Notes under the pieces: model-generated
Databases searched by the model: none
The model's input: only the letters and a program-made list of their open reading frames with translations
What the model was told of the DNA's origin: nothing
Source of the DNA: Escherichia coli
GTDB taxonomy: Bacteria > Pseudomonadota > Gammaproteobacteria > Enterobacterales > Enterobacteriaceae
Length of the DNA stretch: 64,000 bases
Assembly: GCF_003790525.1 (NCBI RefSeq)
Contig: NZ_CP033635.1
Direction: 5' to 3' (one strand)
Translations under genes and position numbers: made by a program
Part shown: positions 1 through 64,000 of the stretch, in pieces
Numbering within the stretch: position 1 is the stretch's first letter
Layout: the number at the start of each line of letters is the position of its first letter

Positions 1-99
1 ATGTATATGCAGGAATATCTTTATTCAATCAGAAATCATCGTTATACCGCCACGATGCTTCAGCATATTGCTGAAGATCGTGACGGGACGAGTCATTAA
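1..99 (+). CDS. Possible 3' end of a convergent LysR-type regulator gene (ygfI in K-12 gene order); partial, 5' end outside window
   Basis: Frame 1 is open from base 1 to a TAA at 97-99, overlapping the scpC stop on the other strand; K-12 gene order places ygfI convergent to scpC. Only 32 codons visible, so weak. Confidence 0.35.
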   Translation: MYMQEYLYSIRNHRYTATMLQHIAEDRDGTSH

Positions 100-1574
100 C
101 CCAGCATCGAGCCGGTTGCAATTAAATTACGGTGTAAATCAAAGACGTGGCTAAGATCGTGGTGAATATGTCCGCCGGGCGCATTTTCCAGATAGCGATG
201 CAGATAATCCCGATACATAGGATGTGCACAATTATCAATGATGGTGCGGGCGCGTTGAAGCGGGGAAAGACCACGCAGATCGGCGATCCCTTGTTCGGTG
301 ATGATCACTTTGACGCTGTGTTCGCTGTGATCAACATGGCTGCACATTGGCACGACGGTTGAGATCTTGCCTTCTTTAGCAATCGACGGGGCCATAAAGA
401 TCGACAGATACGCGTTGCGTTCAAAATCACCGCTGCCACCGATGCCGTTCATCAGATCGACCCCGGCTACGTGCGTTGAGTTGGCATGCCCGTAAATATC
501 AAACTCCAGGCCGACGTTCAGAGCGATGACGCCCAGACGACGGATGATTTCCGGGTTATTGGAAATTTCCTGCGGACGCAACACAATGCGGCTGGCAAAG
601 TAATCCATATTGTCGTAAATCTTGCGCAGGGAATCGGCCGAGATAGTCAGGCTGGAGGCGCTGGCCCCGCTGATTTTGCCCGTTTCCAGTAAATGCACCA
701 CCGATTCCTGTAGCACTTCCGAATACATCATGAACGGAGGAATTTCCGGGTTTTCCCCTAGTCGCGCCATGACTGCATTATTGATATTGCCCACGCCACT
801 TTGCAGCGGCAGAAATTCCGGCGGAATACGCCCATGCGCCATTTCCTGCAACAAGAACGTGACCACGTTATCGGCAATCTGCTGGCACATGGGATTTTGC
901 TTATCCAGCATATTACCGGCGTCAGGCAAGTTGGTTTCCACGACGGCGACAATCTTTTTCGGATCGATTTGCACATAGCGGGTACCGACGCGATCCATTG
1001 CATGGAAGATCGACACGCTATTGCGCCGCGGTGGCGCGCCAGGAATCACAATATCTGCCAGTTCTGCAACGCGCGGATCGTGATAGTGATTAAGTTCAAT
1101 GATCACTTTCTTCGCTCGCAGCAGCCAGGTCGGCGCATTACCGTTCCCGCTGGTTAACCAGACTCGACCATCCGGTGCCAGTGCCGATGCTTCAATGACG
1201 GCAACATCAATGTCGCCGAAGAAACCGTAATTGACCATTTGCGCCACTTCGCTCAAATGCAGGTCAACGAAACTCACCGCGCCCTGATTGATCTTTTTAC
1301 GTAAACCGGACGATGTTTGATATGGCGCACGCCAGGAAACAGCATCGGCGTCAGAAAGTACATCGTCAGCGGCGGCGCTGATTGACGCCCCCGTCAGCAG
1401 GCGAATTTGATACGGCTTTTTGGCCTCATGCTGTTCGTTAGCTCTGCGGGCAATCGCGGTGGGTAAGGCTTTCGGCGAACCCGCTGGGGTAAAGCCGCTA
1501 AATGCCACCATGTCGTTATGCTGGATAATTTCTGCCGCTTCATCGGCGGTCATCCTTGTCCACTGAGTTTCCAT
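96..1574 (-). CDS. scpC: Propionyl-CoA:succinate CoA transferase (acetyl-CoA hydrolase/transferase family)
   Basis: 492-aa ORF, METQWTRMTADEAAEII N-terminus; last gene of the sbm-argK-scpB-scpC arrangement. Confidence 0.9.
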   Translation of the reverse strand: METQWTRMTADEAAEIIQHNDMVAFSGFTPAGSPKALPTAIARRANEQHEAKKPYQIRLLTGASISAAADDVLSDADAVSWRAPYQTSSGLRKKINQGAVSFVDLHLSEVAQMVNYGFFGDIDVAVIEASALAPDGRVWLTSGNGNAPTWLLRAKKVIIELNHYHDPRVAELADIVIPGAPPRRNSVSIFHAMDRVGTRYVQIDPKKIVAVVETNLPDAGNMLDKQNPMCQQIADNVVTFLLQEMAHGRIPPEFLPLQSGVGNINNAVMARLGENPEIPPFMMYSEVLQESVVHLLETGKISGASASSLTISADSLRKIYDNMDYFASRIVLRPQEISNNPEIIRRLGVIALNVGLEFDIYGHANSTHVAGVDLMNGIGGSGDFERNAYLSIFMAPSIAKEGKISTVVPMCSHVDHSEHSVKVIITEQGIADLRGLSPLQRARTIIDNCAHPMYRDYLHRYLENAPGGHIHHDLSHVFDLHRNLIATGSMLG

Positions 1575-1597
1575 TTTAACTCCTTCGTTCGCAGGGA

Positions 1598-2383
1598 TTA
1601 ATGACCAACGAAATTAGGTTTACGTTTTTCGAGGAAAGCGTTCATCCCTTCCTGGTAATCTTCACTGTCATAAACCGCGCGGCGCATCCCCTGAATACGT
1701 TCAAATTCATCGGAGTTCATGGTGTGCGCTTCGCCCAGTACACGCAGCTCTTCTTTGATAACGGCAATGGCTAACGGTGCTTTCTCAGAGATGTGGTGCG
1801 CCATTTGTAAGGTGAAATCTTCCAGTTCTTCCACTTCCACAACATGGTTGAGGATGCCGACAGCCAGCGCGCGCTGGGCGGTGATTGGCGAAGCGGTAAA
1901 AATCAGCTCTTTGACAATGTGGAAGCCCGCGTCGCGGGTCAGATTGTGAATGCCGACCAGGTTATACGGGACACCGAGGTTTACAGGTGTCATTGAGAAG
2001 GTTGAGGTACTGGCGGCGATAATCAGATCGGAACTCATGATCATTTCAAATGCGCCACCCCAAACACTACCTTCCACCATCGAAATGATCGGTTTCGGGA
2101 ATTTTTGGATCATGCGGGTGATTTGACGCAACGGATCATCATAGGAGAGCGGATCGCGACCGCCAGACGGCAGTTCGTGAATATCGTGACCTGCGGAGAA
2201 GACTTTGGATCCACTCGGCGCGCGCAAAATGATACAGCGAATTTCCGGCCGGTTGAGATCGCTTAATGCCTGCATAAGATCATCAATAAAGACTTTACTT
2301 AAGGCATTAAGTTTGCGGCCATAGTTAAACTCAATGACCGCCACTTTGTTGATAGTGACAACGTTCACATACTGATAAGACAT
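1598..2383 (-). CDS. scpB: Methylmalonyl-CoA decarboxylase (crotonase/enoyl-CoA hydratase fold)
   Basis: ORF track gives 275 aa from an upstream ATG; trimmed to MSYQYVNVVTINKVAVIEF (261 aa), the start I recall for ScpB. Confidence 0.85.
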   Translation of the reverse strand: MSYQYVNVVTINKVAVIEFNYGRKLNALSKVFIDDLMQALSDLNRPEIRCIILRAPSGSKVFSAGHDIHELPSGGRDPLSYDDPLRQITRMIQKFPKPIISMVEGSVWGGAFEMIMSSDLIIAASTSTFSMTPVNLGVPYNLVGIHNLTRDAGFHIVKELIFTASPITAQRALAVGILNHVVEVEELEDFTLQMAHHISEKAPLAIAVIKEELRVLGEAHTMNSDEFERIQGMRRAVYDSEDYQEGMNAFLEKRKPNFVGH

Positions 2384-2393
2384 AAAAATTCCT

Positions 2394-3389
2394 TTAATCA
2401 AAATATTGCGTCTGGATAAATTCACTGAGCTGTCGCAGGCCGGTGCGCGGTGAGAGCGTATTGTTTTTGACCGCTAAAAGCGTCTGGCGGTAATAGCGAT
2501 CGAAATCTTCATTCGCGAACAGGTGATTCAGTACTTCTTCTTCGGTTTGTTTACGCAGCCATTCCACCGATTGTTGTTGCCGCACTTGTTGTAATCGACC
2601 ACTGGCAGTTAGCGCGGTTTTGAAGTCGATGATGGCGTGCCAGATCTCATCGATTCCACGTTTTTCCAGTGCGCTACAAGTCAGAACCCGTGGCTGCCAT
2701 TCGTCGTATTTACGTCGCAGAATATGCAGGGCACTCTCGTACATATGCTGGGCAATGGCGACATTGGTATGGTTATCGCCATCGTCTTTGTTGATAACGA
2801 TCAGATCTGCCACTTCCATCAGCCCCTTTTTAATGCCCTGCAGATCATCGCCGCCACCGGCAATTTGCAACGAGATAAAACAGTCCACCATGCGGGCGAC
2901 TTCCGTTTCCGACTGTCCGACGCCAACCGTTTCGACAATCACTACGTCATAACCCGCCGCTTCGCATAACAGCATTAATTCCCGCGCTCGCTGACTGGCA
3001 CCGCCCAGATGGCCGGAGGAGGGTACCGGGCGAATAAACGCCGCCTCGGCACGCGCAAGGTCATTCATGCGGGTTTTATCCCCGAGAATGCTACCGCCAG
3101 TGACCGGGCTGCTGGGATCGACCGCAATAACCGCAACCTTTAATCCCTCACGAATCAACAACATGCCAAAGGCTTCAAGAAAGGTACTTTTCCCCGCGCC
3201 GGGTGTGCCGGTAACACCCAGTCGCAGGGCGTTACCACAGAACGGCATAATGGCATCAAGCAGTTGCGTACTTAGCGCCTGATGACGCGGGTGACGGCTT
3301 TCCACCAGCGTCATGGCCTGGGCGAGCGTGGCACGCTCACCCTGACGTAAGCGGCGAATACTTTCTGCCAGCGTGGCTTCATTAATCAT
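2394..3389 (-). CDS. argK: MeaB/ArgK-type GTPase, methylmalonyl-CoA mutase accessory protein
   Basis: 331-aa ORF with P-loop [11 protein letters not shown]; positioned between scpA and scpB. Confidence 0.9.
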
Positions 3390-5526
3390 GATGCTGGCTT
3401 ATCAGATTCAGTACGTCGCGCACGCTGTCGAGCATAGGCGTACCTGGACCATAAATCGCCGCCACGCCGCGCTCCTGCAGGAAGGCGTAATCCTGCGGCG
3501 GAATGACGCCACCCGCGACCACGCAGATATCTTCGCGTCCCCATTTTTTCAGCGCTTCGACCAGTTCCGGGATCAGCGTTTTATGACCGGCAGCCAGTGA
3601 AGATGCGCCCACTACGTGAACGTCGTTTTCTACTGCCAGGCGGGCGATCTCTTCAGGTGTAGAGAACATCGGGCTTAAATCTACGTCGAAACCGAGATCG
3701 GAATAGGCGCTGGCGATCACTTTCGCGCCGCGATCGTGCCCATCCTGGCCCATTTTGGCGATCAGAATGCGCGGACGACGACCATTGTCGGCAAGGAACT
3801 GCTCCGTTTGCGCAACAATGGCATCGAACTCGGTGGCCGATTTCTCAGACTGATGATAGCTTTGCGCAATCACGCCGGTAACACACTGGCTTGGCACCAG
3901 ATAACGGTCGAAAGCGGCTTCCAGCGCATCGGAAATTTCACCCAGGGTGGCGCGAACGCGAGCGGCATTAACAGCGGCAGCCAGCAGGTTTTCGTTATGC
4001 TGTGCGGCGTGAGTCAGGGCGTTCAACGTGGCGGTTACGGCAGCATCATCACGGGTGGCGCGAATGCGTTCCAGTGAAGCAATCTGCTCGTTACGCACCA
4101 TCACGTTGTCGATCTCAAGTACATCGGTTTCGTCTTCGTGATCCAGTTTGTACTTGTTGACACCAACGATGACACGCTTGCCCTGGTCGATCAGCGACTG
4201 TTCGCGCGCGGAGGCCTCTTCGATCATTCGTTTTGGCAGACCTGCTTCGATCGCTTTCGCCATGCCACCGGCTTCGTCGATCTGTTGGATAATGGCTCTG
4301 GCTTGTTTGACGATTTGATCGGTCAGCGATTCAACGTAATAGGATCCGGCCAGTGGATCGACGGTGCGGCAGAGTTCTGATTCTTCCTGAATGATGATCT
4401 GGGTATTGCGGGCAATGCGTGCTGAGAAATCGGTAGGCAAACCAAGCGCTTCATCAAAGGCGTTGGTATGCAGTGACTGAGTACCGCCCAGCGTTGCAGC
4501 CAGTGCTTCAATGGTGGTGCGGATAACGTTGTTATATGGATCCTGTTCAGTCAGGCTCCAGCCTGAGGTCTGGCAGTGGGTACGCAGCGCCAGTGATTTC
4601 GGATCCTGTGCGCCAAATCCACTGACCGCTTCGCTCCATAAATAACGTGCCGCACGCAACATGGCGACGTTCATAAACAGATCCATGCCAATGCCGAAGA
4701 AGAACGACAGGCGAGGAGCGAAGTCATCAATTTTCAGCCCGGCGGAGATTGCTGCTTTGATGTACTCAATCCCATCAGCGAGCGTAAATGCTACCTGTTG
4801 CACGCAGTTGGCACCCGCTTCACCCATATGGTAACCGCTGATACTGATGGTATTAAATCGCGGCATGTTGCCGGAACACCAGGCGATGATGTCTGCGATA
4901 ATACGCATTGACGGTTTTGGCGGGTAAATATAGGTGTTGCGGCAAAGATACTCTTTGAGGATATCGTTTTGAATGGTGCCGGTCAGTTTATCGGGTGTAA
5001 CACCTTGCTCTTCTGCGGCGACAATATAAAACGCCAGTACTGGTAGTACTGCGCCATTCATGGTCATCGAAACCGACATTTTATCCAGCGGGATCTGGTC
5101 GAACAGGACTTTCATATCTTCCACGGTGTCGATAGCAACGCCCGCTTTGCCGACGTCGCCCGCCACGCGCGGGTTATCGGAGTCGTAGCCTCGGTGGGTG
5201 GCAAGGTCAAACGCAACGGAAAGACCTTTTTGCCCGGCGGCCAGGTTACGGCGATAAAAAGCGTTGGACTCTTTTGCTGTTGAAAAACCAGCATACTGAC
5301 GGATGGTCCACGGTTGGGCGGTATACATAGTGGCACGCGGGCCACGAACGTAGGGGGGCAAACCAGGAAGGGTACCTGTCACCTCCAGATTATCGAGATC
5401 GGCTTCGGTATACAGCGGCTTGATGGCGATCCCTTCCGCGGTTTGCTGAACCAGCGAGTCGACAGTTTTCTCCCGACGGCTCAATTCCTTGTTGGCAAGC
5501 TGTTGCCACTCCTGCACGTTAGACAT
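3382..5526 (-). CDS. scpA: Methylmalonyl-CoA mutase (sleeping beauty mutase), B12-dependent
   Basis: ORF track 721 aa; trimmed to [14 protein letters not shown] (714 aa). The 3' end overlaps the argK start by 8 nt. Confidence 0.88.
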
Positions 5527-5689
5527 TATTTGCTCCGTAAAACGCAATCAAAATGAGGGTATTTGCGCTTACGGTGAGCTTTTTACGTGGGTTTGTCGCC
5601 AGCAAAAAAAATGCATTCAGACGTCGTTTTTTGCCGCCTGAGATTTGTCTATTTTGTGATGTGATTCAAGGAATACAAAAAGAAGTGAG

Positions 5690-5716
5690 GATAACGCCTG
5701 ATATGTGCTATCAGGC
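5690..5716 (-). terminator. REP-like hairpin downstream of argP, possible terminator
   Basis: gcctgata-tgtgc-tatcaggc inverted repeat at 5696-5716, just 3' of the argP stop; no clean U-tract. Confidence 0.3.
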
Positions 5717-5729
5717 ATTATTTGATGGA

Positions 5730-6623
5730 TTAATCCTGACGAAGGACTTTGTGACCATAATCGAGCAACGCATCAGTGACTTTACGCATCATGCGGCTTT
5801 CAGGAGCAAAGCGGTGCCAGTAGAGCATCCGGCGTTGAAATAGCCCCGGCGTTAAGTCAATCAGTTCACCGCTGGCCAGTTCTTTCTCGATTTGCAGGTG
5901 CGGGATCATACAGCAGGTGGTGCCCTGGCGAGCAAGTTGTACGAACGCTTCTGAAGAATTAACGATATGGCACGGTACGCTGCCTGGGGGCAGATCGAAG
6001 TTTTGCTGCAAAAAGGCCTGGTGCATATCGTCAAGATGGTCAAAGGCGACCACAGGTGCTTTCAATAATGCCGAACGCGTTACGCCGTTAGGGAAATATT
6101 TTTCGGCAAACGGTTTTGAGCTGACGAACAGATAGTCAAGCGCACCGAGCTTATCGACAAGGCAACTCGGCAGCGCCTGATGTTGAATACTCACCGCGCC
6201 GACCACTTCGCCGCGGCGCAGACGTTCCTGAGTGCGGGTTTCATCTTCTACCTGCAAGTTGAGGCGGATAGGCGAATCAGCCAACACAGGAGCCAGCGCC
6301 GGAAGCAACCACGTCGCCAGACTGTCGGCGTTGACCGCCAGTGAAAGCAGCAGCGGAGTCGAACCGGTTTGTTCATCGCCCAGCCACTCTTCTTCCAGCA
6401 ACTCCACCTGGCGTAGCAGTGCCAGCAGTTTTTGCCCTTGTTCTGTCGGGCGCGGCGGTACGGTACGCACCAACAGCGGCTGCCCGAACATATTTTCCAG
6501 TTGCTTAATGCGCTGTGAGACGGCTGATTGTGTAATGCACAGCTTTTGTGCCGCGCGCTCAAATCCTCGTTCACGTATCACCGCATCCAGTGCCTGTAAT
6601 GTTCTGTAGTCCGGGCGTTTCAT
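5730..6623 (-). CDS. argP: LysR-family transcriptional regulator ArgP (IciA)
   Basis: ORF track 319 aa; trimmed to [28 protein letters not shown] (297 aa). HTH motif [12 protein letters not shown]. Confidence 0.85.
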
Positions 6624-7005
6624 TGCTGTTGTCTGCTCCTGGTAAATGCTTTTTCCTGCACTATGACACAATTTTGTGTCAGGTTGCATATACCGAAGCC
6701 GTCGGCGGGTAACATTTGTATCAATGGTTAAACGCGCAGCTTAAAAGATCAGGGATTTGCGCTATTGCATTTCGCTTAGCGACTTCGCGCCCTGGTTATG
6801 TTGAATGGCGTGGCGTTATTGCCTCTGTTCGCACCGTGGAGCGGCATACCCAGACCGTTGTATGCTTTATTTGCCGGGCGAAAGGGGATGCCCGCCATTG
6901 CGCGATATTTTATGGATGAGTTAACCACGCGGCTTGCCAACGGGGTCTGAATCGCTTTTTTTGTATATAATGCGTGTGAAATTTCATACCACAGGCGAAA
7001 CGATC

Positions 7006-7665
7006 ATGACCCAGGATGAATTGAAAAAAGCAGTAGGATGGGCGGCACTTCAGTATGTTCAGCCCGGCACCATTGTTGGTGTAGGTACAGGTTCCACCGC
7101 CGCACACTTTATTGACGCGCTCGGTACAATGAAAGGCCAGATTGAAGGGGCCGTTTCCAGTTCAGATGCTTCCACTGAAAAACTGAAAAGCCTCGGCATT
7201 CACGTTTTTGATCTCAACGAAGTCGACAGCCTTGGCATCTACGTTGATGGCGCAGATGAAATCAACGGCCACATGCAAATGATCAAAGGCGGCGGTGCGG
7301 CGCTGACCCGTGAAAAAATCATTGCTTCGGTTGCGGAAAAATTTATCTGTATTGCAGACGCTTCTAAGCAGGTTGATATTCTGGGCAAATTCCCGCTGCC
7401 AGTAGAAGTTATCCCGATGGCACGTAGTGCAGTGGCGCGCCAGCTGGTGAAACTGGGCGGTCGTCCGGAATACCGTCAGGGCGTGGTGACCGATAACGGC
7501 AACGTGATCCTCGACGTCCACGGCATGGAAATCCTTGACCCGATAGCGATGGAAAACGCCATAAATGCGATTCCTGGCGTGGTGACTGTTGGCTTGTTTG
7601 CTAACCGTGGCGCGGACGTTGCGCTGATTGGCACACCTGACGGTGTCAAAACCATTGTGAAATGA
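7006..7665 (+). CDS. rpiA: Ribose-5-phosphate isomerase A
   Basis: ORF track 243 aa; trimmed to [18 protein letters not shown] (219 aa). Divergent from argP. Confidence 0.88.
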
Positions 7666-7669
7666 TCTG

Positions 7670-7688
7670 ACGGGGGAACCTCCCCCGT
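7670..7688 (+). terminator. GC-rich hairpin immediately after the rpiA stop
   Basis: acgggggaacctcccccgt perfect palindrome 5 nt after the stop; followed by an A-run rather than a U-tract, so terminator function is uncertain. Confidence 0.3.
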
Positions 7689-7920
7689 TAAAAAAATTCT
7701 CTTCATTAAATTTGGTGACATGTGTCACGTTTTTACCTGGCTATTGTCGATTGCTCTAAATAAACCCTCTAAACCAGCATATTCATCCAAGAAATACCTT
7801 TGCGTGATATTTCCTCAACATCGCGACGCAAACGTTCATATTGCCGCAATATTATTTTTTGATATGTTGAAAGGCGGATGCAAATCCGCACACAACATTT
7901 CAAAAGACAGGATTGGGTAA

Positions 7921-9153
7921 ATGGCAAAGGTATCGCTGGAGAAAGACAAGATTAAGTTTCTGCTGGTAGAAGGCGTGCACCAAAAGGCGCTTGAAAGCCT
8001 TCGTGCAGCGGGTTACACCAACATCGAATTTCACAAAGGCGCGCTGGATGATGAACAATTAAAAGAATCCATCCGCGATGCCCACTTCATCGGCCTGCGA
8101 TCCCGTACCCATCTGACTGAAGACGTGATCAACGCCGCAGAAAAACTGGTCGCTATTGGCTGTTTCTGTATCGGAACAAACCAGGTTGATCTGGATGCGG
8201 CGGCAAAACGCGGTATCCCGGTATTTAACGCACCGTTCTCAAATACGCGCTCTGTTGCGGAGCTGGTGATTGGCGAACTGCTGCTGCTATTGCGCGGCGT
8301 GCCGGAAGCCAATGCTAAAGCGCACCGTGGCGTGTGGAACAAACTGGCGGCGGGTTCTTTTGAAGCGCGCGGCAAAAAGCTGGGTATCATCGGCTATGGT
8401 CATATTGGTACTCAATTGGGCATTCTGGCTGAATCGCTGGGAATGTATGTTTACTTTTATGATATTGAAAACAAACTGCCGCTGGGCAACGCCACTCAGG
8501 TACAGCATCTTTCTGACCTGCTGAATATGAGCGATGTGGTGAGTCTGCATGTACCAGAGAATCCGTCCACCAAAAATATGATGAGTGCGAAAGAGATTTC
8601 ACTGATGAAGCCCGGCTCGCTGCTGATTAATGCTTCGCGCGGTACTGTGGTGGATATTCCGGCGCTGTGTGACGCGCTGGCGAGCAAACATCTGGCGGGG
8701 GCGGCAATCGACGTATTCCCGACGGAACCGGCAACCAATAGCGATCCATTTACCTCTCCGCTGTGTGAATTCGACAACGTCCTTCTGACGCCACACATTG
8801 GCGGTTCGACTCAGGAAGCGCAGGAGAATATCGGCCTGGAAGTTGCGGGTAAATTGATCAAGTATTCTGACAATGGCTCAACGCTCTCTGCGGTGAACTT
8901 CCCGGAAGTCTCGCTGCCACTGCACGGTGGGCGTCGTCTGATGCACATCCACGAAAACCGTCCGGGCGTGCTAACTGCGCTCAACAAAATTTTTGCCGAG
9001 CAGGGCGTCAACATCGCCGCGCAATATCTGCAAACTTCCGCCCAGATGGGTTATGTAGTTATTGATATTGAAGCCGACGAAGACGTTGCCGAAAAAGCTC
9101 TGCAGGCAATGAAAGCTATTCCGGGTACCATTCGCGCCCGTCTGCTGTACTAA
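7921..9153 (+). CDS. serA: D-3-phosphoglycerate dehydrogenase
   Basis: 410-aa ORF, MAKVSLEKDKIKFLLVEGVH N-terminus, NAD-binding GIIGYGHIG motif. Confidence 0.93.
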   Translation: MAKVSLEKDKIKFLLVEGVHQKALESLRAAGYTNIEFHKGALDDEQLKESIRDAHFIGLRSRTHLTEDVINAAEKLVAIGCFCIGTNQVDLDAAAKRGIPVFNAPFSNTRSVAELVIGELLLLLRGVPEANAKAHRGVWNKLAAGSFEARGKKLGIIGYGHIGTQLGILAESLGMYVYFYDIENKLPLGNATQVQHLSDLLNMSDVVSLHVPENPSTKNMMSAKEISLMKPGSLLINASRGTVVDIPALCDALASKHLAGAAIDVFPTEPATNSDPFTSPLCEFDNVLLTPHIGGSTQEAQENIGLEVAGKLIKYSDNGSTLSAVNFPEVSLPLHGGRRLMHIHENRPGVLTALNKIFAEQGVNIAAQYLQTSAQMGYVVIDIEADEDVAEKALQAMKAIPGTIRARLLY

Positions 9154-9172
9154 TTCCCCTTCTCTGAAAATT

Positions 9173-9206
9173 AACGGGCAGGTCACTGACTTGCCCGTTT
9201 TTTTAT
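9173..9206 (+). terminator. Rho-independent terminator of serA
   Basis: acgggcaggtcactgacttgcccgt hairpin followed by tttttttat. Confidence 0.6.
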
Positions 9207-9339
9207 CCCTTCTCCACACCGTTGCCGCATTGCGCATTCTACTTTGCGAGTCTGCTCCAGAAAATAAATCAAAGTCAGATCAATGCGTTGTGTTTATTTA
9301 ATGGGGATTTACGATGGCAGGGCAGCATGGGGCTGTAAC

Positions 9340-9481
9340 GGTAAAGCCCTCACCGAAGCGAGGGCTTGAAGGAGAAGGGTTATGATGCGACTTGTCATCA
9401 TACTGATTGTACTGTTACTCATAAGTTTCCCAGCTTATTAACAGTCAGTCTCAGGGGAGGAGTCATCCTCCCTTACCCTTA
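9340..9481 (-). ncRNA. sibC: SibC-like antisense sRNA (antitoxin of the ibsC type I toxin-antitoxin pair); ends approximate
   Basis: Fully antisense to the ibsC mini-ORF; a sigma-70-like promoter on the minus strand (TTGACA, 17-nt spacer, TAATTT, plus-strand 9488-9516) and a minus-strand hairpin plus U-run near 9346-9365. K-12 places SibC (RygC) between serA and fau. Confidence 0.45.
9382..9441 (+). CDS. ibsC: Ibs-family type I toxin, 19-aa hydrophobic peptide
   Basis: ATG ATG CGA ... TAT TAA encodes MMRLVIILIVLLLISFPAY, preceded by SD gaaggaga; matches the Ibs toxin family pattern. Too short for the ORF track. Confidence 0.6.
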   Translation: MMRLVIILIVLLLISFPAY

Positions 9482-9487
9482 CTCACT

Positions 9488-9516
9488 AAATTAGGTTAAA
9501 GAATCAACGATGTCAA
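9488..9516 (-). promoter_or_regulatory. Candidate sigma-70 promoter for sibC
   Basis: Minus strand reads TTGACA-17 nt-TAATTT; predicted transcription start near plus-strand 9481. Confidence 0.35.
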
Positions 9517-9541
9517 TCAGGGCGATGCAGGTGTGTCGCCC

Positions 9542-10090
9542 TTACCACTCCCAGACTTTCGACGGTGTAACCACCGCAGGAAGTGGGATATCCCACTCTT
9601 CAACGGGAAGTTTTTCCACCAACTGACAATCATGCGCATAACCCACCGGTTGCATTTTATAGTGCTGCCAGTTTTGTAAGGTCCGATCATAAAAACCACC
9701 GCCCATTCCCAGGCGCTGGCCGTACTCATCAAAGGCGACCAGCGGTGTGATCAACACGTCTAATCGGGAAAGGGGTAGCACGTCACGCACATCCAGTTTT
9801 GGCTCATGGATCTTCAACCTGTTCATCACCAGTTCGCTTTGCGGATGGTAATTCAGGAACAGCAAGTTACCGGCACTAAAGGGATGCAAAACTGGAAGAT
9901 ATACGCGCTTACCGGCGCGCCAGAGTTGTTCTATGAGTGGCTGGGTGTCGAGTTCGCCATCAAAAGAGAGGAATACAGCGACCGTATGTGCCATCACCAC
10001 CGGGGGATAAGTCATCATCCGGGTAGCGGCTTGTTGACCCATTTCCTGCTGTTGTTCCGGCGTTAACGCACGACGACGTTGCCGAATCAT
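9542..10090 (-). CDS. fau: 5-formyltetrahydrofolate cyclo-ligase
   Basis: ORF track 248 aa runs into the 6S RNA gene; trimmed to MIRQRRRALTPEQQQEMGQQ (182 aa). Confidence 0.85.
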   Translation of the reverse strand: MIRQRRRALTPEQQQEMGQQAATRMMTYPPVVMAHTVAVFLSFDGELDTQPLIEQLWRAGKRVYLPVLHPFSAGNLLFLNYHPQSELVMNRLKIHEPKLDVRDVLPLSRLDVLITPLVAFDEYGQRLGMGGGFYDRTLQNWQHYKMQPVGYAHDCQLVEKLPVEEWDIPLPAVVTPSKVWEW

Positions 10091-10162
10091 TTTGCGGATT
10101 TCTTGTCGGGATAATGTCAGTGGAAGTTCTGGTAGTTGCGTCATGGCTGGTGCCAGATAAGA

Positions 10163-10348
10163 AGGGAATCTCCGAGATGCCGCCGCAGGCTGTAACCCTT
10201 GAACCCTTGGTTCAAGGTGAATGTGTCGTCGCAGTTTTAAGGCTTCTCGGACGGACCGAGCATGCTCACCAACCGCGGAGCGCCACATTCTTGTGGTATG
10301 AAATATCGGCTCAGGGGACTGGCCCGCTTGCGAACATCTCAGAGAAAT
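10163..10348 (-). ncRNA. ssrS: 6S RNA (RNA polymerase sigma-70 holoenzyme regulator)
   Basis: Reverse complement reads AUUUCUCUGAGAUGUUCGCAAGCGGGCCAGUCCCCUGAGCC...GGCAUCUCGGAGAUUCCCU, which matches E. coli 6S RNA as I recall it; lies between zapA and fau. Ends within a few nt. Confidence 0.9.
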
Positions 10349-10389
10349 TTTGTCTTCACGGTTACTCTACCACAGTAAACCGAAAAGTG

Positions 10390-10785
<396 letters not shown>

Positions 10786-10886
10786 CTATAGCTACCCTGA
10801 TGAGAAGAGACAAGCCCTTTTCTGGTCCACCAGGGCCCAAAGTGGTAGCATATCATGAATATTCCTCCCTTTGACGACGAATGCTT

Positions 10887-11465
10887 ATGTCTATACAGAA
10901 CGAAATGCCTGGTTACAACGAAATGAACCAGTATCTGAACCAACAAGGGACGGGTCTGACCCCTGCTGAGATGCATGGTTTAATCAGTGGGATGATATGT
11001 GGCGGTAACGATGACAGCTCATGGCTGCCGCTACTTCACGACCTGACGAACGAAGGCATGGCTTTCGGTCATGAGCTGGCACAGGCACTGCGTAAAATGC
11101 ACTCTGCCACCAGCGATGCCCTGCAGGATGACGGCTTCCTTTTTCAGCTTTATCTGCCTGATGGCGATGATGTCAGCGTTTTCGATCGGGCTGATGCGCT
11201 GGCAGGTTGGGTCAATCACTTCCTGCTTGGTCTTGGCGTTACGCAACCGAAGCTGGACAAAGTGACCGGAGAAACCGGTGAAGCCATCGACGATCTGCGT
11301 AACATCGCGCAGCTGGGCTACGACGAAGACGAAGATCAGGAAGAGCTTGAAATGTCGCTTGAAGAGATCATCGAATACGTTCGTGTTGCCGCGTTGTTAT
11401 GCCACGACACCTTTACTCATCCGCAACCGACCGCGCCAGAAGTACAAAAACCGACTCTACACTAA
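10887..11465 (+). CDS. ygfB: UPF0149 family protein YgfB
   Basis: ORF track 194 aa; start set at the second ATG ([15 protein letters not shown], 192 aa). First gene of ygfB-pepP-ubiH-ubiI. Confidence 0.8.
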
Positions 11466-11490
11466 AAACAAAAAACGTAAGGAGAGTGTT

Positions 11491-12816
11491 ATGAGTGAGA
11501 TATCCCGGCAAGAGTTTCAGCGTCGCCGTCAGGCCCTGGTGGAGCAAATGCAACCCGGCAGCGCCGCGCTGATTTTTGCTGCACCAGAAGTAACACGTAG
11601 CGCCGACAGCGAATACCCCTATCGTCAGAACAGTGACTTCTGGTACTTCACCGGCTTTAACGAACCGGAAGCGGTGCTGGTGCTGATTAAAAGCGACGAC
11701 ACTCATAACCACAGCGTTTTGTTTAACCGCGTTCGCGACCTGACGGCAGAGATCTGGTTTGGTCGTCGCTTAGGCCAGGATGCCGCGCCAGAGAAACTGG
11801 GCGTTGACCGCGCACTGGCATTCAGTGAAATCAATCAGCAACTTTATCAACTACTTAACGGCCTGGATGTGGTTTACCATGCTCAGGGCGAATATGCATA
11901 TGCTGATGAAATCGTGAACAGCGCGCTGGAAAAGTTGCGTAAAGGCTCGCGACAGAATCTCACTGCCCCGGCTACGATGATCGACTGGCGTCCCATTGTT
12001 CATGAAATGCGCCTGTTCAAATCCCCAGAAGAGATTGCCGTACTTCGCCGCGCGGGGGAAATTACCGCCCTGGCGCATACCCGGGCGATGGAAAAATGCC
12101 GTCCGGGAATGTTCGAGTACCATCTGGAAGGCGAAATTCACCACGAATTTAACCGCCACGGTGCGCGCTATCCGTCCTATAACACCATTGTCGGCAGCGG
12201 TGAAAACGGCTGCATTCTGCACTACACCGAAAACGAGTGTGAAATGCGCGACGGTGACCTGGTGTTGATTGACGCGGGTTGTGAATACAAAGGTTACGCG
12301 GGCGATATTACCCGCACCTTCCCGGTCAACGGCAAATTCACCCAAGCCCAGCGTGAAATCTACGACATTGTGCTGGAGTCTCTTGAAACCAGCCTGCGGC
12401 TGTATCGTCCGGGAACTTCCATTCAGGAAGTCACTGGTGAAGTGGTGCGCATCATGGTTAGCGGCCTGGTAAAACTCGGCATCCTGAAAGGTGATGTTGA
12501 TGAACTGATCGCTCAGAACGCCCATCGTCCTTTCTTTATGCATGGCCTTAGCCACTGGTTAGGACTGGATGTCCATGACGTTGGCGTTTATGGCCAGGAT
12601 CGCTCGCGCATTCTGGAACCGGGCATGGTACTGACCGTAGAGCCGGGGCTGTATATTGCGCCGGATGCAGAAGTGCCAGAACAATATCGCGGTATCGGCA
12701 TTCGTATTGAAGACGACATTGTGATTACCGAAACCGGCAACGAAAACCTCACCGCCAGCGTGGTGAAAAAGCCGGAAGAAATCGAAGCGTTGATGGCTGC
12801 TGCGAGAAAGCAATGA
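11491..12816 (+). CDS. pepP: Xaa-Pro aminopeptidase (aminopeptidase P II)
   Basis: ORF track 512 aa is an in-frame upstream extension; true start MSEISRQEFQRRRQALVEQ (441 aa) preceded by SD aaggagag. Confidence 0.9.
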   Translation: MSEISRQEFQRRRQALVEQMQPGSAALIFAAPEVTRSADSEYPYRQNSDFWYFTGFNEPEAVLVLIKSDDTHNHSVLFNRVRDLTAEIWFGRRLGQDAAPEKLGVDRALAFSEINQQLYQLLNGLDVVYHAQGEYAYADEIVNSALEKLRKGSRQNLTAPATMIDWRPIVHEMRLFKSPEEIAVLRRAGEITALAHTRAMEKCRPGMFEYHLEGEIHHEFNRHGARYPSYNTIVGSGENGCILHYTENECEMRDGDLVLIDAGCEYKGYAGDITRTFPVNGKFTQAQREIYDIVLESLETSLRLYRPGTSIQEVTGEVVRIMVSGLVKLGILKGDVDELIAQNAHRPFFMHGLSHWLGLDVHDVGVYGQDRSRILEPGMVLTVEPGLYIAPDAEVPEQYRGIGIRIEDDIVITETGNENLTASVVKKPEEIEALMAAARKQ

Positions 12817-13991
12817 GCGTAATCATCGTCGGTGGCGGCATGGCGGGCGCGACGCTGGCGCTGGCTATTTCCCGGTTAAGTCACGGGGCGCTGCCGGTAC
12901 ATTTGATTGAAGCGACTGCGCCAGAGTCACATGCTCATCCGGGCTTTGATGGACGGGCTATTGCGCTGGCGGCGGGCACTTGTCAGCAACTGGCGCGCAT
13001 CGGCGTCTGGCAATCTCTGGCTGATTGCGCAACCGCCATCACCAGCGTGCATGTCAGCGATCGTGGTCATGCCGGATTCGTCACCCTCGCCGCAGAAGAT
13101 TACCAACTGGCGGCGCTGGGACAGGTTGTCGAATTACACAATGTCGGGCAACGGCTGTTTGCATTGCTGCGCAAAGCACCTGGTGTAACGCTGCATTGCC
13201 CTGATCGCGTGGCTAACGTTGCCCGTGCTCAGAGTCACGTTGAAGTGACGCTGGAGAGTGGCGAGACGCTGACGGGCTGCGTGCTGGTAGCCGCTGATGG
13301 CACCCATTCAGCGTTAGCCACTGTGTGCGGCGTTGACTGGCAGCAGGAGCCTTACGAACAACTGGCCGTGATTGCCAACGTTGCGACTTCCGTTGCGCAC
13401 GAAGGCCGCGCTTTTGAACGCTTCACGAAACATGGCCCGCTGGCGATGTTGCCGATGTCTGACGGACGCTGTTCGCTGGTCTGGTGTCATCCACTGGAAC
13501 GGCGCGAAGAGGTGCTGTCGTGGAGCGACGAGAAGTTTTGCCGTGAACTCCAGTCTGCCTTTGGCTGGCGACTGGGGCAAATTACCCACGCCGGTAAACG
13601 CAGTGCTTATCCGCTGGCATTAACCCGCGCCGCCAGACCGATTACCCATCGCACTGTGCTGGTGGGCAATGCGGCGCAAACTCTGCACCCCATCGCCGGG
13701 CAAGGGTTCAACCTCGGTATGCGTGATGTGATGAGCCTTGCAGAAACCCTGACTCAGGCGCAGGAGCGCGGAGAAGACATGGGTGATTACGGCGTATTGT
13801 GCCGTTATCAGCAGCGTCGACAGAGCGATCGCGAAGTAACCATCGGCGTCACGGACAGCCTTGTACATCTTTTTGCCAACCGTTGGACCCCGCTGGTTGT
13901 CGGGCGCAACATCGGGCTGATGACGATGGAATTATTTACCCCGGCACGCGATGTGCTGGCGCAGCGCACCCTCGGTTGGGTGGCGCGTTGA
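12813..13991 (+). CDS. ubiH: 2-octaprenyl-6-methoxyphenol hydroxylase (FAD-dependent monooxygenase)
   Basis: 392-aa ORF with FAD fold VIIVGGGMAGATLA; ATGA start/stop overlap with pepP. Confidence 0.9.
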   Translation: MSVIIVGGGMAGATLALAISRLSHGALPVHLIEATAPESHAHPGFDGRAIALAAGTCQQLARIGVWQSLADCATAITSVHVSDRGHAGFVTLAAEDYQLAALGQVVELHNVGQRLFALLRKAPGVTLHCPDRVANVARAQSHVEVTLESGETLTGCVLVAADGTHSALATVCGVDWQQEPYEQLAVIANVATSVAHEGRAFERFTKHGPLAMLPMSDGRCSLVWCHPLERREEVLSWSDEKFCRELQSAFGWRLGQITHAGKRSAYPLALTRAARPITHRTVLVGNAAQTLHPIAGQGFNLGMRDVMSLAETLTQAQERGEDMGDYGVLCRYQQRRQSDREVTIGVTDSLVHLFANRWTPLVVGRNIGLMTMELFTPARDVLAQRTLGWVAR

Positions 13992-14013
13992 AGGCGGTTT
14001 TAAGGAATAAACA

Positions 14014-15216
14014 ATGCAAAGTGTTGATGTAGCCATTGTTGGTGGCGGCATGGTGGGGCTGGCGGTTGCCTGCGGCTTACAGGGGAGCGGCTTACGCGTT
14101 GCTGTACTGGAGCAGCGCGTACCGGAACCTCTGGCGGCGGATGCACCACCACAACTGCGCGTTTCGGCTATCAATGCCGCCAGCGAAAAATTACTCACCC
14201 GTCTTGGCGTCTGGCAGGACATTCTCTCTCGTAGGGCCAGCTGTTATCACGGTATGGAAGTGTGGGACAAAGACAGTTTTGGTCACATCTCGTTTGACGA
14301 TCAAAGCATGGGCTATAGCCATCTTGGGCATATCGTTGAAAACTCAGTGATTCACTACGCGCTGTGGAACAAAGCGCAGCAGTCGTCAGATATCACTCTG
14401 TTGGCCCCCGCAGAATTACAGCAGGTCGCCTGGGGAGAAAATGAAACCTTCCTGACGTTGAAAGATGGCAGTATGTTAACGGCGCGTCTGGTGATTGGCG
14501 CGGACGGCGCTAATTCCTGGTTGCGCAACAAAGCAGATATTCCGCTGACTTTCTGGGATTATCAGCATCACGCGCTGGTAGCGACCATTCGCACGGAAGA
14601 ACCGCATGATGCGGTGGCGCGGCAGGTTTTCCATGGCGAAGGCATTCTGGCCTTTTTACCGCTTAGCGATCCGCATCTTTGCTCGATTGTCTGGTCACTG
14701 TCGTCAGAGGAAGCGCAGCGGATGCAGCAGGCAAGTGAAGACGAATTTAATCGCGCGTTAAATATCGCTTTTGATAATCGCCTGGGCTTATGCAAGGTTG
14801 AGAGCGCGCGTCAGGTGTTCCCACTGACGGGGCGTTATGCGCGCCAGTTTGCCGCGCACCGTCTGGCGCTGGTGGGCGACGCCGCGCATACCATTCACCC
14901 GCTGGCGGGGCAGGGGGTAAATCTTGGCTTTATGGATGCTGCAGAGCTGATTGCTGAACTGAAACGGTTGCATCGTCAGGGTAAAGACATCGGGCAGTAC
15001 ATTTATCTGCGTCGCTATGAGAGTAGCCGCAAGCACAGTTCGGCGCTGATGCTGGCTGGTATGCAGGGATTCCGTGATCTGTTTTCCGGTACCAATCCGG
15101 CGAAAAAACTGCTGCGTGATATTGGTTTGAAACTGGCCGACACGCTTCCTGGCGTTAAACCACAACTCATCCGCCAGGCAATGGGATTAAACGATTTGCC
15201 TGAATGGCTGCGTTAA
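14014..15216 (+). CDS. ubiI: 2-octaprenylphenol hydroxylase (FAD-dependent monooxygenase, VisC)
   Basis: 400-aa paralogue of ubiH, VAIVGGGMVGLAVA. Confidence 0.9.
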   Translation: MQSVDVAIVGGGMVGLAVACGLQGSGLRVAVLEQRVPEPLAADAPPQLRVSAINAASEKLLTRLGVWQDILSRRASCYHGMEVWDKDSFGHISFDDQSMGYSHLGHIVENSVIHYALWNKAQQSSDITLLAPAELQQVAWGENETFLTLKDGSMLTARLVIGADGANSWLRNKADIPLTFWDYQHHALVATIRTEEPHDAVARQVFHGEGILAFLPLSDPHLCSIVWSLSSEEAQRMQQASEDEFNRALNIAFDNRLGLCKVESARQVFPLTGRYARQFAAHRLALVGDAAHTIHPLAGQGVNLGFMDAAELIAELKRLHRQGKDIGQYIYLRRYESSRKHSSALMLAGMQGFRDLFSGTNPAKKLLRDIGLKLADTLPGVKPQLIRQAMGLNDLPEWLR

Positions 15217-15258
15217 AAATTTCTCTTCTGTTGTTTATTTGATACCCATCACACTTTC

Positions 15259-15288
15259 ATCTCCCGGTTTTTTCGCCGGGAGATTTTC
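15259..15288 (+). terminator. Rho-independent terminator after ubiI
   Basis: tctcccgg-ttttttcg-ccgggaga hairpin followed by tttt. Confidence 0.5.
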
Positions 15289-15299
15289 CTCATTTGAAA

Positions 15300-15662
15300 T
15301 AAACTAATTTCACCTCCGTTTTCGCATTATATTTTCTAATGCTATGATTTTTTGATTTAGTGTTTTTTGACATTTTTTTAGTTCTTAATATTGCCTTATT
15401 CAAATTAACTTTCTAATGGCATCATCTTTATATAGAAACTAGAGTGTTTTTTGGTTTTTTATTCTGTCGCGATTTTGGCGTTTTTTAACCATAAGCTAAT
15501 GTGATGATCAATTTTACCTTATGGTTAACAGTCTGTTTCGGTGGTAAGTTCAGGCAAAAGAGAACGATTGCGTTGGGGACCGGGAGTGGCTCCGATGCTG
15601 GGTTTCGTGGTGATAATTTCACCATGAAAAGTTGTCAGCCCCGCTTATTCAATGAGGACAAG
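15300..15662 (+). promoter_or_regulatory. gcvTHP promoter and upstream control region
   Basis: About 360 bp AT-rich non-coding DNA upstream of gcvT; in E. coli this region carries the gcv promoter and GcvA/Lrp/PurR/CRP sites (established knowledge; individual sites not resolved here). Confidence 0.4.
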
Positions 15663-16757
15663 ATGGCACAACAGACTCCTTTGTACGAACAACACACGCT
15701 TTGCGGCGCTCGCATGGTGGATTTCCACGGCTGGATGATGCCGCTGCATTACGGTTCGCAAATCGACGAACATCATGCGGTACGTACCGATGCCGGAATG
15801 TTTGATGTGTCACATATGACCATCGTCGATCTCCGCGGCAGCCGCACCCGGGAGTTTCTGCGTTATCTGCTGGCGAACGATGTGGCGAAGCTCACCAAAA
15901 GCGGCAAAGCCCTTTACTCGGGGATGTTGAATGCCTCTGGCGGTGTGATAGATGACCTCATCGTCTACTACTTTACTGAAGATTTCTTCCGCCTCGTTGT
16001 TAACTCCGCCACCCGCGAAAAAGACCTCTCCTGGATTACCCAACACGCTGAACCTTTCGGCATCGAAATTACCGTTCGTGATGACCTTTCCATGATCGCC
16101 GTACAAGGGCCGAATGCGCAGGCAAAAGCTGCCACACTGTTTAATGATGCTCAGCGTCAGGCGGTGGAAGGGATGAAACCGTTCTTTGGCGTGCAGGCGG
16201 GCGATCTGTTTATTGCCACCACTGGTTATACCGGTGAAGCGGGCTATGAAATTGCGCTGCCCAATGAAAAAGCGGCCGATTTCTGGCGTGCGCTGGTGGA
16301 AGCGGGTGTTAAGCCATGTGGCTTGGGCGCGCGTGACACGCTGCGTCTGGAAGCGGGCATGAATCTTTATGGTCAGGAGATGGACGAAACTATTTCTCCT
16401 TTAGCCGCCAACATGGGCTGGACTATCGCCTGGGAACCGGCAGATCGTGACTTTATCGGTCGTGAAGCCCTGGAAGTGCAGCGTGAGCATGGTACAGAAA
16501 AACTGGTTGGTCTGGTGATGACCGAAAAAGGCGTGCTGCGTAATGAACTGCCGGTACGCTTTACCGATGCGCAGGGCAACCAGCATGAAGGCATTATCAC
16601 CAGCGGTACTTTCTCCCCGACGCTGGGTTACAGCATTGCGCTGGCGCGCGTGCCGGAAGGTATTGGCGAAACGGCGATTGTGCAAATTCGCAACCGTGAA
16701 ATGCCGGTTAAAGTGACAAAACCTGTTTTTGTGCGTAACGGCAAAGCCGTCGCGTGA
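15663..16757 (+). CDS. gcvT: Glycine cleavage system T protein (aminomethyltransferase)
   Basis: ORF track 418 aa is an upstream extension; start set at [24 protein letters not shown] (364 aa). Confidence 0.9.
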
Positions 16758-16780
16758 TTTACTTTTTTGGAGATTGATTG

Positions 16781-17170
16781 ATGAGCAACGTACCAGCAGA
16801 ACTGAAATACAGCAAAGAACACGAATGGCTGCGTAAAGAAGCCGACGGCACTTACACCGTTGGTATTACCGAACATGCTCAGGAGCTGTTAGGCGATATG
16901 GTGTTTGTTGACCTGCCGGAAGTGGGCGCAACGGTTAGCGCGGGCGATGACTGCGCGGTTGCCGAATCAGTAAAAGCGGCGTCAGACATTTATGCGCCAG
17001 TAAGCGGTGAAATCGTGGCGGTAAACGACGCACTGAGCGATTCCCCGGAACTGGTGAACAGCGAACCGTATGCAGGTGGCTGGATCTTTAAAATCAAAGC
17101 CAGCGATGAAAGCGAACTGGAATCACTGCTGGATGCGACCGCATACGAAGCATTGTTAGAAGACGAGTAA
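16781..17170 (+). CDS. gcvH: Glycine cleavage system H protein (lipoyl carrier)
   Basis: [20 protein letters not shown], 129 aa; the ORF track started 3 nt earlier at a TTG. Confidence 0.9.
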
Positions 17171-17287
17171 CGGCTTTATTCCTCTTCTGCGGGAGAGGAT
17201 CAGGGTGAGGAAATTTACACCTCACCCTCACTCTCTTCGCAAGGAGAGAGGTTCACAATTCACTGCACGTTTCAGGAACCATCGCTC

Positions 17288-20161
17288 ATGACACAGACGT
17301 TAAGCCAGCTTGAAAATAGCGGCGCTTTTATTGAACGCCATATCGGACCGGACGCCGCGCAACAGCAAGAAATGCTGAATGCCGTTGGCGCACAATCGTT
17401 AAACGCGCTGACCGGCCAGATTGTACCGAAAGATATTCAGCTTGCGACCCCGCCGCAGGTTGGCGCACCGGCGACCGAATACGCCGCGCTGGCGGAACTC
17501 AAGGCTATTGCCAGTCGCAATAAACGCTTCACGTCTTACATCGGCATGGGTTACACCGCCGTGCAGTTACCGCCGGTTATCCTGCGTAACATGCTGGAAA
17601 ATCCGGGCTGGTATACCGCGTATACTCCGTATCAACCTGAAGTCTCGCAGGGCCGCCTTGAGGCACTGCTCAATTTCCAGCAGGTAACGCTGGATTTAAC
17701 CGGGCTGGATATGGCCTCTGCTTCTCTTCTTGACGAAGCCACCGCTGCCGCCGAAGCAATGGCGATGGCGAAACGCGTCAGCAAACTGAAAAATGCCAAC
17801 CGCTTCTTCGTGGCTTCCGATGTGCATCCGCAAACGCTGGATGTGGTCCGTACTCGTGCCGAAACCTTTGGTTTTGAAGTGATTGTCGATGATGCGCAAA
17901 AAGTGCTCGACCACCAGGACGTCTTCGGCGTGCTGTTACAGCAGGTTGGCACTACCGGTGAAATTCATGACTACACTGCGCTTATCAGCGAACTGAAATC
18001 ACGCAAAATTGTGGTCAGCGTCGCCGCCGATATTATGGCGCTGGTGCTGTTAACTGCGCCGGGTAAACAGGGCGCAGATATTGTCTTTGGTTCGGCGCAA
18101 CGCTTCGGCGTGCCGATGGGCTACGGTGGCCCACACGCGGCATTCTTTGCGGCGAAAGATGAATACAAACGCTCAATGCCGGGCCGTATTATCGGTGTAT
18201 CGAAAGATGCAGCTGGCAATACCGCGCTGCGCATGGCAATGCAGACTCGCGAGCAACATATTCGCCGTGAGAAAGCGAACTCCAACATTTGTACTTCCCA
18301 GGTACTGCTGGCAAACATCGCCAGCCTGTATGCCGTTTATCACGGTCCGGTTGGCCTGAAACGTATCGCTAACCGCATTCACCGTCTGACCGATATCCTG
18401 GCGGCAGGCCTGCAACAAAAAGGTCTGAAGCTGCGCCATGCGCACTATTTCGACACTCTGTGTGTGGAAGTGGCCGACAAGGCGGGCGTACTGGCGCGTG
18501 CCGAAGCGGCTGAAATCAACCTGCGTAGCGATATCCTGAACGCGGTGGGGATCACCCTTGATGAAACCACCACGCATGAAAACGTAATGCAGCTTTTCAG
18601 CGTACTACTGGGGGATAACCACGGGCTGGACATCGACACGCTGGACAAAGACGTGGCTCACGACAGCCGCTCTATCCAGCCTGCGATGCTGCGCGACGAT
18701 GAAATCCTCACCCATCCGGTGTTTAATCGCTACCACAGCGAAACCGAAATGATGCGCTATATGCACTCGCTGGAGCGTAAAGATCTGGCGCTGAATCAGG
18801 CGATGATCCCGCTGGGTTCCTGCACCATGAAACTGAACGCCGCCGCCGAGATGATCCCAATCACCTGGCCGGAATTTGCTGAACTGCACCCGTTTTGCCC
18901 GCCAGAACAGGCCGAAGGTTATCAGCAGATGATCGCGCAGCTGGCTGACTGGCTGGTGAAACTGACCGGTTACGACGCCGTTTGTATGCAGCCGAACTCC
19001 GGCGCACAGGGCGAATACGCGGGCCTGCTGGCGATTCGTCATTATCATGAAAGCCGCAACGAAGGGCATCGCGATATCTGCCTGATCCCGGCTTCTGCGC
19101 ACGGAACTAACCCCGCTTCTGCACATATGGCAGGAATGCAGGTGGTGGTTGTGGCGTGTGATAAAAATGGCAACATCGATCTGGCTGATCTGCGCGCGAA
19201 AGCGGAACAAGCGGGCGATAACCTCTCCTGTATCATGGTGACCTATCCTTCCACCCACGGCGTGTATGAAGAAACGATCCGTGAAGTGTGTGAAGTCGTG
19301 CATCAGTTCGGCGGTCAGGTTTACCTTGATGGCGCGAACATGAACGCCCAGGTCGGCATCACCTCACCGGGCTTTATTGGCGCGGACGTCTCGCACCTTA
19401 ACCTGCATAAAACTTTCTGCATTCCGCACGGTGGCGGCGGCCCTGGTATGGGACCGATCGGCGTGAAAGCGCATCTGGCACCGTTTGTGCCAGGTCATAG
19501 CGTGGTACAAATTGAAGGCATGTTAACCCGTCAGGGCGCGGTTTCTGCGGCACCGTTCGGTAGCGCATCCATTCTGCCAATCAGCTGGATGTACATCCGT
19601 ATGATGGGCGCAGAAGGGCTGAAAAAAGCAAGCCAGGTGGCAATTCTTAACGCCAACTATATTGCCAGCCGCCTGCAGGATGCTTTCCCGGTGCTGTATA
19701 CCGGTCGCGACGGTCGCGTGGCGCACGAATGTATTCTTGATATTCGTCCGCTGAAAGAAGAAACCGGCATCAGCGAACTGGATATTGCCAAGCGTCTGAT
19801 CGACTACGGTTTCCACGCGCCGACCATGTCATTCCCGGTGGCGGGTACGCTGATGGTTGAACCGACTGAATCTGAAAGCAAAGTGGAACTGGATCGCTTT
19901 ATCGACGCGATGCTGGCTATCCGCGCAGAAATTGACCAGGTGAAAGCCGGTGTCTGGCCGCTGGAAGATAACCCGCTGGTGAACGCGCCGCACATTCAGA
20001 GCGAACTGGTCGCCGAGTGGGCGCATCCGTACAGCCGTGAAGTTGCAGTATTCCCGGCAGGCGTGGCAGACAAATACTGGCCGACAGTGAAACGTCTGGA
20101 TGATGTTTACGGCGACCGTAACCTGTTCTGCTCCTGCGTACCGATTAGCGAATACCAGTAA
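17288..20161 (+). CDS. gcvP: Glycine dehydrogenase (decarboxylating), P protein
   Basis: 957-aa [25 protein letters not shown]. Confidence 0.93.
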
Positions 20162-20183
20162 TTTACTGATTCGACTATCTTCT

Positions 20184-20206
20184 AAAGGCGCTTCGGCGCC
20201 TTTTTC
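20184..20206 (+). terminator. Rho-independent terminator of gcvTHP
   Basis: aaaggcgc-ttcg-gcgccttt hairpin followed by a T-run. Confidence 0.6.
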
Positions 20207-20326
20207 GCTTGTTAATAAAGTGCGCTTTGTGTGTTTCGGCTGAGGCGTAATATAAAATATTGCGAGCTCAATATATTAAAAGAGTGCCAGGCCTGATGAG
20301 CGGAGCACATCAGGCACATCGGCTAA

Positions 20327-21787
<1,461 letters not shown>

Positions 21788-21804
21788 TTACAGGAAATAG
21801 TACC

Positions 21805-22116
21805 ATGCAGCCAAACGACATCACTTTTTTTCAACGTTTCCAGGATGACATTCTGGCTGGGCGTAAAACCATCACCATCCGCGACGAGTCTGAATCGCAC
21901 TTCAAAACGGGTGATGTGCTTCGTGTCGGACGGTTTGAAGATGACGGTTATTTTTGCACGATTGAAGTTACCGCAACCTCAACCGTAACGCTGGATACGC
22001 TGACGGAAAAACATGCAGAGCAGGAAAATATGACCCTGACTGAACTGAAAAAGGTCATTGCCGACATCTATCCCGACCAGACACAGTTTTATGTGATTGA
22101 ATTTAAATGCCTTTAA
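21805..22116 (+). CDS. yqfB: ASCH-domain protein YqfB (N4-acetylcytidine amidohydrolase family)
   Basis: 103-aa [31 protein letters not shown]. Confidence 0.85.
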
Positions 22117-22204
22117 ATTGAACTCACGCCTGTTAGTTGAAATTTCGCATTTAATTTCATGATTTTTCAGAGATTAATCTCAAATCTGAATTTATTTTAG
22201 CTAA

Positions 22205-22939
<735 letters not shown>

Positions 22940-22952
22940 TTGGTGTTCCTTT

Positions 22953-23009
22953 GTAGGCATGATAAGACGCGTCAGCGTCGCATCAGGCGATAAATGCCTG
23001 ATGCGATAC
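22953..23009. repeat. REP (repetitive extragenic palindromic) element, about 1.5 copies
   Basis: gtaggcatgataagacgcgtcagcgtcgcatcaggc followed by a partial gcctgatgcg; matches the E. coli REP consensus. Confidence 0.6.
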
Positions 23010-23015
23010 AGAGAT

Positions 23016-23996
23016 TTACTCTTCGAGCGAATACGGCAGTGGCTCGATACGCAATGTATTCGCATCGTCACGCACGCGGAAGATGCTGTCCGGTTCCATA
23101 TCGTTATTCATGACGACCTGTACCACGACCTGACCATCTTCCAGTTTTACCGCAGCCAGCACCGTACCGGTACGACGCCAGTTCTCGCCCATTTTCAGCT
23201 CTAAATCTTCACCAGCTTCCGGCAGTCGGCTGGCACTACCTGCCAGCAACCAGAGCGCGCGTTTGTTGGCACCGCGGAATTTGGCCCGCGCCACCATCTC
23301 TTGTCCGGTATAGCATCCTTTCTTAAAGCTGATGCCGCCCAGCGCCTGGAGGTTGGTCGCCTGTGGGATAAACTGCCCGCTGTTGGCGGCATCAATCACC
23401 GGGAAACCCGCTTCAATGTTTAATGCCAGCCACTGTTGGCTATTGTTCAGTTCCGCTTCACCGCGCAGTTTATCGGTCAGCATATTGGCAGTGGCTTCAT
23501 CGGTTACGATCAGGAAACGTTCTGCCGGGTGTTCAAACCATAGCAAAGTGGTCGCGCCTTCTTTAACTACCTGTTTTTCTTTCGAAGGCAGTTCACTAAA
23601 GATATTTGCCAGCGCGGCGCGCGCCTGAAAACCGGCAACACCAAGCAGCACACGCTCGTCGTCTGGCGCGATGGTCACTTTAGAGAATACCGCATATTTT
23701 TTCAGTTCAGTCAGCTGCGATTCACGCACGCTGCGCCGTTCAATCCATGCAAAGCCATCGCCGTCGCGGAACAGACGTAAATTGCTCCACATTTTACCTT
23801 TGGCGTCGCAATGGGCGGCGAGCAGGTGCTGATCTTCTGTCATCTGGCTGACATCTGCTGTCACCTGACCCTGCATATATTTTTCGCTGTCCGCGCCAGT
23901 AATGGCGGCAAGCGCCCAGTCATCAAGCGTCATCAGCGTCAGTGGCAAACGGGCAGAAGCCGTAGGCTGACGGGGAGGAAAAGGTGTAAAAGCCAT
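23016..23996 (-). CDS. ygfZ: Folate-binding protein YgfZ (Fe-S cluster repair/assembly)
   Basis: 326-aa [33 protein letters not shown]. Confidence 0.9.
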
Positions 23997-24226
23997 AATA
24001 GAGTCCTGAGTTGCTTAACGGCGTATTAATGACTAATGGTAAAAGAGCTATGAGGCAATGCAAGTGCTTTCACTACGCGATCTGTGCCTTCTGCGAGGCG
24101 ACTTCCAAAAAAATGAAGCCCTTGAATTGTTGTGAATTAATTTCGCGATCGCGATTGTGTTTACTGATATTCCCGTAAAAGAAGTCGAAAAACACGTTAC
24201 AATAGCGGGGTACTGGATTTTCGTGA

Positions 24227-24893
<667 letters not shown>

Positions 24894-24932
24894 AGATGAC
24901 GGCAAAGCATATGTGCTAAGCCGTCAGTGACA

Positions 24933-25454
24933 TCAGGCGTAATGCTCTGCCATTTCGTTGAGGATTTGCTCGCACCAGCTCTGAATACGCTCGTCGCTAA
25001 GGTCATACTGGTTAGTTTCATCCAGCGCCAGACCCACGAACAGTTGCCCGTCAGCAATCACCGGTTTCGGACTGGTAAATTCATATCCTTCCGTTGGCCA
25101 GTAGCCGACGAACTTCACGCCTTTGGTCGAGAGTTTGTCATGCAGCATACCGAGCGCATCGAGGAACCACTCGCCGTATCCCAGTTGATCGCCAAGCCCA
25201 TACAGCGCAACAATTTTACCTTCGAGGTTCAGGTCGTCGAGCTGATCCCAGACGGCTTCCCAGTCTTCCTGGATTTCACCAAAATCCCAGGTCGGGATAC
25301 CCAGAATGAGCACATCGTACTGCTCCATTAATTTCGGGGAGTCGTCCTTGAGGTTATGTAAGGTCACCAGTTCTGGGCCGATAATATCGCGGATTTTTTC
25401 TGCCGCCATTTCGGTGTAACAGGTGCTGGAACCGTAAAAAAGACCCATATTCAT
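24933..25454 (-). CDS. fldB: Flavodoxin 2
   Basis: 173-aa [26 protein letters not shown]. Confidence 0.9.
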
Positions 25455-25565
25455 AACGTAAGCTTCTCGATTCTGCTGTGGCTTTTGCGGCTAGTGTATC
25501 AGAATCGCTTTAGTCACGGCACAATAAGGCATAATGGATCAAATGAGTGACCATAAGGGGCGCAA

Positions 25566-26462
25566 GTGAAACAGGATCTGTCACGCATCGAGCAGTTTCT
25601 TGATGCTCTGTGGCTGGAAAAAAATCTGGCTGAAAATACGTTGAACGCTTACCGTCGCGATCTGTCAATGATGGTGGAGTGGTTGCATCACCGCGGGTTG
25701 ACGCTGGCGACGGCGCAAAGTGACGATTTGCAGGCATTACTGGCAGAACGGCTGGAGGGCGGGTATAAAGCCACCAGCTCAGCGCGTTTGCTGAGTGCAG
25801 TGCGCCGATTGTTCCAGTATCTTTATCGCGAAAAGTTTCGTGAAGACGATCCCAGTGCGCATCTCGCTTCACCGAAATTGCCCCAGCGTTTGCCAAAAGA
25901 TTTAAGCGAAGCGCAGGTCGAACGTTTATTACAGGCACCATTAATTGATCAGCCACTGGAGCTACGCGATAAAGCCATGCTTGAAGTGTTGTATGCTACC
26001 GGGCTGCGTGTCTCTGAACTGGTCGGGCTGACAATGAGTGATATCAGCCTGCGTCAGGGCGTAGTGCGGGTCATTGGTAAAGGCAACAAAGAGCGCCTGG
26101 TGCCGTTAGGTGAAGAGGCGGTTTACTGGCTGGAAACGTATCTCGAGCATGGGCGACCGTGGCTGCTGAATGGTGTGTCAATTGACGTGTTGTTCCCCAG
26201 TCAGCGTGCGCAGCAGATGACGCGACAGACCTTCTGGCACCGCATTAAACATTATGCCGTGCTGGCGGGGATCGACAGCGAAAAGCTGTCACCGCATGTG
26301 TTGCGTCACGCTTTTGCCACTCACTTATTAAATCATGGTGCGGATTTACGCGTGGTGCAGATGCTACTGGGCCACAGCGATCTCTCCACCACGCAAATTT
26401 ATACGCATGTCGCTACCGAGCGTCTGCGGCAACTTCATCAACAGCATCACCCGCGGGCGTGA
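25566..26462 (+). CDS. xerD: Site-specific tyrosine recombinase XerD
   Basis: 298-aa ORF with GTG start; C-terminal HVLRHAFATHLLNHGADLRVVQMLLGHSDLSTTQIYTHV catalytic region. Confidence 0.92.
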   Translation: MKQDLSRIEQFLDALWLEKNLAENTLNAYRRDLSMMVEWLHHRGLTLATAQSDDLQALLAERLEGGYKATSSARLLSAVRRLFQYLYREKFREDDPSAHLASPKLPQRLPKDLSEAQVERLLQAPLIDQPLELRDKAMLEVLYATGLRVSELVGLTMSDISLRQGVVRVIGKGNKERLVPLGEEAVYWLETYLEHGRPWLLNGVSIDVLFPSQRAQQMTRQTFWHRIKHYAVLAGIDSEKLSPHVLRHAFATHLLNHGADLRVVQMLLGHSDLSTTQIYTHVATERLRQLHQQHHPRA

Positions 26463-26486
26463 TGTCTGAAAAGAACGGGAAGATTT

Positions 26487-27197
26487 ATGAAGAAAGGTTT
26501 TATGTTGTTTACTTTGTTAGCGGCGTTTTCAGGCTTTGCTCAGGCTGATGACGCGGCAATTCAACAAACGTTAGCCAAAATGGGCATCAAAAGCAGCGAT
26601 ATTCAGCCCGCGCCCGTAGCTGGCATGAAGACAGTTCTGACTAACAGCGGCGTGTTGTACATCACCGATGATGGTAAACATATCATTCAGGGGCCAATGT
26701 ATGACGTTAGCGGCACGGCTCCGGTCAATGTCACCAATAAGATGCTGTTAAAGCAGTTGAATGCGCTTGAAAAAGAGATGATCGTTTATAAAGCGCCGCA
26801 GGAAAAACACGTCATCACCGTGTTTACTGATATTACCTGTGGTTACTGCCACAAACTGCATGAGCAAATGGCAGACTACAACGCGCTGGGGATCACCGTG
26901 CGTTATCTTGCTTTCCCGCGCCAGGGGCTGGAGAGCCAGGCTGAGCAACAAATGAAAGCCATCTGGTGTGCGAAAGATAAAAAGAAAGCGTTTGATGATG
27001 TGATGGCGGGTAAAGCTGCCACTCCGGCAAGTTGCGATATCGATATTGCCGATCATTACGCACTTGGCGTCCAGCTTGGCGTTAGCGGCACTCCGGCAAT
27101 TGTGCTGAGCAATGGCACACTTGTTCCGGGTTACCAGCCACCGAAAGACATGAAAGAATTCCTCGACGAACACCAAAAAATGACCAGCGGTAAATAA
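26487..27197 (+). CDS. dsbC: Thiol:disulfide interchange protein DsbC
   Basis: 236-aa ORF with signal peptide and CGYC active site. Confidence 0.92.
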   Translation: MKKGFMLFTLLAAFSGFAQADDAAIQQTLAKMGIKSSDIQPAPVAGMKTVLTNSGVLYITDDGKHIIQGPMYDVSGTAPVNVTNKMLLKQLNALEKEMIVYKAPQEKHVITVFTDITCGYCHKLHEQMADYNALGITVRYLAFPRQGLESQAEQQMKAIWCAKDKKKAFDDVMAGKAATPASCDIDIADHYALGVQLGVSGTPAIVLSNGTLVPGYQPPKDMKEFLDEHQKMTSGK

Positions 27198-27202
27198 TTC
27201 GC

Positions 27203-28936
27203 GTGAAACAACAGATACAACTTCGTCGCCGTGAAGTCGATGAAACGGCAGACTTGCCCGCTGAATTGCCTCCCTTGCTGCGCCGTTTATACGCCAGCCG
27301 GGGCGTGCGCAGTGCGCAAGAACTGGAACGCAGTGTTAAAGGGTTGCTGCCCTGGCAGCAACTGAGCGGCGTCGAAAAGGCCGTTGAGATCCTTTACAAC
27401 GCTTTTCGCGAAGGAACGCGGATTATTGTGGTCGGTGATTTCGACGCCGACGGGGCCACCAGCACGGCTCTAAGCGTGCTGGCGATGCGCTCGCTTGGTT
27501 GCAGCAATATCGACTACCTGGTTCCAAACCGTTTCGAAGACGGTTACGGCTTAAGCCCGGAAGTAGTCGATCAGGCTCATGCCCGTGGCGCGCAGTTAAT
27601 TGTCACGGTGGATAACGGTATTTCCTCCCATGCGGGGGTTGAACACGCTCGTTCGTTGGGCATTCCGGTTATTGTTACCGATCACCATTTGCCAGGCGAC
27701 ACATTACCCGCAGCGGAAGCGATCATTAACCCTAACTTGCGCGACTGTAATTTCCCGTCGAAATCACTGGCAGGCGTGGGTGTGGCGTTTTATCTGATGC
27801 TGGCTCTGCGCACCTTTTTGCGCGATCAGGGCTGGTTTGATGAGCGCGGCATCGCAATTCCTAATCTGGCAGAACTGCTGGATCTGGTCGCGCTGGGGAC
27901 AGTGGCGGACGTCGTACCGCTGGACGCTAATAATCGCATTCTGACCTGGCAGGGGATGAGTCGCATCCGTGCCGGTAAGTGCCGTCCGGGGATTAAAGCG
28001 CTGCTGGAAGTGGCAAATCGCGATGCGCAAAAACTCGCCGCCAGCGATTTAGGTTTTGCGCTGGGGCCACGTCTCAATGCTGCCGGGCGACTGGACGATA
28101 TGTCCGTTGGCGTGGCGCTGTTGCTGTGCGACAACATCGGCGAAGCGCGCGTGCTGGCAAATGAACTCGATGCGCTAAACCAGACGCGAAAAGAGATCGA
28201 ACAGGGAATGCAAGTTGAGGCCCTGACCTTGTGCGAGAAACTGGAGCGCAGCCGCGACACACTACCCGGCGGGCTGGCAATGTATCACCCCGAATGGCAT
28301 CAGGGCGTTGTCGGTATTCTGGCTTCGCGCATCAAAGAGCGTTTTCACCGTCCGGTTATCGCCTTTGCGCCAGCAGGTGATGGTACGCTGAAAGGTTCCG
28401 GTCGCTCCATTCAGGGGCTACATATGCGTGATGCGCTGGAGCGGTTAGACACACTCTACCCCGGCATGATGCTGAAGTTTGGCGGTCATGCGATGGCGGC
28501 AGGCCTGTCGCTGGAAGAGGATAAATTCGAACTCTTTCAGCAACGGTTTGGCGAACTGGTTACTGAGTGGCTGGACCCTTCGCTATTGCAGGGCGAAGTG
28601 GTGTCAGATGGTCCGCTAAGCCCAGCCGAAATGACCATGGAAGTGGCGCAGCTGTTGCGCGATGCTGGCCCGTGGGGGCAGATGTTCCCGGAGCCGCTGT
28701 TTGATGGTCATTTCCGTCTGCTGCAACAGCGGCTGGTGGGCGAGCGTCATTTGAAAGTCATGGTCGAGCCGGTCGGCGGCGGTCCACTGCTGGACGGGAT
28801 TGCTTTTAATGTCGATACCGCCCTCTGGCCGGATAACGGTGTGCGCGAAGTGCAACTGGCTTACAAGCTCGATATCAACGAGTTTCGCGGCAACCGCAGC
28901 CTGCAAATTATCATCGACAATATCTGGCCAATTTAG
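27203..28936 (+). CDS. recJ: Single-stranded-DNA-specific exonuclease RecJ
   Basis: 577-aa ORF, GTG start, DHH motif VTDHHLPG. Confidence 0.92.
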   Translation: MKQQIQLRRREVDETADLPAELPPLLRRLYASRGVRSAQELERSVKGLLPWQQLSGVEKAVEILYNAFREGTRIIVVGDFDADGATSTALSVLAMRSLGCSNIDYLVPNRFEDGYGLSPEVVDQAHARGAQLIVTVDNGISSHAGVEHARSLGIPVIVTDHHLPGDTLPAAEAIINPNLRDCNFPSKSLAGVGVAFYLMLALRTFLRDQGWFDERGIAIPNLAELLDLVALGTVADVVPLDANNRILTWQGMSRIRAGKCRPGIKALLEVANRDAQKLAASDLGFALGPRLNAAGRLDDMSVGVALLLCDNIGEARVLANELDALNQTRKEIEQGMQVEALTLCEKLERSRDTLPGGLAMYHPEWHQGVVGILASRIKERFHRPVIAFAPAGDGTLKGSGRSIQGLHMRDALERLDTLYPGMMLKFGGHAMAAGLSLEEDKFELFQQRFGELVTEWLDPSLLQGEVVSDGPLSPAEMTMEVAQLLRDAGPWGQMFPEPLFDGHFRLLQQRLVGERHLKVMVEPVGGGPLLDGIAFNVDTALWPDNGVREVQLAYKLDINEFRGNRSLQIIIDNIWPI

Positions 28937-29026
28937 CGTCATCTTCTCTATAAAAAAGAGCGTGGATTGGGTACAATCCCGCTCTTATCACCGCATTTTG
29001 ACTAGCTCAATAAAAGAAATCAGACC

Positions 29027-30125
29027 ATGTTTGAAATTAATCCGGTAAATAATCGCATTCAGGACCTCACGGAACGCTCCGACGTTCTTAGGGGGTATCT
29101 TTGACTATGACGCCAAGAAAGAGCGTCTGGAAGAAGTAAACGCCGAGCTGGAACAGCCGGATGTCTGGAACGAACCCGAACGCGCACAGGCGCTGGGTAA
29201 AGAGCGTTCCTCCCTCGAAGCCGTTGTCGACACCCTCGACCAAATGAAACAGGGGCTGGAAGATGTTTCTGGTCTGCTGGAACTGGCTGTAGAAGCTGAC
29301 GACGAAGAAACCTTTAACGAAGCCGTTGCTGAACTCGACGCCCTGGAAGAAAAACTGGCGCAGCTTGAGTTCCGCCGTATGTTCTCTGGCGAATATGACA
29401 GCGCCGACTGCTACCTCGATATTCAGGCGGGGTCTGGCGGTACGGAAGCACAGGACTGGGCGAGCATGCTTGAGCGTATGTATCTGCGCTGGGCTGAATC
29501 GCGTGGTTTCAAAACTGAAATCATTGAAGAGTCGGAAGGTGAAGTGGCGGGTATTAAATCCGTGACGATCAAAATCTCCGGCGATTACGCTTATGGCTGG
29601 CTGCGTACAGAAACCGGCGTTCACCGCCTGGTGCGTAAGAGCCCGTTTGACTCCGGCGGTCGTCGCCACACGTCGTTCAGCTCCGCGTTTGTTTACCCGG
29701 AAGTTGATGATGATATCGATATCGAAATCAATCCGGCGGATCTGCGCATCGACGTTTATCGCGCATCCGGCGCGGGCGGTCAGCACGTTAACCGTACCGA
29801 ATCTGCGGTGCGTATTACTCACATCCCAACCGGGATCGTGACTCAGTGCCAGAACGACCGTTCCCAGCACAAGAACAAAGACCAGGCCATGAAGCAGATG
29901 AAAGCGAAGCTTTATGAACTGGAGATGCAGAAGAAAAATGCCGAGAAACAGGCGATGGAAGATAACAAATCCGACATCGGCTGGGGCAGCCAGATTCGTT
30001 CTTATGTCCTTGATGACTCCCGCATTAAAGATCTGCGCACCGGGGTAGAAACCCGCAACACGCAGGCCGTGCTGGACGGCAGCCTGGATCAATTTATCGA
30101 AGCAAGTTTGAAAGCAGGGTTATGA
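29027..30125 (+). CDS. prfB: Peptide chain release factor 2, expressed through a programmed +1 ribosomal frameshift
   Basis: Frame 0 ATG at 29027 encodes [25 protein letters not shown] then in-frame TGA at 29102-29104 within CTT TGA C; the +1 frame from 29103 continues [16 protein letters not shown]... to 30125 (the 293-aa ORF in the track is the downstream part). Internal SD AGGGGG sits just upstream of the shift site. Confidence 0.9.
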
Positions 30126-30134
30126 GGAACCAAC

Positions 30135-31652
30135 ATGTCTGAACAAAACGCACAGGGCGCTGACGCGGTAGTCGATCTTAACAATGAACTGAAAACGCGT
30201 CGTGAGAAGCTGGCGAACCTGCGCGAGCAGGGGATTGCCTTCCCGAACGATTTCCGTCGCGATCATACCTCTGACCAATTGCACGCAGAATTCGACGGCA
30301 AAGAGAACGAAGAACTGGAAGCGCTGAACATCGAAGTCGCCGTTGCTGGCCGCATGATGACCCGTCGTATTATGGGTAAAGCGTCTTTCGTTACCCTGCA
30401 GGACGTTGGCGGTCGCATTCAGCTGTACGTTGCCCGTGACGATCTGCCGGAAGGCGTTTATAACGATCAATTCAAAAAATGGGACCTTGGTGACATCCTC
30501 GGCGCGAAAGGTAAACTGTTCAAAACCAAAACCGGCGAACTGTCTATCCACTGTACCGAGCTGCGTCTGCTGACCAAAGCACTGCGTCCGCTGCCGGATA
30601 AATTCCACGGCTTGCAGGATCAGGAAGCGCGCTATCGTCAGCGTTATCTGGATCTCATCTCTAACGATGAATCCCGCAACACCTTTAAAGTGCGCTCGCA
30701 GATCCTCTCTGGTATTCGCCAGTTCATGGTGAACCGCGGCTTTATGGAAGTTGAAACGCCGATGATGCAGGTGATCCCTGGCGGTGCCGCTGCGCGTCCG
30801 TTTATCACTCACCATAACGCGCTGGATCTCGACATGTACCTGCGTATCGCGCCGGAACTGTACCTCAAGCGTCTGGTGGTCGGTGGCTTCGAGCGTGTAT
30901 TCGAAATCAACCGTAACTTCCGTAACGAAGGTATTTCCGTACGTCATAACCCAGAGTTCACCATGATGGAACTCTATATGGCTTACGCAGATTACAAAGA
31001 TCTGATCGAGCTGACCGAATCGCTGTTCCGTACTCTGGCACAGGATATTCTCGGTAAGACGGAAGTGACCTACGGCGACGTAACGCTGGACTTCGGTAAA
31101 CCGTTCGAAAAACTGACCATGCGTGAAGCGATCAAGAAATATCGCCCGGAAACCGACATGGCGGATCTGGACAACTTCGACTCTGCGAAAGCGATTGCTG
31201 AATCTATCGGCATCCACGTTGAGAAGAGCTGGGGTCTGGGCCGTATCGTTACCGAGATCTTCGAAGAAGTGGCAGAAGCACATCTGATTCAGCCGACCTT
31301 CATTACTGAATATCCGGCAGAAGTTTCTCCGCTGGCGCGTCGTAACGACGTTAACCCGGAAATCACAGACCGCTTTGAGTTCTTTATCGGTGGTCGTGAA
31401 ATCGGTAACGGCTTTAGCGAACTGAATGACGCGGAAGATCAGGCGCAGCGCTTCCTGGATCAGGTTGCCGCGAAAGATGCAGGTGACGACGAAGCGATGT
31501 TCTACGATGAAGATTACGTCACCGCACTGGAACATGGCTTACCGCCGACAGCAGGTCTGGGAATTGGTATCGACCGTATGGTAATGCTGTTCACCAACAG
31601 CCATACCATCCGCGACGTTATTCTGTTCCCGGCGATGCGTCCGGTAAAATAA
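30135..31652 (+). CDS. lysS: Lysine--tRNA ligase
   Basis: 505-aa [36 protein letters not shown]; 9 nt downstream of prfB. Confidence 0.93.
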
Positions 31653-31671
31653 GCATTACGTTATGCTCACA

Positions 31672-31697
31672 ACCCCGGCAAATGTCGGGGTTTTTTA
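31672..31697. terminator. Terminator hairpin shared by convergent lysS and idi
   Basis: ccccggca-aatgt-cgggg hairpin followed by tttttt on the plus strand; overlaps the idi 3' end. Confidence 0.55.
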
Positions 31698-32243
31698 ATT
31701 GTGCTGCGCGAAAGCAGACAACAATTTTCTTGCTTCACTATTGGCTGCCTGCATCACCATCCACGGACTGAACGCCCACGGCGTGGCATCAATACCGTGT
31801 AATACATCTGCTAAATCACACCATTGATAATCCATCACTTCATCATCGTTGATCTGTAACGCACTGGTGGTGCGTGCGGCAAATACCGGACACACTTCAT
31901 TTTCCACAATGCCATTCGGATCGGTGGCGCGATAGTAGAAGTCAGGATAGATAGATTCAGGAGGCGTAATTTCCACGCCAAGCTCATAACGGCAACGGCG
32001 GATCACCGCGTCTTCGTTGCTTTCTCCCAGTTGTGGGTGCCCACAAACCGAGTTAGTCCACACGCCAGGCCACGCTTTTTTGCTAAGGGCGCGGCGGGTA
32101 ACTAATAATTGCCCTTTGGCATTAAACAGCCAACTGGAAAACGCGAGATGTAAGAGGGTGTCTGCCGTGTGTGCGGCATACTTTTCCAGCGTACCCGTGG
32201 GAACTCCCTGTGCATTCAATAAAATGACGTGTTCCGTTTGCAT
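31695..32243 (-). CDS. idi: Isopentenyl-diphosphate delta-isomerase (Nudix fold)
   Basis: 182-aa [29 protein letters not shown]. Confidence 0.9.
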
Positions 32244-32364
32244 AATTTCTCACATGTAATTCTAATCACTCATCATTATAGATAATTGAAGAGTGAAATG
32301 ATTAACCAAGTGAGCGTTTATCGACAACCGCCCGTTTTGAGCGGATGTCGACAGGTAAAACCAT

Positions 32365-32490
32365 TTAAAAAAGCAGCATCATATATTTGAAGCGACTTTC
32401 AATGGCCATTGCAACACAGTCAGAAATGACAGGAATAGAGAGAGTAAAAAGCAACAACAGACTGAATATAGCGCGCATTAAAAGATTCAT
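32365..32490 (-). CDS. Small hydrophobic protein, 41 aa (possibly the K-12 small protein YqfG; identity unverified)
   Basis: Minus-strand ATG at 32490 preceded by SD GGAGA, 2 nt after the uacT stop; encodes MNLLMRAIFSLLLLFTLSIPVISDCVAMAIESRFKYMMLLF. Not in the ORF track because it is under 60 aa. Confidence 0.4.
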   Translation of the reverse strand: MNLLMRAIFSLLLLFTLSIPVISDCVAMAIESRFKYMMLLF

Positions 32491-32491
32491 A

Positions 32492-33940
32492 TTATTCTCC
32501 ATGCTCATTTTTCTTCAGCTTGCGCATCAGAAGCCACATACGTACTGTCCTGACTTTTAAATCTTTATCAGAGACGGATTCCTTCACCAGGTCAGCATGA
32601 TGCTGGTAGCCATTAAAGAAGACGTTCAGCACAACGGCGCTAAGGGTTGCGAGCATAATGCCGCTATGCAGCAACGGTTGCAGTACGGCCGGTAACTTAG
32701 AAAAGAAATCGTGAGAGAGCGTCGGAGTCATGCCAACGCCGAGACTGATCGCCACAATATAGAGGTTGTAACGGTTGGTGGTGTAGTTACAGCGCGACAG
32801 AATTCGAATCCCTGTCGCCAGTACCATGCCGAACATCACCAGCCCTGCGCCGCCAAGCACAAATTGCGGAATCGAGGCGACCAGCACCGCCATTTTGGGC
32901 ACCATGCCAAACATGATTAATATAATTCCCGAAGAAATACACACCCAGCGGCTATGAACGCGCGTCACGCTAACCAGGCCAACGTTTTGTGAAAATGACG
33001 TGTGGGGGAAGCTGTTAAACGTTCCGCCTATCATTGTCCCTACGCCATCGACACGCAGCCCGCGAATAATATCGTGTGAAGAGAGTTTACGACCGACTAT
33101 TTCACCCAGTGCCAGGAACATCCCCATCGACTCGATAAACACGATGATTAACACGGCAGTCATGGTCAGAATGGAAACGGGATCGAAAATCGGCATACCA
33201 AATGACATCGGCGTGACAATCGCAAACCACGAGGCATCATGTAGCCCGGATAAATTGACTTCATTCATCATCCACGAAAGTAAAAAGCCAAATACAATCC
33301 CCAGTAATACGGCGACGTTGGACATAAATCCTTTCGCATAGCGAGTAATGAGCAAGATAAAAATTAAGACAGCAAAGGAGATACCTAAATAAACGGGATT
33401 ACCATATTGCGGATTCCCTTTACCTCCTGCGGCCCAGTCAATACCCACCTGAATGATGCTAAGTCCGATAGAAGTAATCACCACACCGGTAACCAGTGGC
33501 GGGAATAAAGGCATCAAGCGACCGATAAGTGGCGCTAATAATGTGGTGATAAAACCCGCGGCGATAGTGGCACCAAATATCCCCAGCAGGCCGATATCCG
33601 GGTTCATCCCAATGGCTATCATTGGTGTTACAGCGGCGAAGGTCACCGACATAATCACCGGCAGGCGGATCCCCATAAAGCGGCCGATACCGATACATTG
33701 CAATAATGTGACGATCCCGCAGCAAAAGAGATCCGAGCTAATGAGCATCGCAATAGCTTCTTTTGAGAGGCCCAGTCGGTCGCCAATCATAAGAGGAACA
33801 GCGACTGCACCTGCGTACATGACAAGGACGTGTTGCAGACCGAGTATGATCAGCTTTCCTGGTGATAATATGCGGTCAACCTCATCAGTTGGGCGGTCTT
33901 GCCCTGAAGATGAGGGAAGTTGGGAATCTATGGCGCTCAT
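32492..33940 (-). CDS. uacT: Uric acid transporter (NCS2/NAT family permease)
   Basis: ORF track 525 aa; trimmed to MSAIDSQLPSSSGQDRPTDEV (482 aa) with SD aaggaga. Confidence 0.85.
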   Translation of the reverse strand: MSAIDSQLPSSSGQDRPTDEVDRILSPGKLIILGLQHVLVMYAGAVAVPLMIGDRLGLSKEAIAMLISSDLFCCGIVTLLQCIGIGRFMGIRLPVIMSVTFAAVTPMIAIGMNPDIGLLGIFGATIAAGFITTLLAPLIGRLMPLFPPLVTGVVITSIGLSIIQVGIDWAAGGKGNPQYGNPVYLGISFAVLIFILLITRYAKGFMSNVAVLLGIVFGFLLSWMMNEVNLSGLHDASWFAIVTPMSFGMPIFDPVSILTMTAVLIIVFIESMGMFLALGEIVGRKLSSHDIIRGLRVDGVGTMIGGTFNSFPHTSFSQNVGLVSVTRVHSRWVCISSGIILIMFGMVPKMAVLVASIPQFVLGGAGLVMFGMVLATGIRILSRCNYTTNRYNLYIVAISLGVGMTPTLSHDFFSKLPAVLQPLLHSGIMLATLSAVVLNVFFNGYQHHADLVKESVSDKDLKVRTVRMWLLMRKLKKNEHGE

Positions 33941-34375
33941 CAGTGTTTCTCCTTTCGCTCGCCAGAGTAAAAAGCAACCGTTTACGTTCATGAAACTGTC
34001 TAAACACATGCTCGTGGAGTGCCAGTTTTTGCGAGGAAGGGGAGTTAGAGACAGGAATTGCGGAGGCAATCACATAATCGTGGTTAAACCACGAAAATGA
34101 GAAGAGAACCTGACAATGGAATTATCTGTAATTTTCTCATATTGATATTTCATTAATCATTCTGGCATGTCGCACTCTCGCATTTAATCGTTTTTATCTG
34201 GATAGCATTCTTTTGATCGGCAATGTTGAAATAATGAAAGCTGCATAGATTGAGGGGCAATAATTTGAACTCAGTCGCAAAATTATAATTAAATCGGCCA
34301 TGCTACCTAATATATGCCCATTTATTGCATCGCGAAATTTGAGAAGACATAACTCATTAAATGAAAGGGATGCAA

Positions 34376-36295
34376 ATGAATAAGTTTATCGCTGCTGAAG
34401 CTGCGGAATGTATAGGCTGTCATGCTTGTGAAATTGCCTGTGCGATGGCACATAATCAAGAAAACTGGCCGCTGAGTCACAGTGACTTTCGACCGCGTAT
34501 CCACGTTGTAGGGAAAGGCCAAGCTGCGAATCCGGTGGCCTGCCATCACTGCAACAATGCCCCTTGCGTTACGGCTTGTCCGGTTAATGCTCTGACTTTC
34601 CAGCCCGATAGCGTACAACTGGACGAGCAAAAATGTATTGGTTGTAAAAGATGCGCAATCGCTTGCCCCTTTGGCGTCGTTGAGATGGTCGATACGATTG
34701 CGCAGAAATGCGACCTTTGTAACCAGCGCAGTTCCGGCACGCAAGCCTGTATTGACGTCTGCCCAACACAGGCGTTACGGCTGATGGACGATAAAGGGTT
34801 GCAGCAGATAAAGGTGGCCCGCCAGCGCAAAACGGCAGCAGGAAAAGCGTCATCAGACGCTCAGCCATCTCGCAGTGCGGCGTTGCTCCCCGTTAACTCG
34901 CGTAAAGGCGCAGATAAAATTTCAGCGAGTGAACGGAAAACCCACTTTGGCGAAATCTATTACGGGCTGGATCCACAACAAGCGACTTATGAGAGTGACC
35001 GCTGTGTTTATTGCGCCGAAAAAGCTAACTGCAACTGGTATTGCCCGCTGCATAACGCTATTCCGGATTACATCCGTCTGGTACAGGAAGGAAAGATTAT
35101 TGAAGCGGCAGAACTTTGCCACCAGACCAGTTCCTTACCCGAAATCTGCGGCAGGGTATGTCCACAGGACCGTCTTTGTGAAGGCGCATGTACTTTGAAA
35201 GATCACTCTGGCGCAGTCTCTATCGGGAATCTGGAACGCTACATCACCGATACTGCGTTGGCGATGGGCTGGCGTCCCAATGTCAGCAAAGTTGTTCCCC
35301 GTAGCGAAAAAGTGGCGGTGATTGGCGCTGGACCTGCAGGATTAGGGTGTGCTGATATTCTGGCGCGCGCGGGAGTTCAGGTTGATGTCTTTGATCGCCA
35401 TCCAGAAATTGGCGGTATGCTGACTTTTGGCATTCCTCCTTTCAAACTCGATAAAACGGTATTAAGCCAGCGGCGAGAGATATTCACCGCAATGGGAATC
35501 GACTTTCATCTTAACTGTGAAATTGGCCGCGATATTACCTTTAGCGATTTAACTTCTGAATATGATGCAGTTTTCATCGGCGTGGGGACTTACGGGATGA
35601 TGCGAGCAGATCTGCCGCATGAAGATGCGCCCGGTGTCATTCAGGCTCTACCGTTCCTGACTGCCCATACCCGCCAGCTCATGGGGTTGCCGGAGTCTGA
35701 AGAGTATCCGCTGACGGATGTGGAAGGTAAGCGAGTCGTGGTATTGGGCGGTGGCGATACGACCATGGATTGTTTGCGGACTTCCATCCGCCTCAATGCC
35801 GCCAGCGTGACCTGCGCGTATCGTCGTGATGAAGTCAGTATGCCGGGCTCGCGCAAAGAGGTGGTCAATGCGCGCGAGGAAGGTGTCGAGTTTCAATTCA
35901 ATGTTCAGCCGCAATATATCGCTTGTGACGAAGATGGGCGTTTAACTGCGGTGGGCCTGATTCGTACCGCCATGGGTGAGCCGGGGCCGGATGGTCGCCG
36001 TCGTCCTCGTCCGGTAGCGGGTTCAGAGTTTGAATTGCCCGCCGATGTTCTCATTATGGCCTTTGGTTTCCAGGCGCATGCCATGCCGTGGTTGCAGGGC
36101 AGCGGAATTAAACTCGATAAATGGGGCCTGATTCAAACCGGTGACGTCGGGTATTTACCTACCCAGACGCATCTGAAAAAAGTCTTTGCTGGTGGTGATG
36201 CTGTTCATGGCGCGGATCTGGTTGTCACTGCAATGGTCGCAGGAAGGCAGGCGGCGCGCGATATGTTAACTCTGTTTGATACGAAGGCATCGTGA
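34376..36295 (+). CDS. ygfT: Fe-S/FAD oxidoreductase YgfT (N-terminal 4Fe-4S ferredoxin domains fused to a glutamate-synthase-small-subunit-like pyridine nucleotide-disulfide oxidoreductase)
   Basis: ORF track 644 aa from 34361; start set at the third ATG ([22 protein letters not shown]), which has SD aaggga. Cys-rich CxxCxxCxxxCP motifs and GAGPAGL dinucleotide fold. Confidence 0.8.
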
Positions 36296-36783
36296 TGAAA
36301 TCGTTAATTATCGTTAATCCGGCTGACTGTATTGGCTGCCGTACTTGTGAAGTAGCCTGTGTGGTCGCTCACCCTTCAGAACAGGAGTTGAATGCCGATG
36401 TCTTTTTACCCCGGCTGAAGGTACAGCGACTGGACAGCATCAGTGCGCCGGTGATGTGCCATCAGTGTGAAAACGCCCCTTGTGTTAGCGCTTGCCCCGT
36501 GGGGGCGCTGACGATGGGCGAGCAGGTGGTGCAGACCAATTCTGCCCGTTGTATTGGCTGTCAGAGTTGCGTCAGTGCGTGCCCGTTTGGAATGATCACC
36601 ATTCAGTCGTTGCCGGGGGATACCCGGCAACAAATCGTGAAATGCGATCTCTGTGAACAGCGGGAAGAGGGGCCAGCCTGCGTTGAATCTTGCCCAACAC
36701 AGGCGCTGCAGTTGCTTACTGAAAGAGAACTCAGGCGAGTCCGCCAGCAGCGTATTGTTGCCAGCGGTGAGAATCCTCTGTGA
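36295..36783 (+). CDS. ygfS: 4Fe-4S ferredoxin-type protein YgfS
   Basis: 162 aa from ATG at 36295 (track starts at GTG 36292); several CxxCxxCxxxCP motifs. Start overlaps the ygfT stop. Confidence 0.8.
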
Positions 36784-36818
36784 AAGAAATCTCCGCGCTG
36801 AAAGGCGCAGAGAATCTA

Positions 36819-38186
36819 TTAGATTGCCCAACCACCCGCGTAAAATGCGACCAGTGCGGCAGTAATGATCACCGTACCAATATTCAGCTTTTGCCATTCG
36901 CGGGCAAAGACGCGGCCTACGACCAGTGTCACAAAGCCCAGCATAATACCGGTAACGATATTACAAGTCAGAACGATGAACACGGCACACACCAGGCCAG
37001 CCATAGCGTCAATAAAATCATTGAAATCCAGCTTCGAGACGTTACTTAACATCAGCAAACCTACGTACATCAGAGCGGGTGCAGTGGCGTAACCAGGGAT
37101 CAAAAATGACAGCGGTGATAAGAACAGAATCAGGAGGAATAACGCCCCCACTACGGTTGCGGTCAACCCTGTTTTACCCCCGGCGGCGGTTCCTGCCGCT
37201 GATTCGATATAAACCGCTGCGGGCGCTGCGCCCACCAGGCCGGAGAATATTGAACTTACTGAGTCACTGGTCAGGGCTTTGCCGCCGTTGATGATCTGGT
37301 TGTCTTTATCCAACAAATTCGCCTGACCGGCGACGGCACGGATGGTACCAGTGGCGTCGAACACTGCGGTCATCACCAATGCCAGTACACTCGGAAGTAC
37401 AGTTGGCTGGAGTGCGCCCATAATATCGAGGCTGAAAATCAGAGACTTACCATCTTCGCCAGTCAGGCTTGGCATCGCCACCAGACCGTGGTATTTCACC
37501 GCTGGATCAAAGATTAAGCCGATGATCGAGATGGCAATAATCACCAACAAGATCCCGCCGGGTACGCGGCACTTTTCCAGACCGAAGATGACCGCCAGCC
37601 CCAGTAAGCTCATCATCACCGGGAAGGAGGTAAACGCACCGAGCGCCACTGGCAAGCCTTCAATCGGGTTTTTGATAACCATTCCCACACCGTTAGCAGC
37701 AATCAGCAGCAGAAACAGGCCGATACCGATACCTGTACCGTGAGCTATCCCCATCGGTAAATTACGTAAGATCCAAGTACGCACACCGGTTACGGAAATG
37801 GCGGTGAAGATGACGCCCATCAGAAAGACCGCGCCCAGTGCGACAGGAACGCTAATTTGTTGCCCGAGTACCAGACTGAATGCGGTAAACGCCGTCAGGG
37901 AAATCGCGCAACCAATCGCCATTGGCAAATTGGCCCATAACCCCATCAGCAACGAGCCGAAGCCCGCGACCAGACAGGTGGCAACAAACACAGCTGCGGG
38001 AGGAAAACCTGCTTTGCCCAGCATTCCCGGAACAACGATAACGGAATAAACCATGGCCAGAAAGGTCGTTAAGCCAGCCAGTACTTCCTGACGAACGGTA
38101 CTGCCACGAGCGGTAATTTTAAAATAATTATCCAGCGCGCCCTGTGGCTTTGGTGCGTCCGGTGTTTGTAGGATGTCTCCAGACAT
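36819..38186 (-). CDS. ghxQ: Guanine/hypoxanthine permease (NCS2/AzgA-like family)
   Basis: 455-aa polytopic membrane [37 protein letters not shown]. Confidence 0.85.
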
Positions 38187-38221
38187 AATGATGTCCTCAC
38201 GAGGATGTTAAAGTTTTATTA

Positions 38222-39541
38222 TTAGTTGCGTTCGTACACCAGACGACCATCAACGTAGGTGCGGTAGATCGAACGGTCATCGCCCAACGTCATCATCACG
38301 AACAATTTGTCGACTAAAGAAACAGAGTTGTCATAGCGCAGCTGCTGTAGCGGAGTGGCGGTGGGTTCCATCACCACGAAATCAGCCTCTTTGCCAGGTA
38401 AAAAGTTGCCAATCAAATCGTCAAGGCCCAGAGATTTCGCTCCGCCGAGCGTGGCCAGGTAAAATGCTTCATATGCCGAGAGGCGATAGCCTTGTAATTG
38501 CAATACCTTGTAGGCTTCGTTTAGCGTTTGCAGCATGTTGAAAGTGGTTCCGGCACCGATATCCGTTCCCATGCCCACTTTAACTTTCTTCTGCCATGCT
38601 TTTTTCAAGTTGAATAAGCCGCTGCCGAGGTAAAGGTTGGAGGTCGGACAGAAAGCAATGCTGGATTTGGTTTCGCTGAGACGATCCCACTCTTTTTCTT
38701 CGAGATGGACGCAGTGAGCAAAGACACAGTTTTTACCGGTCAGACCGTACTGATGGTAAACATCCAGATAACCATCATGGTCAGGATAAAGCGATTTCAC
38801 CCAGGCAATTTCATCTTTGTTTTCACAGAGATGGGTATGTACCCACGTATCCGGATATTCTTCTTTCAGGCGTTGCGCCATCGCCATCTGTTCAGGAGAT
38901 GAGGTAGGGGCGAAGCGTGGCGTAATCGCATACAACAGACGACCATTTTTGTGCCAGCGTTCGATCAGTTCTTTGCTTTGGTGATAGCTGCTTTCGGCAG
39001 TGTCGAGCAGATAATCCGGTGCGTTGCGGTCCATCATCACCTTACCGGCAATCATACGCATATTGATATGACTGGCGGCTTCAAACAGCGCATCAACGGA
39101 TTGCGGATGAACAGTGCCAAACACCAGCGCCGTGGTGGTTCCGTTACGTAAAAGCTGCTTGATGAAGAATGCCGACATTTCGCGGGCGTACTCTAAATCC
39201 TCATAACGACGTTCAGTAGGGAAAGTGTGTTTATTCAACCACTCCAGCAATTGTTCACCATAGGCCCCCACCATTTCACTTTGCGGATAATGGATATGTG
39301 TATCGACAAAGCCCGGTACTATCAGTTTGCCGCGATAGTCGCGCACGCGAATGGTGTCAGGAATTTGATGCTTTCCGTCTTCCCATTCGCCAAACCATTC
39401 CACTTTTCCCTGTTTAATGAGTAATAAACCATCCTCAATAAACCGCAGCGCAGAGGCAATCTCTTCCGGGTTATCGACCGTACGGGTGACATCAATAAAA
39501 CTGCCTCGTACCGCTTTTAACGTGTGTTCTCCTGACATCAT
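38222..39541 (-). CDS. guaD: Guanine deaminase (amidohydrolase superfamily)
   Basis: ORF track 479 aa; trimmed to MMSGEHTLKAVRGSFIDVTRTVDNPEE (439 aa) with SD aaggag. Confidence 0.85.
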   Translation of the reverse strand: MMSGEHTLKAVRGSFIDVTRTVDNPEEIASALRFIEDGLLLIKQGKVEWFGEWEDGKHQIPDTIRVRDYRGKLIVPGFVDTHIHYPQSEMVGAYGEQLLEWLNKHTFPTERRYEDLEYAREMSAFFIKQLLRNGTTTALVFGTVHPQSVDALFEAASHINMRMIAGKVMMDRNAPDYLLDTAESSYHQSKELIERWHKNGRLLYAITPRFAPTSSPEQMAMAQRLKEEYPDTWVHTHLCENKDEIAWVKSLYPDHDGYLDVYHQYGLTGKNCVFAHCVHLEEKEWDRLSETKSSIAFCPTSNLYLGSGLFNLKKAWQKKVKVGMGTDIGAGTTFNMLQTLNEAYKVLQLQGYRLSAYEAFYLATLGGAKSLGLDDLIGNFLPGKEADFVVMEPTATPLQQLRYDNSVSLVDKLFVMMTLGDDRSIYRTYVDGRLVYERN

Positions 39542-39555
39542 TGACTCCTTTACTG

Positions 39556-40956
39556 TTAATCCATCTCTTCCGCTGAGGTAATACCAGGCAGAACGTTTTC
39601 CTGTCGGTAGCCACCAGGGAGGATAATATTTAATAAAATCGCAGTTAACCCGCCAGCACAAATAGGGTTTTCAACTAATACATAAATAGAGGCTGGCAAT
39701 ATTTTAAAAATTTCGGGATCGTAGGAGACGCCAAGTCCTAAACCTAAAGAAGTGGCGACAATAAGTGTTTCTCGGCGCTTTAAACCGTTGGTGATGATGA
39801 TGCGAATCCCAGCGATAGCAATCATGGAAAACATCAACGTCATTGCGCCTCCCAGAACTGCCGAGGGTATGGTTGTGAAGAAGCCGCCAATCATCGGAAA
39901 CAAGCCGAGGATAACCAGCATTACCGCGATGGTTCGCCCGACATAACGTGAAGCGACGCCAGTCATCTGAATAACCCCATTATTTTGCGCAAACGTGGTT
40001 AATGGTAATGAACCGACAGCGGAGGCGATAACAGAAACCAGACCATCTGCCAGCACGCCGCCTTTCAGTCGGGACTGATACTCTTCCCCCTGAATGGGGC
40101 GGCGGGAAACCATTGCCGTGGCGGTGATATCGCCGACTGCTTCCAGCACGCTAAGCAGATAAATCGTGCCAACCACCAGGAACTGATGGAAGCTAAAACT
40201 AAAGCCGTATTTGAACGGATGCGGGATGGTGATTAACGGCAAATTGCGCATACTGCTGAAATCCACCATGCCCAGGCATAACGATGCGATATAGCCGACA
40301 CATAGCCCAATGGCGATCCCTCCCATGCGTAGCAACGGACTGCGACAGCAGTTAAAGCCGATCACCACAATTAAAACCAATAAACCAACGCCGAGATGTT
40401 CGTAATTGCCGAACGTACCGCTGCTTTTGGCTGCAAATCCTCCACCAAAATCGATAATGCCGACTTTAATCAGGCTTAAGCCGATCATCAGTACCACAAT
40501 ACCGCTGACGGTAGGCGTAATAACCCGACGTAAATAGGGCAGGATAAATGAAGATCCGACAACCAGAAATGCGCCAACGAAGGAGACGCCGAGGAGCGAC
40601 GACATGATTAACTCTTCGTGAAAACCGTCGCTTTTCATGCTGCTGCCCAGCGCAATCATGACCGTAACAAATGAAAAATTGACTGACTGAATTGAGAGAA
40701 GACCAGAACCGACGATGCCGTAGCGGTTTACTTGTAACCAGGTACCAATACCAGAGGCGATCATCGCCATAGAAACCAGATAGGCGGTTGTTTCAGCGGA
40801 AAGCTGTAAGGCCGCACCCACGATTAACGCGGGGGTTACCATCGGAACGAAAATTGCCAACAGATGGGTAATGGCACCAACGAGAGCCTGATGAAAGGGA
40901 GGGCGATCCTCCAGTTCAAATATAAGGTCAGAACCTGCATGGTTTATATCAGACAT
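39556..40956 (-). CDS. xanQ: Xanthine permease (NCS2/NAT family)
   Basis: ORF track 485 aa; trimmed to MSDINHAGSDLIFELEDRPPFHQ (466 aa). Confidence 0.85.
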   Translation of the reverse strand: MSDINHAGSDLIFELEDRPPFHQALVGAITHLLAIFVPMVTPALIVGAALQLSAETTAYLVSMAMIASGIGTWLQVNRYGIVGSGLLSIQSVNFSFVTVMIALGSSMKSDGFHEELIMSSLLGVSFVGAFLVVGSSFILPYLRRVITPTVSGIVVLMIGLSLIKVGIIDFGGGFAAKSSGTFGNYEHLGVGLLVLIVVIGFNCCRSPLLRMGGIAIGLCVGYIASLCLGMVDFSSMRNLPLITIPHPFKYGFSFSFHQFLVVGTIYLLSVLEAVGDITATAMVSRRPIQGEEYQSRLKGGVLADGLVSVIASAVGSLPLTTFAQNNGVIQMTGVASRYVGRTIAVMLVILGLFPMIGGFFTTIPSAVLGGAMTLMFSMIAIAGIRIIITNGLKRRETLIVATSLGLGLGVSYDPEIFKILPASIYVLVENPICAGGLTAILLNIILPGGYRQENVLPGITSAEEMD

Positions 40957-41089
40957 CCCTTCACTCCTTTTAAAGTAAATTTGATCATCTGAATCAGTAA
41001 AATAAATTCCCACGAATTTGGGGCGCAGGACGCCTTGAGAACGGCTTATCTCATTTTCGCAGTCACTATTTAGTCATCGTCCAAACAGA

Positions 41090-41111
41090 GAAACAGGCCG
41101 CCGAAGCGGCC
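41090..41111 (-). terminator. Terminator hairpin after xdhD
   Basis: ggccgccgaagcggcc palindrome 10 nt 3' of the xdhD stop, flanked by T-rich sequence on both strands. Confidence 0.4.
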
Positions 41112-41120
41112 ATTTATTAT

Positions 41121-43991
41121 TTATATTTTTTCCAGCGCGGTGAGTATTTTCTCCGGTGTGAAATGCCATTCGCGTAACCAGATGCCGCATGCATCGTGAA
41201 TTGCGATAGCAATCGCCGGAGCTGCGCCATTTACACCGATTTCCGAGATCGATTTCGCCCCGAACGGGCCGACTTTATCGTCGCTCGGCACCAGCACAGC
41301 GCGGAAATCACGCGGAATGTCACCAATTTTCGGTGCGCCGTAACTGCGTAAATCACGCGTTAACGGGTGACCTTCGGCGTCATAAATGATCTCTTCGCTC
41401 ATACTGTGGCCGATAGCTCGCAGAGTGGCACCGTAGATTTGTCCCAACGCTAACTCTGGATTGACCGGTGTACCGCAATCCAGCAAGGCGTAGAATTTAT
41501 CCAGGCGGATTTCACCCGTACGCGTGTTGACGGCAACTTCAGCAAAGTTTGCGCCATACGGGAAGGCGAAATCAGGCGTGATATAACTGCCAGTTCCCAC
41601 CAGTGAACCAAAGCCGGTGCCGGTTTCGCCTTTATGGGCTATCTCTCCGAAACTAACTTCGCCTTTCTTGCCGCGAACGACGCCCGGCGTTGCTAGTTGA
41701 ACATCTGCCACTGGCTCACCCAACATTTGCGCGCCGTGGAACAGGATTTTCTCCCGCAGATTTTCCGCTGCCAAACGCGCAGCGTTACCCGAGAAGCAAG
41801 TACCGGACGAGGCATATGCGCCTTTATCAAACAGTGCATGATCGGTATCACCAGAGATAACATGCACGTCCTGCGGTGGGCAGTGCAGCACTTCTGCTGC
41901 CAGTTTCGTCACCACAGTATCCAAACCAGTACCAATATCCGCACCGCCAGAATGAACGATAAAGGTACCGTCTGATTCCAGTTTGATCATGCAGTTAGCC
42001 TGATCGATATCCGGGATACCCGATTTCTGCATGATAATGGCGACGCCACGACCGATGTGCCAGTCACCGTTTTGTGGTTTTGGTGAAGACCATTGGATCA
42101 TCTCGCGACCCTGACGCAGGATCTCTTCCAGTGCGCAGCTGGCGGCGGAAGGAACGGAGGTCGGCGCTTTACCTTCACCGATTGCACCGAGAATTTTCAG
42201 CTCTTGCCCTTCGTGTACCCGGTTACGTTCGATAATTTCCAGTTGGTCGATCTGTAACTGTTCAGCCAGTTCCGCTAATGCCATGGTGATAGCGAAGTTA
42301 CCTTTCGGTGCGCCATAACCCTGATAAGCACCATTTGGGCAAATGTTGCTGTAGTAGGTGGTGACCTGGAAATCGACGTTATCGCACGGATATAACGGCA
42401 GCGACAGCGCCGGTCCGTTACACGGTACGGTGAGTGAGTGGTTGCCGTAAGGGCCAGTGTTGGCGCGGAAATCCATCTTCACTGCCGTCAGGCGACCATC
42501 TTTTTTCGCTCCCAGTTTGACGGTGACTTTCGCGACGTGACGAGAGGTGTTAGCAATAAACTCTTCTTCACGGGTGTAGCGGAACAGTACCGGACGCCCG
42601 GTCACGCAGGTTGCCCAGGCGCACACTTCTTCCAGCAGGATGTCCTGTTTGGAACCAAAACCGCCGCCAACTCGCTCTTTAATGACATGAACTTTATGTT
42701 GTTTCATGCCCACGAGGCGCGCGACCTGGCGGCGTAAGTGCCATGGTACCTGGGTGGAGGCGTGGATAACCAGACGATCGCCGTCCATACGGGTAAAGCA
42801 GATATGTGTTTCAGTCGGGCACTGCTGCGCCTGCGTTGAGTTATAGGTTCGCTCAATGATCACATCGGCATCGGCAAAGCCTTTGTCCATATCGCCAATA
42901 TGACCATGGATACTGGCAGCGATATTTTTGCGTGGGCGAGAACCGATCGGGAAGTTGATGATCATATGCTCGCCGCGCTGGGCTGCATGGCTGTTATCAT
43001 CTTCCAGAGTATCTGGCGCACCAGCAACATACACCACCGGTTCATCGTGCACCACAGGCGCATCTTCCGCCATTGCCTCGTCAATCGACATTACTGGCTT
43101 AAGCACCTCATATTCAACGTCGATGAGCTTCAATGCTTCGAGCGCAATGTCTTCACTTTCAGCGACGACCGCAGCAACACGATCGCCGACGTGACGCATT
43201 TTCTTGCCGAACATACGGCGGTCAAGCGGTGACGGTTCCGGTGCGCTCTGACCACCCGGGGTATAGTAGATATCTGGGCAATTCAGGTGAGTAATAACGT
43301 GAACGACGCCCGGTAAGGCTTCAGCTTTGCTGACATCCAGATGAGTAATCAGTGCGTGAGCGTGTGGGCTACGTAACATTTTAATGACGCAGGCGTCAGC
43401 CGTTACGCGGTCTTCAACATAGCAGGGTTTCGCCTGCACCATTTTCGCGGCATCAGTTTTAGGATAATGCTTGCCAATGACTTCAAGGTCGTCACGGAAA
43501 GTCGGAGCGATATCAATGGTGGCCTGCGGATTATTTTTACGTGCAACCGCCAGTTCAATGACCTGATAGTATTGCTGCCAGCCAGCATCGCGGCTAAACA
43601 GACCTGAGAGCGCGTCGTCGATCTCTTCGCGGGTAGGTGCGGCGATGCGATCGAGAAGATCGGTGATAATCAGAGCCGCAGCTGGATCGTTATAACCAGA
43701 CTGCACCACGCCAACATCAACCATGGCCTGTTGAACCAGACTTAACTCGTTCCATTTGCCCAGAGATTCTGCGGTACGAATATCTGCCTTCTCTAACTGT
43801 GCGGCAATAAGCAAGGACGCGTTAACGATATTACCGTTAAAGATAATTGCGTCAGAACCGGCAAACCCAAAACCATCATCACTGTTGCGTACAGAGTGCA
43901 TTCCCATGTTAAACAACAGCTTTTGCACGTTTTCGCCTGGATTAACGGTTAGCTCCTGAGGCGCGCCATTTAAAGTAAAGTGGATGATCAT
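41121..43991 (-). CDS. xdhD: Molybdopterin-dependent hydroxylase XdhD (fused 2Fe-2S and Mo-cofactor-binding subunits, xanthine dehydrogenase family)
   Basis: 956-aa ORF MIIHFTLNGAPQELTVNPGENVQKLLF. Confidence 0.88.
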   Translation of the reverse strand: MIIHFTLNGAPQELTVNPGENVQKLLFNMGMHSVRNSDDGFGFAGSDAIIFNGNIVNASLLIAAQLEKADIRTAESLGKWNELSLVQQAMVDVGVVQSGYNDPAAALIITDLLDRIAAPTREEIDDALSGLFSRDAGWQQYYQVIELAVARKNNPQATIDIAPTFRDDLEVIGKHYPKTDAAKMVQAKPCYVEDRVTADACVIKMLRSPHAHALITHLDVSKAEALPGVVHVITHLNCPDIYYTPGGQSAPEPSPLDRRMFGKKMRHVGDRVAAVVAESEDIALEALKLIDVEYEVLKPVMSIDEAMAEDAPVVHDEPVVYVAGAPDTLEDDNSHAAQRGEHMIINFPIGSRPRKNIAASIHGHIGDMDKGFADADVIIERTYNSTQAQQCPTETHICFTRMDGDRLVIHASTQVPWHLRRQVARLVGMKQHKVHVIKERVGGGFGSKQDILLEEVCAWATCVTGRPVLFRYTREEEFIANTSRHVAKVTVKLGAKKDGRLTAVKMDFRANTGPYGNHSLTVPCNGPALSLPLYPCDNVDFQVTTYYSNICPNGAYQGYGAPKGNFAITMALAELAEQLQIDQLEIIERNRVHEGQELKILGAIGEGKAPTSVPSAASCALEEILRQGREMIQWSSPKPQNGDWHIGRGVAIIMQKSGIPDIDQANCMIKLESDGTFIVHSGGADIGTGLDTVVTKLAAEVLHCPPQDVHVISGDTDHALFDKGAYASSGTCFSGNAARLAAENLREKILFHGAQMLGEPVADVQLATPGVVRGKKGEVSFGEIAHKGETGTGFGSLVGTGSYITPDFAFPYGANFAEVAVNTRTGEIRLDKFYALLDCGTPVNPELALGQIYGATLRAIGHSMSEEIIYDAEGHPLTRDLRSYGAPKIGDIPRDFRAVLVPSDDKVGPFGAKSISEIGVNGAAPAIAIAIHDACGIWLREWHFTPEKILTALEKI

Positions 43992-44767
43992 ACGGCTTCC
44001 TCCCCAGCCTGTTGGCAGTCGGCATACAGGTCGGCTACCAGAACTCCCGTGATATAGCGTTTATAGGCCACGCTGCCCCGCAAATCTTCCTGCGGGAAAA
44101 TGGCGTTGGCGACAGCCTGTTCAAGGGCATTGCCTTCCAGATTTTGTTTTTCGACATCGTGCAGACGCAGTGCTTTACTGGCGACGCCATCCAGCGCAAT
44201 TCGCATACCGTCGTGGTCTGTCATTGCAACGGCTGCCGTCACGACGGTTAAACCTGCCTGAGAACGGCTAATTTTGCGGGTCGCACAGGTGCGATACGGA
44301 TCTTTAATGATAATTTCGGTTAACAGGCGATCGCATGGGCAGGCCAGGTAGTCCTCGATTGACAGCGTTTCGCCGTTGCCAAAAACCAGTTCAGCATCCA
44401 GTGCCAGCAGGACGGGAAGCAGCACCGACTCTTCCTGCCGGGCGGCGATTTCACCACCAATGGTCGACTGATTACGAACATGGCGTGAGTAAACAAAACC
44501 GAGAGCTTCACGCAGTGCTGCAGGAATAAATCGTGCATCACGCAGTGACTGCAAGCGAGACATTGCGCCAATTCGTAGTGCACCGTTATCCCAGTCAATC
44601 CAGTCCAGCTCCAGATCCTGCAAGGAAATGGCAATCTTTTTATCGGTACGGGTTGGTGTAGCGTTGAGTTTGCTGCCCCCGGCGAACCAGACGGCTTCAT
44701 CCTGGTAGCGGCGCTTCAGTTCCAGCGCTTGTTCGACAGAGTCGGGTCTGAAAAATTGTTCAATCAT
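43988..44767 (-). CDS. ygfM: FAD-binding subunit of molybdenum hydroxylase (CO dehydrogenase flavoprotein-like)
   Basis: 259-aa ORF; 4-nt stop/start overlap with xdhD. Confidence 0.85.
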   Translation of the reverse strand: MIEQFFRPDSVEQALELKRRYQDEAVWFAGGSKLNATPTRTDKKIAISLQDLELDWIDWDNGALRIGAMSRLQSLRDARFIPAALREALGFVYSRHVRNQSTIGGEIAARQEESVLLPVLLALDAELVFGNGETLSIEDYLACPCDRLLTEIIIKDPYRTCATRKISRSQAGLTVVTAAVAMTDHDGMRIALDGVASKALRLHDVEKQNLEGNALEQAVANAIFPQEDLRGSVAYKRYITGVLVADLYADCQQAGEEAV

Positions 44768-44817
44768 CGTCTTTCCTTAATTTCCCCTCTTCTCTGAAAG
44801 AAGAGGGGAGCTGTTAT

Positions 44818-46146
44818 TTATGCCAGCGCATCCATCCGACGCCACATACTGGCAGCGGCTTTTCTGGCTTGCGCATAAATGGAATCGCAATCGAAGTTAA
44901 ACTGACGGTCTTCATAGACCATCACACCATTGACCATCACGCTGTGAACGCTGCCTGAGCCCATACCGAAAGCGATATGCCCGGCGATATTGTCTGCCAG
45001 CAGCGGCGTTGGCGAGTTGTAATCACAAATGGTTAAATCGGCTTTGTAACCGGCTTCCAGAAGGCCAAATTTCGCGCCAAAGTTGCGGCTCATCAGTTCG
45101 TTGCCGTTAGCCAGTGCTTTGGCAAAACTGTCAGGCCACAGCGGGCCACCCGCATCGCGATGTTTAAAGAAGGCAAATTTCATCTCTTCAAACATGTCCG
45201 AACCAATGCCGTCCGTTCCCAACGCCAGATTGCGGATGTCGCTAAGGTGATGGTTGTAGCCGACATGGTTGTTCATGTTTGAACGGGCGTTATGCACCAG
45301 GAACGCATCGCGCTGATTGAGTAGGGCGATGTCATCTTTCGACAAGTACAGCCCATGAGCGACCAGCGTTTTGCTGTCGATGAGATCGAATTGCGTCAGT
45401 CGTGCCAGTAGGTCTTTGCCGTACCAGTGGTGACTGTAGGAAACGTCGTAAAGGTCTTCCGCAGCGTGAATATGCAAACCACGACCTGTGGTTTTCACGG
45501 CTTCACGCAGCATCTCCAGACCGGCATCCGGCACGGTAAACGGCGCGTGAGCGCCGATATGTGCTTCCACCAGATACGGCTCGGTTGCTGCTTTCTTCGC
45601 CTCATCAATCTGACGGGCGAAGCGGATGTTTTCTTCTACACCTTCCTGCAACTCTTTGATGCCGTTGTTACGGTCAGTAGTTTCAAAACAGGTCATCGCG
45701 CGCAGGCCAACTTTTAAAAATGCGTTGCGCAATGTGGAGAGCGACCCGTCGATATACGCCGGAGAGGCATGGTGATCGATAACCGATGTACATCCGCTCT
45801 TAATCGCTTCCAGGGAACAAATCAGTCCGCTGTAATAGAGCGACTCTTCATCAAGGGCGCGATCGAGCCGCCACCAGAGATTTTTCAGCGTTGAGATGAA
45901 ATCCGGGCAGGGGGCGATATTTGCCATAATTCCGCGGGAAAGCCCCGAGTAAAAATGGTTGTGCGAGCAGACAATCCCAGGCATCACAATCCGGCCATGC
46001 ATCTCTTTGTAGCTGGCATCGGGGTAGCGTTGCGTCAGGGCATCGCCGATAGCGACAATCACATCATTTTCGATGGCGATATCAACGCCTTCCTGCACTT
46101 TCGCCGGGTGTAACTGCACTGCGGTGACATTCTTCAGAATCAACAT
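44818..46146 (-). CDS. ssnA: Amidohydrolase-family protein SsnA (chlorohydrolase/aminohydrolase-like)
   Basis: ORF track 464 aa; trimmed to MLILKNVTAVQLHPAKVQEG (442 aa). Confidence 0.85.
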   Translation of the reverse strand: MLILKNVTAVQLHPAKVQEGVDIAIENDVIVAIGDALTQRYPDASYKEMHGRIVMPGIVCSHNHFYSGLSRGIMANIAPCPDFISTLKNLWWRLDRALDEESLYYSGLICSLEAIKSGCTSVIDHHASPAYIDGSLSTLRNAFLKVGLRAMTCFETTDRNNGIKELQEGVEENIRFARQIDEAKKAATEPYLVEAHIGAHAPFTVPDAGLEMLREAVKTTGRGLHIHAAEDLYDVSYSHHWYGKDLLARLTQFDLIDSKTLVAHGLYLSKDDIALLNQRDAFLVHNARSNMNNHVGYNHHLSDIRNLALGTDGIGSDMFEEMKFAFFKHRDAGGPLWPDSFAKALANGNELMSRNFGAKFGLLEAGYKADLTICDYNSPTPLLADNIAGHIAFGMGSGSVHSVMVNGVMVYEDRQFNFDCDSIYAQARKAAASMWRRMDALA

Positions 46147-46148
46147 GA

Positions 46149-49100
46149 TTACACCTCCACGCGGCCCAGCAGATAATGATGATGCTGGTGGACATGGCTG
46201 ATGATACGGCACATATCGTTCAGCTCCGGTGGTACGTTGTTGAACTGACCTTCGCTGTCGATGTTTAACACCCAGCTTTGGTTATTCAGACGTACGCGTA
46301 CCCGGCAATCTTCCACAAGGAAGCCTGGGTTGCTGCTGTTATCAAAGTCTTGCGACAGGCTGAAGACGGTGATTTTGTCTTTGTACGGTTTACCGTTCCA
46401 CGGGCAGAATTGGGCGCAGTTGCCGCATTCGTTGCAGTAGGCATCGAGATGCAGCGTCTGGAAACGGTTCTGGAAGCCAGGAACCGCAATGGAGACGTTG
46501 GCGCGGTTCGGGCAGACATCCACACACTTGCTGCAAACGTAGTTACATTCAAGGCAGCGTGCGGCTTCCTGGGCGACAAACGCGTCACGATCGTCACTGT
46601 TCACCAGAGTGATAGAGATATCGCCTTTACGTTGATAGATTTCCGCCGGATTGACGTTGTTCCAGTATTTATCGTTCTGGTGGGAACGGATATTTTCCCG
46701 ACTCAGGATTGCATCGGTCGCCCGACGCGCGGTTCCGACAGCAGCGACAATGGAGGATGGTCCGCGCTGTACGTCGCCGATCATAAAGACGTCAGTCAGA
46801 CGCGTTTCGCCATTATGGTCGACGTCTGGCCAGCCGTTTTTGTCCAGCGGCACGCCCATTGCATTCAGGGCTTCAGTATCCTGCTGTTCACCAATGGCGG
46901 TGATCAGGCTGTCTACATGCAGCGTTACTGTTTCGTTGGTTTCAACCGGACGGCGACGACCTTTCTCATCAGGTTCGCCAAGCGACATAACGCGCAAGGT
47001 TAAGGTGCCATCAGCATCGAAACGTTCCGGATTATTCAGAAAACGGAACTCCACGCCGTCGTGCAACGCTTCTTCATACTCTTCGCGCCATGCTGGCATC
47101 TCTTGCAGTGAACGACGGTAAACGACCGTTGCTTTTTCTACGCCTGGAACGCGTAACGCCGCACGAGCGCAGTCCATTGCGGTGTTACCCGCCCCGACAA
47201 CGACCACATGTTTGCCCAGCTTGAGCGCGGTGCCCTTGTTGTATTCACGCAGGAAGGGGAGTGATTTCCAGACATTTTGGTTGTCGCCCGCCAGTTTCAC
47301 ACCGCTATTTTTATCGGTACCGGTGGCAATCAGAACATAGTGGAAGCCCTGATTTTTTAACTGTTCGACGGTCAGATCCGGTGAGCAGCCATACTCAAAT
47401 TTCACGCCGTGAGCGGCAACAAAATCGATATCGTGCTGAATTAACTCTGCAGGAATACGGAACTGAGGAATGATATTTTTCACCACGCCGCCCGCATTGG
47501 CTTCGCGTTCAAACAGCGTAACCGGATGGCCCGCTCTGGCAAGGAAGTAACCTGCTGCCAGACCCGCCGGACCTGCACCAATCACGGCAACCGGATGGCG
47601 TGAACCAGAACCGGCTGGTTTGTGCCAGCGTTGCTTATATTCATCCCAACCTTTTTCCAGCGCGACTTTTTTCAGTTCGCGGATATTCAGCGCACTGTCG
47701 TAATCCAGGCGAGTACAGTTGTATTGGCACTGGTGATCGCAAATATGACCGGTAATGGCGGGCAGGGCGTTTCGTTGATAGATGAGTTCCAGCGCGTCGG
47801 CATAGCGGTGTTCGCCAAGCAGACGGATGTATTCCGGAATATCTTGCTTGATAGCGCAGGCAGTAACACAGGGGGCAACGTAGCAATCGGTCAGCGGCAG
47901 GTCTTCAGCCACTTCAATACGCTCTTCTGGCTTCCAGTGTTTCTGGGTGTATTCCATGGTTAACGCATCTGCTGCCAGTCTGTTCAGTCGTTCGACGTCA
48001 ACATGGTCAAGTCCCCAGGCGTTGGAGCCTTCCAGCTCGCGCATGCAGGCACTTAAGCGCAGATAGCCGCCAGGTTTCAGCAGGTCGGTTGCCATAGTAA
48101 TAGGGCGAATACCAGTATCAAAAATATCGCGGATAGTCAGCTGACTGGCACCACCGGAATAAGAAATGGGCAGTTTGCCGTCAAAGGCGCGAGAGAGAAC
48201 TGCTGCAACGTTGATGGAGAGCGGGAACAGCGCACGGCCTGACATATACATCTCTTCACCAGGCAGTGCGCCTTTATTGTTGATGGTGCCGAGAGTGTTA
48301 GTCAGTTTTACGCCAAAGCCGAGTGATTTTTCTTTTGCCAGTGCCATCAGGCGTTCCAGCATTTCCAGCGCTTGCGTCAGCTTGAGGTCGTGATCAAATG
48401 ACTCTTCTTTTAAGCCTATGTAACCGAAACCGCAGACATCAAGGATCTCACGAACACGCGCGTACCCCAGTAAGGTCGGGTTGAGTTTCACAAAGGTATT
48501 GAGCCCTTTTTCTTCCAGCATGTAGCGGCAAATGGCTTCGATTTCATGCGGAGGACAGCCGTGCATGGTGGAGAGGGTAACACCTTGTACCATGCTGGTG
48601 GGGATGCGAGCGGGTAAGGCTTGCAAGCTTTCGCGTTTTTCCTGTAAGCCGTGGCGGGCTAAAAATGCCTCATCCTGGAGTAGCTTATTAAGTGCATCGC
48701 GGTATTGAGCGAATTTCGGATGGTCAGATGCGTCCATCATATTGTCGATGAACTGCTGCATCGGCGGTTGCTTAATACCTTCGAGGTTGTAACCGACGCT
48801 CATATTAAAGATGAACGATTTACCGGAATCAGAAGGCTGGAACATCGCTTCGAGAAGGTGCAGGGCAAACCAGGCTTTGAGGTATTCATCCCAGGCTTTA
48901 AGCAGGGTAAATTCGGTAGACCATTCGGTGTTAAAGCACTCGTCTTCGGCATCGATACAGGGCTTTTCCAGCTCCAGGCGGTCAAGAATTTGGACGGTTT
49001 TTAGTTCGATGAAGCGTCCGCCAGTCAGCCAGGAAGTGACAATATTTTGCGCGAGCTGCGTGTGCGGGCCAGCGGCAGGGCCGACGGGAGTGGCACAGGT

Positions 49101-49247
49101 TTCACCGAAGACGCTAACAGTTTTACCTTTTACAGGTGAGTAAAACTGTTGCTCGGGAATACCAAAGATTGAGCGTTGTTGTTGGTATTCATCAAATATG
49201 CGCGTCAAAAGTTCCTCAAACGGAATGGGACGCATAATATCCCCCAT
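46149..49247 (-). CDS. ygfK: Large Fe-S/FAD oxidoreductase YgfK (putative selenate reductase component)
   Basis: 1032-aa ORF MGDIMRPIPFEELLTRIFDEYQQ with SD ggagag; Cys clusters and GAGPAGL NAD/FAD fold. Confidence 0.88.
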   Translation of the reverse strand: MGDIMRPIPFEELLTRIFDEYQQQRSIFGIPEQQFYSPVKGKTVSVFGETCATPVGPAAGPHTQLAQNIVTSWLTGGRFIELKTVQILDRLELEKPCIDAEDECFNTEWSTEFTLLKAWDEYLKAWFALHLLEAMFQPSDSGKSFIFNMSVGYNLEGIKQPPMQQFIDNMMDASDHPKFAQYRDALNKLLQDEAFLARHGLQEKRESLQALPARIPTSMVQGVTLSTMHGCPPHEIEAICRYMLEEKGLNTFVKLNPTLLGYARVREILDVCGFGYIGLKEESFDHDLKLTQALEMLERLMALAKEKSLGFGVKLTNTLGTINNKGALPGEEMYMSGRALFPLSINVAAVLSRAFDGKLPISYSGGASQLTIRDIFDTGIRPITMATDLLKPGGYLRLSACMRELEGSNAWGLDHVDVERLNRLAADALTMEYTQKHWKPEERIEVAEDLPLTDCYVAPCVTACAIKQDIPEYIRLLGEHRYADALELIYQRNALPAITGHICDHQCQYNCTRLDYDSALNIRELKKVALEKGWDEYKQRWHKPAGSGSRHPVAVIGAGPAGLAAGYFLARAGHPVTLFEREANAGGVVKNIIPQFRIPAELIQHDIDFVAAHGVKFEYGCSPDLTVEQLKNQGFHYVLIATGTDKNSGVKLAGDNQNVWKSLPFLREYNKGTALKLGKHVVVVGAGNTAMDCARAALRVPGVEKATVVYRRSLQEMPAWREEYEEALHDGVEFRFLNNPERFDADGTLTLRVMSLGEPDEKGRRRPVETNETVTLHVDSLITAIGEQQDTEALNAMGVPLDKNGWPDVDHNGETRLTDVFMIGDVQRGPSSIVAAVGTARRATDAILSRENIRSHQNDKYWNNVNPAEIYQRKGDISITLVNSDDRDAFVAQEAARCLECNYVCSKCVDVCPNRANVSIAVPGFQNRFQTLHLDAYCNECGNCAQFCPWNGKPYKDKITVFSLSQDFDNSSNPGFLVEDCRVRVRLNNQSWVLNIDSEGQFNNVPPELNDMCRIISHVHQHHHYLLGRVEV

Positions 49248-49568
49248 AACCCTCTCCTTAGCTTATACAGATATCATTGAGTGACCGGTGTTGAGAAATC
49301 CGGTGGTTTAGGGGGATAGAGCAACAATCGCACCACTCTTGCCAGGTTTGGCGGGAAATATAAAAAAATGTGAGGCGGCTCGAAACTTAATGGCTTTTTG
49401 TGAATGAACTCACAGGTGCCAAATGAGAATTAAAATCACTCCTGAAAATTATTATTGCCAGCACATTTATCACTTTTTCTCTTTTCTCAAAATCAGTGAT
49501 TCCTTATCATTATGATAAAGAGTGCAGGAGGGATTAAATATTTGAACGCAATCGTTTAACTACGTTTT

Positions 49569-50147
49569 CTAAATTTCAGTATACCTTTTCTTCGCTGTAA
49601 TAAAGTCGTCAGGAGTATCAATATCTAAAATTATTTCTGCATTTTCTATTTCGACGGAATAATGTTCTCCCATAAGGAGTGCCTGACGCATATTGGTGAC
49701 ATTGGGTCGCTGGATTGCCTGCATCAGGCATGGTTTTGACACTAAAATCGGATGGCCGGGGATGCCATTATGGAGTGGCAGTATTGCGCCATCATTTCGT
49801 AACGACCAGATTTTTCTAAAAATATCGATGGTGAGGGTTGGCATATCTCCGTGGGTGAGAAAACAATGTTCTGTTTGCACCGCGGGTACTGCGGCCTTTA
49901 CTGATGTCAGTAAACCCTGCGCATAATCTGGGTTGTGGATAATAGTGATATTGCTCTGGTTCGCATAACGTTCGTGCAGTTCATTACCACGATAGCCGGT
50001 GACTAAAATAATTCGGCTACAAAACTGCAACGCATTTTTGATACTTGTATCAAGAATTGTTCCCTGTTGCCAGGGTAACATCATTTTCCATTGCCCCATT
50101 CTTGATGATAATCCTGCGGCGGTAATTATACAGTCGATGGCTGACAT
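49569..50147 (-). CDS. mocA: Molybdenum cofactor cytidylyltransferase (MobA-like NTP transferase)
   Basis: 192-aa ORF MSAIDCIITAAGLSSRMGQWKMMLPW. Confidence 0.85.
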   Translation of the reverse strand: MSAIDCIITAAGLSSRMGQWKMMLPWQQGTILDTSIKNALQFCSRIILVTGYRGNELHERYANQSNITIIHNPDYAQGLLTSVKAAVPAVQTEHCFLTHGDMPTLTIDIFRKIWSLRNDGAILPLHNGIPGHPILVSKPCLMQAIQRPNVTNMRQALLMGEHYSVEIENAEIILDIDTPDDFITAKKRYTEI

Positions 50148-50250
50148 AGTGATTCCATTATTTACAGGAGCTAATAACGCCTGATAATTGCGTTACTTCC
50201 TGATGGATTAAGTTGAGGGTAATTTATCCCAGAGAGGTCCATAAAGACGC

Positions 50251-51021
50251 GTGAAAAGTATAATTGACCCATCGGCATTATTCATTGATTTAGGCGCGCA
50301 GAAACGTCCCACTGTGATTTCTGTTGTTGGGGCTGGGGGGAAAACCAGCTTGCTTTTTTGGCTGGCAGAACTGCTCCAGGCTAGCGGCAGGCGTGTGTTA
50401 ATCACTACGACGACACATATGTTTATGCCAACGTCTCACTGGCCCGTGGTTTTCTGTCGTGATCCCGCCATGCTTCCTCATGCGTCTTTTATATCCCCCA
50501 TTTTATTTTGTTTTCACAGCTGGAAAGCGAACCAGGGAAAAGTGCAGGGATTTACGCCAGAAGCGATTGATGCACTGGTGCAACGACCAGAGTGTGACGT
50601 AATTCTCATTGAGGCAGATGGCTCGCGTGGAATGCCGTTAAAAGCGCCTGATGAGCACGAACCTTGCATACCTAAAAGCAGTTGCTGCGTGATTGCTGTG
50701 ATGGGAGGACATATTTTGGGTGCGAAAGTGAGCACAGAAAATGTCCATCGCTGGTCGCAGTTTGCTGATATTACTGGGTTAACACCTGATGCACCCTTGC
50801 AACTGAGCGATCTCGTTGCGCTGGTTCGCCACCCTCAGGGGGCGTTTAAAAACGTACCGCAAGGTTGTCGGCGAGTCTGGTTCATTAACCGTTTTTCTCA
50901 ATGTGAGAATGCGATTGCGCAAAGCGAGCTCCTTCAACCGCTGCAACAACACAACGTAGAGGCAATCTGGCTGGGCGATATACAAGAACATCCTGCAATC
51001 GCGCGCAGATTTGTGAATTAG
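50251..51021 (+). CDS. yqeC: Selenium-dependent molybdenum hydroxylase system accessory protein YqeC
   Basis: 256-aa ORF with GTG start and P-loop-like VVGAGGKTS. Confidence 0.8.
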   Translation: MKSIIDPSALFIDLGAQKRPTVISVVGAGGKTSLLFWLAELLQASGRRVLITTTTHMFMPTSHWPVVFCRDPAMLPHASFISPILFCFHSWKANQGKVQGFTPEAIDALVQRPECDVILIEADGSRGMPLKAPDEHEPCIPKSSCCVIAVMGGHILGAKVSTENVHRWSQFADITGLTPDAPLQLSDLVALVRHPQGAFKNVPQGCRRVWFINRFSQCENAIAQSELLQPLQQHNVEAIWLGDIQEHPAIARRFVN

Positions 51022-51068
51022 CGGCCCGGGTATTCCGGGTTACTGAAAGGATATCCATTGAGGTTGGT

Positions 51069-52694
51069 ATGAATATTTTCACAGAGGCTGCAAAACTCGA
51101 AGAACAAAATTGTCCGTTTGCGATGGCGCAAATTGTTGATAGCCGAGGCTCAACCCCCCGCCATTCTGCACAAATGTTAGTGCGCGCCGATGGCTCTATC
51201 GTCGGTACAATTGGTGGCGGAATGGTTGAGCGGAAGGTGATTGAAGAGTCGCTTCAGGCATTGCAGGAACGTAAGCCGCGATTATTCCATGGACGTATGG
51301 CTCGTAACGGTGCGGATGCTGTCGGGTCAGATTGTGGAGGTGCAATGTCAGTATTTATCAGCGTCCATGGTATGCGTCCACGTCTGGTGTTGATTGGCGC
51401 GGGGCATGTCAACCGGGCGATAGCCCAGAGTGCGGCGCTATTAGGATTTGATATCGCCGTTGCCGATATTTATCGCGAAAGCCTCAATCCTGAACTATTC
51501 CCACCATCAACCACGCTTCTCCATGCTGAGTCGTTTGGTGCGGCAGTGGAAGCACTGGATATTCGCCCTGATAATTTTGTCCTGATTGCCACGAATAATC
51601 AGGATCGTGAAGCCCTCGACAAACTCATTGAACAACCCATTGCATGGCTGGGGTTGCTGGCAAGTCGCCGCAAGGTTCAGCTTTTCCTGCGCCAATTGCG
51701 TGAGAAAGGCGTGGCTGAAGAACATATTGCCCGTTTACATGCGCCCGTTGGTTACAACATAGGTGCGGAAACGCCGCAGGAGATCGCCATCAGCGTGCTG
51801 GCAGAAATATTACAGGTGAAAAATAACGCGCCGGGTGGGCTGATGATGAAGCCTTCTCATCCTTCCGGACACCAGCTGGTGGTGATTCGCGGTGCGGGGG
51901 ATATCGCCAGTGGTGTAGCGCTACGTCTGTATCATGCGGGTTTTAAAGTGATCATGCTGGAAGTGGAAAAACCGACAGTGATTCGTTGTACCGTGGCATT
52001 TGCCCAGGCCGTGTTCGATGGCGAAATGACGGTCGAAGGCGTCACCGCCCGCCTGGCAACCAGCTCTGCGGAGGCGATGAAACTTACCGAACGCGGATTC
52101 ATCCCTGTGATAGTAGATCCCGCCTGTTCATTGCTTGATGAACTGAAACCGCTTTGCGTGGTGGACGCTATTCTGGCGAAACAGAATTTGGGAACGCGGG
52201 CAGATATGGCACCAGTAACAATCGCGCTTGGGCCGGGCTTTACTGCAGGGAAGGATTGTCATGCGGTAATTGAAACAAATCGCGGGCACTGGCTCGGTCA
52301 GGTGATTTACTCTGGTTGTGCGCAGGAGAATACCGGTGTTCCTGGCAATATTATGGGGCATACCACCCGACGGGTGATCCGTGCTCCTGCTGCAGGCATT
52401 ATGCGATCCAACGTGAAATTAGGCGATCTGGTGAAAGAGGGCGATGTGATTGCCTGGATTGGTGAGCATGAAATTAAAGCACCGTTGACGGGGATGGTGC
52501 GTGGCTTGTTGAACGACGGACTGGCAGTGGTCGGTGGTTTTAAAATTGGTGATATCGATCCTCGTGGTGAAACGGCTGATTTCACCAGCGTTTCTGATAA
52601 AGCCCGGGCGATTGGCGGCGGCGTACTTGAGGCGTTAATGATGTTGATGCATCAGGGCGTTAAAGCGACAAAAGAAGTGCTGGAAGTGGCTTAA
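51069..52694 (+). CDS. yqeB: XdhC/CoxI-family maturation protein YqeB (selenium-dependent molybdenum hydroxylase system)
   Basis: 541-aa ORF MNIFTEAAKLEEQNCPFAMAQIVDSRGSTPRH. Confidence 0.85.
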   Translation: MNIFTEAAKLEEQNCPFAMAQIVDSRGSTPRHSAQMLVRADGSIVGTIGGGMVERKVIEESLQALQERKPRLFHGRMARNGADAVGSDCGGAMSVFISVHGMRPRLVLIGAGHVNRAIAQSAALLGFDIAVADIYRESLNPELFPPSTTLLHAESFGAAVEALDIRPDNFVLIATNNQDREALDKLIEQPIAWLGLLASRRKVQLFLRQLREKGVAEEHIARLHAPVGYNIGAETPQEIAISVLAEILQVKNNAPGGLMMKPSHPSGHQLVVIRGAGDIASGVALRLYHAGFKVIMLEVEKPTVIRCTVAFAQAVFDGEMTVEGVTARLATSSAEAMKLTERGFIPVIVDPACSLLDELKPLCVVDAILAKQNLGTRADMAPVTIALGPGFTAGKDCHAVIETNRGHWLGQVIYSGCAQENTGVPGNIMGHTTRRVIRAPAAGIMRSNVKLGDLVKEGDVIAWIGEHEIKAPLTGMVRGLLNDGLAVVGGFKIGDIDPRGETADFTSVSDKARAIGGGVLEALMMLMHQGVKATKEVLEVA

Positions 52695-52699
52695 ATGAA

Positions 52700-52733
52700 A
52701 ATGGCCGGATGGTATTACCCATCCGGCCTTTAA
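52700..52733. terminator. Bidirectional terminator hairpin between convergent yqeB and yqeA
   Basis: ggccggatgg-tatta-cccatccggcc hairpin flanked by A/T runs. Confidence 0.5.
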
Positions 52734-52734
52734 A

Positions 52735-53667
52735 TTACTGACAAATCACCGTTCCGGTTTTGCCTTCAATCCCTTCTTTCGCTTTGCTCAATACGGTAAT
52801 CAGTGCTTCACGACCTGCGCGAGAGCGAGCAAACGAGGCGGCAGCTTCCACTTTAGGCAGCATAGAACCTTTCGCAAAATGACCTTCTTCGATAAAGCGT
52901 TCAGCATCACTTAACGACAGGCGATCGAGCCACTGTTCATTCTCTTTTCCGAAGTTAATGGCCACTTTTTCTACCGCAGTCAGAATGATCAGCATATCGG
53001 CATCGATCATTTCTGCTAAACGGGCGCTGGCCCAGTCTTTATCGATAACCGCGCTGGCACCACGCAGATGGTTACCTTCACGAATAACAGGGATACCACC
53101 ACCGCCAACGGTGATCACCACCTGTCCGGCATCTACCAGCGCTTTAACCGTTTCTTTTTCAATGATATCAACCGGTTTTGGCGAAGCAACGACACGACGA
53201 TAGCCGCGACCAGCATCTTCTTTCAGGGTGTAGCCCTGTTTTGTCAGTTGCTCTGCTTCTTGCTCGGTAAAGAATGAACCGATCGGCTTGGTCGGGTTGA
53301 GGAATGCCGGGTCGTTAGCATCGACTTCGACCTGGGTAACCAGCGTTGCTACAGGTTTATTAATGCCCCGAGAAAGCAGTTCTTCTCTTAAAGCGTTTTG
53401 TAGATCGTAACCAATATAACCCTGGCTTAATGCAACACAGACAGACATCGGCAGCATTGGCGAGTGCGCTTCAGTTTTTGCGGCAGCTTCAAAGGCCTGG
53501 TTAATCATGCCCACCTGCGGCCCGTTACCATGAGTGACGATAACTTCATGTCCCTGGGCAATTAAATCAACAATTGCCTGAGAAGTAATTTTTACCGCTT
53601 TCATTTGTCCGGCCAGGTCATCGCCCAGCGCATTCCCGCCCAGGGCGAGAACAATTTTCTTACTCAT
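52735..53667 (-). CDS. yqeA: Carbamate kinase-like protein
   Basis: 310-aa ORF MSKKIVLALGGNALGDDLAGQMKAV, amino-acid kinase fold. Confidence 0.88.
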   Translation of the reverse strand: MSKKIVLALGGNALGDDLAGQMKAVKITSQAIVDLIAQGHEVIVTHGNGPQVGMINQAFEAAAKTEAHSPMLPMSVCVALSQGYIGYDLQNALREELLSRGINKPVATLVTQVEVDANDPAFLNPTKPIGSFFTEQEAEQLTKQGYTLKEDAGRGYRRVVASPKPVDIIEKETVKALVDAGQVVITVGGGGIPVIREGNHLRGASAVIDKDWASARLAEMIDADMLIILTAVEKVAINFGKENEQWLDRLSLSDAERFIEEGHFAKGSMLPKVEAAASFARSRAGREALITVLSKAKEGIEGKTGTVICQ

Positions 53668-53714
53668 TTTTCCTCACTCATCATTCTTGATTGTGTATAG
53701 ATCCCTGGCAGTGG

Positions 53715-55100
53715 TTAGAGCACGGGAGGGACAAACGGTTTGCGTCGCAGGAAACGACCTCGCCCGGCTTTGCCTGTAAAGGTGCCGTCACAGAAAATCG
53801 TTTCACCACGGGATAAGGTTCTGACAATCGCGCCCTGACAGGTAAAACCCTCCCATGGCGAGTAGTCGGCGTTGTCGTGGAGATGGCGATGCTGAATTTG
53901 TTGGCTCTGACGTGGGTCGATAATCACCACGTCGCCATCGGAACCGGGCGCTAATAATCCTTTTTGCGGCCACAGGCCAAACAGCCTGGCGGGCATTGCG
54001 CTGGTTAATTCAACAAAGCGTTCCGGTGTTATACGTCCCGTCATTACGCCACTGGAAAACAGTAACTGCATGCGGTTTTCCACACCGGGTAAGCCATTTG
54101 GGCAGCGACTGAAATCGCCTTTAGAAATTTGCAGGCGTTGAGCCATCGAGAACGTGCAGTGATCGGTCGCTACCACGTCAATCGCACCATCGCTGATGCC
54201 ACACCACAGTTTGTCCTGCTCGCGTACGTTACGCAGCGGTGGGCTAAGAATGAACTTCATGCCATCTTCTGTATCGTAACTGCGTTCGTCCAACAGGAGA
54301 TATTGTGGGCAGGTTTCAACCCAGACTGGCTGGTGATTCGCACGGGCAAGACGCAGATAATCCAGACCTAAGCCGTTAGACAGGTGCACGATATAGAGCG
54401 GGGCGTTACCGGCAATTTGTGCCAGGTTAATCATGCGGGCGATGGCTTCCGCTTCGCATTCCAGAGGGCGACTCAAGGCGTGATAGCGCGGCGCGGTTAA
54501 CCCTGCGGCGATAAACTCCGCCCGCTTGCTGGCGATAGCCGCATCATTTTCCGGGTGCACGGTGGTCAGCGCGCCGGATTCATGCAGACGGCGTAATGCC
54601 TGCAACACTTCATCATCGTTGAGTTTGTATTGATAGGTTAAATAGAGTTTAAAACTGCTCAGCCCTTCCTCGACCATCATCGGGATTTCGTCGAGGATGG
54701 CGTGATTAATGTGCTGGATCACACCGTGAAAGCTGTAGTCGATGACCGCCTTATGGGCGGCATAACCACGATAAACCTCCAGTTGATGGCGTAACCGGCA
54801 GCCATTCGGGCCAAATCCCATATGGTCAATAATGGTTGTTGTACCGCCACACGCAGCTGCGCGGGTACCGGTAAAAAAATCATCACAACTGCGCGCGATG
54901 CCGACATCAATATTGAAATGCGTATGGACATCCACGCCGCCAGGGAAAACGTAACAGCCAGTGGCATCAATTTCTTCATACGGGAGCTGCGGCGAAATAT
55001 TGTTGCCCAACTGGCGAACAATCCCGCTTTCAATCAGCAAATCCTGTTTGGCTTGTCCATCTGCGTTAACGACAGTGCCGTTTTTGATCAATACGCGCAT
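53715..55100 (-). CDS. hyuA: D-phenylhydantoinase (cyclic amidohydrolase/dihydropyrimidinase family)
   Basis: ORF track 465 aa; trimmed to MRVLIKNGTVVNADGQAKQDLLIESG (461 aa) with SD ggag; metal-binding HTH motif. Confidence 0.85.
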   Translation of the reverse strand: MRVLIKNGTVVNADGQAKQDLLIESGIVRQLGNNISPQLPYEEIDATGCYVFPGGVDVHTHFNIDVGIARSCDDFFTGTRAAACGGTTTIIDHMGFGPNGCRLRHQLEVYRGYAAHKAVIDYSFHGVIQHINHAILDEIPMMVEEGLSSFKLYLTYQYKLNDDEVLQALRRLHESGALTTVHPENDAAIASKRAEFIAAGLTAPRYHALSRPLECEAEAIARMINLAQIAGNAPLYIVHLSNGLGLDYLRLARANHQPVWVETCPQYLLLDERSYDTEDGMKFILSPPLRNVREQDKLWCGISDGAIDVVATDHCTFSMAQRLQISKGDFSRCPNGLPGVENRMQLLFSSGVMTGRITPERFVELTSAMPARLFGLWPQKGLLAPGSDGDVVIIDPRQSQQIQHRHLHDNADYSPWEGFTCQGAIVRTLSRGETIFCDGTFTGKAGRGRFLRRKPFVPPVL

Positions 55101-55110
55101 AGCAAACTCC

Positions 55111-55135
55111 AAAAACCCTCCGGCGAACCGGAGGG
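55111..55135 (-). terminator. Intra-operon Rho-independent terminator/attenuator between ygeY and hyuA
   Basis: Minus strand reads ccctccgg-ttcg-ccggaggg followed by ttttt, then the hyuA SD and ATG. Confidence 0.5.
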
Positions 55136-55152
55136 GAATAAGTGAAGAGTAA

Positions 55153-56364
55153 TTATTCGGTTGCCAGCCAGCTTAACGGGATTGCAGCGTACATCGCGGC
55201 ACAGGTCACCAGGTGAGATTTCCAGGTTTTTTCGTTAGGTGCATGCGCTTCAGGTTCTTTACCCGGGCCAAAGCCGATCACCGGAATGCCGTGACGGCCC
55301 ATGATAGATACGCCGTTAGTTGAGAAGGTCCACTTATCAACAACCGGCGCTTTGCCAAACAGCCCTTCGTAGGCATTCACCAGTGCTTTAACGGTGAAGT
55401 GATCTTCTTCCACTTTCCAGGTCGGGAAGTAGCATTCGGTTGGGTAAACCAGGCCAGTCCAGGACGGACGGTCGTAGTTGTACATAGAAACAACCGCGTT
55501 AGCTTTCTGTACTGCAGGCAGGGCGCGGATTTCGTCCAGCGCGCCTTCCCAGGTTTCGCCCCAGGTCAGACGGCGGTCAATAGAGACGGCGCAGCTATCT
55601 GCTACAGCGCAACGGCTTGGGGATGTGAAGAAGATTTCAGAAACGGTGAGGGTGCCTTTGCCGAGGAATTCGTCATAACCCAGACGTTGGGAGAGTTCTT
55701 GTAATTCGCCAAGAATCGGACCCATTTTGAAAATGGCGTTGTCACCGCGTTCTGGTGCAGAACCGTGGCAGCTAACACCCTGAACATCAATACGAATTTC
55801 CATACGACCGCGCTGACCACGGTATACCTGGCAGTCGGTTGGTTCGGTACTGACCACAAATTCCGGGCGAATGCCGGATTGTTCAATAATGTACTGCCAG
55901 CATAGGCCGTCGCAGTCTTCTTCCTGCACAGTACCGGTAACCAGCAGGGTATATTCATCTTCCAGACCGAGGTCTTTAATGATTTTACCGGCATAAACCA
56001 TAGATGCCATGCCGCCTTCCTGGTCGGAAGTACCGCGACCACCGATCAACTCATCAGTTTCCATGCCTTCGTACGGATCGAAGTCCCAGTTTTTGATGTT
56101 GCCAATGCCGACGGTATCGATATGAGCGTCCATTGCCACCAGACGCGGGCCGTGGCCGATATAACCGAGAACGTTGCCCATCGGGTCGATTTCAACTTTA
56201 TCGAAGCCGACTTTTTCCATCTCTTCTTTAATACGATGTACTACGCGTTTTTCGTCGCAGCTTTCACTGGGAATAGCAACCATGTCGCGCAGGAAGCGAG
56301 TCATGTCCGCCTGGTAATCTTTTGCTTTTTCAAGAATCAGTTTGAATGGAATATTCTTAGCCAT
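55153..56364 (-). CDS. ygeY: M20-family peptidase/deacylase (ArgE/DapE-like)
   Basis: 403-aa [38 protein letters not shown]. Confidence 0.88.
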
Positions 56365-56421
56365 TATTTTTCTCCAGATTTTTTACTCCCCGTTTTGCAG
56401 GGAGCAGTTCCAATAGGGTGA

Positions 56422-57618
56422 TTAAGGTGCTACAGCGTGTTTGCCTTCCCAGACAACTTCGCGGTAGTGCTTCACGTCTGTGTCGCCTTCAGTGCTGATA
56501 ACCAGCACTACGGCATCTTTGTTCAGCGCCAGTTTTTCCATCAGGCTTTGACGTTGCGGGTGATAATGAACCGCTGCGAGAACGCCCAAACCGACAGCGC
56601 CGGATTCACCGGAGATGATGCGCGGGTCGTTGCCGTACGGATTACCCAGCACGCGCATACCTAATGCGGCAACGCTGTCCTGGCAGGAGATGAATTGGGT
56701 GGCGCAGTTACGTAGGATTTCCCAGCCCAGCGGGTTAGGTTCGCCACAGGCCAGGCCCGCCATGATGGTGGCCATATCACCGCCAACGTTGACGATGTCG
56801 CCTTTGACGCCGGAGCGATAAATACAGTCAGCTTTGTCAGGTTCAACAATAATGCTGTGCAGATTTTGCGGGCTGTAGACGTCGACCAGATAACCCAGCA
56901 CACCACCGGCCATTGCACCGACACCAGCTTGCAGCAGAACGTGTGTCGGGGTTACGCCCATTTCACGCATTTGCTCGACGGCTTCATCTGCCAGTGTTGC
57001 GTAGCCTTGCATGATCCAGGTTGGGATTTTGGTGTAACCTTCCCATGCTGTATCCTGTACCACTTCCCAGCCGTGCTGCTGCGCGTGTTGCATGGTCAGG
57101 CGAACGGTATCGTCATAGTTCATATCCGTGACGATGCACTCGGCACCGAGGTTCAGAATGGCGTCAACGCGTTCCTGAGCAGAACCTTTCGGCATGTAAA
57201 TCACCGCATTCTGTCCGAGTTGCTGTGCTGCCCATGCCACACCGCGCCCGTGGTTGCCGTCGGTGGTGGTCGCGAAGGTCATTTTTTCGCCGATGGCATT
57301 TTTCAGATGCTCAAATGACAGCGTTTCGATATCAAGATGATATTTTTCACACAATAATTGAGCGATGGCGTACGCACCGCCGAGCATTTTGAAGGCGTTC
57401 AGACCGAATCGTTTTGATTCGTCTTTGACGAGAATTTTCTTCACACCAAAAAGGTTTGCGAGATCGTCCAGCGCACAAAGCGGTGTTGGGCGATAACCAG
57501 CAATTTTCTGGTGGAACTGGCGCGCCAGTTTGGCCTGGCTTTGCGAAAAGAGCGGTGATGTTTCGCCGTTGAAAAATTTGTTATCGGCGATATCAATCTT
57601 CAATGAGAAAACGGACAT
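56422..57618 (-). CDS. ygeX: Diaminopropionate ammonia-lyase (PLP-dependent)
   Basis: 398-aa ORF MSVFSLKIDIADNKFFNGETSPLF. Confidence 0.88.
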   Translation of the reverse strand: MSVFSLKIDIADNKFFNGETSPLFSQSQAKLARQFHQKIAGYRPTPLCALDDLANLFGVKKILVKDESKRFGLNAFKMLGGAYAIAQLLCEKYHLDIETLSFEHLKNAIGEKMTFATTTDGNHGRGVAWAAQQLGQNAVIYMPKGSAQERVDAILNLGAECIVTDMNYDDTVRLTMQHAQQHGWEVVQDTAWEGYTKIPTWIMQGYATLADEAVEQMREMGVTPTHVLLQAGVGAMAGGVLGYLVDVYSPQNLHSIIVEPDKADCIYRSGVKGDIVNVGGDMATIMAGLACGEPNPLGWEILRNCATQFISCQDSVAALGMRVLGNPYGNDPRIISGESGAVGLGVLAAVHYHPQRQSLMEKLALNKDAVVLVISTEGDTDVKHYREVVWEGKHAVAP

Positions 57619-57675
57619 ATCCTATCCTTTTGGCCTCTGGAAATAGAGGGCCGACCAGCTGATCGGCCCGAGGGG

Positions 57676-58866
57676 TTATTTCACGCGTTCTTGCGCTTCT
57701 TTCAGCAGTTGCTCGAGCAGTGCACCTGGTTTGGCGTATTTACGGGACAGGATCATCGCGGCGATGATATAAGGCTTCCAGCTGGCTTCTTTGTAGGTAG
57801 CGATACGGTATTTTTCGAATACGCCTTCAGTCACTTCACCTTCTTTACAGGATACACCGCTGATATCAGCTGGCAGGCAGTGCATGTACAGGGCTTCGCC
57901 ATCACGGGTCAGTTCCATCATCTCTTCAGTACAATGCCAGTCTTTGTGTTGCGCGTTCTGTGCCAGACACTGTTTTTCCAGTGCTTTTAAGCCTTCGTGA
58001 TCGTTCGCACGCAGCAATTCAGTACGCTCTTCCATCACTTTGTAAGGTGCCCATGACTTCGGATAAACGATGTCTGCGTCTTTGAAGGCTTCTTCCATGC
58101 TGGTGACCTGACGGAAGCTACCGCCGGAGGCTTTAGCATTGTTTTTAGCGACTTCAACGACATCCGGGATCAGGTCGTAGCCTTCCGGATGGGCCAGGGT
58201 GACATCCATACCGAAGCGAGTCATCAGACCGATGATGCCTTGTGGTACAGAGAGCGGTTTGCCATAGCTTGGGGAGTAGGCCCAGGTCATGGCGATTTTT
58301 TTACCTTTCAGGTTTTCCAGTGAACCAAAGTGTTCACGTAACCATGCCAGGTCAGCCATTGACTGAGTCGGGTGGTCAATATCGCATTGCAGGTTCACTA
58401 AAGCCGGACGTTGCGGCAGCACACCCTGCTTGTAACCGTCATCAAGTGCAGCGCCAACTTCACGCATATAGGCGTTGCCTGCGCCCAGATACATATCGTC
58501 GCGAATACCAATAGCGTCGGCGCAGAAGGAGATCATATTGGCGGTTTCACGCACGGTTTCGCCGTGAGCGATTTGTGATTTGCCTTCGTCGAGATCTTGC
58601 TGTGCAAGGCCGAGCAGGTTAAGCGCGGAAGCATAAGAGAAGCGGGTACGGGTGGAGTTGTCGCGGAATACGGAAATACCTAATCCACTATTAAAGACTT
58701 TGGTTGAGATGTTTTCAGCACGCAGTGCTTTTAATGCTGCGGCAACGTCCAGTACTTGTTTCAGTTCATCTGGCGTCTGTTCCCACGTTAACAAAAAATC
58801 TTTCTCGTGAAGGTGAGAGGTCAGCGAATTGATATCCTTAATCAGCTCATTAACAGTTTTCATCAT
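57676..58866 (-). CDS. ygeW: Carbamoyltransferase YgeW (aspartate/ornithine carbamoyltransferase fold; reported as oxamate carbamoyltransferase)
   Basis: 396-aa ORF MMKTVNELIKDINSLTSHLHEKDFLLTWEQ. Confidence 0.88.
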   Translation of the reverse strand: MMKTVNELIKDINSLTSHLHEKDFLLTWEQTPDELKQVLDVAAALKALRAENISTKVFNSGLGISVFRDNSTRTRFSYASALNLLGLAQQDLDEGKSQIAHGETVRETANMISFCADAIGIRDDMYLGAGNAYMREVGAALDDGYKQGVLPQRPALVNLQCDIDHPTQSMADLAWLREHFGSLENLKGKKIAMTWAYSPSYGKPLSVPQGIIGLMTRFGMDVTLAHPEGYDLIPDVVEVAKNNAKASGGSFRQVTSMEEAFKDADIVYPKSWAPYKVMEERTELLRANDHEGLKALEKQCLAQNAQHKDWHCTEEMMELTRDGEALYMHCLPADISGVSCKEGEVTEGVFEKYRIATYKEASWKPYIIAAMILSRKYAKPGALLEQLLKEAQERVK

Positions 58867-58957
58867 AAAGTCCCGGTAGTGGAATGACAGGCAAAGTGGT
58901 TTATTTCACTGTGACTTGCCAAAGTGATTGGTGTTTTCACAGCTATACCTAGGACTA

Positions 58958-58972
58958 ACAATAAGTGTGCCA
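58958..58972 (-). promoter_or_regulatory. Candidate sigma-54 (-24/-12) promoter for ygeW
   Basis: Minus strand reads TGGCAC-ACTTA-TTGT about 95 nt upstream of the ygeW ATG; -24 element is perfect, -12 has GT instead of GC. The adjacent divergent gene ygeV encodes a sigma-54 activator. Confidence 0.3.
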
Positions 58973-59341
58973 GAATTATCCACGCGGCTGCGAAAGGCTA
59001 ATTTGACGGATAATGTGTGGGGTTGATCACAAATTGATGCCAGCTTCCGGTTGTTTGTAAAATACGAAAACGTTTGGCTTTTTTTATCGCGTTATTTATT
59101 TGCTGCTAAGTATCAGAAATAAGATAAAGGGACAGGCGATCTCTCTTCAGTTTGATAAACTCACCGCCGTAATTCTCATATTGATATAGAAATGTGATAT
59201 CTCTTCCATAATTTCATTAGAAAGTGATAAAAATCTTATGTTTTTATCAAAGCCAATTTCGCCTGAGTTAATATCATCATGATCTATGAACCATCAACGT
59301 CTTCAATGATCGACTTTTAAGTAAGTCTGGAAGGTAAAGCT

Positions 59342-61120
59342 ATGGAGCTTGCTACTACGCAGTCAGTATTGATGCAAATTCAACCGACAATTCAGCGTTT
59401 TGCCAGAATGCTTGCCAGCGTTTTGCAGCTTGAGGTTGAGATCGTTGATGAAAACTTGTGTCGCGTCGCCGGAACGGGCGCGTATGGGAAGTTTCTTGGT
59501 CGCCAGTTGAGCGGCAACTCACGCCTGCTCCGCCACGTCCTGGAAACGAAAACTGAAAAAGTTGTGACACAGTCTCGCTTCGATCCCCTTTGTGAAGGTT
59601 GCGATAGTAAAGAAAATTGCCGCGAAAAAGCATTTCTGGGTACGCCTGTCATTTTACAGGATCGTTGTGTTGGAGTGATAAGTTTGATTGCCGTTACCCA
59701 CGAGCAACAAGAGCATATTAGTGATAATTTACGCGAATTTTCTGATTACGTTCGCCATATATCCACCATTTTTGTTTCTAAACTTCTGGAGGATCAGGGA
59801 CCAGGAGATAACATCAGTAAAATATTCGCGACCATGATCGATAATATGGATCAGGGCGTGTTAGTGGTTGATGCTGATAATCGTGTTCAATTTGTTAATC
59901 AGACAGCTTTAAAAACACTCGGTGTTGTACAAAATAATATTATTGGAAAACCAGTTCGTTTCAGACCATTAACATTTGAGAGTAATTTTACCCATGGTCA
60001 TATGCAACATATTGTTTCGTGGGATGATAAAAGTGAATTAATCATTGGTCAGTTGCATAACATCCAGGGCCGACAACTATTTTTAATGGCGTTTCACCAA
60101 TCGCATACCAGTTTTTCTGTAGCAAATGCACCTGATGAACCGCATATTGAACAATTGGTTGGCGAGTGCCGTGTTATGCGGCAATTAAAACGACTCATTA
60201 GCCGTATTGCACCCAGCCCATCCAGCGTTATGGTGGTTGGTGAAAGCGGCACAGGTAAAGAAGTCGTCGCCCGTGCAATCCATAAGTTGAGCGGAAGACG
60301 GAATAAACCCTTTATTGCTATCAACTGTGCCGCGATTCCGGAACAGCTTCTGGAGAGCGAACTGTTCGGTTATGTTAAAGGCGCATTTACTGGCGCTTCT
60401 GCCAACGGTAAAACAGGGTTGATTCAGGCGGCGAATACGGGCACGCTGTTTCTCGATGAAATTGGTGATATGCCATTAATGTTGCAGGCTAAATTACTGC
60501 GCGCTATTGAGGCGCGTGAAATTCTGCCGATTGGTGCCAGTAGCCCAATACAAGTCGACATCCGCATCATTTCTGCAACTAATCAGAATTTGGCCCAGTT
60601 CATTGCTGAAGGTAAATTCCGCGAAGATCTCTTCTACCGACTTAATGTTATCCCGATAACTCTGCCACCGCTGCGTGAACGTCAGGAAGATATTGAATTA
60701 CTGGTGCATTACTTTTTACATCTGCATACCCGTCGTCTGGGATCGGTTTATCCTGGCATTGCTCCTGATGTCGTCGAAATATTGCGTAAGCATCGTTGGC
60801 CCGGAAACCTGCGCGAGTTAAGCAATTTGATGGAATATCTGGTTAACGTGGTTCCTTCAGGTGAAGTTATCGACAGCACGCTATTGCCACCAAATCTGCT
60901 GAATAATGGCACAACGGAGCAAAGTGATGTAACAGAGGTCAGTGAGGCGCACCTGTCACTTGATGATGCGGGCGGCACGGCGCTGGAGGAGATGGAAAAG
61001 CAAATGATCCGCGAGGCGCTTTCACGTCATAACAGCAAGAAGGAAGTTGCTGATGAACTGGGCATCGGCATTGCTACGCTCTATCGCAAGATTAAGAAAT
61101 ATGAGTTGTTAAACACATAA
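59342..61120 (+). CDS. ygeV: Sigma-54-dependent transcriptional activator (sensory domain, AAA+ domain, Fis-type HTH)
   Basis: 592-aa ORF with Walker A GESGTGKE, GAFTGA sigma-54 contact motif and C-terminal HTH. Confidence 0.9.
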   Translation: MELATTQSVLMQIQPTIQRFARMLASVLQLEVEIVDENLCRVAGTGAYGKFLGRQLSGNSRLLRHVLETKTEKVVTQSRFDPLCEGCDSKENCREKAFLGTPVILQDRCVGVISLIAVTHEQQEHISDNLREFSDYVRHISTIFVSKLLEDQGPGDNISKIFATMIDNMDQGVLVVDADNRVQFVNQTALKTLGVVQNNIIGKPVRFRPLTFESNFTHGHMQHIVSWDDKSELIIGQLHNIQGRQLFLMAFHQSHTSFSVANAPDEPHIEQLVGECRVMRQLKRLISRIAPSPSSVMVVGESGTGKEVVARAIHKLSGRRNKPFIAINCAAIPEQLLESELFGYVKGAFTGASANGKTGLIQAANTGTLFLDEIGDMPLMLQAKLLRAIEAREILPIGASSPIQVDIRIISATNQNLAQFIAEGKFREDLFYRLNVIPITLPPLRERQEDIELLVHYFLHLHTRRLGSVYPGIAPDVVEILRKHRWPGNLRELSNLMEYLVNVVPSGEVIDSTLLPPNLLNNGTTEQSDVTEVSEAHLSLDDAGGTALEEMEKQMIREALSRHNSKKEVADELGIGIATLYRKIKKYELLNT

Positions 61121-61129
61121 CCTCAGTGA

Positions 61130-61153
61130 ATCCGGCCTGAATTCAGGCCGGAT
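61130..61153. terminator. Bidirectional terminator hairpin between convergent ygeV and xdhC
   Basis: atccggcctga-at-tcaggccggat palindrome followed by cctttt. Confidence 0.55.
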
Positions 61154-61159
61154 ATCCTT

Positions 61160-61639
61160 TTACTTCGTTTTCTCGCAATCCAGAACTGTATTTACAATCA
61201 TCTGATACCCCGTGCAGCGACAAAGATTTCCCGCCAGTCCGCGACGAATTTCCGTAATGGTTAATGGCTTCTCGCGTGGTTTCGCCAGCATTGCCGTGGT
61301 AGCCATAATCAGGCCAGGCGTACAAAACCCGCACTGCACTGCGCCGGATTTCGCATAAGCCTGCTGAACATGAGAAAGTTTTCCGCCTTTCGCTTCACCT
61401 TCCAGCGTGCGGATCTCTTTTCCTTCAGCCCAGGCGGCAAGGTATAAGCAACTGTCTATTGCTGTGCCGTCGACCAGCACCGTACAGGCACCACATTCAC
61501 CCACGCAGCACCCTTGTTTGACACTTAGCAGTCCTTGTTCGCGGAGTAATTCCGAGAGCGGCGTGCCTGGTGCGGCGTGAAGCTGAAAAGGCATCCCGTT
61601 AATGGTGCATTCGATGGTAATTGTTTCGCTGTGATTCAT
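61160..61639 (-). CDS. xdhC: Xanthine dehydrogenase 2Fe-2S iron-sulfur subunit
   Basis: 159-aa ORF with ferredoxin Cys motifs [11 protein letters not shown] and CGFCTPG. Confidence 0.88.
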
Positions 61640-62514
61640 TGCAATTTTCCCCCCGCCGCGGCGACGGCTTCGCTAATCACTTTTTTGGTCATCGTCTGGA
61701 TGAGATACAGACGAAACTCTTTACTGGCCCGCCATGAAGAACGCGGGGCGACATCTTGCAGGACAGATTCGCTGATAGCTTCCAGCGTTTGCAGGTTTAA
61801 TGGCGCATTTTGTGCAGTCTGTTCGGCATGTTGGCAGCGAATCGGCGTTGGCGCGGCAACACCAAATGCCAGGCGTAATTCGCTGAAATTGCCGTTATCC
61901 AGTCGGCAATGTGCGGCACAGCCAATCGTTGAAATATCCATTGCGTCGCGCATGGCATATTTAAAATGCGCGCTGCCCGCGTGTTCTTTCGGCTGGGGCG
62001 GAAAATGAAAGGCGACAAGGATTTCGTCATGCTCAAGAGACACTTTGCCCGGCCCAGTGTGAAAGCCATTAATCGGGACGAAACGAACACCGCGTGGGGA
62101 GTGGATCTCCAGCTTTGCGTCATAAATTAGCGTTGGCGTGGCAGAATCTGCGCTGGTGGCACCGTTGCAAATATTTCCACCGTAGGTAGCGACGTTACGG
62201 ATCTGCGGTCCGGCAATGGATGAGGCCGCAGCACATAACGCCGGGAGATGACGTTGAGTTACAGGATCTTCAATGAGCTGGGTAAATGTCGTTGCAGAGC
62301 CGATACGTAGTGAGCCATCTTCCGCCAGCGTAATTCCCCGCAGCTCCGCCAGATTATGAATATCAACAATATGGCGATAACGGTCATTGTGATGGTGGAG
62401 CTGAATCAGTACGTCAGTGCCACCGGCGAGCAGTTTGGCCTGCGGGTTGTCAGCCAGCAGGTTGATGGCATCGGCAAGGGTTGCTGCGCGATGGTAAGAA
62501 GCAAAATCAAACAT
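61636..62514 (-). CDS. xdhB: Xanthine dehydrogenase FAD-binding subunit
   Basis: 292-aa [37 protein letters not shown]; 4-nt overlap with xdhC. Confidence 0.88.
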
Positions 62515-62524
62515 GATGTTATCC

Positions 62525-64000
62525 TCAAATCAATCCTGCCAGATGGAACTCTTCATATAACCGTTTTGGCGTCAGCGGCAGTGTATTGATTGCAACACCG
62601 GTAGCCATCTTCACCGCGTTACGAATAGCAGCGGCAACAGGAATTATTGGTGGCTCACCCAGTGACTTATGTCCGTATGCGGATTGCGGCTCATTGATTT
62701 CGACGAACGCGCTTTCCAGTTGTGGCAGATCCGGCATGGTCGGCATTTTGTAATCCAGCAGATTGGGGTTACGGACCACGCCGCTTTTCGCATCGATGAT
62801 CATCTCTTCAAATAGCGCCCAGCCAATGCCCATTCCCATTCCGCCGTGTACCTGACCTTCTGCCAGCAGCGGATTTAGAATATGCCCCGAATCATGAACG
62901 TTGAGGATGCGGTTGATGGTGACTTTACACAGCGCAATATCGACCGTCAGATCAACAAAGGTACAGCCAAACGCCGGTGGGTTAGTGGTGGTTTTGATGG
63001 AGCTTTCAGCAGAGAGCTGCCCACCGCGTTCAGGGTGGTAGAAAGCGTCCATCGCCAAATCTTTTAACGACATTAACGGCCCTTCCGGTCGTTCAACCAG
63101 CACGATATGGCCTTTTATCAGGGTCAGATTCATCGCTGACTGATGTAGCATGACTGCGGCGTGAGCGATGATTTTCTCTTTTAATAACAGTGCCGCACTG
63201 CGCAGCGCAGGCGCGGCAACATAGCTCTGGCGTGAGGCAAATGCGCCGGGATCGAACGGCGTAACATCGGTATCTTGTGTTGAAATAACGCGAACGTCGC
63301 TGACCGGAACCCCCACGGTTTCTGCCACCATTTGCGAGAAGACGGTGTCGGCACCCTGACCGATTTCCGTCGCGCCGCTTTGCACGTTGATGGTTCCATC
63401 CTGATTCATCAACAGGCGCGCGCCTGCTATTTCTACGCCGACAGGCCAGGTGTTCGAGGTGTAGCTAAAACAGGCGACGCCAACGCCGCGGCGTAAATTG
63501 CCTTTCTGGTTCTGGCACTCTGCACGGCGTTTTTCCCATTCAAAGATTTTCCGGCCTTTTTCAAGACACTCCGGCAACCCTGCGCTGTAAATACGTTTGC
63601 CCGTGAGCGGATTAGCATCTCCTTCGCGGGCGGCGTTGCGTAAACGAATTTCAACAGGATCAATACCTAACGCTGTCGCGGCGTCATCAAGCATAGACTC
63701 AACGGCAAATACGACTTGTGGCGCGCCATAACCACGCATCGCACCAGCCGAGGGGAGGTTGGTATAGCAGGTCTTTGAACTGTAAGCGTAGGCACAACGA
63801 GGATAAAGGTAAGCGACTTTATTCCCCCCTGCAGAAGCGATGGAGTGCCCGTGAGATGCATAAGCGCCGGTGTTAGACAGAACATCCAGACTATAACCTT
63901 TCAATGTTCCGTCGCGGTTCACGCCCATTTGCCCGTCAATAGTAAAAGCGTGGCGGGTACGGGTTGCGAGGAAACACTCTTCACGGCTAAGGGAAACTTT
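62525..64000 (-). CDS. xdhA: Xanthine dehydrogenase molybdopterin-binding subunit, C-terminal part (5' end outside window)
   Basis: Frame stays open to the window edge; the 467-aa ORF in the track is only the portion after an internal Met. Confidence 0.88.
   Translation of the reverse strand, partial: KVSLSREECFLATRTRHAFTIDGQMGVNRDGTLKGYSLDVLSNTGAYASHGHSIASAGGNKVAYLYPRCAYAYSSKTCYTNLPSAGAMRGYGAPQVVFAVESMLDDAATALGIDPVEIRLRNAAREGDANPLTGKRIYSAGLPECLEKGRKIFEWEKRRAECQNQKGNLRRGVGVACFSYTSNTWPVGVEIAGARLLMNQDGTINVQSGATEIGQGADTVFSQMVAETVGVPVSDVRVISTQDTDVTPFDPGAFASRQSYVAAPALRSAALLLKEKIIAHAAVMLHQSAMNLTLIKGHIVLVERPEGPLMSLKDLAMDAFYHPERGGQLSAESSIKTTTNPPAFGCTFVDLTVDIALCKVTINRILNVHDSGHILNPLLAEGQVHGGMGMGIGWALFEEMIIDAKSGVVRNPNLLDYKMPTMPDLPQLESAFVEINEPQSAYGHKSLGEPPIIPVAAAIRNAVKMATGVAINTLPLTPKRLYEEFHLAGLI

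Follow-up and report, generated by a model that had tools for sequence, protein, structure and literature searches.

What switches on the "sleeping beauty mutase" (Sbm) operon of Escherichia coli, which is described as having a weak or inactive promoter and hardly any expression (PMC3850637), and what has kept it intact? The stretch of E. coli DNA analyzed here (64,000 nucleotides, hereafter the window) almost certainly carries this chromosomal operon, scpA-argK-scpB-scpC, in complete and coding-competent form. The original prediction had called all four genes full length and intact from the letters alone, and the open reading frames, the sequence, protein family scores, the annotation of strain CM2 and a check for stop codons now agree on this point. 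It had also described the operon as poorly expressed, with its physiological trigger still open; this agrees with published work (PMC3850637, PMC5512728), being a statement from the literature rather than one that can be read from a sequence.

The four genes are all encoded on the minus strand, from 5526 down to 96, with argP on one side and srsR (ygfI) on the other (Table 1), and the open reading frame listing, the sequence itself and the RefSeq annotation of the 100%-identical strain CM2 concur on the gene calls. The range first given for the operon, 3382 to 1574, runs from the scpA stop to the scpC start, and thus brackets argK and scpB only and misses the full four-gene extent; the range proposed for the intergenic region upstream of scpA (5527-5729) proved exact. 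No internal stop was found in any of the four genes, and their products have the same lengths as in K-12. Two start codons of the mechanically derived reading frames (TTG at 5547 and GTG at 2425) were rejected as true gene starts.

Table 1 Coordinates of the genes and upstream elements at the Sbm locus, in window positions.
Feature	Positions	Strand	Remarks
srsR (ygfI/dhfA) 3' end, LysR-type regulator	1..99	+	clipped at window start; CM2 annotation
scpC (ygfH), propionyl-CoA:succinate CoA-transferase	96..1574	-	492 aa
scpB (ygfG), crotonase-family methylmalonyl-CoA decarboxylase	1598..2383	-	ATG start, 261 aa
argK (ygfD/meaB), G3E-family GTPase chaperone of the mutase	2394..3389	-	331 aa
scpA (sbm), adenosylcobalamin-dependent methylmalonyl-CoA mutase	3382..5526	-	ATG start, 714 aa
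argP-scpA intergenic region (203 nt), presumed control region of the operon	5527..5729	-	
Conserved block AAAAAGCTCACCGTA	5570..5584	-	
Near-invariant 16-nt element TTTTTTGCTGGCGACA	5594..5609	-	67 nt upstream of the scpA ATG
Inverted repeat GCAAAAAA-N15-TTTTTTGC	5602..5634	-	3' arm falls in the 16-nt element
Conserved block CTTGAATCACATCACA, CRP-site-like	5655..5670	-	TGTGA-N6-TCACA, 2 mismatches here, 1 in most other genera
Hairpin GCCTGATA-N5-TATCAGGC just past the argP stop	5696..5716	-	sequence not conserved outside Escherichia
argP (iciA), LysR-type regulator, upstream neighbor	5730..6623	-	NF002964, 417.6 bits; CM2 annotation

The tight and overlapping junctions noted at the outset are directly visible in the sequence. 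The end of scpA and the start of argK share 8 nt (ATGATTAA, 3382-3389), an overlap retained in 45 of 46 loci from other taxa, while argK and scpB are separated by 10 nt containing AGGA, and scpB and scpC by 23 nt containing AAGGAG. At the far end, scpC overlaps the convergent srsR by 4 nt (96-99). To judge from the sequence, junctions of −8, 10, and 23 nt would permit a single transcript; that the genes form one poorly expressed unit is known from the literature (PMC3850637).

Each of the four proteins scored above the curated cut-off of an NCBIfam equivalog or subfamily model, and these scores cannot be due to chance. ScpA reached 1252 bits against NF006944 (cut-off 876), also matched TIGR00641 and TIGR00640, and aligned over its full length to human MMUT (residues 6-707) and to the alpha chain of the Propionibacterium (P. 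shermanii) MCM. It combines the N-terminal substrate barrel and the C-terminal B12-binding domain of a mutase, the latter with the histidine ligand of the DxHxxG motif (residues 593-603; DGHDRG at residue 595). ArgK scored 495 bits against NF006958 (cut-off 329), matched PDB 2P67 (E. coli YgfD) with E=9.5e-218, and displays the features of MeaB/ArgK G3E GTPase chaperones, including a Walker A motif (GTPGAGKS) at residue 61 and NKDD at residue 200. The name "argK" is a historical misnomer, the protein being, by these matches, a MeaB-type G-protein chaperone of the mutase. For ScpB, the NF008506 score was 486.9 bits (cut-off 257) and the match to PDB 1EF8 covered 261 of 261 residues; the same protein (WP_000122080.1) is annotated in CM2 and four further strains. 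ScpC scored 751.7 bits against TIGR03458, the YgfH subfamily (cut-off 658.7), and 598.9 against the related ScpC equivalog NF053853 (cut-off 500), has homologs in PDB 2NVV and AarC (4EU3), and carries a GGSGDF motif at residue 379. No observation spoke against identifying the locus as the Sbm operon.

From these family assignments and the published K-12 enzymology, we infer a short cycle. ScpA, with adenosylcobalamin, would convert succinyl-CoA to (R)-methylmalonyl-CoA, with the ArgK/MeaB GTPase loading and protecting the mutase cofactor; the ATGATTAA overlap probably couples argK translation to that of scpA. ScpB would then decarboxylate methylmalonyl-CoA to propionyl-CoA, and ScpC would transfer the CoA to succinate, freeing propionate and regenerating succinyl-CoA, for a predicted net conversion of succinate to propionate and CO2. 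Mutase activity and the stereochemistry of its product have been published for K-12 ScpA, which is 99.3% identical to the ScpA found here (PMC5512728). Besides promoter strength, two limits on the pathway have been published. Exogenous B12 is required and has to be imported by E. coli (PMC3850637), and methylmalonyl-CoA epimerase is reported to be absent from this species, with ScpA yielding the R form and ScpB reported to take the S form (PMC5512728). Given this stereochemical gap, the cycle may not proceed in the simple form given above. Activity also needs B12 import plus, according to this one study, the epimerase that E. coli is missing.

Intactness of the operon is the common state in E. 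coli and does not distinguish the present strain. The locus is 100% identical to that of several sequenced strains, including CM2, and ~98% identical to K-12. Among 5,426 complete E. coli genomes, 79% carry the intact operon and ~21% a deletion of ~4.3 kb, the latter including ST131 and a derivative of Nissle 1917, so that the operon is evidently dispensable in some lineages. Finding a well-conserved, intact copy is ordinary, since most strains have one: this is a textbook Sbm operon, and its presence here is already known and adds nothing new. Beyond the species, all four genes keep their full length and colinear order in 46 loci, which represent ~10 genera of Enterobacterales (spanning Escherichia, Citrobacter, Salmonella enterica arizonae and diarizonae, the Klebsiella oxytoca group, Yokenella, Kosakonia, Yersinia, and Sodalis-like taxa), across which ScpA amino-acid identity ranged from 81 to 99%.

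This distribution bears on the idea that the operon is a decaying relic, a cluster turning into pseudogenes that happens to be intact here and is free of selection. The deletion in about a fifth of genomes, a frameshifted meaB in strain ECOR29, and the description of the operon as silent (PMC3850637) would fit such an account, but it is largely refuted already and we consider it highly improbable. Compared with O157:H7, dN/dS was 0.049 for scpA, 0.054 for argK, 0 for scpB, and 0.029 for scpC, meaning that the operon is under strong purifying selection wherever it is retained (0-0.05 in all four genes); ScpB is identical in six strains (the present one, K-12, and four others); and neither the 46 full-length colinear loci nor the conservation of the upstream control region would be expected of a relic. 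Read in the light of this purifying selection and cross-genus conservation, "cryptic" should not be taken to mean decaying. Nor is "silent" absolute: overlapping scpC and ygfI transcripts are reported from 50% or more of 58 RNA-seq samples (PMC12288877), and a preprint reports a phenotype on deletion of the native operon (10.64898/2026.01.15.699719).

The operon is presumably controlled from the region between argP and scpA. Its 203 nt show no difference from O157:H7 and two from K-12, though dS is ~0.09, and 3864 of 5425 genomes match them at 99% identity or more. The 16-mer TTTTTTGCTGGCGACA occurs exactly in 33 of 47 regions upstream of scpA and with up to two mismatches in 42 of 47 (~10 genera), in a single copy per locus. 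Both arms of the overlapping inverted repeat are conserved in sequence, with no compensatory changes seen, and the repeat pattern has 2 matches in the window against 0.21 expected, a modest enrichment only. Further upstream, the block CTTGAATCACATCACA is kept across Escherichia, Citrobacter, Salmonella, Klebsiella, and Yokenella. We retain it as a conserved block only, not as a CRP site, since a consensus match of this quality does not stand out from chance (38 such matches in the window against 28 expected).

Known promoter and RNA signals were scarce in this region. Scanning positions 1-7000 for sigma-70 consensus promoters gave nothing on the minus strand ahead of scpA, and the hexamers that can be picked out by eye there are poor (TTGCTG-17-AAAGCT and GCGACA-17-CACCGT); patterns for sigma-54, sigma-32, and FNR did not fit either. 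Neither a cobalamin riboswitch (RF00174) nor any other Rfam family was detected in the leader, the whole-window scan at gathering thresholds returning only 6S and SIB RNA, and RNAalifold on a 14-genus alignment gave a single weak A-U stem, lacking compensatory pairs and covariation; an RNA element in the leader was accordingly rejected. No mapped scpA promoter was found in the papers searched. Near-invariant blocks shared across genera, together with the lack of recognizable sigma-70 hexamers, make the region look like a control region bound by a transcription factor. Low laboratory expression is best explained by an activator-dependent promoter, a promoter type that rests on the absent consensus match and not on a mapped transcription start.

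Alternatively, the operon might have no promoter of its own and be transcribed only by read-through from argP. The latter lies 203 nt upstream on the same strand, the hairpin behind it, probably a weak argP terminator by its sequence, lacks a directly following T-run, and no sigma-70-like promoter was found. However, argP does not adjoin the operon in Yersinia, Kosakonia, Superficieibacter, or Sodalis-like loci, and both the blocks and the 16-mer persist in the first three of these and in RU39B, where the upstream neighbor is likewise a gene other than argP. Conservation within the spacer is moreover confined to the 160 nt proximal to scpA, the argP-proximal part not being conserved, as one would expect if the region served to control the operon specifically. 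We therefore regard read-through as improbable. ArgP itself shows no amino-acid difference from O157:H7.

A candidate for the factor is the LysR-type regulator SrsR (YgfI/DhfA), which might control the operon through the upstream inverted repeat and 16-mer, with a co-inducer missing from laboratory media. Its gene adjoins scpC convergently in 47 of 47 loci of other taxa, despite at least five different flanking contexts (argP and yggE; alpha-amylase and AcpH; fructosamine kinase and YniB; flavin reductase and a 3-hydroxyisobutyrate-dehydrogenase-like gene; Kup and FlgT), and most characterized LysR regulators control neighboring genes (PMC9068703). The inverted repeat has TTTTGC cores resembling the published SrsR box TCAGATTTTGC, and the reverse complement of its first arm, TCGTTTTTTGC, fits that box at 8 of 11 positions, where accepted targets fit at 6-9 of 11. 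This match is not significant alone, and carries no statistical weight because sites fitting at 8 or more of the 11 positions turn up 3.2 times per kb of the window. Direct surveys of SrsR binding also point elsewhere: gSELEX lists 10 targets and does not mention the scp genes (PMC9181523), nor are they mentioned among the other targets reported from ChIP-exo and RNA-seq (PMC9068703), and in the papers searched we found no published link between ygfI/srsR and the scp genes. The 16-mer never occurs upstream of srsR itself, and srsR is convergent with the operon, whereas LysR regulators are typically divergent from their targets. An internal stop interrupts srsR in O157:H7 beside an intact operon, and srsR is intact in operon-less Nissle-type strains; as each of these keeps one of the two intact, srsR and the operon were not lost together. 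No co-loss was observed: SYNB1934 and HH45 have an intact srsR, IS1 truncates the gene in MB51, and a stop codon interrupts it in both ST131 and O157:H7. Direct control by SrsR is thus possible, although we would sooner expect it to fail than to hold.

The convergent arrangement suggests yet another explanation, namely that the operon is repressed after initiation by srsR transcription running into scpC, through excludon-type interference or through antisense RNA and RNase III. The 4-nt coding overlap leaves no space for a terminator between the two genes, in 42 of 46 loci the two coding regions run into each other at their 3' ends, and scpC-ygfI belongs to the MG1655 "excludome" on the basis of the transcript overlap mentioned above (PMC12288877). 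But this excludome comprises 165 convergent pairs and is defined by transcript overlap (PMC12288877), overlapping stop codons are common between convergent genes and may reflect genome compaction only, and an effect at the 3' end would leave low scpA transcription at the 5' end unexplained. We consider it unlikely that such interference holds the operon down.

A more speculative reading, which we hold to be less likely than not, is that the four scp genes and convergent srsR form a five-gene module inherited and moved as a unit. In that case SrsR, or another factor recognizing TTTTTTGCTGGCGACA and the inverted repeat upstream of scpA, would be the missing switch, turning the operon on when it senses a metabolite related to the pathway. 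If this reading were true, the published SrsR/DhfA targets would be secondary.

These comparisons make the old question of the operon's switch more tractable, by pointing to a compact, deeply conserved control region with a 16-mer at 5594-5609. Knowledge of the operon, of its enzymes, and of its weak expression dates from about 2000, and metabolic engineers use the operon routinely. What can now be added is that the control region contains no B12 riboswitch and no consensus promoter, and that strict synteny names srsR/ygfI as a candidate regulator. Cryptic is not the same as unselected: the genes are strongly constrained, yet have been lost in B2-lineage strains such as ST131 and Nissle, which is of relevance to the propionate and B12 metabolism of gut E. 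coli strains.

Among known systems, the closest is the K-12 sbm operon itself (b2917-b2920), with the same four genes, order, lengths, and 8-nt overlap, argP upstream, and srsR/ygfI convergent downstream. Differences are allelic only (5 residues in ScpA, 3 in ArgK, none in ScpB, and 3 in ScpC), and the two substitutions in the 203-nt upstream region, at window positions 5692 and 5569, both fall outside the conserved blocks. For the enzymology of the K-12 Sbm proteins, the source is Haller et al. (2000), as cited in PMC5512728. The B2-lineage deletion allele, seen in ST131 strain 5506 and the Nissle-derived SYNB1934, still has srsR and the final 153 nt of scpC at one end and, at the other, the 5' part of scpA with the 203-nt spacer and argP, but has lost ~4.3 kb corresponding to about 250-4507 of the window, so that pseudogene fragments remain; the ST131 allele additionally lacks 4547-4599 and 5208-5235.

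More distantly, the Wood-Werkman pathway of propionibacteria shares the succession from succinyl-CoA through methylmalonyl-CoA to propionyl-CoA and the recycling of CoA by a transferase. Propionibacteria use a biotin transcarboxylase in place of a simple decarboxylase and synthesize their own B12. They also have a methylmalonyl-CoA epimerase, which E. coli lacks (PMC5512728), and no epimerase gene is encoded in the Enterobacterales scp cluster at the compared loci. With the human MMUT-MMAA and Methylobacterium MCM-MeaB systems, the likeness lies in the mutase and its chaperone: ScpA matches MMUT, including the DxHxxG cobalamin ligand motif, and ArgK is a MeaB/MMAA homolog with the G1 and G4 motifs present. 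Unlike in those systems, the mutase-chaperone pair of Enterobacterales is linked to a CoA-transferase and to a decarboxylase of the crotonase type that needs no biotin, and flux would therefore be pulled towards propionate.

The sleeping beauty mutase operon of this E. coli strain is intact, as originally predicted. All four scp genes lack internal stops and have their K-12 lengths, with five residues differing from K-12 in ScpA, three each in ArgK and ScpC, and none in ScpB, and the gene coordinates tabulated below are those that RefSeq annotates in strain CM2, a 100% match across these 6.8 kb. The tight junctions that had been noted are visible in the sequence: scpA shares 8 nt with argK (ATGATTAA), argK and scpB are separated by 10 nt, and the 23-nt gap between scpB and scpC includes an AAGGAG Shine-Dalgarno sequence. 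A 4-nt overlap joins scpC to srsR. The original prediction gave the argP-scpA intergenic range exactly, while the span it assigned to the operon, 1574-3382, runs between genuine boundaries (scpC start and scpA stop, respectively) that bracket only argK and scpB.

Genes and conserved elements of the scp region and its neighborhood (window coordinates)
Feature	Coordinates	Strand	Basis or remark
srsR/ygfI 3' end	1-99	+	convergent with scpC
scpC	1574-96	-	ORF listing and sequence
scpB	2383-1598	-	ORF listing and sequence
argK/meaB	3389-2394	-	ORF listing and sequence
scpA	5526-3382	-	ORF listing and sequence
argP-scpA spacer	5527-5729		203 nt
Shine-Dalgarno sequence GGAG	scpA-proximal part of spacer		conserved across genera
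Block AAAAAGCTCACCGTA	5570-5584		conserved across genera
16-mer TTTTTTGCTGGCGACA	5594-5609	-	conserved across genera
Inverted repeat GCAAAAAA-N15-TTTTTTGC	5602-5634		conserved across genera
CRP-like block	5655-5670		conserved across genera
Hairpin	5696-5716		argP-proximal, unconserved across genera
argP	6623-5730	-	ORF listing and sequence of window 1-6800
argP-rpiA spacer	6624-7005		variable among strains
SIB RNA (partner of ibsC type I toxin)	9366-9516	-	Rfam
6S RNA (ssrS)	10165-10348	-	Rfam

The two RNAs are expected in that part of the E. coli chromosome. The argP-rpiA spacer, in which many genome matches end (at 6797 or ~6676), carries a yqfE pseudogene or a 186-231-nt LysR-fragment ORF in K-12 and others, and no annotation in the strain identical to the window.

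Intactness is the common state in E. coli rather than a peculiarity of this strain. Of 5426 complete E. coli genomes, 5425 matched the operon region, but at least 80% of it lay in one place in only 4273 (79%), most of the operon being absent from the remaining ~21%. Of the 5435 matching places, one is in a plasmid-classified record. Strains with the deletion, among them ST131, SYNB1934 (derived from Nissle), and a CSF isolate, retain argP, the spacer, a 5' portion of scpA (~0.9-1.0 kb), and the final 153 nt of scpC. Among the compared loci L003/L008, L058, L059, and L060, ST131, SYNB1934, and HH45 share the junction that retains these last 153 nt; ST131 lacks window ~250-4507 and, through two extra small deletions within the scpA remnant, also 4547-4599 and 5208-5235. 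Because the srsR allele of HH45 is of B1 type, recombination may have spread the deletion allele. A separate deletion in MB51 is bounded by IS1 and also truncates srsR, and meaB is frameshifted in ECOR29 (L007 2894-3888). Internal stops in srsR were seen in an O157:H7 strain with an intact operon (L004 1-599) and in ST131, where the operon is deleted (L003 1703-2599). Where retained, the cluster is not decaying, given low dN/dS values relative to O157:H7 (scpA 0.049, argK 0.054, scpB 0, scpC 0.029; dS 0.06-0.10), a scpA dN/dS of 0.04-0.16 over ten strain pairs, and one and the same ScpB protein in six strains (the window strain, K-12, and four others; the window protein shares its accession with CM2).

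Beyond E. coli, a ScpB query against one genome per species yielded 48 loci, and in all 46 that were long enough the four genes were colinear and essentially full length (amino-acid identity 81-99% for ScpA, 59-95% for ArgK, 77-100% for ScpB, and 72-99% for ScpC). The carriers are Escherichia albertii, E. whittamii, Citrobacter, Salmonella enterica subsp. arizonae and diarizonae, the Klebsiella oxytoca group, Yokenella, Kosakonia, Superficieibacter, environmental Yersinia, and Sodalis-like taxa. At 45/46 loci scpA and argK keep their 8-nt overlap, which argues for conserved translational coupling of these two genes. Three loci bear other labels (L031, a 'Bacillota bacterium' MAG; L046, Martelella alba; L051, Aeromonas sp. 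RU39B) with Enterobacterales-type scp genes, and in L031 also an argP of 96% amino-acid identity; these public records are probably contaminated or mislabelled.

The gene order extends to a fifth member. srsR adjoins scpC convergently in 47/47 loci from other taxa (L009-L056), spanning ~10 genera and at least five flanking contexts, and the 3' coding ends of the two genes overlap in 42/46. Upstream of scpA and beyond srsR lie argP and yggE in Escherichia, Citrobacter, Salmonella, Klebsiella, and Yokenella, an alpha-amylase gene and AcpH in Superficieibacter, fructosamine kinase and YniB in Yersinia, flavin reductase and a 3-hydroxyisobutyrate-dehydrogenase-like gene in Sodalis, and Kup and FlgT in RU39B. 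Since srsR is always adjacent while the outer flanks differ, this synteny identifies scpA-argK-scpB-scpC plus srsR, a module of five genes, as the conserved unit.

The scpA-proximal ~160 nt of the spacer harbors near-invariant blocks across genera. Within E. coli, the spacer shows no differences from O157:H7 and two from K-12 despite a synonymous divergence of ~0.09, and 71% of genomes carry it at 99% identity or better. Of 47 scpA-upstream regions, 33 have an exact 16-mer and 42 have one with at most two mismatches, always a single copy per locus; the element is retained where argP is not the neighbor and absent only from the Sodalis-like clade. In this Sodalis/Acerihabitans-like clade (L045-L048, L054) a block of its own, TGAAATAAAAATTAT, is conserved upstream. 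A promoter scan found no sigma-70-like promoter upstream of scpA, an Rfam scan of the whole window found no cobalamin riboswitch or other family in the leader, and the leader alignment showed no covariation. With neither an Rfam family nor covariation, the conserved elements look like binding sites at the DNA level, belonging to what may be an activator-dependent promoter.

With synteny this strict, SrsR/YgfI is the obvious candidate to bind this control region. The TTTTGC core of the published SrsR box (TCAGATTTTGC; PMC9181523) is common to both inverted-repeat arms, and one arm matches the box at 8 of 11 positions, within the 6-9/11 of accepted targets; because the frequency of such matches here is 3.2 per kb, this one does not count as evidence by itself. 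The scp genes are not mentioned in the gSELEX (PMC9181523) or ChIP-exo and RNA-seq (PMC9068703) studies of SrsR/DhfA, and losses of srsR and of the operon are uncoupled across the strains compared. We consider regulation of the operon by SrsR/YgfI possible but rather doubtful. The scpC-ygfI pair is among the overlapping convergent transcripts of the published E. coli 'excludome' (PMC12288877); this listing offers a second, weaker mechanism and shows some transcription of the region. According to a 2026 preprint (10.64898/2026.01.15.699719), deletion of the native operon in a dnaK mutant changes a host phenotype.

The poor expression cited in the original prediction agrees with reports that operon expression is very low and that B12 must be supplied (PMC3850637). 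An epimerase may also be missing, since ScpA produces R-methylmalonyl-CoA and the decarboxylase reportedly uses the S form (PMC5512728). The operon itself is already known and ordinary; what the comparison adds is a sharply delimited control element that is conserved and a candidate regulator named by synteny, both directly testable at the bench. The enzymatic interpretation is supported by all four proteins, which exceed curated NCBIfam cut-offs: ScpA as methylmalonyl-CoA mutase (1252 vs. 876 bits), ArgK as MeaB GTPase (495 vs. 329), ScpB as methylmalonyl-CoA decarboxylase (487 vs. 257), and ScpC as a YgfH-subfamily succinate CoA-transferase (752 vs. 659). ArgK has Walker A and NKDD motifs and matches structure 2P67 (E. 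coli YgfD); the protein is a MeaB-type chaperone, and the name 'argK' is a historical misnomer. ScpB matches structure 1EF8 across 261/261 residues, ScpC has homologs in structure 2NVV and AarC, and ScpA, which keeps the cobalamin-ligand motif, aligns nearly end to end with human MMUT.

What the first reader, a model, noticed from the sequence alone, without database searches (positions are those of the whole stretch)
9300..9520. Type I toxin-antitoxin locus ibsC/sibC in the serA-fau intergenic region
A 19-codon ORF with a strong SD encodes a highly hydrophobic Ibs-type peptide; the opposite strand has a near-consensus sigma-70 promoter (TTGACA-17-TAATTT) and a terminator-like hairpin positioned to give a roughly 140-nt fully antisense RNA. 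The six-frame track instead shows a 71-aa minus-strand ORF here, which I consider spurious.
Basis: partly seen in the sequence, partly recalled or inferred. Interest (0 to 1): 0.5.

Follow-up and report, generated by a model that had tools for sequence, protein, structure and literature searches.

The report
Known E. coli ibsC/sibC toxin-antitoxin locus

Summary
The window is an E. coli chromosome (rpiA-serA-[locus]-fau-ssrS-zapA). Rfam's SIB_RNA model (RF00113) hits 9366..9516 (-) at 136.5 bits, against a gathering score of 56 (E 5e-28).

Alignment to K-12 MG1655, where sibC (b4446) and ibsC (b4665) are annotated, places SibC at 9340..9480 (-), 141 nt. It places ibsC at 9382..9441 (+), peptide MMRLVIILIVLLLISFPAY. 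RefSeq genomes with an identical serA-fau intergenic region annotate this ORF as "type I toxin-antitoxin system toxin IbsC" (WP_071525914.1).

The promoter (TTGACA-17-TAATTT), the SD (AAGGAG, 7 nt before ATG) and a 10-bp UUCG hairpin are all present.

Two corrections:
- The -10 matches the consensus at only 3 of 6 positions.
- The "71-aa minus ORF" lies at 9517..9732. It is an out-of-frame shadow ORF inside fau, and only 4 of its bases fall in the stated range.

One nuance: the window differs from K-12 at three adjacent bases (codon 17, Pro not Ser). These are SibC nt 49-51, the specificity trinucleotide in the loop of target-recognition domain 1 (TRD1). This is the majority allele, found in 2790 of 5426 complete E. 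coli genomes against 2165 for the K-12 allele.

Already known; low interest.

The parts
9340..9480 (-). SibC antitoxin RNA, 141 nt (5' end A at 9480, 3' end at 9340)
   Evidence: Rfam RF00113 hit 9366..9516, 136.5 bits. The ends are taken from alignment to K-12 sibC b4446. Fold -55.3 kcal/mol, z -4.9.
9488..9516 (-). sibC promoter: -35 TTGACA (9516..9511), 17-nt spacer, -10 TAATTT (9493..9488); it ends 7 nt before the SibC +1
   Evidence: Read. Only site of this pattern in the window, with 0.42 expected by chance. Not called by the consensus scan because the -10 matches only 3 of 6. A sigma-S RNA polymerase ChIP-seq peak was assigned to the sibC promoter in K-12 (PMC4447067).
9344..9367 (-). 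SibC 3' hairpin (P7): 10-bp stem, UUCG loop, short U tail
   Evidence: Compensatory changes in this stem among Sib paralogs. Called the sibC termination hairpin in PMC2943612.
9413..9435 (-). TRD1 (target-recognition domain 1) of SibC, nt +46..+68, the P5 stem-loop; it pairs within the ibsC ORF
   Evidence: Defined in K-12 by Han et al. 2010 (PMC2943612) and mapped here through the alignment. The loop is predicted unpaired in both alleles.
9430..9432 (.). Allelic trinucleotide: CCA here (Pro17; SibC U49G50G51) against AGC in K-12 (Ser17; G49C50U51)
   Evidence: The 43-mer carrying the window allele is in 2790 of 5426 genomes, the K-12 one in 2165.
9366..9382 (-). TRD2 (target-recognition domain 2) of SibC, nt +99..+115, the J1/7 single strand; it pairs with the ibsC SD and start region
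   Evidence: PMC2943612, mapped through. Identical to K-12.
9382..9441 (+). ibsC coding sequence: 19 codons plus stop, MMRLVIILIVLLLISFPAY
   Evidence: Annotated ibsC / WP_071525914.1 in genomes with an identical intergenic region. Ibs HMM E 1.6e-12.
9369..9374 (+). ibsC Shine-Dalgarno AAGGAG, 7 nt before the ATG
   Evidence: Read. Predicted single-stranded in the ibsC mRNA fold. G50, G51 and G53 of the K-12 mRNA, at these positions, are protected by SibC (PMC2943612).
9322..9480 (+). ibsC mRNA, about 159 nt (inferred extent)
   Evidence: Inferred from Han et al. 2010: a 159-nt mRNA with an 18-nt 5' overhang beyond the SibC 3' end, and G50/G51/G53 equal to the SD guanines. Not measured in this strain.
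9288..9315 (+). Candidate ibsC promoter: TTGTGT (9288..9293), 16-nt spacer, TACGAT (9310..9315), ending 7 nt before the inferred start at 9322
   Evidence: My inference from the sequence and the start-site position. A -10-like NANNAT hexamer aligns at the same place in the five K-12 paralogs. The published figure showing the promoter elements could not be seen.

Best explanation
The locus is the E. coli chromosomal type I toxin-antitoxin pair ibsC/sibC.

The + strand gives a short mRNA of about 159 nt, from about 9322 to about 9480. It encodes the 19-residue hydrophobic peptide IbsC. The - strand gives the 141-nt RNA SibC (9480 to 9340), which is complementary to the whole functional part of that mRNA.

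SibC first contacts the mRNA through two exposed elements that work independently:
- the P5 loop (TRD1), which pairs inside the ORF;
- the J1/7 single strand (TRD2), which pairs with the Shine-Dalgarno and start region.

Pairing then spreads into the flanking sequence, translation initiation is blocked and the mRNA is degraded. If IbsC is made in excess, it inserts into the inner membrane, depolarises it and stops growth.

Shown here: the identity, the position and the intactness of every sequence element. Taken from K-12 experiments on an allele that differs at 5 bases within the transcribed region: transcription, repression, mRNA decay and toxicity. Unknown in the literature I read: when, in nature, the toxin escapes repression.
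For: - Rfam SIB_RNA at 136.5 bits against a gathering score of 56.
- Same serA-fau position as annotated K-12 sibC b4446 and ibsC b4665, with only 5 differing bases inside the transcribed region.
- The same intergenic DNA, at 100% identity, is annotated ibsC in many RefSeq genomes. The region is present at 80% or more coverage in 5421 of 5426 complete E. coli genomes.
- The peptide matches an Ibs HMM built without IbsC at E 1.6e-12, and it is the only hit in the window.
- The predicted SibC fold reproduces the stems and the P1 closing helix. The TRD1 trinucleotide lies in the P5 loop and TRD2 is unpaired.
- 10 of 44 consensus pairs carry compensatory changes among Sib paralogs.
- Mechanism: PMC2943612, and PMC8309996 for depolarisation, loss of viability and psp induction.
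Against: - Nothing here shows transcription, repression or toxicity in the strain the window comes from.
- The Pro17 peptide has not, in the papers I could read, been tested for toxicity. Residues 6-19 of IbsC matter for toxicity. However, the K-12 paralogs IbsB and IbsE carry Pro at the same position.
- NCBIfam gave no HMM hit for the peptide padded to 23 residues.
- The -10 hexamer is weak by consensus, and the 3' hairpin lacks a proper U-tract.
Confidence: 0.95

Rival explanations
1. The locus is a decayed, non-functional relic of ibsC/sibC in this lineage. It would be recognisable by homology but no longer make a toxic peptide, for example because Ser17Pro inactivates it.
For: Three adjacent base changes alter residue 17. 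That residue lies in the C-terminal stretch reported as needed for toxicity (PMC8309996).
Against: - The ORF, SD, both promoters, the hairpins and TRD2 are intact, and all but the trinucleotide, two hairpin-loop bases and one promoter-spacer base are identical to K-12.
- The Pro17 allele is the commonest in E. coli, in 2790 of 5426 genomes.
- IbsB (SFPAY) and IbsE (SFPTY) have Pro at the same place, and IbsE is annotated as a toxic peptide in K-12.
Confidence: 0.04
2. One of the longer ORFs is the real gene and the RNA/peptide reading is secondary. The candidates are the 37-aa minus ORF 9309..9422, the 42-aa plus ORF 9366..9494, and the 71-aa minus ORF 9517..9732.
For: These ORFs exist mechanically.
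Against: - None is annotated in K-12 or in the PGAP-annotated strain 203740.
- The 71-aa ORF lies out of frame inside fau.
- The 37-aa and 42-aa ORFs lie wholly (42-aa) or mostly (37-aa, bases 9340..9422) within the SibC/ibsC transcript pair, which the covariance model, the peptide HMM and the published experiments explain fully.
Confidence: 0.01

Closest known systems
E. coli K-12 MG1655 sibC (b4446) / ibsC (b4665)
   Same: Same serA-fau position and orientation, and same lengths (141-nt RNA, 19-codon ORF). Identical SD, TRD2, -35 and -10 hexamers, P1, P6 and P7. The predicted fold is identical.
   Different: - Codon 17 is CCA (Pro) here and AGC (Ser) in K-12. This equals SibC nt 49-51, UGG against GCU, in the TRD1 loop.
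- Two bases differ in the loop of the P2 hairpin (9463-9464).
- One base differs in the sibC promoter spacer (9497).
Paralogs SibA/IbsA, SibB/IbsB, SibD/IbsD and SibE/IbsE of E. coli
   Same: Same family: the peptide pattern MM(K/R)..(V/L)II....SF..Y; the same RNA architecture; and complete antisense overlap of the ORF and SD.
   Different: They lie at other chromosomal sites (yegL-mdtA and yqiK-hldE) and as tandem pairs, whereas sibC is single. Their TRD1 and TRD2 sequences differ. Against ibsD, the window allele has 1 mismatch in a 23-nt stretch around the TRD1 target, where K-12 SibC has 3.
Other chromosomal type I toxin-antitoxin pairs of E. coli (ldr/rdl, hok/sok, tisB/istR-1, shoB/ohsC)
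   Same: A small hydrophobic membrane toxin repressed by an antisense RNA (PMC2943612; PMC8309996).
   Different: In ibs/sib the antitoxin covers the entire ORF and the translation start region. [quoted passage not shown]

Membership tests
Sib RNA family (Rfam RF00113, SIB_RNA) | Scores above the curated gathering threshold of the covariance model | tested here: met
   136.5 bits against 56, E 5.4e-28, full model 1-147 matched, 9366..9516 (-). The model includes the promoter and stops before the 3' hairpin.
Sib RNA family (Rfam RF00113, SIB_RNA) | Multi-stem fold: P1 closing helix, P2, P5 and P6 hairpins, 3' hairpin P7, with the P5 loop and J1/7 exposed | tested here: met
   The minimum-free-energy fold shows all of these; z = -4.9. 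10 of 44 consensus pairs have compensatory changes among 6 Sib sequences; the sample is small.
Sib RNA family (Rfam RF00113, SIB_RNA) | Encoded opposite an ibs ORF and covering the whole ORF and its ribosome-binding site | tested here: met
   SibC 9340..9480 (-) encloses SD 9369..9374 and CDS 9382..9441 (+).
Sib RNA family (Rfam RF00113, SIB_RNA) | Expressed as an RNA of about 140 nt that represses its cognate ibs mRNA | not testable with these tools
   Shown for K-12 SibC (PMC2943612; PMC4447067 Northern blots). Here only the promoter and hairpin sequences can be shown.
sibC/ibsC ortholog (as opposed to another paralog) | Located between serA and fau (ygfA), and most similar to K-12 SibC | tested here: met
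   Gene order rpiA-serA-ibsC-fau-ssrS-zapA. The 388-bp intergenic region differs from K-12 at 10 positions and aligns without gaps. Paralogs are much more divergent.
Ibs toxin peptides | An 18-19-residue, strongly hydrophobic peptide related in sequence to IbsA-E | tested here: met
   19 aa, 15 hydrophobic, GRAVY 2.4. An HMM of IbsA, B, D and E gives E 1.6e-12, the only hit among 2704 segments. The identical product is named IbsC by RefSeq.
Ibs toxin peptides | Match to a curated protein-family HMM | tested here: inconclusive
   NCBIfam returned no family for the ORF padded to 23 residues. The Pfam scan needs at least 30 residues and could not be run. A 19-residue peptide is near the limit of these tools.
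Ibs toxin peptides | Overexpression depolarises the membrane and stops growth | not testable with these tools
   Reported for K-12 IbsC (Ser17) (PMC8309996; PMC2943612). The Pro17 allele was not tested in anything I could read.

The most novel reading that the evidence does not exclude
The majority E. coli allele of SibC (U49G50G51) differs from K-12 exactly at the trinucleotide that Han et al. mutated (to UGC) to redirect SibC onto ibsD. It leaves a single mismatch to ibsD across 23 nt of the TRD1 target. In most E. coli, SibC and SibD might therefore cross-repress each other's toxins. The strict cognate specificity described for K-12 would then be a peculiarity of the laboratory strain's allele.
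Probability: 0.12. Interest if true: 0.3.

Novelty: already known. Interest (0 to 1): 0.08.

Why it matters
It matters little as a discovery. The locus has been described since 2008, is in Rfam and is annotated in RefSeq.

The practical value is as a check. A reader working from raw sequence correctly picked out a 19-codon gene and its antisense RNA, which ORF callers often miss (Fozo et al. 2010, PMC2887945, note that Ibs genes were often missed).

The one point worth a specialist's glance is the natural variation at codon 17. It sits on the specificity-determining loop of the antitoxin, and K-12 carries the minority allele.

Tried and rejected
- NCBIfam scan of the peptide, padded upstream to 23 residues to meet the tool's minimum: no hit. 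I replaced it with my own HMM of the K-12 paralogs.
- Consensus promoter/terminator scan of 9100..9650: it found neither the sibC promoter nor the SibC hairpin, only the serA terminator at 9173..9199. Its thresholds exclude a 3-of-6 -10 hexamer and a short U tail, so this is not evidence against them.
- The primary papers Fozo et al. 2008 (PMC2597788) and Mok et al. 2010 (PMC3009890) are not held. Their results are cited only as reported by PMC2943612 and PMC8309996.
- Is the intergenic region unusually conserved? It is 100% identical to strain 203740, while the window as a whole is 98.2% identical. Rejected: the surrounding 7 kb is a low-divergence block with 0-7 differences per 500 bp, so zero differences in 388 bp is unremarkable.
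- Gene conversion from a paralog as the source of the CCA codon: no K-12 or strain 203740 paralog has the same trinucleotide with the same flanks. IbsB has CCC, IbsE CCG, IbsD GCA. Not supported.
- I did not locate sibA/sibB in a strain carrying the window allele. I did not scan other species, because the family's distribution is already published (PMC2887945).

Full report
**What is there.**
The window is E. coli chromosome. Its first 25 kb are 100% identical to several complete genomes (PEC403, e1-39, CUVET17-1418 and others). The whole window is collinear with strain 203740 at about 98.2% identity. The local gene order is rpiA, serA, the locus, fau (ygfA), ssrS, zapA, ygfB, pepP. The finding lies in the 388-bp serA-fau intergenic region (9154..9541).

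**Checking the observation: plus strand.**
An ORF at 9382..9441 encodes MMRLVIILIVLLLISFPAY, 19 codons plus TAA.
- 15 of 19 residues are hydrophobic and GRAVY is 2.4.
- AAGGAG lies at 9369..9374, 7 nt before the first ATG.

**Checking the observation: minus strand.**
- The -35 and the spacing are perfect. The -10 matches TATAAT only at T1, A2 and T6, so the consensus scanner did not report it.
- The looser pattern TTGACA-N17-TANNNT occurs once in the window, with 0.42 expected by chance. The promoter motif alone proves nothing. Its value is that it ends 7 nt before the SibC 5' end.
- A 10-bp stem with a UUCG loop lies at 9367..9344 and is followed by UUUACC. It is a hairpin with a poor U tail.
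It sits beside the locus, inside fau (CDS 9542..10144 in the PGAP annotation) and in a different frame. The minus ORF actually inside the locus is 37 aa (9309..9422).

**Identification.**
- The Rfam scan of the whole window gave two hits above gathering score: 6S RNA, and SIB_RNA (RF00113) at 9366..9516 (-). The latter scored 136.5 bits against 56, E 5.4e-28, with the full model matched. That model starts at the -35 hexamer and ends before the 3' hairpin.
- K-12 MG1655 annotates sibC (b4446, 141 nt) and ibsC (b4665) in the same intergenic region.
- The two intergenic regions align without gaps. This places SibC at 9480..9340 (-) and ibsC at 9382..9441 (+).
- Megablast of the intergenic region finds it, at 80% or more coverage, in 5421 of 5426 complete E. 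coli genomes. Many are 100% identical and carry the annotation "type I toxin-antitoxin system toxin IbsC", WP_071525914.1.
- An HMM built from K-12 IbsA, B, D and E (IbsC left out) was searched against all 2704 stop-to-stop segments of at least 12 residues in the window. It finds only this ORF (E 1.6e-12; next best 0.6).
- SibC folds at -55.3 kcal/mol, z = -4.9, and none of 200 shuffles folds as well.
- The consensus fold of the window RNA with the five K-12 Sib RNAs keeps 44 pairs, 10 of them with compensatory changes. The sample is small.

**How it works (from K-12 experiments, mapped onto the window).**
Han et al. 2010 (PMC2943612) report the following.
- Sib RNAs are about 140 nt and span the entire functional ibs mRNA, including the translation initiation region and the ORF.
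- SibC has two independent target-recognition domains. TRD1 (+46..+68, P5 loop) pairs within the ORF. TRD2 (+99..+115, J1/7, needing the P1 stem) pairs with the initiation region.
- These first contacts spread into partial duplexes, and repression results in degradation of the ibsC mRNA.
- The ibsC mRNA is about 159 nt and extends 18 nt beyond the SibC 3' end.

In window coordinates these features map as follows.

| Feature | Window coordinates |
|---|---|
| TRD1 | 9413..9435 |
| TRD2 | 9366..9382 |
| ibsC mRNA (inferred) | about 9322..9480 |

The mapping checks out: their protected G50, G51 and G53 fall on the SD guanines 9371, 9372 and 9374.

I infer a promoter for that start, without seeing their figure: TTGTGT (9288..9293), 16 nt, TACGAT (9310..9315). 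A NANNAT hexamer aligns at the same place in all five K-12 paralogs.

Overproduced IbsC depolarises the membrane within minutes, reduces viability and induces the psp operon (PMC8309996). In K-12 a sigma-S RNA polymerase ChIP-seq peak was assigned to the sibC promoter. SibC levels depend on rpoS at 28 C but not in the same direction at 37 C (PMC4447067). "Sigma-70 promoter" is therefore probably not the whole story.

**The one difference from the textbook locus.**
Within the transcribed region the window differs from K-12 at five bases.
- Two are in the P2 hairpin loop (9463-9464).
- Three are adjacent, at 9430..9432. They turn codon 17 from AGC (Ser) to CCA (Pro), and SibC G49C50U51 into U49G50G51.

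That trinucleotide is the one Han et al. changed (to UGC) to give SibC the TRD1 of SibD and make it repress ibsD. It lies in the P5 loop of SibC and in the matching loop of the mRNA, and the predicted folds of both alleles are the same. Because the pair is encoded in cis, complementarity is kept automatically.

Allele-specific 43-mers find the window allele in 2790 of 5426 complete genomes and the K-12 allele in 2165. The window therefore carries the commoner form.

IbsB and IbsE have Pro at the same position, which argues against loss of toxicity. Around the TRD1 target, the window allele has one mismatch to ibsD in 23 nt, where K-12 has three. ibsD and ibsE are identical in K-12 and in strain 203740. 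Whether this loosens cognate specificity is untested. I give it low probability.

**Verdict.**
This is the already known ibsC/sibC locus in its commonest natural allele. It is correct but ordinary.

Noticed in passing
window 10165..10348 (-): 6S RNA gene ssrS: Rfam RF00013 at 139.8 bits, full length. The mechanical ORF list gives a 248-aa ORF for fau (9542..10288) that runs across part of ssrS. The annotated fau CDS is shorter: 9542..10144 in the PGAP annotation, and 549 nt in K-12.
   Followed up: partly
window 29090..29105 (+): The prfB programmed +1 frameshift site, AGGGGGTATCTTTGAC (internal SD plus CUU UGA C), is present exactly once. prfB is annotated as joined from two pieces with a programmed frameshift in strain 203740.
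   Followed up: partly
window 24239..24505 (+) and 24486..24893 (+): sdhE and ygfX lie in the window as overlapping ORFs. From memory, this pair has been described as the CptB/CptA antitoxin/toxin pair, which would make it a second toxin-antitoxin-type pair in the window.
   Followed up: no
window about 52702 (between arcC/yqeA and yqeB): Relative to strain 203740 the window lacks about 180 bp that look like REP/BIME-type palindromic repeats. In 203740 that segment is bounded by two copies of a 28-nt hairpin, TGGCCGGATGGTATTACCCA(C/T)CCGGCC. The window has a single copy.
   Followed up: partly
window 1..25000: Only 19 of 5426 complete E. coli genomes are 99% or more identical to the first 25 kb, and seven listed strains are essentially identical. 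The window therefore comes from a sparsely sampled lineage, although its ibsC/sibC allele is the common one.
   Followed up: no
window 9173..9199 (+): Canonical intrinsic terminator of serA: a 12-bp stem followed by TTTTTTT. It is the only terminator-like site the scan found in 9100..9650.
   Followed up: no

Follow-up and report, generated by a model that had tools for sequence, protein, structure and literature searches.

The DNA analysed here is a stretch of 64,000 nt from Escherichia coli, in the following designated the window. It carries the gcvTHP operon on the plus strand (Table 1). Gene identities were taken from a RefSeq O157:H7 record with 100% identity to the window. The gcvH stop codon TAA occupies positions 17168-17170 and the gcvP ATG begins at 17288, which leaves exactly the 117-nt intercistronic spacer delimited in the preliminary description. 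Of the 5426 complete E. coli genomes compared by blastn with these 117 nt as query, 5425 contain the spacer, each as a single copy with at least 92% identity. It lacks a σ70-like site, so that an internal gcvP promoter was dropped from consideration. A small ORF that starts at GTG 17205, comprises 28 codons and ends in an ATGA overlap with gcvP in O157 was also rejected, because a 1-nt loop insertion in K-12 and most other strains shifts its frame into an early TAA. A 45-aa ORF on the minus strand (17094-17231) is without support.

Table 1. Features of the gcvTHP operon and the gcvH-gcvP spacer (positions in the window)
Feature	Position	Strand	Properties	Basis
gcvT	15663..16757	+	first gene of the gcvTHP operon	identical O157:H7 RefSeq record (offset 13170); ORF list
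gcvH	16781..17170	+	129 aa; its mRNA is the stabilised one	ORF list; RefSeq record
gcvH-gcvP intercistronic spacer	17171..17287	+	117 nt	fold z = -4.7
Degenerate head-to-head BoxC (PIT/TMECO) pair, assigned by sequence	17178..17252	+		covariance model; unit HMM
Hairpin 1	17180..17199	+	UCCUCUUC-UGCG-GGAGAGGA; 8 bp including one G-U; -11.8 kcal/mol; CCCTCTCCC/GGGAGAGGG stem of BoxC unit 1	RNAfold; alignment to covariance model
Central hairpin	17202..17228	+	AGGGUGAGG-AAAUUUACA-CCUCACCCU; 9 bp, mismatch-free; -15.3 kcal/mol; formed by the GGGTGAGGG 'third strands' of both inverted BoxC units; proposed exonuclease block	RNAfold
Hairpin 3	17231..17250	+	CUCUCUUC-GCAA-GGAGAGAG; 8 bp including one G-U; -10.6 kcal/mol; stem of BoxC unit 2 (inverted); absent from the stable 3'-trimmed RNA	RNAfold
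Dominant RNA 3' end, K-12-homologous position	17232	+		transferred from BW25113 and MG1655 Term-seq by alignment
Unstructured gcvP leader	17258..17287	+	ATTCACTGCACGTTTCAGGAACCATCGCTC; conserved; SD-like AGGA at 17274-17277
gcvP	17288..20161	+	957 aa; downstream cistron with lower stability and abundance

RNAfold predicts three hairpins in the spacer, among which the central one is the most stable. The three tandem hairpins of the preliminary description are therefore real, although the stem/loop boundaries of hairpins 1 and 3 had been placed one base off. The entire spacer has a minimum free energy (MFE) of -44.2 kcal/mol compared to -28.9 +/- 3.3 kcal/mol for 200 dinucleotide shuffles, none of which was as stable. 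The reverse strand folds nearly equally well (z = -4.3). The hairpin region is one long imperfect palindrome with 29-nt arms that are 72% complementary. For this reason, an alternative fold is possible, which appears in the centroid and local MFE predictions and is nearly isoenergetic: the two outermost arms, 5' of hairpin 1 and 3' of hairpin 3, form a stem that encloses the central hairpin. An Rfam scan of positions 15000-21000 with E-values up to 10 yielded only chance-level matches and none at the gathering threshold, with MIR5516 (21.7 bits, threshold 93) and whalefall-1 (19.8 bits, threshold 37) as best overlaps.

The gcvP leader at the 3' end of the spacer has column identities between 0.63 and 1.0 in 38 Enterobacteriaceae, irrespective of the repeat located upstream. 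Its AGGA, 10 nt 5' of the ATG, is the sole SD-like core before gcvP, and the designation of the gcvP SD as weak was roughly right. It can be asked if the structure acts mainly on translation, in that ribosomes finishing gcvH are uncoupled from gcvP and P-protein synthesis is kept low, with the weak and distant SD as a second factor. The modest SD and the strong conservation of the leader that bears it would fit such a role, and a structured gap of 117 nt rules out translational coupling. However, both SD and start codon are located outside all three hairpins. A predicted leader hairpin that touches the SD is weak and is broken by a T-to-C variant (CTG to CCG) of many genera, and was rejected as an SD-sequestering element. 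Moreover, the difference between gcvH and gcvP is already measurable at the mRNA level (see below). A translational role is consequently considered very unlikely.

By its sequence, the palindrome from which all three hairpins originate is identified as a degenerate head-to-head BoxC (PIT/TMECO) pair. BoxC is a dispersed repeat family with 23-32 copies in K-12 and without an accepted function; its consensus and pair architecture were used here as defined by Holder et al. (2015). A covariance model trained on three K-12 BoxC pairs from unrelated loci matched the palindrome over its full length with 35.8 bits (E = 4.5e-6). This was the top match in 128 kb searched; the next unrelated match had an E-value of only 0.018. 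When an HMM built from 23 K-12 BoxC units was run against both strands of the 64 kb, the two best matches were the two spacer halves, 17189-17210 on the plus strand (E = 0.012) and 17251-17221 on the minus strand (E = 4.1). The two units are arranged head-to-head. The strict consensus CCCTCNCCC-N3-6-GGGNGAGGG-N3-GGGNGAGGG (Holder et al., 2015) has no match in the window, even if 3-4 nt are permitted for the second loop, and the relaxed 20-mer GGGNGAGGNNNNGGGTGAGG matches once in the window, at 17191-17210, with 0.07 matches expected by chance. In the published scheme, a pair combines a type A unit with a TTA loop and a type B unit with a CCG loop (Holder et al., 2015). The E. coli gcvH-gcvP copy has ATCA and TCA as diagnostic (second) loops instead, which assign its units to neither type. 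The corresponding loops are TTA/TAA in one Escherichia relative (L003) and CAG or CCG plus TAA in Enterobacter and Pseudocitrobacter. In blastn searches, the gcvH-gcvP copy, which is intergenic, finds only itself at one place per E. coli genome. A blastn-detectable dispersed repeat was thus discarded, and the repeat nature emerged only from the relatives and the profile models. The REP consensus (e.g. ...GCTTATCCGGCCTAC) is absent from the E. coli spacer. In the preliminary description, the element had not been recognised as a copy of a known dispersed repeat.

The junction was compared in 80 species, sampled outside Salmonella, Klebsiella, Shigella and the other named Escherichia species, and hairpins in their spacers were located by a perfect-stem scan. 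Canonical BoxC pairs occupy the orthologous position in Enterobacter, Pseudocitrobacter, Buttiauxella, Siccibacter and Pluralibacter. All BoxC matches in the relatives' gcv loci (255-277 kb) are found inside this spacer and mostly begin 5-10 nt 3' of the gcvH stop codon. Other genera carry unrelated repeats: REP patterns are present in Citrobacter, Lelliottia, Trabulsiella and some Enterobacter, and ERIC sequences in C. youngae, C. koseri and Kluyvera. These repeats match the standard REP2-I and ERIC1R/ERIC2 primer sequences. Sister genera differ in their repeat family, and such differences occur even inside a genus, e.g. Enterobacter or Pluralibacter. Despite this change in sequence family, some stable hairpin is found at the junction in all 38 sampled Enterobacteriaceae. 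Terminator-like junction hairpins followed by a T-run also occur in distant Enterobacterales and marine γ-proteobacteria (Photorhabdus, Providencia, Serratia, Dickeya, Yersinia, Pantoea, Shewanella and Idiomarina). These are expected to act by termination and not as a block to decay. Hairpin-free spacers of 23 and 8 nt are found in Erwinia and Rosenbergiella, respectively; therefore, the structure is dispensable for the operon. A dedicated gcv RNA motif with conserved sequence was rejected: the spacer varies between 8 and 445 nt in the 80 species and, except for its last ~30 nt, cannot be aligned outside Escherichia.

Pairing is better conserved than expected by chance. Across the relatives, 93.5% of the pair cells are paired compared to 85% in shuffles. 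Changes on both sides were found for 20 of 28 pairs, a number matched by none of 500 shuffles, and slid controls yielded only 6-8 such pairs. Covariation across relatives had been suggested as a check in the preliminary description, and it came out in favour of conserved pairing. Within E. coli, five of the six columns that vary among six alleles are located in loops, and the sole stem change converts a G-C into a G-U pair. K-12 and O157 spacers differ only in loops. In one E. coli strain, VTB96775v, part of the spacer has undergone an inverted duplication.

These data bear on the question if the element is anything more than a selfish or neutral BoxC copy in decay, which landed in one of the rare long stretches of non-coding DNA and whose effect on the mRNA, if any, is an unselected by-product. 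A family without accepted function, a gcv copy that has lost the strict consensus, the presence of unrelated REP or ERIC sequences in sister genera and within genera, and an inverted duplication as expected of an unstable palindrome are all in agreement with this view. Yet, while canonical BoxC loci are often deleted or mutated across E. coli strains (Holder et al., 2015), the gcv copy is almost universal in the species. Furthermore, compensatory changes maintain its stems across genera, the variation within the species is concentrated in loops, every sampled enterobacterial spacer has kept a stable hairpin, and Salmonella retains differential expression with another repeat. Hence, a purely neutral insertion appears rather unlikely.

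An effect at the DNA level was also considered: the BoxC pair might fold into a cruciform or an intrastrand triplex, with disturbed replication and local rearrangement as the consequence. Triplex formation in vitro was observed for canonical TMECO oligonucleotides, whose loci vary more from strain to strain (Holder et al., 2015). The similar folding of both strands and the duplication in VTB96775v, which illustrates that the locus is able to rearrange, point in the same direction. By contrast, triplet matching in the degenerate gcv copy (CCTCTTC / GGAGAGG / GGGTGAGG) is shortened and interrupted; with shortened arms, a weaker triplex or none would be expected. The locus is unusually stable in E. 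coli. In addition, a canonical copy was unprotected upon DMS probing in vivo, and purine-motif triplexes do not form in RNA (Holder et al., 2015). Taken together, a function as DNA structure is extremely improbable.

Published transcriptome data, all of which were obtained in K-12 strains and not with the O157 sequence of the window, provide an RNA phenotype for the junction. Dar and Sorek (2018; PMC5927463, S3 Table) listed gcvH/gcvP as a 'differentially decaying' operon pair with a stabilised upstream gene. The half-life ratio was 2.21 +/- 0.02 and the steady-state mRNA ratio 5.03 +/- 1.33 (PMC5927463). In the Moffitt data quoted in the same paper, the half-life ratio is just 1.42. Term-seq in BW25113 revealed a 3' end at 3042456 with an upstream sequence ending in ...GGGTGAGGAAAATTTATGCCTCACCCTCACT, and the central hairpin was entered as the protective fold (PMC5927463, S6 Table). 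The same 3' end was found independently in MG1655 at 3,049,097 on the minus strand (Adams et al., 2021; PMC7815308), which corresponds to position 63 of the K-12 spacer. With a score of 412,219 compared to 36,065 at the gcvP/operon terminator, i.e. 11 times as much, it is the strongest 3' end in the operon (PMC7815308). Transferred to the window, this end is located 5 nt downstream of the CCUCACCC arm of the central hairpin and 4 nt past the last paired base, 17228. As it lies inside the 5' arm of hairpin 3, the stable RNA retains no more than the first two hairpins. Term-seq 3' ends are also associated with at least five other BoxC hairpins, in four cases 3-5 nt and in one ~10 nt downstream. 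In Salmonella, where the 3' end follows a REP hairpin, gcvH mRNA likewise exceeds gcvP mRNA with a ratio of 2.64. One proteome table contains GcvT and GcvP at similar levels; GcvH is not part of this table. The suggestion of the preliminary description that an mRNA structure sets the H:P ratio or serves RNase processing or stability is supported by these half-life and mRNA ratios and by the two Term-seq 3' ends.

A transcriptional origin of this 3' end has to be weighed as well. The central hairpin and the pyrimidine-rich UCACUCUCUU might cause partial pausing or termination, either intrinsic or aided by Rho/NusG, and the H:P ratio might be established mainly in this way. Such an event would be compatible with the decay model. 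The mRNA ratio of 5.0 exceeds the half-life ratio of 2.2 (1.4 in the second data set) and leaves room for a transcriptional part. Term-seq is blind to the distinction between termination and processing, and the junction 3' end is the dominant one in the operon. Moreover, the genera from Photorhabdus to Idiomarina listed above have a hairpin with T-run, a classical terminator or attenuator, at the same position. However, all three E. coli hairpins lack the U-tract, as had been noted from the beginning. They are followed by AUCAGGG, UCACUCUC and GUUCACAA, respectively, and no terminator-like site was called on the plus strand between 16500 and 17800. Differential decay was called only after removal of junctions that contain an intrinsic-terminator motif or are known for strong Rho termination (Dar and Sorek, 2018; PMC5927463), and neither gcvH nor gcvP was found in the Rho-termination table of Adams et al. 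(PMC7815308). In earlier reporter work, PIT/BoxC sequences displayed neither promoter nor terminator activity, and no general tie to gene regulation was seen (summarised in Holder et al., 2015). Therefore, termination is an unlikely main determinant of the ratio.

The most probable explanation is that the BoxC-derived spacer structure acts as a 3'-protective block to decay, by which the upstream gcvT-gcvH message is stabilised. According to this model, a decayed and internally shortened inverted BoxC pair would have been inserted ~8 nt past the gcvH stop codon. The mechanism would be selective RNA processing and stabilisation, for which the malE-malF REP was the first example. The polycistronic transcript would first be cut endonucleolytically further downstream, probably within the gcvP leader, which is conserved and single-stranded. 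A strict RNase E motif (RN|WUU) is absent between the mapped 3' end and gcvP; the RNase E-like sites at 17250, 17257 and 17269 are all of the relaxed kind. Subsequently, 3'-to-5' exonucleases would strip the weaker hairpin 3 and stall at the G+C-rich central hairpin, and a gcvT-gcvH RNA ending 5 nt beyond this hairpin would be left. It is the position of the 3' end that points to the central hairpin as its cause. The resulting RNA would outlive gcvP sequences about 2-fold and accumulate to an about 5-fold higher level, so that more message for H- than for P-protein is available. A half-life ratio of either 2.2 or 1.42 falls short of a 5-fold mRNA ratio, and a second process probably contributes, for example partial termination or polarity caused by Rho within the weakly translated gcvP.

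In the glycine cleavage system, H-protein serves as the shuttle substrate and has to be more abundant than the enzymes P, T and L. Hence, more gcvH than gcvP message from one promoter is physiologically sensible, and the resulting gcvH/gcvP ratio may be what selection maintains. The proposed protective function at gcvH-gcvP has already been published; the present finding is correct in this regard, but not new. The assignment to BoxC and the repeat turnover at the junction are small additions. For annotation, this means that a hitherto unannotated spacer can be labelled as a putative BoxC-derived 3'-protective structure with a mapped RNA end. BoxC, which has been called functionless or a source of genome instability, would provide a REP-like mRNA-end function here and apparently at several other loci, and different repeat families appear to stand in for one another at this junction. 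A farther-reaching proposal, towards which we are slightly more sceptical than inclined, is that functional replacement has occurred repeatedly at the junction. The ancestral state would be a terminator-like hairpin, as still seen in Yersinia, Serratia, Photorhabdus, Dickeya and Shewanella. In Enterobacteriaceae, its place would have been taken by any palindromic repeat that happened to insert there (BoxC, REP/BIME or ERIC), each retained for a 3' hairpin by which gcvTH message survives longer than gcvP. It would follow that the BoxC family as a whole acts as exonuclease blocks or 3'-end determinants of E. coli transcripts.

The E. coli element can be compared with four kinds of known structures. 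With the inverted BoxC pairs of K-12 (hrpB-mrcB, fepB-entC, ygfF-gcvP, alx-sstT) it shares the intergenic site, the pyrimidine arm, purine arm and GGGTGAGG block in the same order on each side, and the pairing of the two GGGTGAGG blocks of head-to-head units into a central hairpin. It differs in its arms, which are shorter and in part altered (CCTCTTC/GGAGAGG and CTCTCTT/AGGAGAG), and in the common centre of ~28 nt, which is cut to 9-10 nt. Moreover, it is not listed among the 23 K-12 copies of Holder et al. (2015), and it is located inside an operon, whereas only one listed copy is (pstA-pstB). The REP/BIME-containing spacers of Salmonella and Citrobacter and the ERIC-containing spacers of C. 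youngae, C. koseri and Kluyvera share the junction and the conserved gcvP leader with E. coli, but belong to unrelated repeat families without homology to the E. coli element 5' of the leader. The terminator or attenuator hairpins from Photorhabdus to Idiomarina are also G+C-rich and start 4-20 nt after the gcvH stop codon, before gcvP. In contrast to the E. coli structure, they are single, trailed by a T-run and not derived from a repeat. The closest functional parallel would be the malE-malF REP and other cases of differential operon decay: a stable intercistronic hairpin without U-tract, an RNA 3' end a few nt past this hairpin, and an upstream gene that is longer-lived and more abundant. 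Here, however, the hairpin originates from BoxC and not from REP, and while most protective structures in the set of Dar and Sorek (2018) are located within the downstream coding region, the gcv structure is intergenic.

The window is E. coli O157:H7-like: An O157:H7 RefSeq chromosome is 100% identical across the gcvH-gcvP spacer, with gcvT, gcvH and gcvP annotated around it and the gap itself without annotation. A preliminary description had given the spacer as 17171-17287, containing three hairpins without a U-tract and preceding gcvP with a weak SD. All of this agrees with the present analysis. The coordinates are exact: 17170 is the last base of the gcvH stop codon and 17288 the first of the gcvP ATG. 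Three adjacent stems are folded (see table), and the spacer MFE of -44.2 kcal/mol is 4.7 SD below dinucleotide shuffles, none of which (0/200) was equally stable. No U-run follows any of the three stems and a terminator scan of the + strand found no match. The sole SD-like core ahead of gcvP is AGGA, 10 nt from the ATG. As none of the hairpins reaches this SD, a translational role of the structure lacks support.

Features of the gcvH-gcvP spacer and related matches (window coordinates)
Feature	Position	Strand	Properties
Intercistronic spacer	17171-17287	+	117 nt
Hairpin 1	17180-17199	+	8 bp, loop UGCG, -11.8 kcal/mol (RNA folding)
Central hairpin	17202-17228	+	9 bp, no mismatch, loop AAAUUUACA, -15.3 kcal/mol (RNA folding)
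Hairpin 3	17231-17250	+	8 bp, loop GCAA, -10.6 kcal/mol (RNA folding)
BoxC unit, HMM match	17189-17210	+	one half of the spacer
BoxC unit, HMM match	17251-17221	-	other half of the spacer
BoxC pair, best CM match	17178-17252		full-length, 35.8 bits, E = 4.5e-6
mRNA 3' end, transferred from K-12	17232	+
Conserved gcvP leader	17258-17287	+	ATTCACTGCACGTTTCAGGAACCATCGCTC
Next CM match	44783-44860		core 44784-44812, E ~0.02, CCCCTCTTC-TCTGAAA-GAAGAGGGG

The hairpin region is a single long imperfect palindrome with 29-nt arms. For this reason, an alternative nested fold, in which the paired outer arms enclose the central hairpin, is about isoenergetic with the three-hairpin fold. The complementary strand of the spacer folds almost equally well (z = -4.3). 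Palindrome and reverse-strand folding together indicate a DNA-level palindrome, not a strand-specific RNA motif.

The gcvH locus was taken from 80 GTDB species and the gcvH-gcvP spacers were extracted. Rosenbergiella (8 nt) and Erwinia (23 nt) have the shortest ones, and those of Serratia marcescens (locus L073; 319 nt) and a Providencia MAG (L077; 445 nt) are unusually long. They are not orthologous sequence and fall into four groups by content. REP/BIME units (…GCTTATCCGGCCTAC…) occupy the spacer in Citrobacter, Lelliottia, Trabulsiella and some Enterobacter. The second group (C. youngae, C. koseri, Kluyvera and others) has an ERIC element, recognised by its match to the standard ERIC1R/ERIC2 primer sequences. 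In the third, comprising Enterobacter cloacae, E. asburiae, Pseudocitrobacter, Buttiauxella, Siccibacter, Pluralibacter gergoviae and several further Enterobacteriaceae, the spacer reads CCCTCTCCC-loop-GGGAGAGGG-N3-GGGGTGAGGG … CCCTCACCC-TAA-CCCTCTCCC-loop-GGGAGAGGG, the canonical BoxC-pair architecture. More distant taxa form the fourth: Most spacers outside Enterobacteriaceae have one G+C-rich hairpin 4-20 nt past the gcvH stop codon followed by a T-run and are terminator-like, as in Pantoea, Photorhabdus, Providencia, Serratia, Dickeya, Pectobacterium, Yersinia, Shewanella and Idiomarina. The mutual replacement of BoxC, REP, ERIC and terminator-type hairpins between gcvH and gcvP is a small addition to the cited literature.

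The BoxC pattern was found by a literature search from the undegraded spacers of relatives. BoxC, later designated PIT element or 'TMECO' intrastrand-triplex motif, has the consensus CCCTCNCCC-N3-6-GGGNGAGGG-N3-GGGNGAGGG, and at five K-12 loci two units lie inverted to each other (Holder et al., 2015; PMC4666352). PMC2267715, too, names BoxC among the families known from E. coli. The E. coli spacer has the architecture of the undegraded Enterobacter cloacae-type pattern. When an HMM built on the 23 published K-12 BoxC units was searched against both strands of the window, the two best matches were the two halves of the spacer, head-to-head. The best match of a CM derived from three K-12 pairs at unrelated loci (fepB-entC, ygfF-gcvP, alx-sstT) spans both halves, and its runner-up is the reverse strand of the same site, as a palindrome predicts. 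The strict published BoxC pattern does not match the spacer element. By these profile tests, with the strict consensus failed, it belongs to the family as a decayed BoxC pair. Compared to canonical BoxC, its arms are changed to CCTCTTC/GGAGAGG and CTCTCTT/AGGAGAG, ATCA and TCA form its second loops, and the centre, ~28 nt in K-12 pairs, is cut to 9-10 nt. Internal shortening of inverted BoxC pairs to simple stem-loops is known as 'palindrome effect' (Holder et al., 2015; PMC4666352). The spacer copy is missing from the list of 23 K-12 copies because it is degenerate; blastn with the spacer yields one match per genome only. A role as a DNA triplex is unlikely, since this copy is too degenerate and RNA is reported not to adopt purine-motif triplexes (Holder et al., 2015; PMC4666352).

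The loops of hairpins 1 and 3 (17187-17192 and 17238-17243) fit extra-stable tetraloops, C(UGCG)G of the UNCG type and C(GCAA)G of the GNRA type. Hairpin 3 of K-12 has C(GUAA)G, likewise GNRA, and hairpin 1 of a related Escherichia (L003) C(UUCG)G. Tetraloops are not a trait of canonical BoxC loops; they may hint at RNA-level selection or be a coincidence. The next CM match in the window is a hairpin in a 50-nt gap between the co-directional minus-strand ORFs 44818-46212 and 43988-44767, which may be a second BoxC-like intercistronic stem or due to chance.

Pairing is kept among relatives, as the covariation analysis proposed in the preliminary description revealed. In their loci (255-277 kb), all HMM and CM matches fall inside the gcvH-gcvP spacer and mostly start 5-10 nt past the gcvH stop codon. 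This location suggests either a single old insertion or a strongly preferred site. In a model-guided alignment of these matches, which is fitted to the CM, includes both palindrome strands and contains non-independent E. coli alleles, 93.5% of the pair cells hold standard pairs vs. 85.0% in column shuffles, and 20 of 28 pairs have both-sided changes, a number reached in 0/500 shuffles. Sliding the partner by 1-3 columns lowers pairing to 53-70% and both-sided changes to 6-8 pairs. A purely neutral decaying repeat is unlikely on several grounds: The spacer is found in 5425 of 5426 complete E. coli genomes (identity at least 92%), stems stay paired while loops vary, and some hairpin is kept at the junction in 38/38 Enterobacteriaceae; by contrast, canonical BoxC loci show frequent deletion from strain to strain (Holder et al., 2015; PMC4666352). 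Six distinct E. coli alleles vary in six columns, five of which belong to the loops of the central hairpin and hairpin 3 (Fisher p ~0.004, small sample); the sole change in a stem turns G-C into G-U. Between K-12 and the window, all differences are in these two loops. In strain VTB96775v (NZ_CP178634.1; L087 226-395), the spacer measures 170 nt (MFE -94 kcal/mol) and contains an inverted copy of the hairpin-3/central-hairpin segment that creates a perfect 31-bp hairpin. This insert resembles the outcome of template switching at the palindrome.

The last ~30 nt of the spacer are near-invariant in 38 Enterobacteriaceae, whatever repeat lies upstream. This conservation extends well beyond the needs of a 4-nt SD; an RNase cleavage site, a protein or sRNA binding site and a standby site are candidates. 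RNase E-like sites in this leader are relaxed ones only. In the O157 sequence (17197-17291), a GTG at 17205 preceded by GAGAGGA opens a 28-codon frame ending in an ATGA overlap with the gcvP start. A 1-nt loop insertion breaks this frame in K-12 and most E. coli strains, so that it is probably no gene. The ubiI-gcvT intergenic region, i.e. the gcv control region, encodes on the opposite strand a 27-aa hypothetical protein according to RefSeq annotation (O157:H7 record L001 2119-2202; ~window 15289-15372, minus strand).

In K-12 (L082 4403-4668), an inverted pair of canonical BoxC units (TMECO 10/11) and ygfF are located between the gcvP terminator and bglA, and the K-12 gcv operon is therefore bracketed by BoxC-type elements. 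Both are absent from the window (20162-20326), where bglA directly follows the gcvP terminator (aaaggcgcttcggcgccttttt). Of 56 strains, 28 lack the TMECO 10/11-ygfF region (Holder et al., 2015; PMC4666352).

The proposal that the structure sets the H:P ratio or acts as a processing or stability element is borne out by published K-12 data. Using rifampicin mRNA decay and Term-seq 3'-end mapping, Dar and Sorek (2018; PMC5927463) list gcvH/gcvP as a differentially decaying pair with stabilised upstream gene (S3 Table), a half-life ratio of 2.21 +/- 0.02 (1.42 from the data of Moffitt et al.) and a steady-state mRNA ratio of 5.03 +/- 1.33. Their S6 Table ('E. coli 3' protective structures') contains a 3' end with the upstream sequence CTTTATTCCTCTTCTGCGGGAGAGGATCAGGGTGAGGAAAATTTATGCCTCACCCTCACT and the central hairpin as protective fold. 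Adams et al. (2021; PMC7815308, Supplementary file 1) report an 'orphan' 3' end at MG1655 3,049,097(-) with a score of 412,219; the gcvP terminator in the adjacent row has 36,065. This is K-12 spacer position 63 (gcvH end 3,049,160), so both Term-seq sets, the kind of mapping that had been proposed, give the same nucleotide. Transferred by alignment, it lies 5 nt beyond the CCUCACCC arm, 4 nt past the last paired base 17228, within the 5' arm of hairpin 3. Therefore, the stable RNA consists of gcvT-gcvH with hairpins 1 and 2 and has lost hairpin 3; the RNA 17171-17232 folds with -28.2 kcal/mol.

We infer that the central hairpin causes this end. The gcvTHP transcript would be cut endonucleolytically downstream of the hairpins, with the conserved single-stranded gcvP leader as obvious candidate for the first cut, and 3' exonucleases would pass the weaker hairpin 3 and stall at the stronger central one. 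The main rival, compatible with this decay model, is partial termination setting part of the H:P ratio. The mRNA ratio is 5-fold and the half-life ratio 2.2-fold, so a transcriptional component is plausible and would account for a share of the ratio; against it, Adams et al. (2021; PMC7815308) have no gcvH or gcvP entry in their table of Rho termination. A further 'internal' 3' end at MG1655 3,048,758(-), ~283 nt into gcvP and roughly at window 17570 (score 29,767, Rho dependence 'No'; Adams et al., 2021; PMC7815308), may mark an intermediate in the decay of the unstable gcvP segment.

A text search of the table in PMC7815308 found Term-seq 3' ends 3-5 nt past other BoxC stems at MG1655 847200(-), 3781065(+), 3959467(-) and 4231270(-), and ~10 nt downstream of a fifth at 632098(+). 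These ends suggest a general part of BoxC hairpins in defining or protecting RNA 3' ends, similar to REPs. Published supplementary tables already give the gcvH-gcvP structure together with its 3' end and the effect on mRNA stoichiometry, and none of this will surprise a specialist; the 3' ends after other BoxC hairpins and, judged by sequence, the origin of the protective structure as a BoxC remnant are small additions to the cited literature.

In Salmonella, the gcvH/gcvP mRNA ratio is 2.64, with the 3' end located after a REP hairpin (Dar and Sorek, 2018; PMC5927463); its sequence matches the retrieved Citrobacter-type spacers. Thus, the function is kept despite a different repeat. The gcvH-gcvP product fits the malE-malF model, a downstream cut followed by exonuclease stalling, and the spacer element works like REP-type 3' stabilisers, in whose class it is explicitly listed (Dar and Sorek, 2018; PMC5927463).

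Follow-up and report, generated by a model that had tools for sequence, protein, structure and literature searches.

A probable REP-associated loss of ygfF as a common presence/absence polymorphism at the gcvP-bglA locus of Escherichia coli

In Escherichia coli K-12 MG1655 the genes bglA (b2901, + strand), ygfF (b2902, - strand) and gcvP (b2903, - strand) are adjacent, with a gap of 1066 bp between bglA and gcvP. In the stretch of E. coli DNA analysed here (64,000 nucleotides, hereafter the window) the same two flanking genes are convergent and lie only 165 bp apart. This raises the question of what became of ygfF, what now fills the space between its neighbors, and whether the arrangement is a peculiarity of one strain. 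A first-pass annotation, made from the letters alone, had started from the K-12 gene order given above and proposed that ygfF is absent here, with a terminator and a REP-like hairpin left between the two genes. This gene order was right, and K-12, the genome that it had suggested checking for the 165-bp junction, proved to differ in having the 1066-bp interval with ygfF. We resolved the window, from gcvP to bglA, into the following features:

17288-20161, + strand: gcvP (glycine dehydrogenase, 957 aa), the last gene of gcvTHP, from the ORF list and the annotated gcvP of matching genomes
20184-20205, + strand: predicted intrinsic terminator of gcvP, hairpin AAAGGCGC TTCG GCGCCTTT followed by TT, from folding; the last block in common with K-12
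20209-20234, + strand: putative B-like outer flank of an inverted BIME-1-type repeat, TTGTTAATAAAGTGCGCTTTGTGTGT, from alignment
20235-20250, + strand: putative remnant of a Y-type REP, TTCGGCTGAGGCGTAA, without about 14 nt of its right arm, from alignment to the intact Y REP of loci L087 and L090 and to the published Y consensus
20251-20286, + strand: putative L-type BIME linker with the core TGCGAGCTCAATATATT, from alignment
20287-20316, + strand: Z1-type REP holding the hairpin of the first-pass annotation, from pattern search, folding and alignment to the REP consensus; candidate deletion junction
20317-20326, + strand: bglA-proximal flank CATCGGCTAA, common to alleles with ygfF
20327-21766, - strand: bglA (6-phospho-beta-glucosidase A), convergent with gcvP, from tblastn and the annotation of matching genomes

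The stop codon of gcvP (TAA) occupies positions 20159-20161 and that of bglA positions 20327-20329, and the spacer of 20162-20326 is exactly 165 bp long, the figure that had been given for it. The window's gcvP is 97-98% identical to that of K-12, and K-12 BglA aligns with 99% identity over 479 aa (21766 to 20330 on the minus strand, tblastn). In contrast, tblastn with the K-12 YgfF protein found no match across the entire 64-kb window (E<=1e-3), which bears out the proposed absence of the gene, and no SDR ORF related to it lies between gcvP and bglA. In a megablast comparison, homology to K-12 ends at 20205, just past the terminator, and resumes at 20327, at the bglA stop codon, 121 bp of the window thus corresponding to 1022 bp of K-12. 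Shuffle-tested local alignments of this 121-bp segment with the K-12 insert detected no remnant of ygfF on either strand (z <= 1.2; z = 0.3 for the segment against the insert), and a scan of 14000-26000 with Rfam returned no family at the gathering score. To judge from these comparisons the window is a ygfF-null haplotype. It is otherwise collinear with K-12 over the full 64 kb at 97-98% identity with only four indels, and ygfF is the sole difference in intact gene content between the two.

Elsewhere along the window we noted three differences of length. At 6825 it misses 44 bp that are present in K-12 (3059507-3059550, in the yqfE pseudogene) and in strain GN03551, where the segment is annotated as a hypothetical protein; identity to GN03551 is 99.5% downstream of this point and 97.9% upstream of it, a drop that suggests a recombination boundary. 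K-12 is longer by about 119 bp in the trhA-ygfZ spacer (window 22955-22988) and by about 180 bp in the yqeA-yqeB spacer (window 52702-52729), the latter of which has a short REP-like hairpin in the window (GCCGGATGGTATTACCCATCCGGC, 52704-52727).

The part of the spacer in common with K-12 contains the terminator that had been claimed for gcvP, and folding bore this claim out at 20184-20205. Both the MFE and the centroid structure give the hairpin a stem of 8 bp, in which the core GGCGC/GCGCC is extended by A-U pairs around a UUCG loop; the hairpin is accompanied by a TTTTT run and begins 22 nt past the gcvP stop codon. A GC-rich stem-loop succeeded by a U run after a stop codon is the form expected of a rho-independent terminator, as which we predict it to act. 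A promoter and terminator consensus scan of 19900-20600 flagged nothing, although folding brings out the hairpin; the scanner missed it probably because the A-U pairs consume part of the T run. The same hairpin occurs in K-12, E. albertii, Citrobacter sp. FP75 and Enterobacter sp. Bisph1, and the haplotype without ygfF leaves the gcvTHP terminator untouched.

Beyond the terminator the window and K-12 part ways, despite having the same flanking genes. In K-12 this segment comprises a dispersed G-rich palindromic repeat, a decayed second terminator, ygfF and another REP-like hairpin. A B-like flank is retained directly after the K-12 terminator (GATGACAAAGTAC), and beyond the G-rich repeat lie the end of an A flank, the decayed second terminator and the ribosome-binding site of ygfF (z = 7.5). 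We take the G-rich repeat to resemble the 'Box C' family, and use A and B as the flank names of the BIME literature. The repeat is the one that PMC5100583 lists as a G-quadruplex/hairpin motif lying between ygfF and gcvP.

The first-pass annotation had described the spacer as a terminator plus a REP-like hairpin, and both elements are real. To this has to be added that, on the alignment evidence, all of the 121-bp segment foreign to K-12, beyond the hairpin as well, is a decayed BIME-1-type repeat, comprising a B-like flank, a truncated Y REP, an L linker and a Z1 REP. When window positions 20206-20326 were aligned to the reverse complement of the BIME unit in locus L087, from a cryptic Escherichia, about 108 columns were matched with z = 11.3, a score reached by 0 of 500 shuffles; the inverted unit of E. 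coli RMDEC465 gave z = 9.4, and a haplotype with an outer-membrane-protein-like (OMP-like) gene, locus L099, gave z = 13.8. The B-like flank aligns to the reverse complement of the flank beside the Y REP in loci L087 and L090 and matches the L099 haplotype at 24/24 positions. The linker aligns to TGCAAATTCAATATATT of L087 and TGCAAATTCAATACATT of L090 (reverse complement) as well as to the linker of L099, and its TCAATATATT core resembles the linker of intact copies.

The hairpin beside bglA, GCCTGATG-AGCGGAGCA-CATCAGGC, is supported by both folding and pattern search, with the correction that it ends at 20315 rather than at 20316. Its arms (20291-20298 and 20308-20315) form an 8-bp stem and fit the palindrome GCC(G/T)GATG ... 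CATC(A/C)GGC; the 71-nt stretch that contains it folds at -20.4 kcal/mol (z = -2.6), with 2/200 shuffles folding as well. Compared by eye, the REP is identical at 24/29 positions to a Z1-type copy at the tkt locus (L096), and its score against the Z2 consensus published for E. coli exceeds that against the Y consensus (PMC2817692, Table 1). The GT(A/G)G head tetranucleotide of REPs (PMC2817692) is replaced by CCAG at 20287-20290, which matches at 2/4 bases and is consistent with a decayed Z1 REP copy. The element is extragenic, between two stop codons, and belongs to a multi-copy family: an intact homologous BIME unit occurs at a median of 26 places per E. coli genome, while the window's own copy, in the distant mode of blastn, finds one place per genome, as it is too decayed to find other copies. 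The two REPs stand in alternating orientation with the L linker between them, as in BIME-1. Of the two outer flanks of a BIME-1, the B-like one is present and the A flank absent; the bglA flank directly adjoins the Z1 REP in its place, the A flank being missing, as we read it, because the element was cut at the Z1 REP.

A misassembly, or a relocation of ygfF within the genome, was considered as an explanation. Of the 5426 complete E. coli genomes, all but one match the flanks of the locus. The 131-bp short junction is found exactly once in each of 2349 of them (43%), with an identity of at least 99% in 1276, of 95-99% in 649 and lower in 423 more (84-89% in the four rows listed for this divergent class). 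The ygfF coding sequence is found in 3057 genomes, in 3053 of these (56% of all) at a coverage of at least 80%, and the full K-12-type interval in 3025. Together with 17 genomes of a third content, the 3053 and 2349 account for 5419/5426. No support was found for an artefact: the identical junction in 2349 independently assembled genomes argues against misassembly, and the 3061 places of the coding sequence in its 3057 genomes, one or two chromosomal places in each and none on plasmids, indicate that ygfF has not moved elsewhere. Moreover, the listed genomes without ygfF match the K-12 interval only through its repeat part. We give an artefact practically no credence.

The first-pass annotation was right that this genome is without ygfF. 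The absence goes well beyond a single strain: it is a major and old haplotype, part of ordinary strain-to-strain variation. Named strains without the gene include E. coli C, O157:H7, O55:H7, APEC O18, ST648 and an APEC O78:H4, and those with it include K-12, HB101, a BL21 derivative, O111 strains and PCN033; Shigella flexneri and S. boydii are named as sources of YgfF proteins, too. The short allele presumably predominates, if not strictly, outside phylogroups A and B1, going by the phylogroups of the named strains rather than by a tree. The literature searched under the name ygfF did not describe a presence/absence polymorphism of the gene.

The direction of the change was addressed with outgroups, by a contig scan with the GcvP C-terminus, which yielded about 15 useful Enterobacterales loci and one short E. 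albertii contig among the matches listed, most of which come from distant taxa; E. fergusonii, E. marmotae and Salmonella fall outside this sample. Among the matches listed, ygfF lies downstream of gcvP on the same strand in 10/10 loci with a full-length YgfF, from Citrobacter to Yersinia, and in 7/10 it starts 64-220 bp past the gcvP stop codon (Citrobacter werkmanii, Citrobacter sp. FP75, Enterobacter cloacae, Superficieibacter, Rahnella and Enterobacter sp. Ag1 belong to this class). In Yersinia artesiana and Enterobacter sp. BIGb0383 it follows at 0.8-3.2 kb, beyond inserted DNA. The convergent bglA comes after ygfF in Citrobacter, and in Citrobacter sp. FP75 a terminator hairpin of the E. 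coli type leads straight into the ygfF ribosome-binding site. This plain layout recurs in E. coli 2013C-4282, 2020CK-00188 and at least 14 more genomes, and ygfF is in place in the cryptic Escherichia GCA_004323655.1, which is 93-95% identical to E. coli.

These observations bear on the converse explanation, namely that the short junction is ancestral and that ygfF was inserted in the lineage of K-12. An insertion would account for the 121-bp segment having no detectable ygfF coding remnant, for the dispersed G-rich repeat beside ygfF in K-12, and for E. albertii, which also has no ygfF right after gcvP. It sits poorly with the position of the gene in all ten outgroup loci among the matches listed, with the conservation of the terminator-to-RBS layout of Citrobacter sp. 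FP75 in cryptic Escherichia and some E. coli, and with the identity of outgroup YgfF, which is lower the more distant the taxon, at 83% in Citrobacter and 75% in Yersinia; integrase, IS and tRNA signatures are absent as well. A gain in the K-12 lineage is, on this evidence, very improbable. The position directly downstream of gcvP is, by outgroup comparison, the ancestral state of ygfF, from which it follows that the window carries a loss allele; that this is a common allele which has lost an ancestral gene we regard as nearly certain.

Independent deletions of ygfF were seen in two of the outgroups. Mangrovibacter yixingensis (L015 6751-6916) retains the ribosome-binding site and the first ~8 codons (ATGAAAATAGCACTGGTGACTGGT), and Enterobacter sp. 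Bisph1 (L006 6751-7037) only the last 62 codons, and ygfF is therefore repeatedly dispensable. Like the E. coli short allele, they have lost the gene from the same gcvP-bglA interval; they differ in their breakpoints and in having left coding remnants, of which the E. coli allele has none.

The BIME of the window has relatives at the same locus in alleles that retain ygfF. Nine E. coli genomes, for example RMDEC465, ws5-3 and 06-00048, and the cryptic Escherichia have a BIME unit between gcvP and ygfF in the order terminator hairpin, A flank, Z1 REP, L linker, Y REP, B flank, terminator hairpin and ygfF ribosome-binding site. We further observed that BIME-1-type units are bracketed by copies of the local terminator hairpin, with tandem duplication possible (L087 2596-3000; L090 1557-1789; L096 1485-1860). 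The cryptic Escherichia has two units with three hairpins after gcvP; in strain 118UI, two units whose hairpin differs (GGGCCGCTTTCGCGGCCC) lie between tkt and a gene of the prohibitin family; and insertions with TGATGACAAAG-like ends after gcvP, bracketed by duplicated gcvP terminators, occur in Enterobacter sp. Ag1 and Yersinia artesiana (L012, L014). We consider it possible, though not likely, that a BIME-1 unit, on inserting at an intrinsic terminator, duplicates the entire hairpin. In E. coli 2017-02-2CC (L093 1130-2642) an IS621 (IS110 family) sits in the Z1 REP tail of the gcvP-ygfF BIME, in keeping with the known preference of this element for REP targets (PMC3184786).

An inverted BIME, in the orientation of the window, is found in a third haplotype. 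E. albertii NBRC 107761 (L002 2464-2787) has such a unit complete with the A flank, scoring z = 14.5 against the inverted BIME and z = 0.1 against the direct one, and 17 E. coli genomes likewise have an inverted BIME with its A flank. In these 17 the BIME is succeeded by an AT-rich stretch and the OMP-like gene (Pfam PF13557 Phenol_MetA_deg; L099 3829-5223 in E. coli SWHEFF_68, with 16 other genomes), with no ygfF. The gene is split by an in-frame TAG into a 45-aa part with the signal peptide and an annotated CDS of 249 aa. E. albertii aligns to this haplotype (z = 33) up to the end of its contig, NZ_BBMY01000029.1, which stops 324 bp past gcvP, and the OMP haplotype thus appears to be common to E. 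albertii. We had considered whether the E. albertii junction is the same short allele as that of the window and rejected this, as it keeps the A flank and runs on into the OMP haplotype.

The interval accordingly has three alternative contents, namely ygfF, an interrupted OMP-like gene or nothing, in at least five spacer architectures. The short allele itself points to one origin, since the four that we examined (the window and three of the divergent class) have the same truncation of the Y REP and the same junction. In the window, the match to the inverted BIME breaks off at CATCAGGCA, which is the right arm of the Z1 REP. The 17-nt flank that follows, through the bglA stop codon, agrees with cryptic Escherichia at 15/17 positions and with PCN033 at 14/17, as against 11/17 for K-12 and 8/17 for the OMP haplotype. 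In alleles with ygfF this flank comes after a REP-like hairpin with the right arm CATCCGGC. Because such alleles also carry a hairpin there, one beside bglA is not by itself a deletion scar. The first-pass annotation had placed a REP hairpin at the junction, and this was confirmed, both by the match to the tkt-locus copy and by its position where homology switches from the BIME to the bglA flank.

We read the course of events as follows. The comparisons show an ancestral order of gcvP, terminator, ribosome-binding site, ygfF, a REP-like hairpin and the convergent bglA. In Escherichia, a BIME-1-type repeat came to lie between terminator and ygfF, with a copy of the terminator hairpin on either side. 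The window retains the gcvP terminator and this BIME, inverted and with a truncated Y REP. We propose that a single deletion of about 0.85 kb (~855 bp), with both ends in REP-type hairpins, then took place. With it would have gone the A flank, the second copy of the terminator, ygfF together with its ribosome-binding site, and the larger part of the hairpin near bglA. The resulting allele would have spread and is now present in 43% of complete E. coli genomes. An intact parent, with inverted BIME, second terminator and ygfF, was not found in the 5426 E. coli genomes; a search with a synthetic parent gave full-length matches to direct-orientation alleles only, at 80-84% identity, and also brought up the plain terminator-RBS-ygfF allele. 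For want of a parental allele, we present the inversion step and the REP-to-REP crossover as reconstructions.

This leaves room for a loss unrelated to REPs, or for a derivation of the short allele from the OMP haplotype or from other recombination between haplotypes, with the Z1 REP merely adjoining the breakpoint. The missing parent would be explained in this way, as would the left part of the spacer, which is nearly identical to the OMP haplotype (its B flank completely so). Between the hairpin arms the microhomology, CATC(A/C)GGC, is imperfect and no longer than 8 nt, and the losses in Mangrovibacter and Enterobacter sp. Bisph1 came about with no REP at the junction. Against it, BIME homology extends precisely to where the Z1 REP right arm finishes, and the match to the bglA flank of ygfF-containing alleles starts at that very point; moreover, the right flank agrees at 14-15/17 positions with such alleles and at 8/17 with the OMP haplotype. 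We consider such an origin possible, if rather doubtful. In strain 19KM1831 we noted a chimeric-looking hairpin with the left arm GCCTGATG and the right arm CATCCGGC, which was weighed as proof of a crossover and then downgraded, because a later recombination tract explains it equally well. Placing both deletion breakpoints in REP hairpins is, on balance, the reading that we lean towards, and we think it likely that the explanation as a whole, an old and common presence/absence polymorphism of ygfF that arose by a single REP-to-REP deletion, is correct.

In the copies examined ygfF is intact throughout and under purifying selection (dN/dS ~0.06), and intact alleles within E. coli differ by up to 10% of nucleotides. 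Its mean dS is 0.29 within E. coli and 0.33 against cryptic Escherichia, as compared to 0.10 and 0.19 for the adjacent 600 nt of gcvP; these values come from L001, L085, L090, L091, L092, L097 and L098 against L087, a set chosen for divergence, and they overstate the typical diversity. In E. coli PCN033 (L085 1467) the start codon of ygfF is TTG rather than ATG, and the gene is otherwise intact. The gcvP-bglA interval could be seen as a multi-allelic micro-hotspot of long standing, in whose maintenance selection may have a part beside drift, a view to which we attach little probability. The locus is mildly unusual in the number of its coexisting haplotypes, in the deep synonymous divergence of ygfF and in the duplicated terminator hairpins that bracket its BIME units.

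In vitro, the SDR enzyme YgfF acts as a glucose 1-dehydrogenase (PMC10645960), an assignment that has been accepted as a correct prediction (PMC12506659). A strain with the short haplotype has no YgfF, and the 3' end of its bglA abuts the Z1 REP hairpin instead of the hairpin of strains with ygfF; REPs can affect mRNA stability (PMC3184786). The gene is dispensable in nature, and close to half of the E. coli sequenced, O157:H7, ST648 and APEC O18 strains among them, do without it, which is useful to know when annotations, metabolic models or knockout phenotypes are transferred from K-12 to other strains. The locus could furthermore serve as a simple PCR-size marker for the major haplotype groups. 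Though of little bearing on biology at large, it is a compact example of how REP/BIME repeats next to a terminator go together with inversion, tandem duplication, IS621 insertion and gene loss.

A strain-variable deletion at an intergenic site rich in REPs and BIMEs is an already known kind of E. coli polymorphism. Shyamala et al. in 1990 are said to have found REP sequences at the join points of duplications in Salmonella. Bachellier et al. in 1997, a work among the references of PMC2817692, reportedly named BIMEs one of the major sources of polymorphism between the genes of E. coli. BIMEs have been linked to recombination and bind IHF and gyrase (PMC3184786). Compared with the BIME-1 and REP elements themselves, the window's copy has the Y REP, L linker and Z1 REP, is extragenic between convergent genes, and is homologous to intact copies at the same locus in other Escherichia as well as similar to those at the tkt locus; it differs in its decay, with a Y REP short of about 14 nt, the head CCAG and no A flank. 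With the known REP/BIME-associated polymorphisms it has in common a strain-variable intergenic structure and breakpoints that seem to lie in REP hairpins, whereas here a whole conserved gene has been removed, the allele has reached 43% of genomes, and the crossover is one that we infer.

Follow-up and report, generated by a model that had tools for sequence, protein, structure and literature searches.

Introduction

The programmed +1 frameshift in the RF2 gene prfB has been known since the 1980s, and the frameshift in dnaX is also stimulated by an internal Shine-Dalgarno (SD)-like element. The mechanism of the prfB shift, its textbook status and the SD-like element located 3 nt upstream of CTT are described in the literature (PMC12421855), and the shift itself, its efficiency and its response to the level of RF2 come from published experiments in E. 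coli (PMC12421855). The distribution of the site has already been surveyed in 12,753 genomes, where it was present in 64% and absent from 36%, and another published figure gives 87% of 259 genomes (PMC12421855).

Here we examined a prfB locus in a 64-kb stretch of DNA (the window) by following up a preliminary description which had interpreted a break in the reading frame as the classic autoregulatory RF2 frameshift. We are close to certain that the locus is E. coli prfB and that full-length RF2 is made from it only by way of a +1 shift at codon 25/26. The prfB site is an already known, textbook +1 frameshift that is publicly annotated, and nothing about it is new. Our own contribution consists of the sequence anatomy of the site, the RF2 identity of the two-frame product, a comparison with public annotation and the conservation of each element.

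Results

Anatomy of the Frameshift Site and Reading Frames

All of the sequence-level features that define a prfB frameshift site were found at this locus, and their positions are collected in Table 1. The preliminary description had placed an in-frame TGA after codon 25 and AGGGGG a few nucleotides 5′ of the slippery CUU. Both were recovered, with the G-rich hexamer ending 3 nt before the CTT at 29099-29101 and with frame-0 translation terminating at the TGA. Here prfB is not continuous in a single frame, frame 0 stopping at codon 26. Even when one mismatch was tolerated, AGGGGGNNNCTTTGAC was counted once in the 64-kb window, where shuffled sequences gave an expectation of 0.03. The CTTTGAC heptamer occurs 11 times on the two strands of the window, and the copy in prfB is the only one with a G-rich element upstream.

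Table 1. Features of the prfB locus, in coordinates of the window.
Feature	Position	Strand	Basis or remark
prfB frame 0, codons 1-25	29027..29101	+	Opens with ATG 29027; given by RefSeq as the first part of a joined CDS
Internal Shine-Dalgarno-like element AGGGGG, within the coding sequence	29090..29095	+	Read from sequence
3-nt spacer TAT (Tyr24) between SD-like element and slippery codon	29096..29098	+	Read from sequence
Slippery run CTTT (Leu25 codon CTT plus first base of the stop)	29099..29102	+	Read from sequence
Premature in-frame TGA, codon 26 of frame 0, RF2-specific stop	29102..29104	+	Sequence, translation
prfB +1 frame, codons 26-365 (...SLKAGL), plus stop TGA 30123-30125	29103..30125	+	Translation, 340 codons
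C directly 3′ of TGA; weak termination context UGAC	29105..29105	+	Read from sequence
Mechanical 293-aa ORF (+1 frame after its first ATG)	29244..30125	+	ORF-calling artefact, no separate gene
SPF motif, residues 205-207, RF2 stop-codon recognition tripeptide	29640..29648	+	Read from sequence
Ala246 codon GCA; canonical state, as in E. coli B	29763..29765	+	Sequence, strain comparison; PMC5373646
GGQ motif, residues 250-252, peptidyl-tRNA hydrolysis motif	29775..29783	+	Read from sequence
lysS (lysine-tRNA ligase), same-strand downstream neighbour, begins 9 nt past the prfB stop	30135..31652	+	

Across the gene, 25 stop codons fall in frame 0 and 13 in the third frame. The +1 frame has two, at 29046-29048 and at the end of the gene, and is free of stops from 29103 up to the terminal TGA. 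A frame scan found no ATG, GTG or TTG in the +1 frame from 29049 up to the ATG at 29244, which is the first +1-frame start past 29048. The mechanical ORF list at this locus holds a 25-aa and a 293-aa ORF, and the shorter-than-expected second entry appears because the +1 frame lacks a start codon before that ATG. The frameshift thus accounts for the 293-aa ORF in the way originally proposed.

The Two-Frame Product Is RF2

Joining 29027-29101 to 29103-30125 yields a protein of 365 aa that scored 525.9 bits against the NCBIfam model TIGR00020 (prfB), for which the curated cutoff is 370, with the match covering residues 12-362. Models of RF1 scored about 305 bits against the same product, below their cutoffs of 400 and 423. 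Aligning the two-frame translation to RF2, a check suggested in the preliminary description, matched the full 365 residues to the solved E. coli protein (PDB 1GQE), residues 1-365 to 1-365, without gaps and with one substitution. The alignment runs unbroken through the junction ...RGYL/DYDAK... (L25-D26), and the two-frame product is bona fide RF2.

RNA Families and Folding at the Site

A scan of the whole window gave no Rfam match at the frameshift site at the gathering threshold. Relaxing the threshold to E ≤ 10 over 28937-29300 likewise placed no Rfam family at the site, and the only matches, at chance level, lay in the recJ-prfB spacer. There was no sign of a stimulatory downstream structure in the 91 nt that begin with the SD-like element, which fold at z = −0.58. 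These negative results are expected, because the prfB signal is made up of short linear elements, not of a folded RNA.

Annotation and Gene Neighborhood

At identical coordinates, RefSeq annotates prfB as a two-piece joined CDS with the note ‘programmed frameshift’, and the same joined-CDS annotation is carried by K-12 derivatives and other strains. The gene order is recJ-prfB-lysS. The recJ-prfB spacer contains a hairpin, AAGAGCG-GGATTG-GGTA-CAATCC-CGCTCTT, at 28956-28986 (+) with a centroid energy of −20 kcal/mol, and the 94-nt spacer stretch that holds it folds at z = −2.77. The hairpin starts 20 nt past the recJ stop, with an A run before it; on the minus strand this becomes a hairpin with a T run after it, and a consensus scan flagged its inner stem as terminator-like on that strand. 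The hairpin may serve as the terminator of recJ or as one that acts in both directions. A scan of 28800-30300 for promoter and terminator consensus sequences found no promoter-like site in the spacer, and the sole promoter-like match in that interval lies inside the gene and is of a kind that occurs at chance frequency.

Elsewhere in the window, a Sib antitoxin RNA was detected at 9366-9516 (−) with 136.5 bits, opposite the annotated type I toxin gene ibsC at 9382-9441 (+), and the 6S RNA gene ssrS at 10165-10348 (−) with 139.8 bits. No tRNA genes were found in the 64-kb window.

Conservation Within E. coli

The 1198-nt locus was present as a single copy in 5425 of 5426 complete E. coli genomes at ≥95% identity, and a second copy of prfB was found in none of the 5426. 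The 32-nt core cassette (29076-29107) was unchanged in 5416 of these genomes, and the 70 nt around the site were recovered at ≥95% identity in 5422. The exact 70-nt version of the window was shared by 997 of the 5422 (~18%). The one common polymorphism nearby is at 29108, which is T in the window and C in most E. coli genomes; the two alleles give TAT and TAC, both Tyr27, and the change is therefore synonymous in the +1 frame. Over the 1198-nt locus the window is 100% identical to strain TCM3e1. Identity over the whole 64 kb is only 98.9% (712 mismatches and 2 gaps), which indicates that the window comes from an E. coli isolate other than TCM3e1.

A few records departed from this pattern. In E. 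coli NIPH17_0036 (NZ_AP024561.1), 26 nt of prfB are missing, equivalent to about 29367-29429 of the window, and the annotation lists the gene as a pseudogene, ‘PCRF domain-containing protein’. Because RF2 is widely considered essential and no second prfB copy was found, the loss is likely an assembly error. One prfB match fell on a record labelled as a plasmid, and this replicon has probably been mislabelled; the locus was missing altogether from one of the 5426 genomes, probably owing to an assembly gap.

Conservation Beyond E. coli

To follow the site across species, species-representative genomes were scanned by means of a degenerate pattern for DNA that could encode the RF2-specific peptide PFDxxGRRHT. 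This motif lies ~540 nt downstream of the site, which keeps the search unbiased with respect to the site. The scan returned at least 120 loci, and 110 of the 120 listed had sufficient upstream sequence for assessment. Loci were then classified by position; CTTTGA was required by the filter, and its invariance is therefore uninformative.

Among the matches listed, 83 of the 110 assessable loci had CTT TGA at the homologous place preceded by a short frame-0 ORF, and in 70 of these 83 listed matches a distance of exactly 180 codons separated the site from the downstream Pro of SPF, as it separates Asp26 from Pro206 in E. coli. Elements that the filter did not require were also conserved in the listed frameshift-type genes: the stop was followed by C in 79 of 83, in the SD-like block the five G positions had G in 82, 76, 69, 68 and 64 of 83, and the hexamer AGGGGG itself occurred in 46 of 83. 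Across the listed matches of the species sample the G-rich block peaked 3 nt before CTT, the same offset as in the window. The frequency of the site among the listed matches, 75%, falls between the published 64% and 87%.

The sequence AGGGGG TAT CTT TGA CTA was identical to that of the window in E. albertii, Citrobacter, Enterobacter, Superficieibacter, Photorhabdus and Providencia. Conservation in close relatives had been put forward as a further check on the preliminary reading, and all of the listed Enterobacterales relatives examined were identical over this stretch. More distant sites varied in detail. Two deltaproteobacterial MAGs (L025 and L067) carried CGAGGT ... CTT TGA T, with T and not C after the stop, and four Hymenobacter loci of the Bacteroidota (L013, L021, L037 and L074) had AGGAGG TAT CTT TGA C, with the site 178 and not 180 codons upstream of the SPF Pro.

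A continuous prfB ORF, starting ~205 codons upstream, was seen in 27 of the 110 loci among the matches listed, including members of the Propionibacteriaceae and Bifidobacteriaceae, which agrees with the published report that Actinomycetota lack the prfB frameshift motif (PMC12421855). One further locus (L098), counted among the 83, had CTT TGA A at 185 codons upstream. It lacked an SD-like element and had a start in frame at 205 codons upstream, and its CTT TGA is probably a coincidental match within a prfB gene free of the frameshift.

Discussion

Proposed Mechanism at This Locus

Following the published mechanism, a ribosome that has translated 25 codons of this prfB would hold tRNA-Leu on CUU in the P site with UGA C in the A site. 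RF2 alone decodes UGA, and UGAC provides a poor context for termination. Abundant RF2 would lead to termination and release of a 25-residue peptide. Where RF2 is scarce, the ribosome would wait, and AGGGGG would pair with the 3′ end (anti-SD) of 16S rRNA. The P-site tRNA-Leu would then slip from CUU to UUU, bringing GAC (Asp26) into the A site, and the rest of the 365-aa RF2 would be read in the +1 frame. RF2 would thereby limit its own synthesis. The preliminary identification as the classic autoregulatory RF2 frameshift is well supported by the TIGR00020 match, the 1GQE alignment, the RefSeq annotation, conservation of the cassette and the earlier literature (PMC12421855), and none of the data speak against it.

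Other Explanations for the Split Reading Frame

Insertion or deletion errors in sequencing or assembly look like a single-base frame break of this kind, and an inactivating mutation would leave a prfB pseudogene; the prfB of NIPH17_0036 is indeed annotated as one, though from a different lesion further downstream. Against such an origin, 5416 of 5426 independent complete E. coli genomes share the same break with identical flanks, and a break at the homologous codon recurs in 83 of 110 loci from several phyla among the matches listed. Moreover, there is one prfB per genome, leaving no intact paralogue as a substitute. Conservation effectively refutes an error or a pseudogene, to which we assign a vanishingly small probability. 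Mechanical ORF calling returns exactly two ORFs, which would invite an interpretation as two genes, a 25-codon small ORF followed by an N-terminally shortened RF2 of 293 aa starting from ATG 29244. However, codons 26-72 of the +1 frame (29103-29243), which have no start codon before them, match solved RF2 residue by residue and are covered by the TIGR00020 hit, and the 25 residues of frame 0 align with RF2 residues 1-25. The solved chains of E. coli RF2 have 365 aa, not 293, and the shorter form would lose residues 1-72. As these residues align with the solved protein, the two-gene interpretation was rejected, and its likelihood is negligible.

The break could instead be bridged by something other than a ribosomal +1 shift, namely transcriptional slippage or editing, readthrough of the TGA or insertion of selenocysteine. 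Transcriptional slippage and UGA recoding are known in other bacterial genes, which lends the idea some precedent. Readthrough in frame 0 would meet the next stop two codons on, at codon 28, and could not produce RF2, and it was rejected on this ground. Transcriptional slippage generally needs much longer homopolymer runs and is implausible on the T run here, which has only three bases. The SD-like element at its fixed 3-nt spacing and the C after the stop, both conserved, are signals that act at the level of the ribosome, and published work in E. coli assigns the event to the ribosome (PMC12421855). We therefore regard any of these routes as extremely improbable, and the ribosomal +1 frameshift as the reading to be retained.

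The value of the site lies in its use as a quality check, as a recoding event that defeats plain ORF calling was recognised here from raw sequence. A split prfB ORF should not be read as a pseudogene or as two genes. The site is, for its part, annotated automatically by NCBI’s pipeline.

Comparison With Known Systems

Relative to prfB of E. coli K-12, the locus in the window shares the core AGGGGG TAT CTT TGA C, the shift at codon 25/26, the gene order and the 365-aa product. Two differences were observed. K-12 has C at 29108 (TAC) where the window has T (TAT), a synonymous change at Tyr27, and K-12 RF2 has Thr246 (ACG) where the window encodes Ala246 (GCA). Thr246 is peculiar to K-12, whereas other E. 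coli lineages have the canonical and more active Ala246 (PMC5373646); the GCA codon thus implies that the window is not derived from K-12. The T at 29108 gives TAT in place of the commoner TAC three to six bases after the stop. It is conceivable, though we think it quite unlikely, that this T slightly shifts the balance between termination and frameshifting and, together with the more active Ala246, gives the lineage an RF2 set-point unlike that of K-12.

Other bacterial prfB sites share with the window CTT TGA at the homologous codon, the C that follows and a G-rich SD-like block 3 nt upstream (PMC12421855), whereas the spacer codon and the SD hexamer vary by lineage. The Bacillus-type site, for example, reads AGGGGG TCT CTT TGA C and the Hymenobacter-type site AGGAGG TAT CTT TGA C. 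In contrast, bacteria with a continuous prfB have no such site, as in 27 of the 110 loci among the matches listed, or 28 if L098 is counted with them. The frameshift in dnaX differs further, as it is a −1 shift at a heptanucleotide that has a stem-loop downstream and another SD spacing, whereas that in prfB is a +1 shift at a stop codon with no downstream structure indicated.

Follow-up and report, generated by a model that had tools for sequence, protein, structure and literature searches.

In the window –the whole stretch of 64,000 nucleotides of Escherichia coli DNA analyzed here (GCF_003790525.1, contig NZ_CP033635.1)– the genes follow the order gcvP...prfB-lysS / idi-yqfG-uacT / ygfT...xdhD, which corresponds to a purine and urate utilization cluster. 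Two small ORFs on opposite strands lie between uacT and idi. The features are the following:

32492..33940, minus strand: uacT, urate/proton symporter (RefSeq annotation of an identical strain mapped to the window, and ORF list)
32496..32500, minus strand: yqfG Shine-Dalgarno GGAGA, within the last uacT codons and 5 nt upstream of the ATG (read from the sequence)
32365..32490, minus strand: yqfG CDS, 41 aa plus stop, small inner-membrane protein of predicted type II topology (identical to WP_001050745.1)
32357..32360, plus strand: A4 run within the 3' untranslated region of yqfG, where K-12 and most E. coli have A5 (alignment with the K-12-like and L011 alleles)
32298..32390, plus strand: yqfH allele of 30 aa (23 aa in K-12), with the K-12 start and first 21 residues (WP_223344823.1)
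31695..32243, minus strand: idi, isopentenyl-diphosphate isomerase, the downstream neighbor (ORF list and RefSeq annotation)

The minus-strand ORF opens with the ATG at 32490..32488, ends with the stop at 32367..32365 and translates as MNLLMRAIFSLLLLFTLSIPVISDCVAMAIESRFKYMMLLF. Its translation is identical to K-12 YqfG at 41 of 41 residues (WP_001050745.1), and it occupies the K-12 position, between uacT and idi and on the uacT strand (order uacT-yqfG-idi-lysS), with the same 1-nt spacing from uacT. Compared to the K-12-like allele there is one synonymous difference, which leaves the protein unchanged. The sequence-only reading had offered YqfG as a tentative identity, and both the full protein identity and the shared position bear it out. 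It had also called the 41-codon ORF unannotated, and this does not hold: in window-identical strains RefSeq annotates YqfG (WP_001050745.1) at the same coordinates, as it also does in a K-12-like genome, and it lists the 30-aa ORF as hypothetical protein WP_223344823.1. Thus, yqfG is not an unannotated gene. Both yqfG and yqfH are catalogued E. coli small proteins, already known, and the observation is real but ordinary. We are confident that the minus-strand ORF is yqfG, which closes a uacT-yqfG unit as its last cistron, and that the plus strand carries a local yqfH allele.

The region is nearly universal in the species. By megablast, positions 32200-32560 matched 5,392 of the 5,426 complete E. 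coli genomes, and the features annotated under the matches were 'yqfG: protein YqfG' together with 'protein YqfH' or 'hypothetical protein'. YqfG itself is annotated in about 5,390 of the 5,426 genomes. The median was one matching place per genome, so the yqfG region is single-copy. One of the 5,401 matching places was on a plasmid-class record, either a chromosomal fragment assigned to the wrong class or a captured segment, as it could be. YqfG had no Pfam match even at E<=10, and the only NCBIfam match of the peptide was ComGG, a noise-level match at E=0.2 and 12 bits, the cutoff being 40. PGAP evidently assigns the names of these small proteins by sequence identity.

The coordinates proposed from the letters were exact: the ATG at 32490 with GGAGA upstream (32500..32496), the ORF of 41 aa just past the uacT stop, and the plus-strand ORF of 30 codons at 32298-32390 with its partial antisense overlap. 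The uacT stop TAA occupies 32494..32492 and leaves 1 nt before the yqfG ATG. Since this gap is so short and the Shine-Dalgarno lies inside uacT, yqfG would most likely be translated by ribosomes coupling from uacT. Two further in-frame minus-strand ATGs are found within the uacT gene, at 32502 and 32508, and starting there the product would have 45 or 47 aa (MSMENNMNLL...). The annotated start is that of the 41-aa product, one of three candidate in-frame ATGs, and longer versions of YqfG (56-66 aa) are called in some database entries. In the cryptic clades and in E. albertii the Shine-Dalgarno reads GGTGA, the change being silent in a Gly codon of uacT. The Shine-Dalgarno is weaker in these other Escherichia species, a point against the reading given here for yqfG.

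On the plus strand, a TTG-start ORF of 57 aa (MKRLSMAIATQSEMTG...; window 32387-32560) runs antisense over all of yqfG. A 43-aa version of it is open in E. albertii (L012 1785-1916) and in 'Citrobacter sp.' MGH106 (L014 8313-8444). This frame probably just follows from the codon content on the other strand.

Outside E. coli, YqfG is restricted to close relatives. Among 5.8 billion proteins searched, its relatives were confined to Escherichia and Shigella, with one exception, a 'Vibrio' entry. The latter (P0042) is a partial 'protein YqfG' of Vibrio parahaemolyticus on a 216-nt contig, and it is probably E. coli contamination of the assembly. We also scanned one genome per species, for 100,044 species, with a codon-degenerate DNA pattern of the conserved core of yqfG. 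Six genomes matched: E. coli, E. albertii, E. whittamii, two further Escherichia species, and 'Citrobacter sp. MGH106'; this strict pattern gave no match in E. fergusonii. The pattern forced IPVISDC and E-S-R-F/Y and left VAMAI and KYMMLLF free; the invariance of the C-terminus across the scan matches is therefore partly by construction. At all the scan-match loci examined –cryptic clades, E. albertii, and MGH106 included– yqfG was intact and directly followed uacT, and in these three idi came next, as in the window.

MGH106 (L014, NZ_KQ089822.1, 7620-9866) carries an Escherichia-type uacT-yqfG-idi locus, and the dS of its yqfG against E. coli is 0.37, that of E. albertii being 0.32. The genome may be mislabelled or belong to a close relative of Escherichia.

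At the codon level, yqfG behaves as a protein-coding gene. Frame-disrupting variation was absent from it: the frame was intact in all ten Escherichia-type sequences aligned, with mostly synonymous change. Between the window and the cryptic clades, E. albertii, E. whittamii, and others we counted 7-9.5 synonymous and 1-6.5 non-synonymous differences, small counts for a gene of only 41 codons, which give a dN/dS of 0.03-0.14 at a dS of 0.25-0.50. The amino-acid changes are conservative and fall in the N-terminal hydrophobic segment (M5I, A7T, F15L, T16M, L17I), and the C-terminal 23 codons show 1-4 synonymous and 0-1 non-synonymous changes. The yqfG frame is under purifying selection across Escherichia, and from this invariance we infer that the predicted extracytoplasmic tail is functionally important. 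YqfG is thus a good example of a small membrane protein restricted to one genus, with clear purifying selection and an invariant tail on the predicted outer side.

The length of the ORF says little by itself. An ATG-initiated ORF of at least 41 aa arose in 386 of 2000 mononucleotide shuffles (19%) of the 277-nt region, and the peptide belongs to no Pfam or NCBIfam family; both points would suit a chance ORF in a non-coding spacer. The lengths of both yqfG and yqfH are within chance, and the case for genes rests on conservation, annotation, and published experiments. For yqfG, a chance origin is hardly credible: we rejected it in view of the purifying selection in its frame, the frame kept intact across the genus, and the protein documented in the literature (PMC4597795, PMC10470546).

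The published biochemistry concerns the identical sequence. PMC4597795 (eLife 2015) credits the first report of YqfG to Hemm et al. 2008, as one of their small membrane proteins; the same source describes it as a small membrane protein of unknown function, with a TMHMM prediction of type II topology (N-in/C-out). In that study, HA-MBP-YqfG was membrane-integral and was cut by wild-type RseP, not by the E23Q mutant, and proline scanning of Ile8-Phe15 modulated the cleavage. A later study (mBio 2023, PMC10470546) confirmed YqfG as a class I substrate of RseP: bearing any of three different tags, it was cut by the plasmid-borne and the chromosomal protease, and the purified enzyme cut it in vitro. 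YqfG has even become a standard model substrate of this protease. The constructs of the RseP assays were N-terminally tagged and mostly expressed from plasmids. The searchable literature assigns no function to YqfG or YqfH.

Our sequence analysis is in line with these reports. The sequence-only reading described a single-pass membrane peptide, and we found one hydrophobic segment, its best 19-aa window at residues 4-22 with a KD of 2.18 (GRAVY of the protein, 1.44). The published assays show that YqfG inserts into the inner membrane and is cut within the membrane by the site-2 protease RseP. Its predicted topology would place the N-terminus in the cytoplasm and a C-terminal tail of 12-15 residues outside, which is consistent with cleavage by RseP, and proteolysis would then set the level of YqfG. 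PMC10470546 lists other small membrane proteins and remnant signal peptides that RseP cleaves: YkgR, Blr, YshB, HokB, and HokE. YqfG resembles them in being short, single-pass, and predicted type II, in its very small extramembrane parts and its class I assignment, and in the helix-destabilizing residues of the membrane segment (S10, T16, S18, P20). Unlike them, it is no toxin as far as known, and it is linked in an operon to a transporter gene.

YqfG could also be a signal-peptide-like precursor, in which signal peptidase I would cut after VAMA(29) and free the 12-residue periplasmic peptide IESRFKYMMLLF, RseP clearing the remnant as with ordinary signal peptides. Read from the sequence, the protein has an n-h-c layout (MNLLMR, hydrophobic core, P20, and the small-x-small stretch A27-M28-A29), the C-terminal 12 residues are invariant, and the RseP authors picked YqfG for its likeness to signal peptides (PMC4597795). 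Natural variants, however, alter the A-x-A motif to VVMA and VAFT. Besides, HA-MBP-YqfG remained membrane-integral and was only slightly shortened by RseP, with no signal-peptidase product reported (PMC4597795). We consider this processing improbable, and an integral type II membrane protein is the form retained here. A lipoprotein was rejected as well: the residues before Cys25 are I-S-D (read from the sequence), unlike the lipobox L-[AS]-[GA]-C.

The small hydrophobic peptide facing an overlapping antisense transcription unit recalls a type I toxin-antitoxin module, with a toxic YqfG held under a transcript from the yqfH side, and Hok toxins are likewise cleaved by RseP (PMC10470546). Several observations speak against such a module. 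Rfam gave no antitoxin RNA match at or near threshold in 31500-33000, and yqfG lacks both a promoter and a leader of its own –no promoter was called– and is fused to uacT. In K-12 the overlap is just 4 nt, and the gene is single-copy (median of one place per genome). Moreover, YqfG constructs were expressed in the RseP studies with no toxicity reported in the available parts of PMC4597795 and PMC10470546. This candidate, very improbable in our view, was rejected for its missing antitoxin RNA and missing promoter or leader.

For YqfG as a type II membrane protein cut by RseP, the leading guess is that it would assist or modulate some membrane protein; UacT comes first among the candidates because of the gene linkage and the strongly constrained tail. 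In its strongest form, YqfG would serve the urate transporter UacT specifically, as accessory subunit or regulator, RseP setting its level. We regard this as possible although rather unlikely. In its favor are the 1-nt gap with the Shine-Dalgarno inside uacT, the adjacency of uacT and yqfG in every Escherichia locus examined, and a tail that is invariant despite synonymous change. However, adjacency by itself is weak evidence, and yqfG is confined to Escherichia, whereas UacT-type transporters are much more widespread. Small proteins that act on transporters include AcrZ on AcrB, KdpF on KdpABC, MgtS on MgtA, and SgrT on PtsG. YqfG is like them in size and in having a single membrane helix, by analogy only, and like KdpF it is encoded in a transporter operon. 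The candidate link between YqfG and UacT is operon linkage, read from the sequence.

The plus-strand ORF at 32298..32390 translates as MINQVSVYRQPPVLSGCRQVKPFKKAASYI; its last 26 nt (32365..32390) are antisense to yqfG. In a K-12-like genome the same place holds the 23-aa 'protein YqfH'. K-12 YqfH, MINQVSVYRQPPVLSGCRQVKTI, lies between uacT and idi and was found by chromosomal epitope tagging (VanOrsdel et al. 2018, PMC6001520); it was also detected by targeted (PRM) mass spectrometry (PMC12529367). The window allele shares its start codon, strand, position, and first 21 residues. It differs in its length, 30 aa instead of 23, in its antisense overlap with yqfG, which grows from 4 to 26 nt, and in its label, PGAP calling the product 'hypothetical protein' and not YqfH. 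The alignment explains the difference: compared to the K-12-like sequence, the window carries three substitutions and one deleted A in the A5 run. The deletion shifts the yqfH frame, replacing the C-terminal TI with PFKKAASYI, so that the K-12 protein becomes ...VKPFKKAASYI. It lies just downstream of the yqfG stop, and therefore YqfG is untouched. Thus, the earlier interpretation stood for YqfG, but it missed that the antisense ORF is YqfH and that its 30 codons come from a strain-specific 1-nt deletion.

To place this allele in the species, we counted exact matches of 48-49-nt probes in the 5,426 genomes:

K-12 allele, YqfH of 23 aa: 2,993 of 5,426 genomes
Window substitutions with an intact A5 run, YqfH of 23 aa: 1,466 of 5,426 genomes
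Window deletion allele, YqfH of 30 aa: 270 of 5,426 genomes (about 5%)

The 30-aa YqfH is a minority frameshifted allele, one step from the standard yqfH. In about 5% of E. coli genomes, a lengthened YqfH is hidden under the 'hypothetical protein' label.

The spacer holds further elements that overlap yqfH or lie beside it:

32319..32353, minus strand: conserved 15-bp hairpin, 12 nt past the yqfG stop and inside yqfH codons 8-19 (folding and covariation)
32298..32327, minus strand: idi sigma-70 promoter proposed by SELEX (PMC3946193, placed on the window by reading the sequence)
32275..32280, minus strand: perfect TATAAT upstream of idi, an alternative idi -10 (alignment, invariant in ten taxa)

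As RNA of the yqfG sense, the hairpin folds at a dG of -22.9 kcal/mol (z -5.3). Among eight distinct Escherichia sequences, 92.5% of cells pair, compared with 31-54% in the slid controls. At three pairs both partners have changed, with CCGC/GCGG in E. coli standing for CTGT/ACAG in E. albertii as an example. The strand matters: the invariant G-U pairs are workable on the yqfG strand only, and stability across sequences is uniform on that strand (-18.7 to -22.5 kcal/mol) and varies more in the antisense (-9.9 to -20.4). Like Rho-independent terminators, it is a GC-rich stem-loop just past the last stop codon of an operon. It differs from them in having no U-tract after the stem, where the sequence is AUAAACGCUCAC, and the intrinsic-terminator scan made no call at 32319-32353. 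The hairpin may mark where the uacT-yqfG transcript ends at its 3' side, or protect that end.

Regarding idi, genomic SELEX proposed a sigma-70 promoter, TTGTCG-18-AATCAT (PMC3946193), whose -35 falls within the 3' arm of the hairpin and whose -10 contains the complement of the yqfH ATG. A consensus promoter scan called nothing in the yqfG-idi spacer, the SELEX-proposed promoter included. The TATAAT at 32275..32280 has no good -35 alongside, and no promoter was called there.

Rfam at permissive E-values returned only sub-threshold noise in 31500-33000, the only hit reaching 19 bits against a gathering score of 100. Elsewhere in the window, on the minus strand, it matched a Sib antitoxin RNA (136 bits) and the 6S RNA ssrS (140 bits), at 9366-9516 and 10165-10348, which are known K-12 features near zapA and fau.

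At the protein level, yqfH does not share the stability of yqfG. Frame-disrupting variation is present in the antisense ORF beyond about codon 17, and the length of the product changes among relatives as follows:

17 aa: cryptic clades and E. whittamii
23 aa: most E. coli
23 aa: 'Citrobacter sp.' MGH106, sequence differing after residue 9
30 aa: window allele
30 aa: E. albertii, with a different middle
61 aa: L013, with a +1 insertion after codon 6

The last of these, L013 (NZ_JAATUR010000026.1, E. coli SCPM-O-B-8794), has AAACC for AAAC just 3' of the hairpin, which opens the 61-aa yqfH ORF. This genome is its own GTDB species representative though labelled E. coli.

A short ORF, yqfH is transcribed away from idi, in the divergent direction; it is translated in K-12, and here the 1-nt deletion lengthens it from 23 to 30 residues. 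We lean toward YqfH, the 30-aa allele included, being translated but functionless as a protein, its C-terminus drifting freely and its first ~17 codons kept by the overlap with the hairpin and the idi promoter. This probable reading complements the identification of yqfG and yqfH given above. It fits the length and frame that vary among close relatives (17, 23, 30, 61 aa), the omega of 0.35-0.98 in the more distant comparisons, the covarying hairpin of codons 8-19 that suits the opposite strand better, and a start codon within the proposed idi -10 (PMC3946193). Against it, the K-12 protein was detected by tagging (PMC6001520) and by targeted mass spectrometry (PMC12529367), and the first 17 codons show an omega of ~0.1 within E. 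coli and the nearest clades, although over very few sites. The conservation of these codons can be explained by the hairpin and the idi promoter together; since they overlap both elements, the protein is probably under little selection of its own. The unstable frame among relatives likewise points to weak selection. Altogether, yqfH looks weakly selected or unselected as a protein, though it is translated in K-12. A 'validated' small protein with an unstable frame over an RNA structure and a promoter calls for caution before equating detection by tagging or mass spectrometry with function.

We can join these elements in one tentative reading, to which we give somewhat less than an even chance. 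The hairpin would be an uncharacterized RNA element, conserved in the genus, that sets the 3' end of the uacT-yqfG mRNA or protects it, and that insulates the overlapped idi promoter; separately, YqfG would be an accessory of UacT tuned by RseP. If the hairpin is indeed an RNA element, the apparent conservation of YqfH would be largely its by-product.

Finally, E. coli HUM3355 was checked for a joint loss of uacT and yqfG and proved uninformative on that point, the whole cluster being deleted. In this genome (L019, NZ_CP093317.1, 4038-5443), an IS1A copy adjoins an idi gene that is slightly short, at 543 nt; yqfH, yqfG, uacT, and the purine cluster beyond them are all absent, and the next intact gene is actS, which resembles a large IS1-associated deletion.
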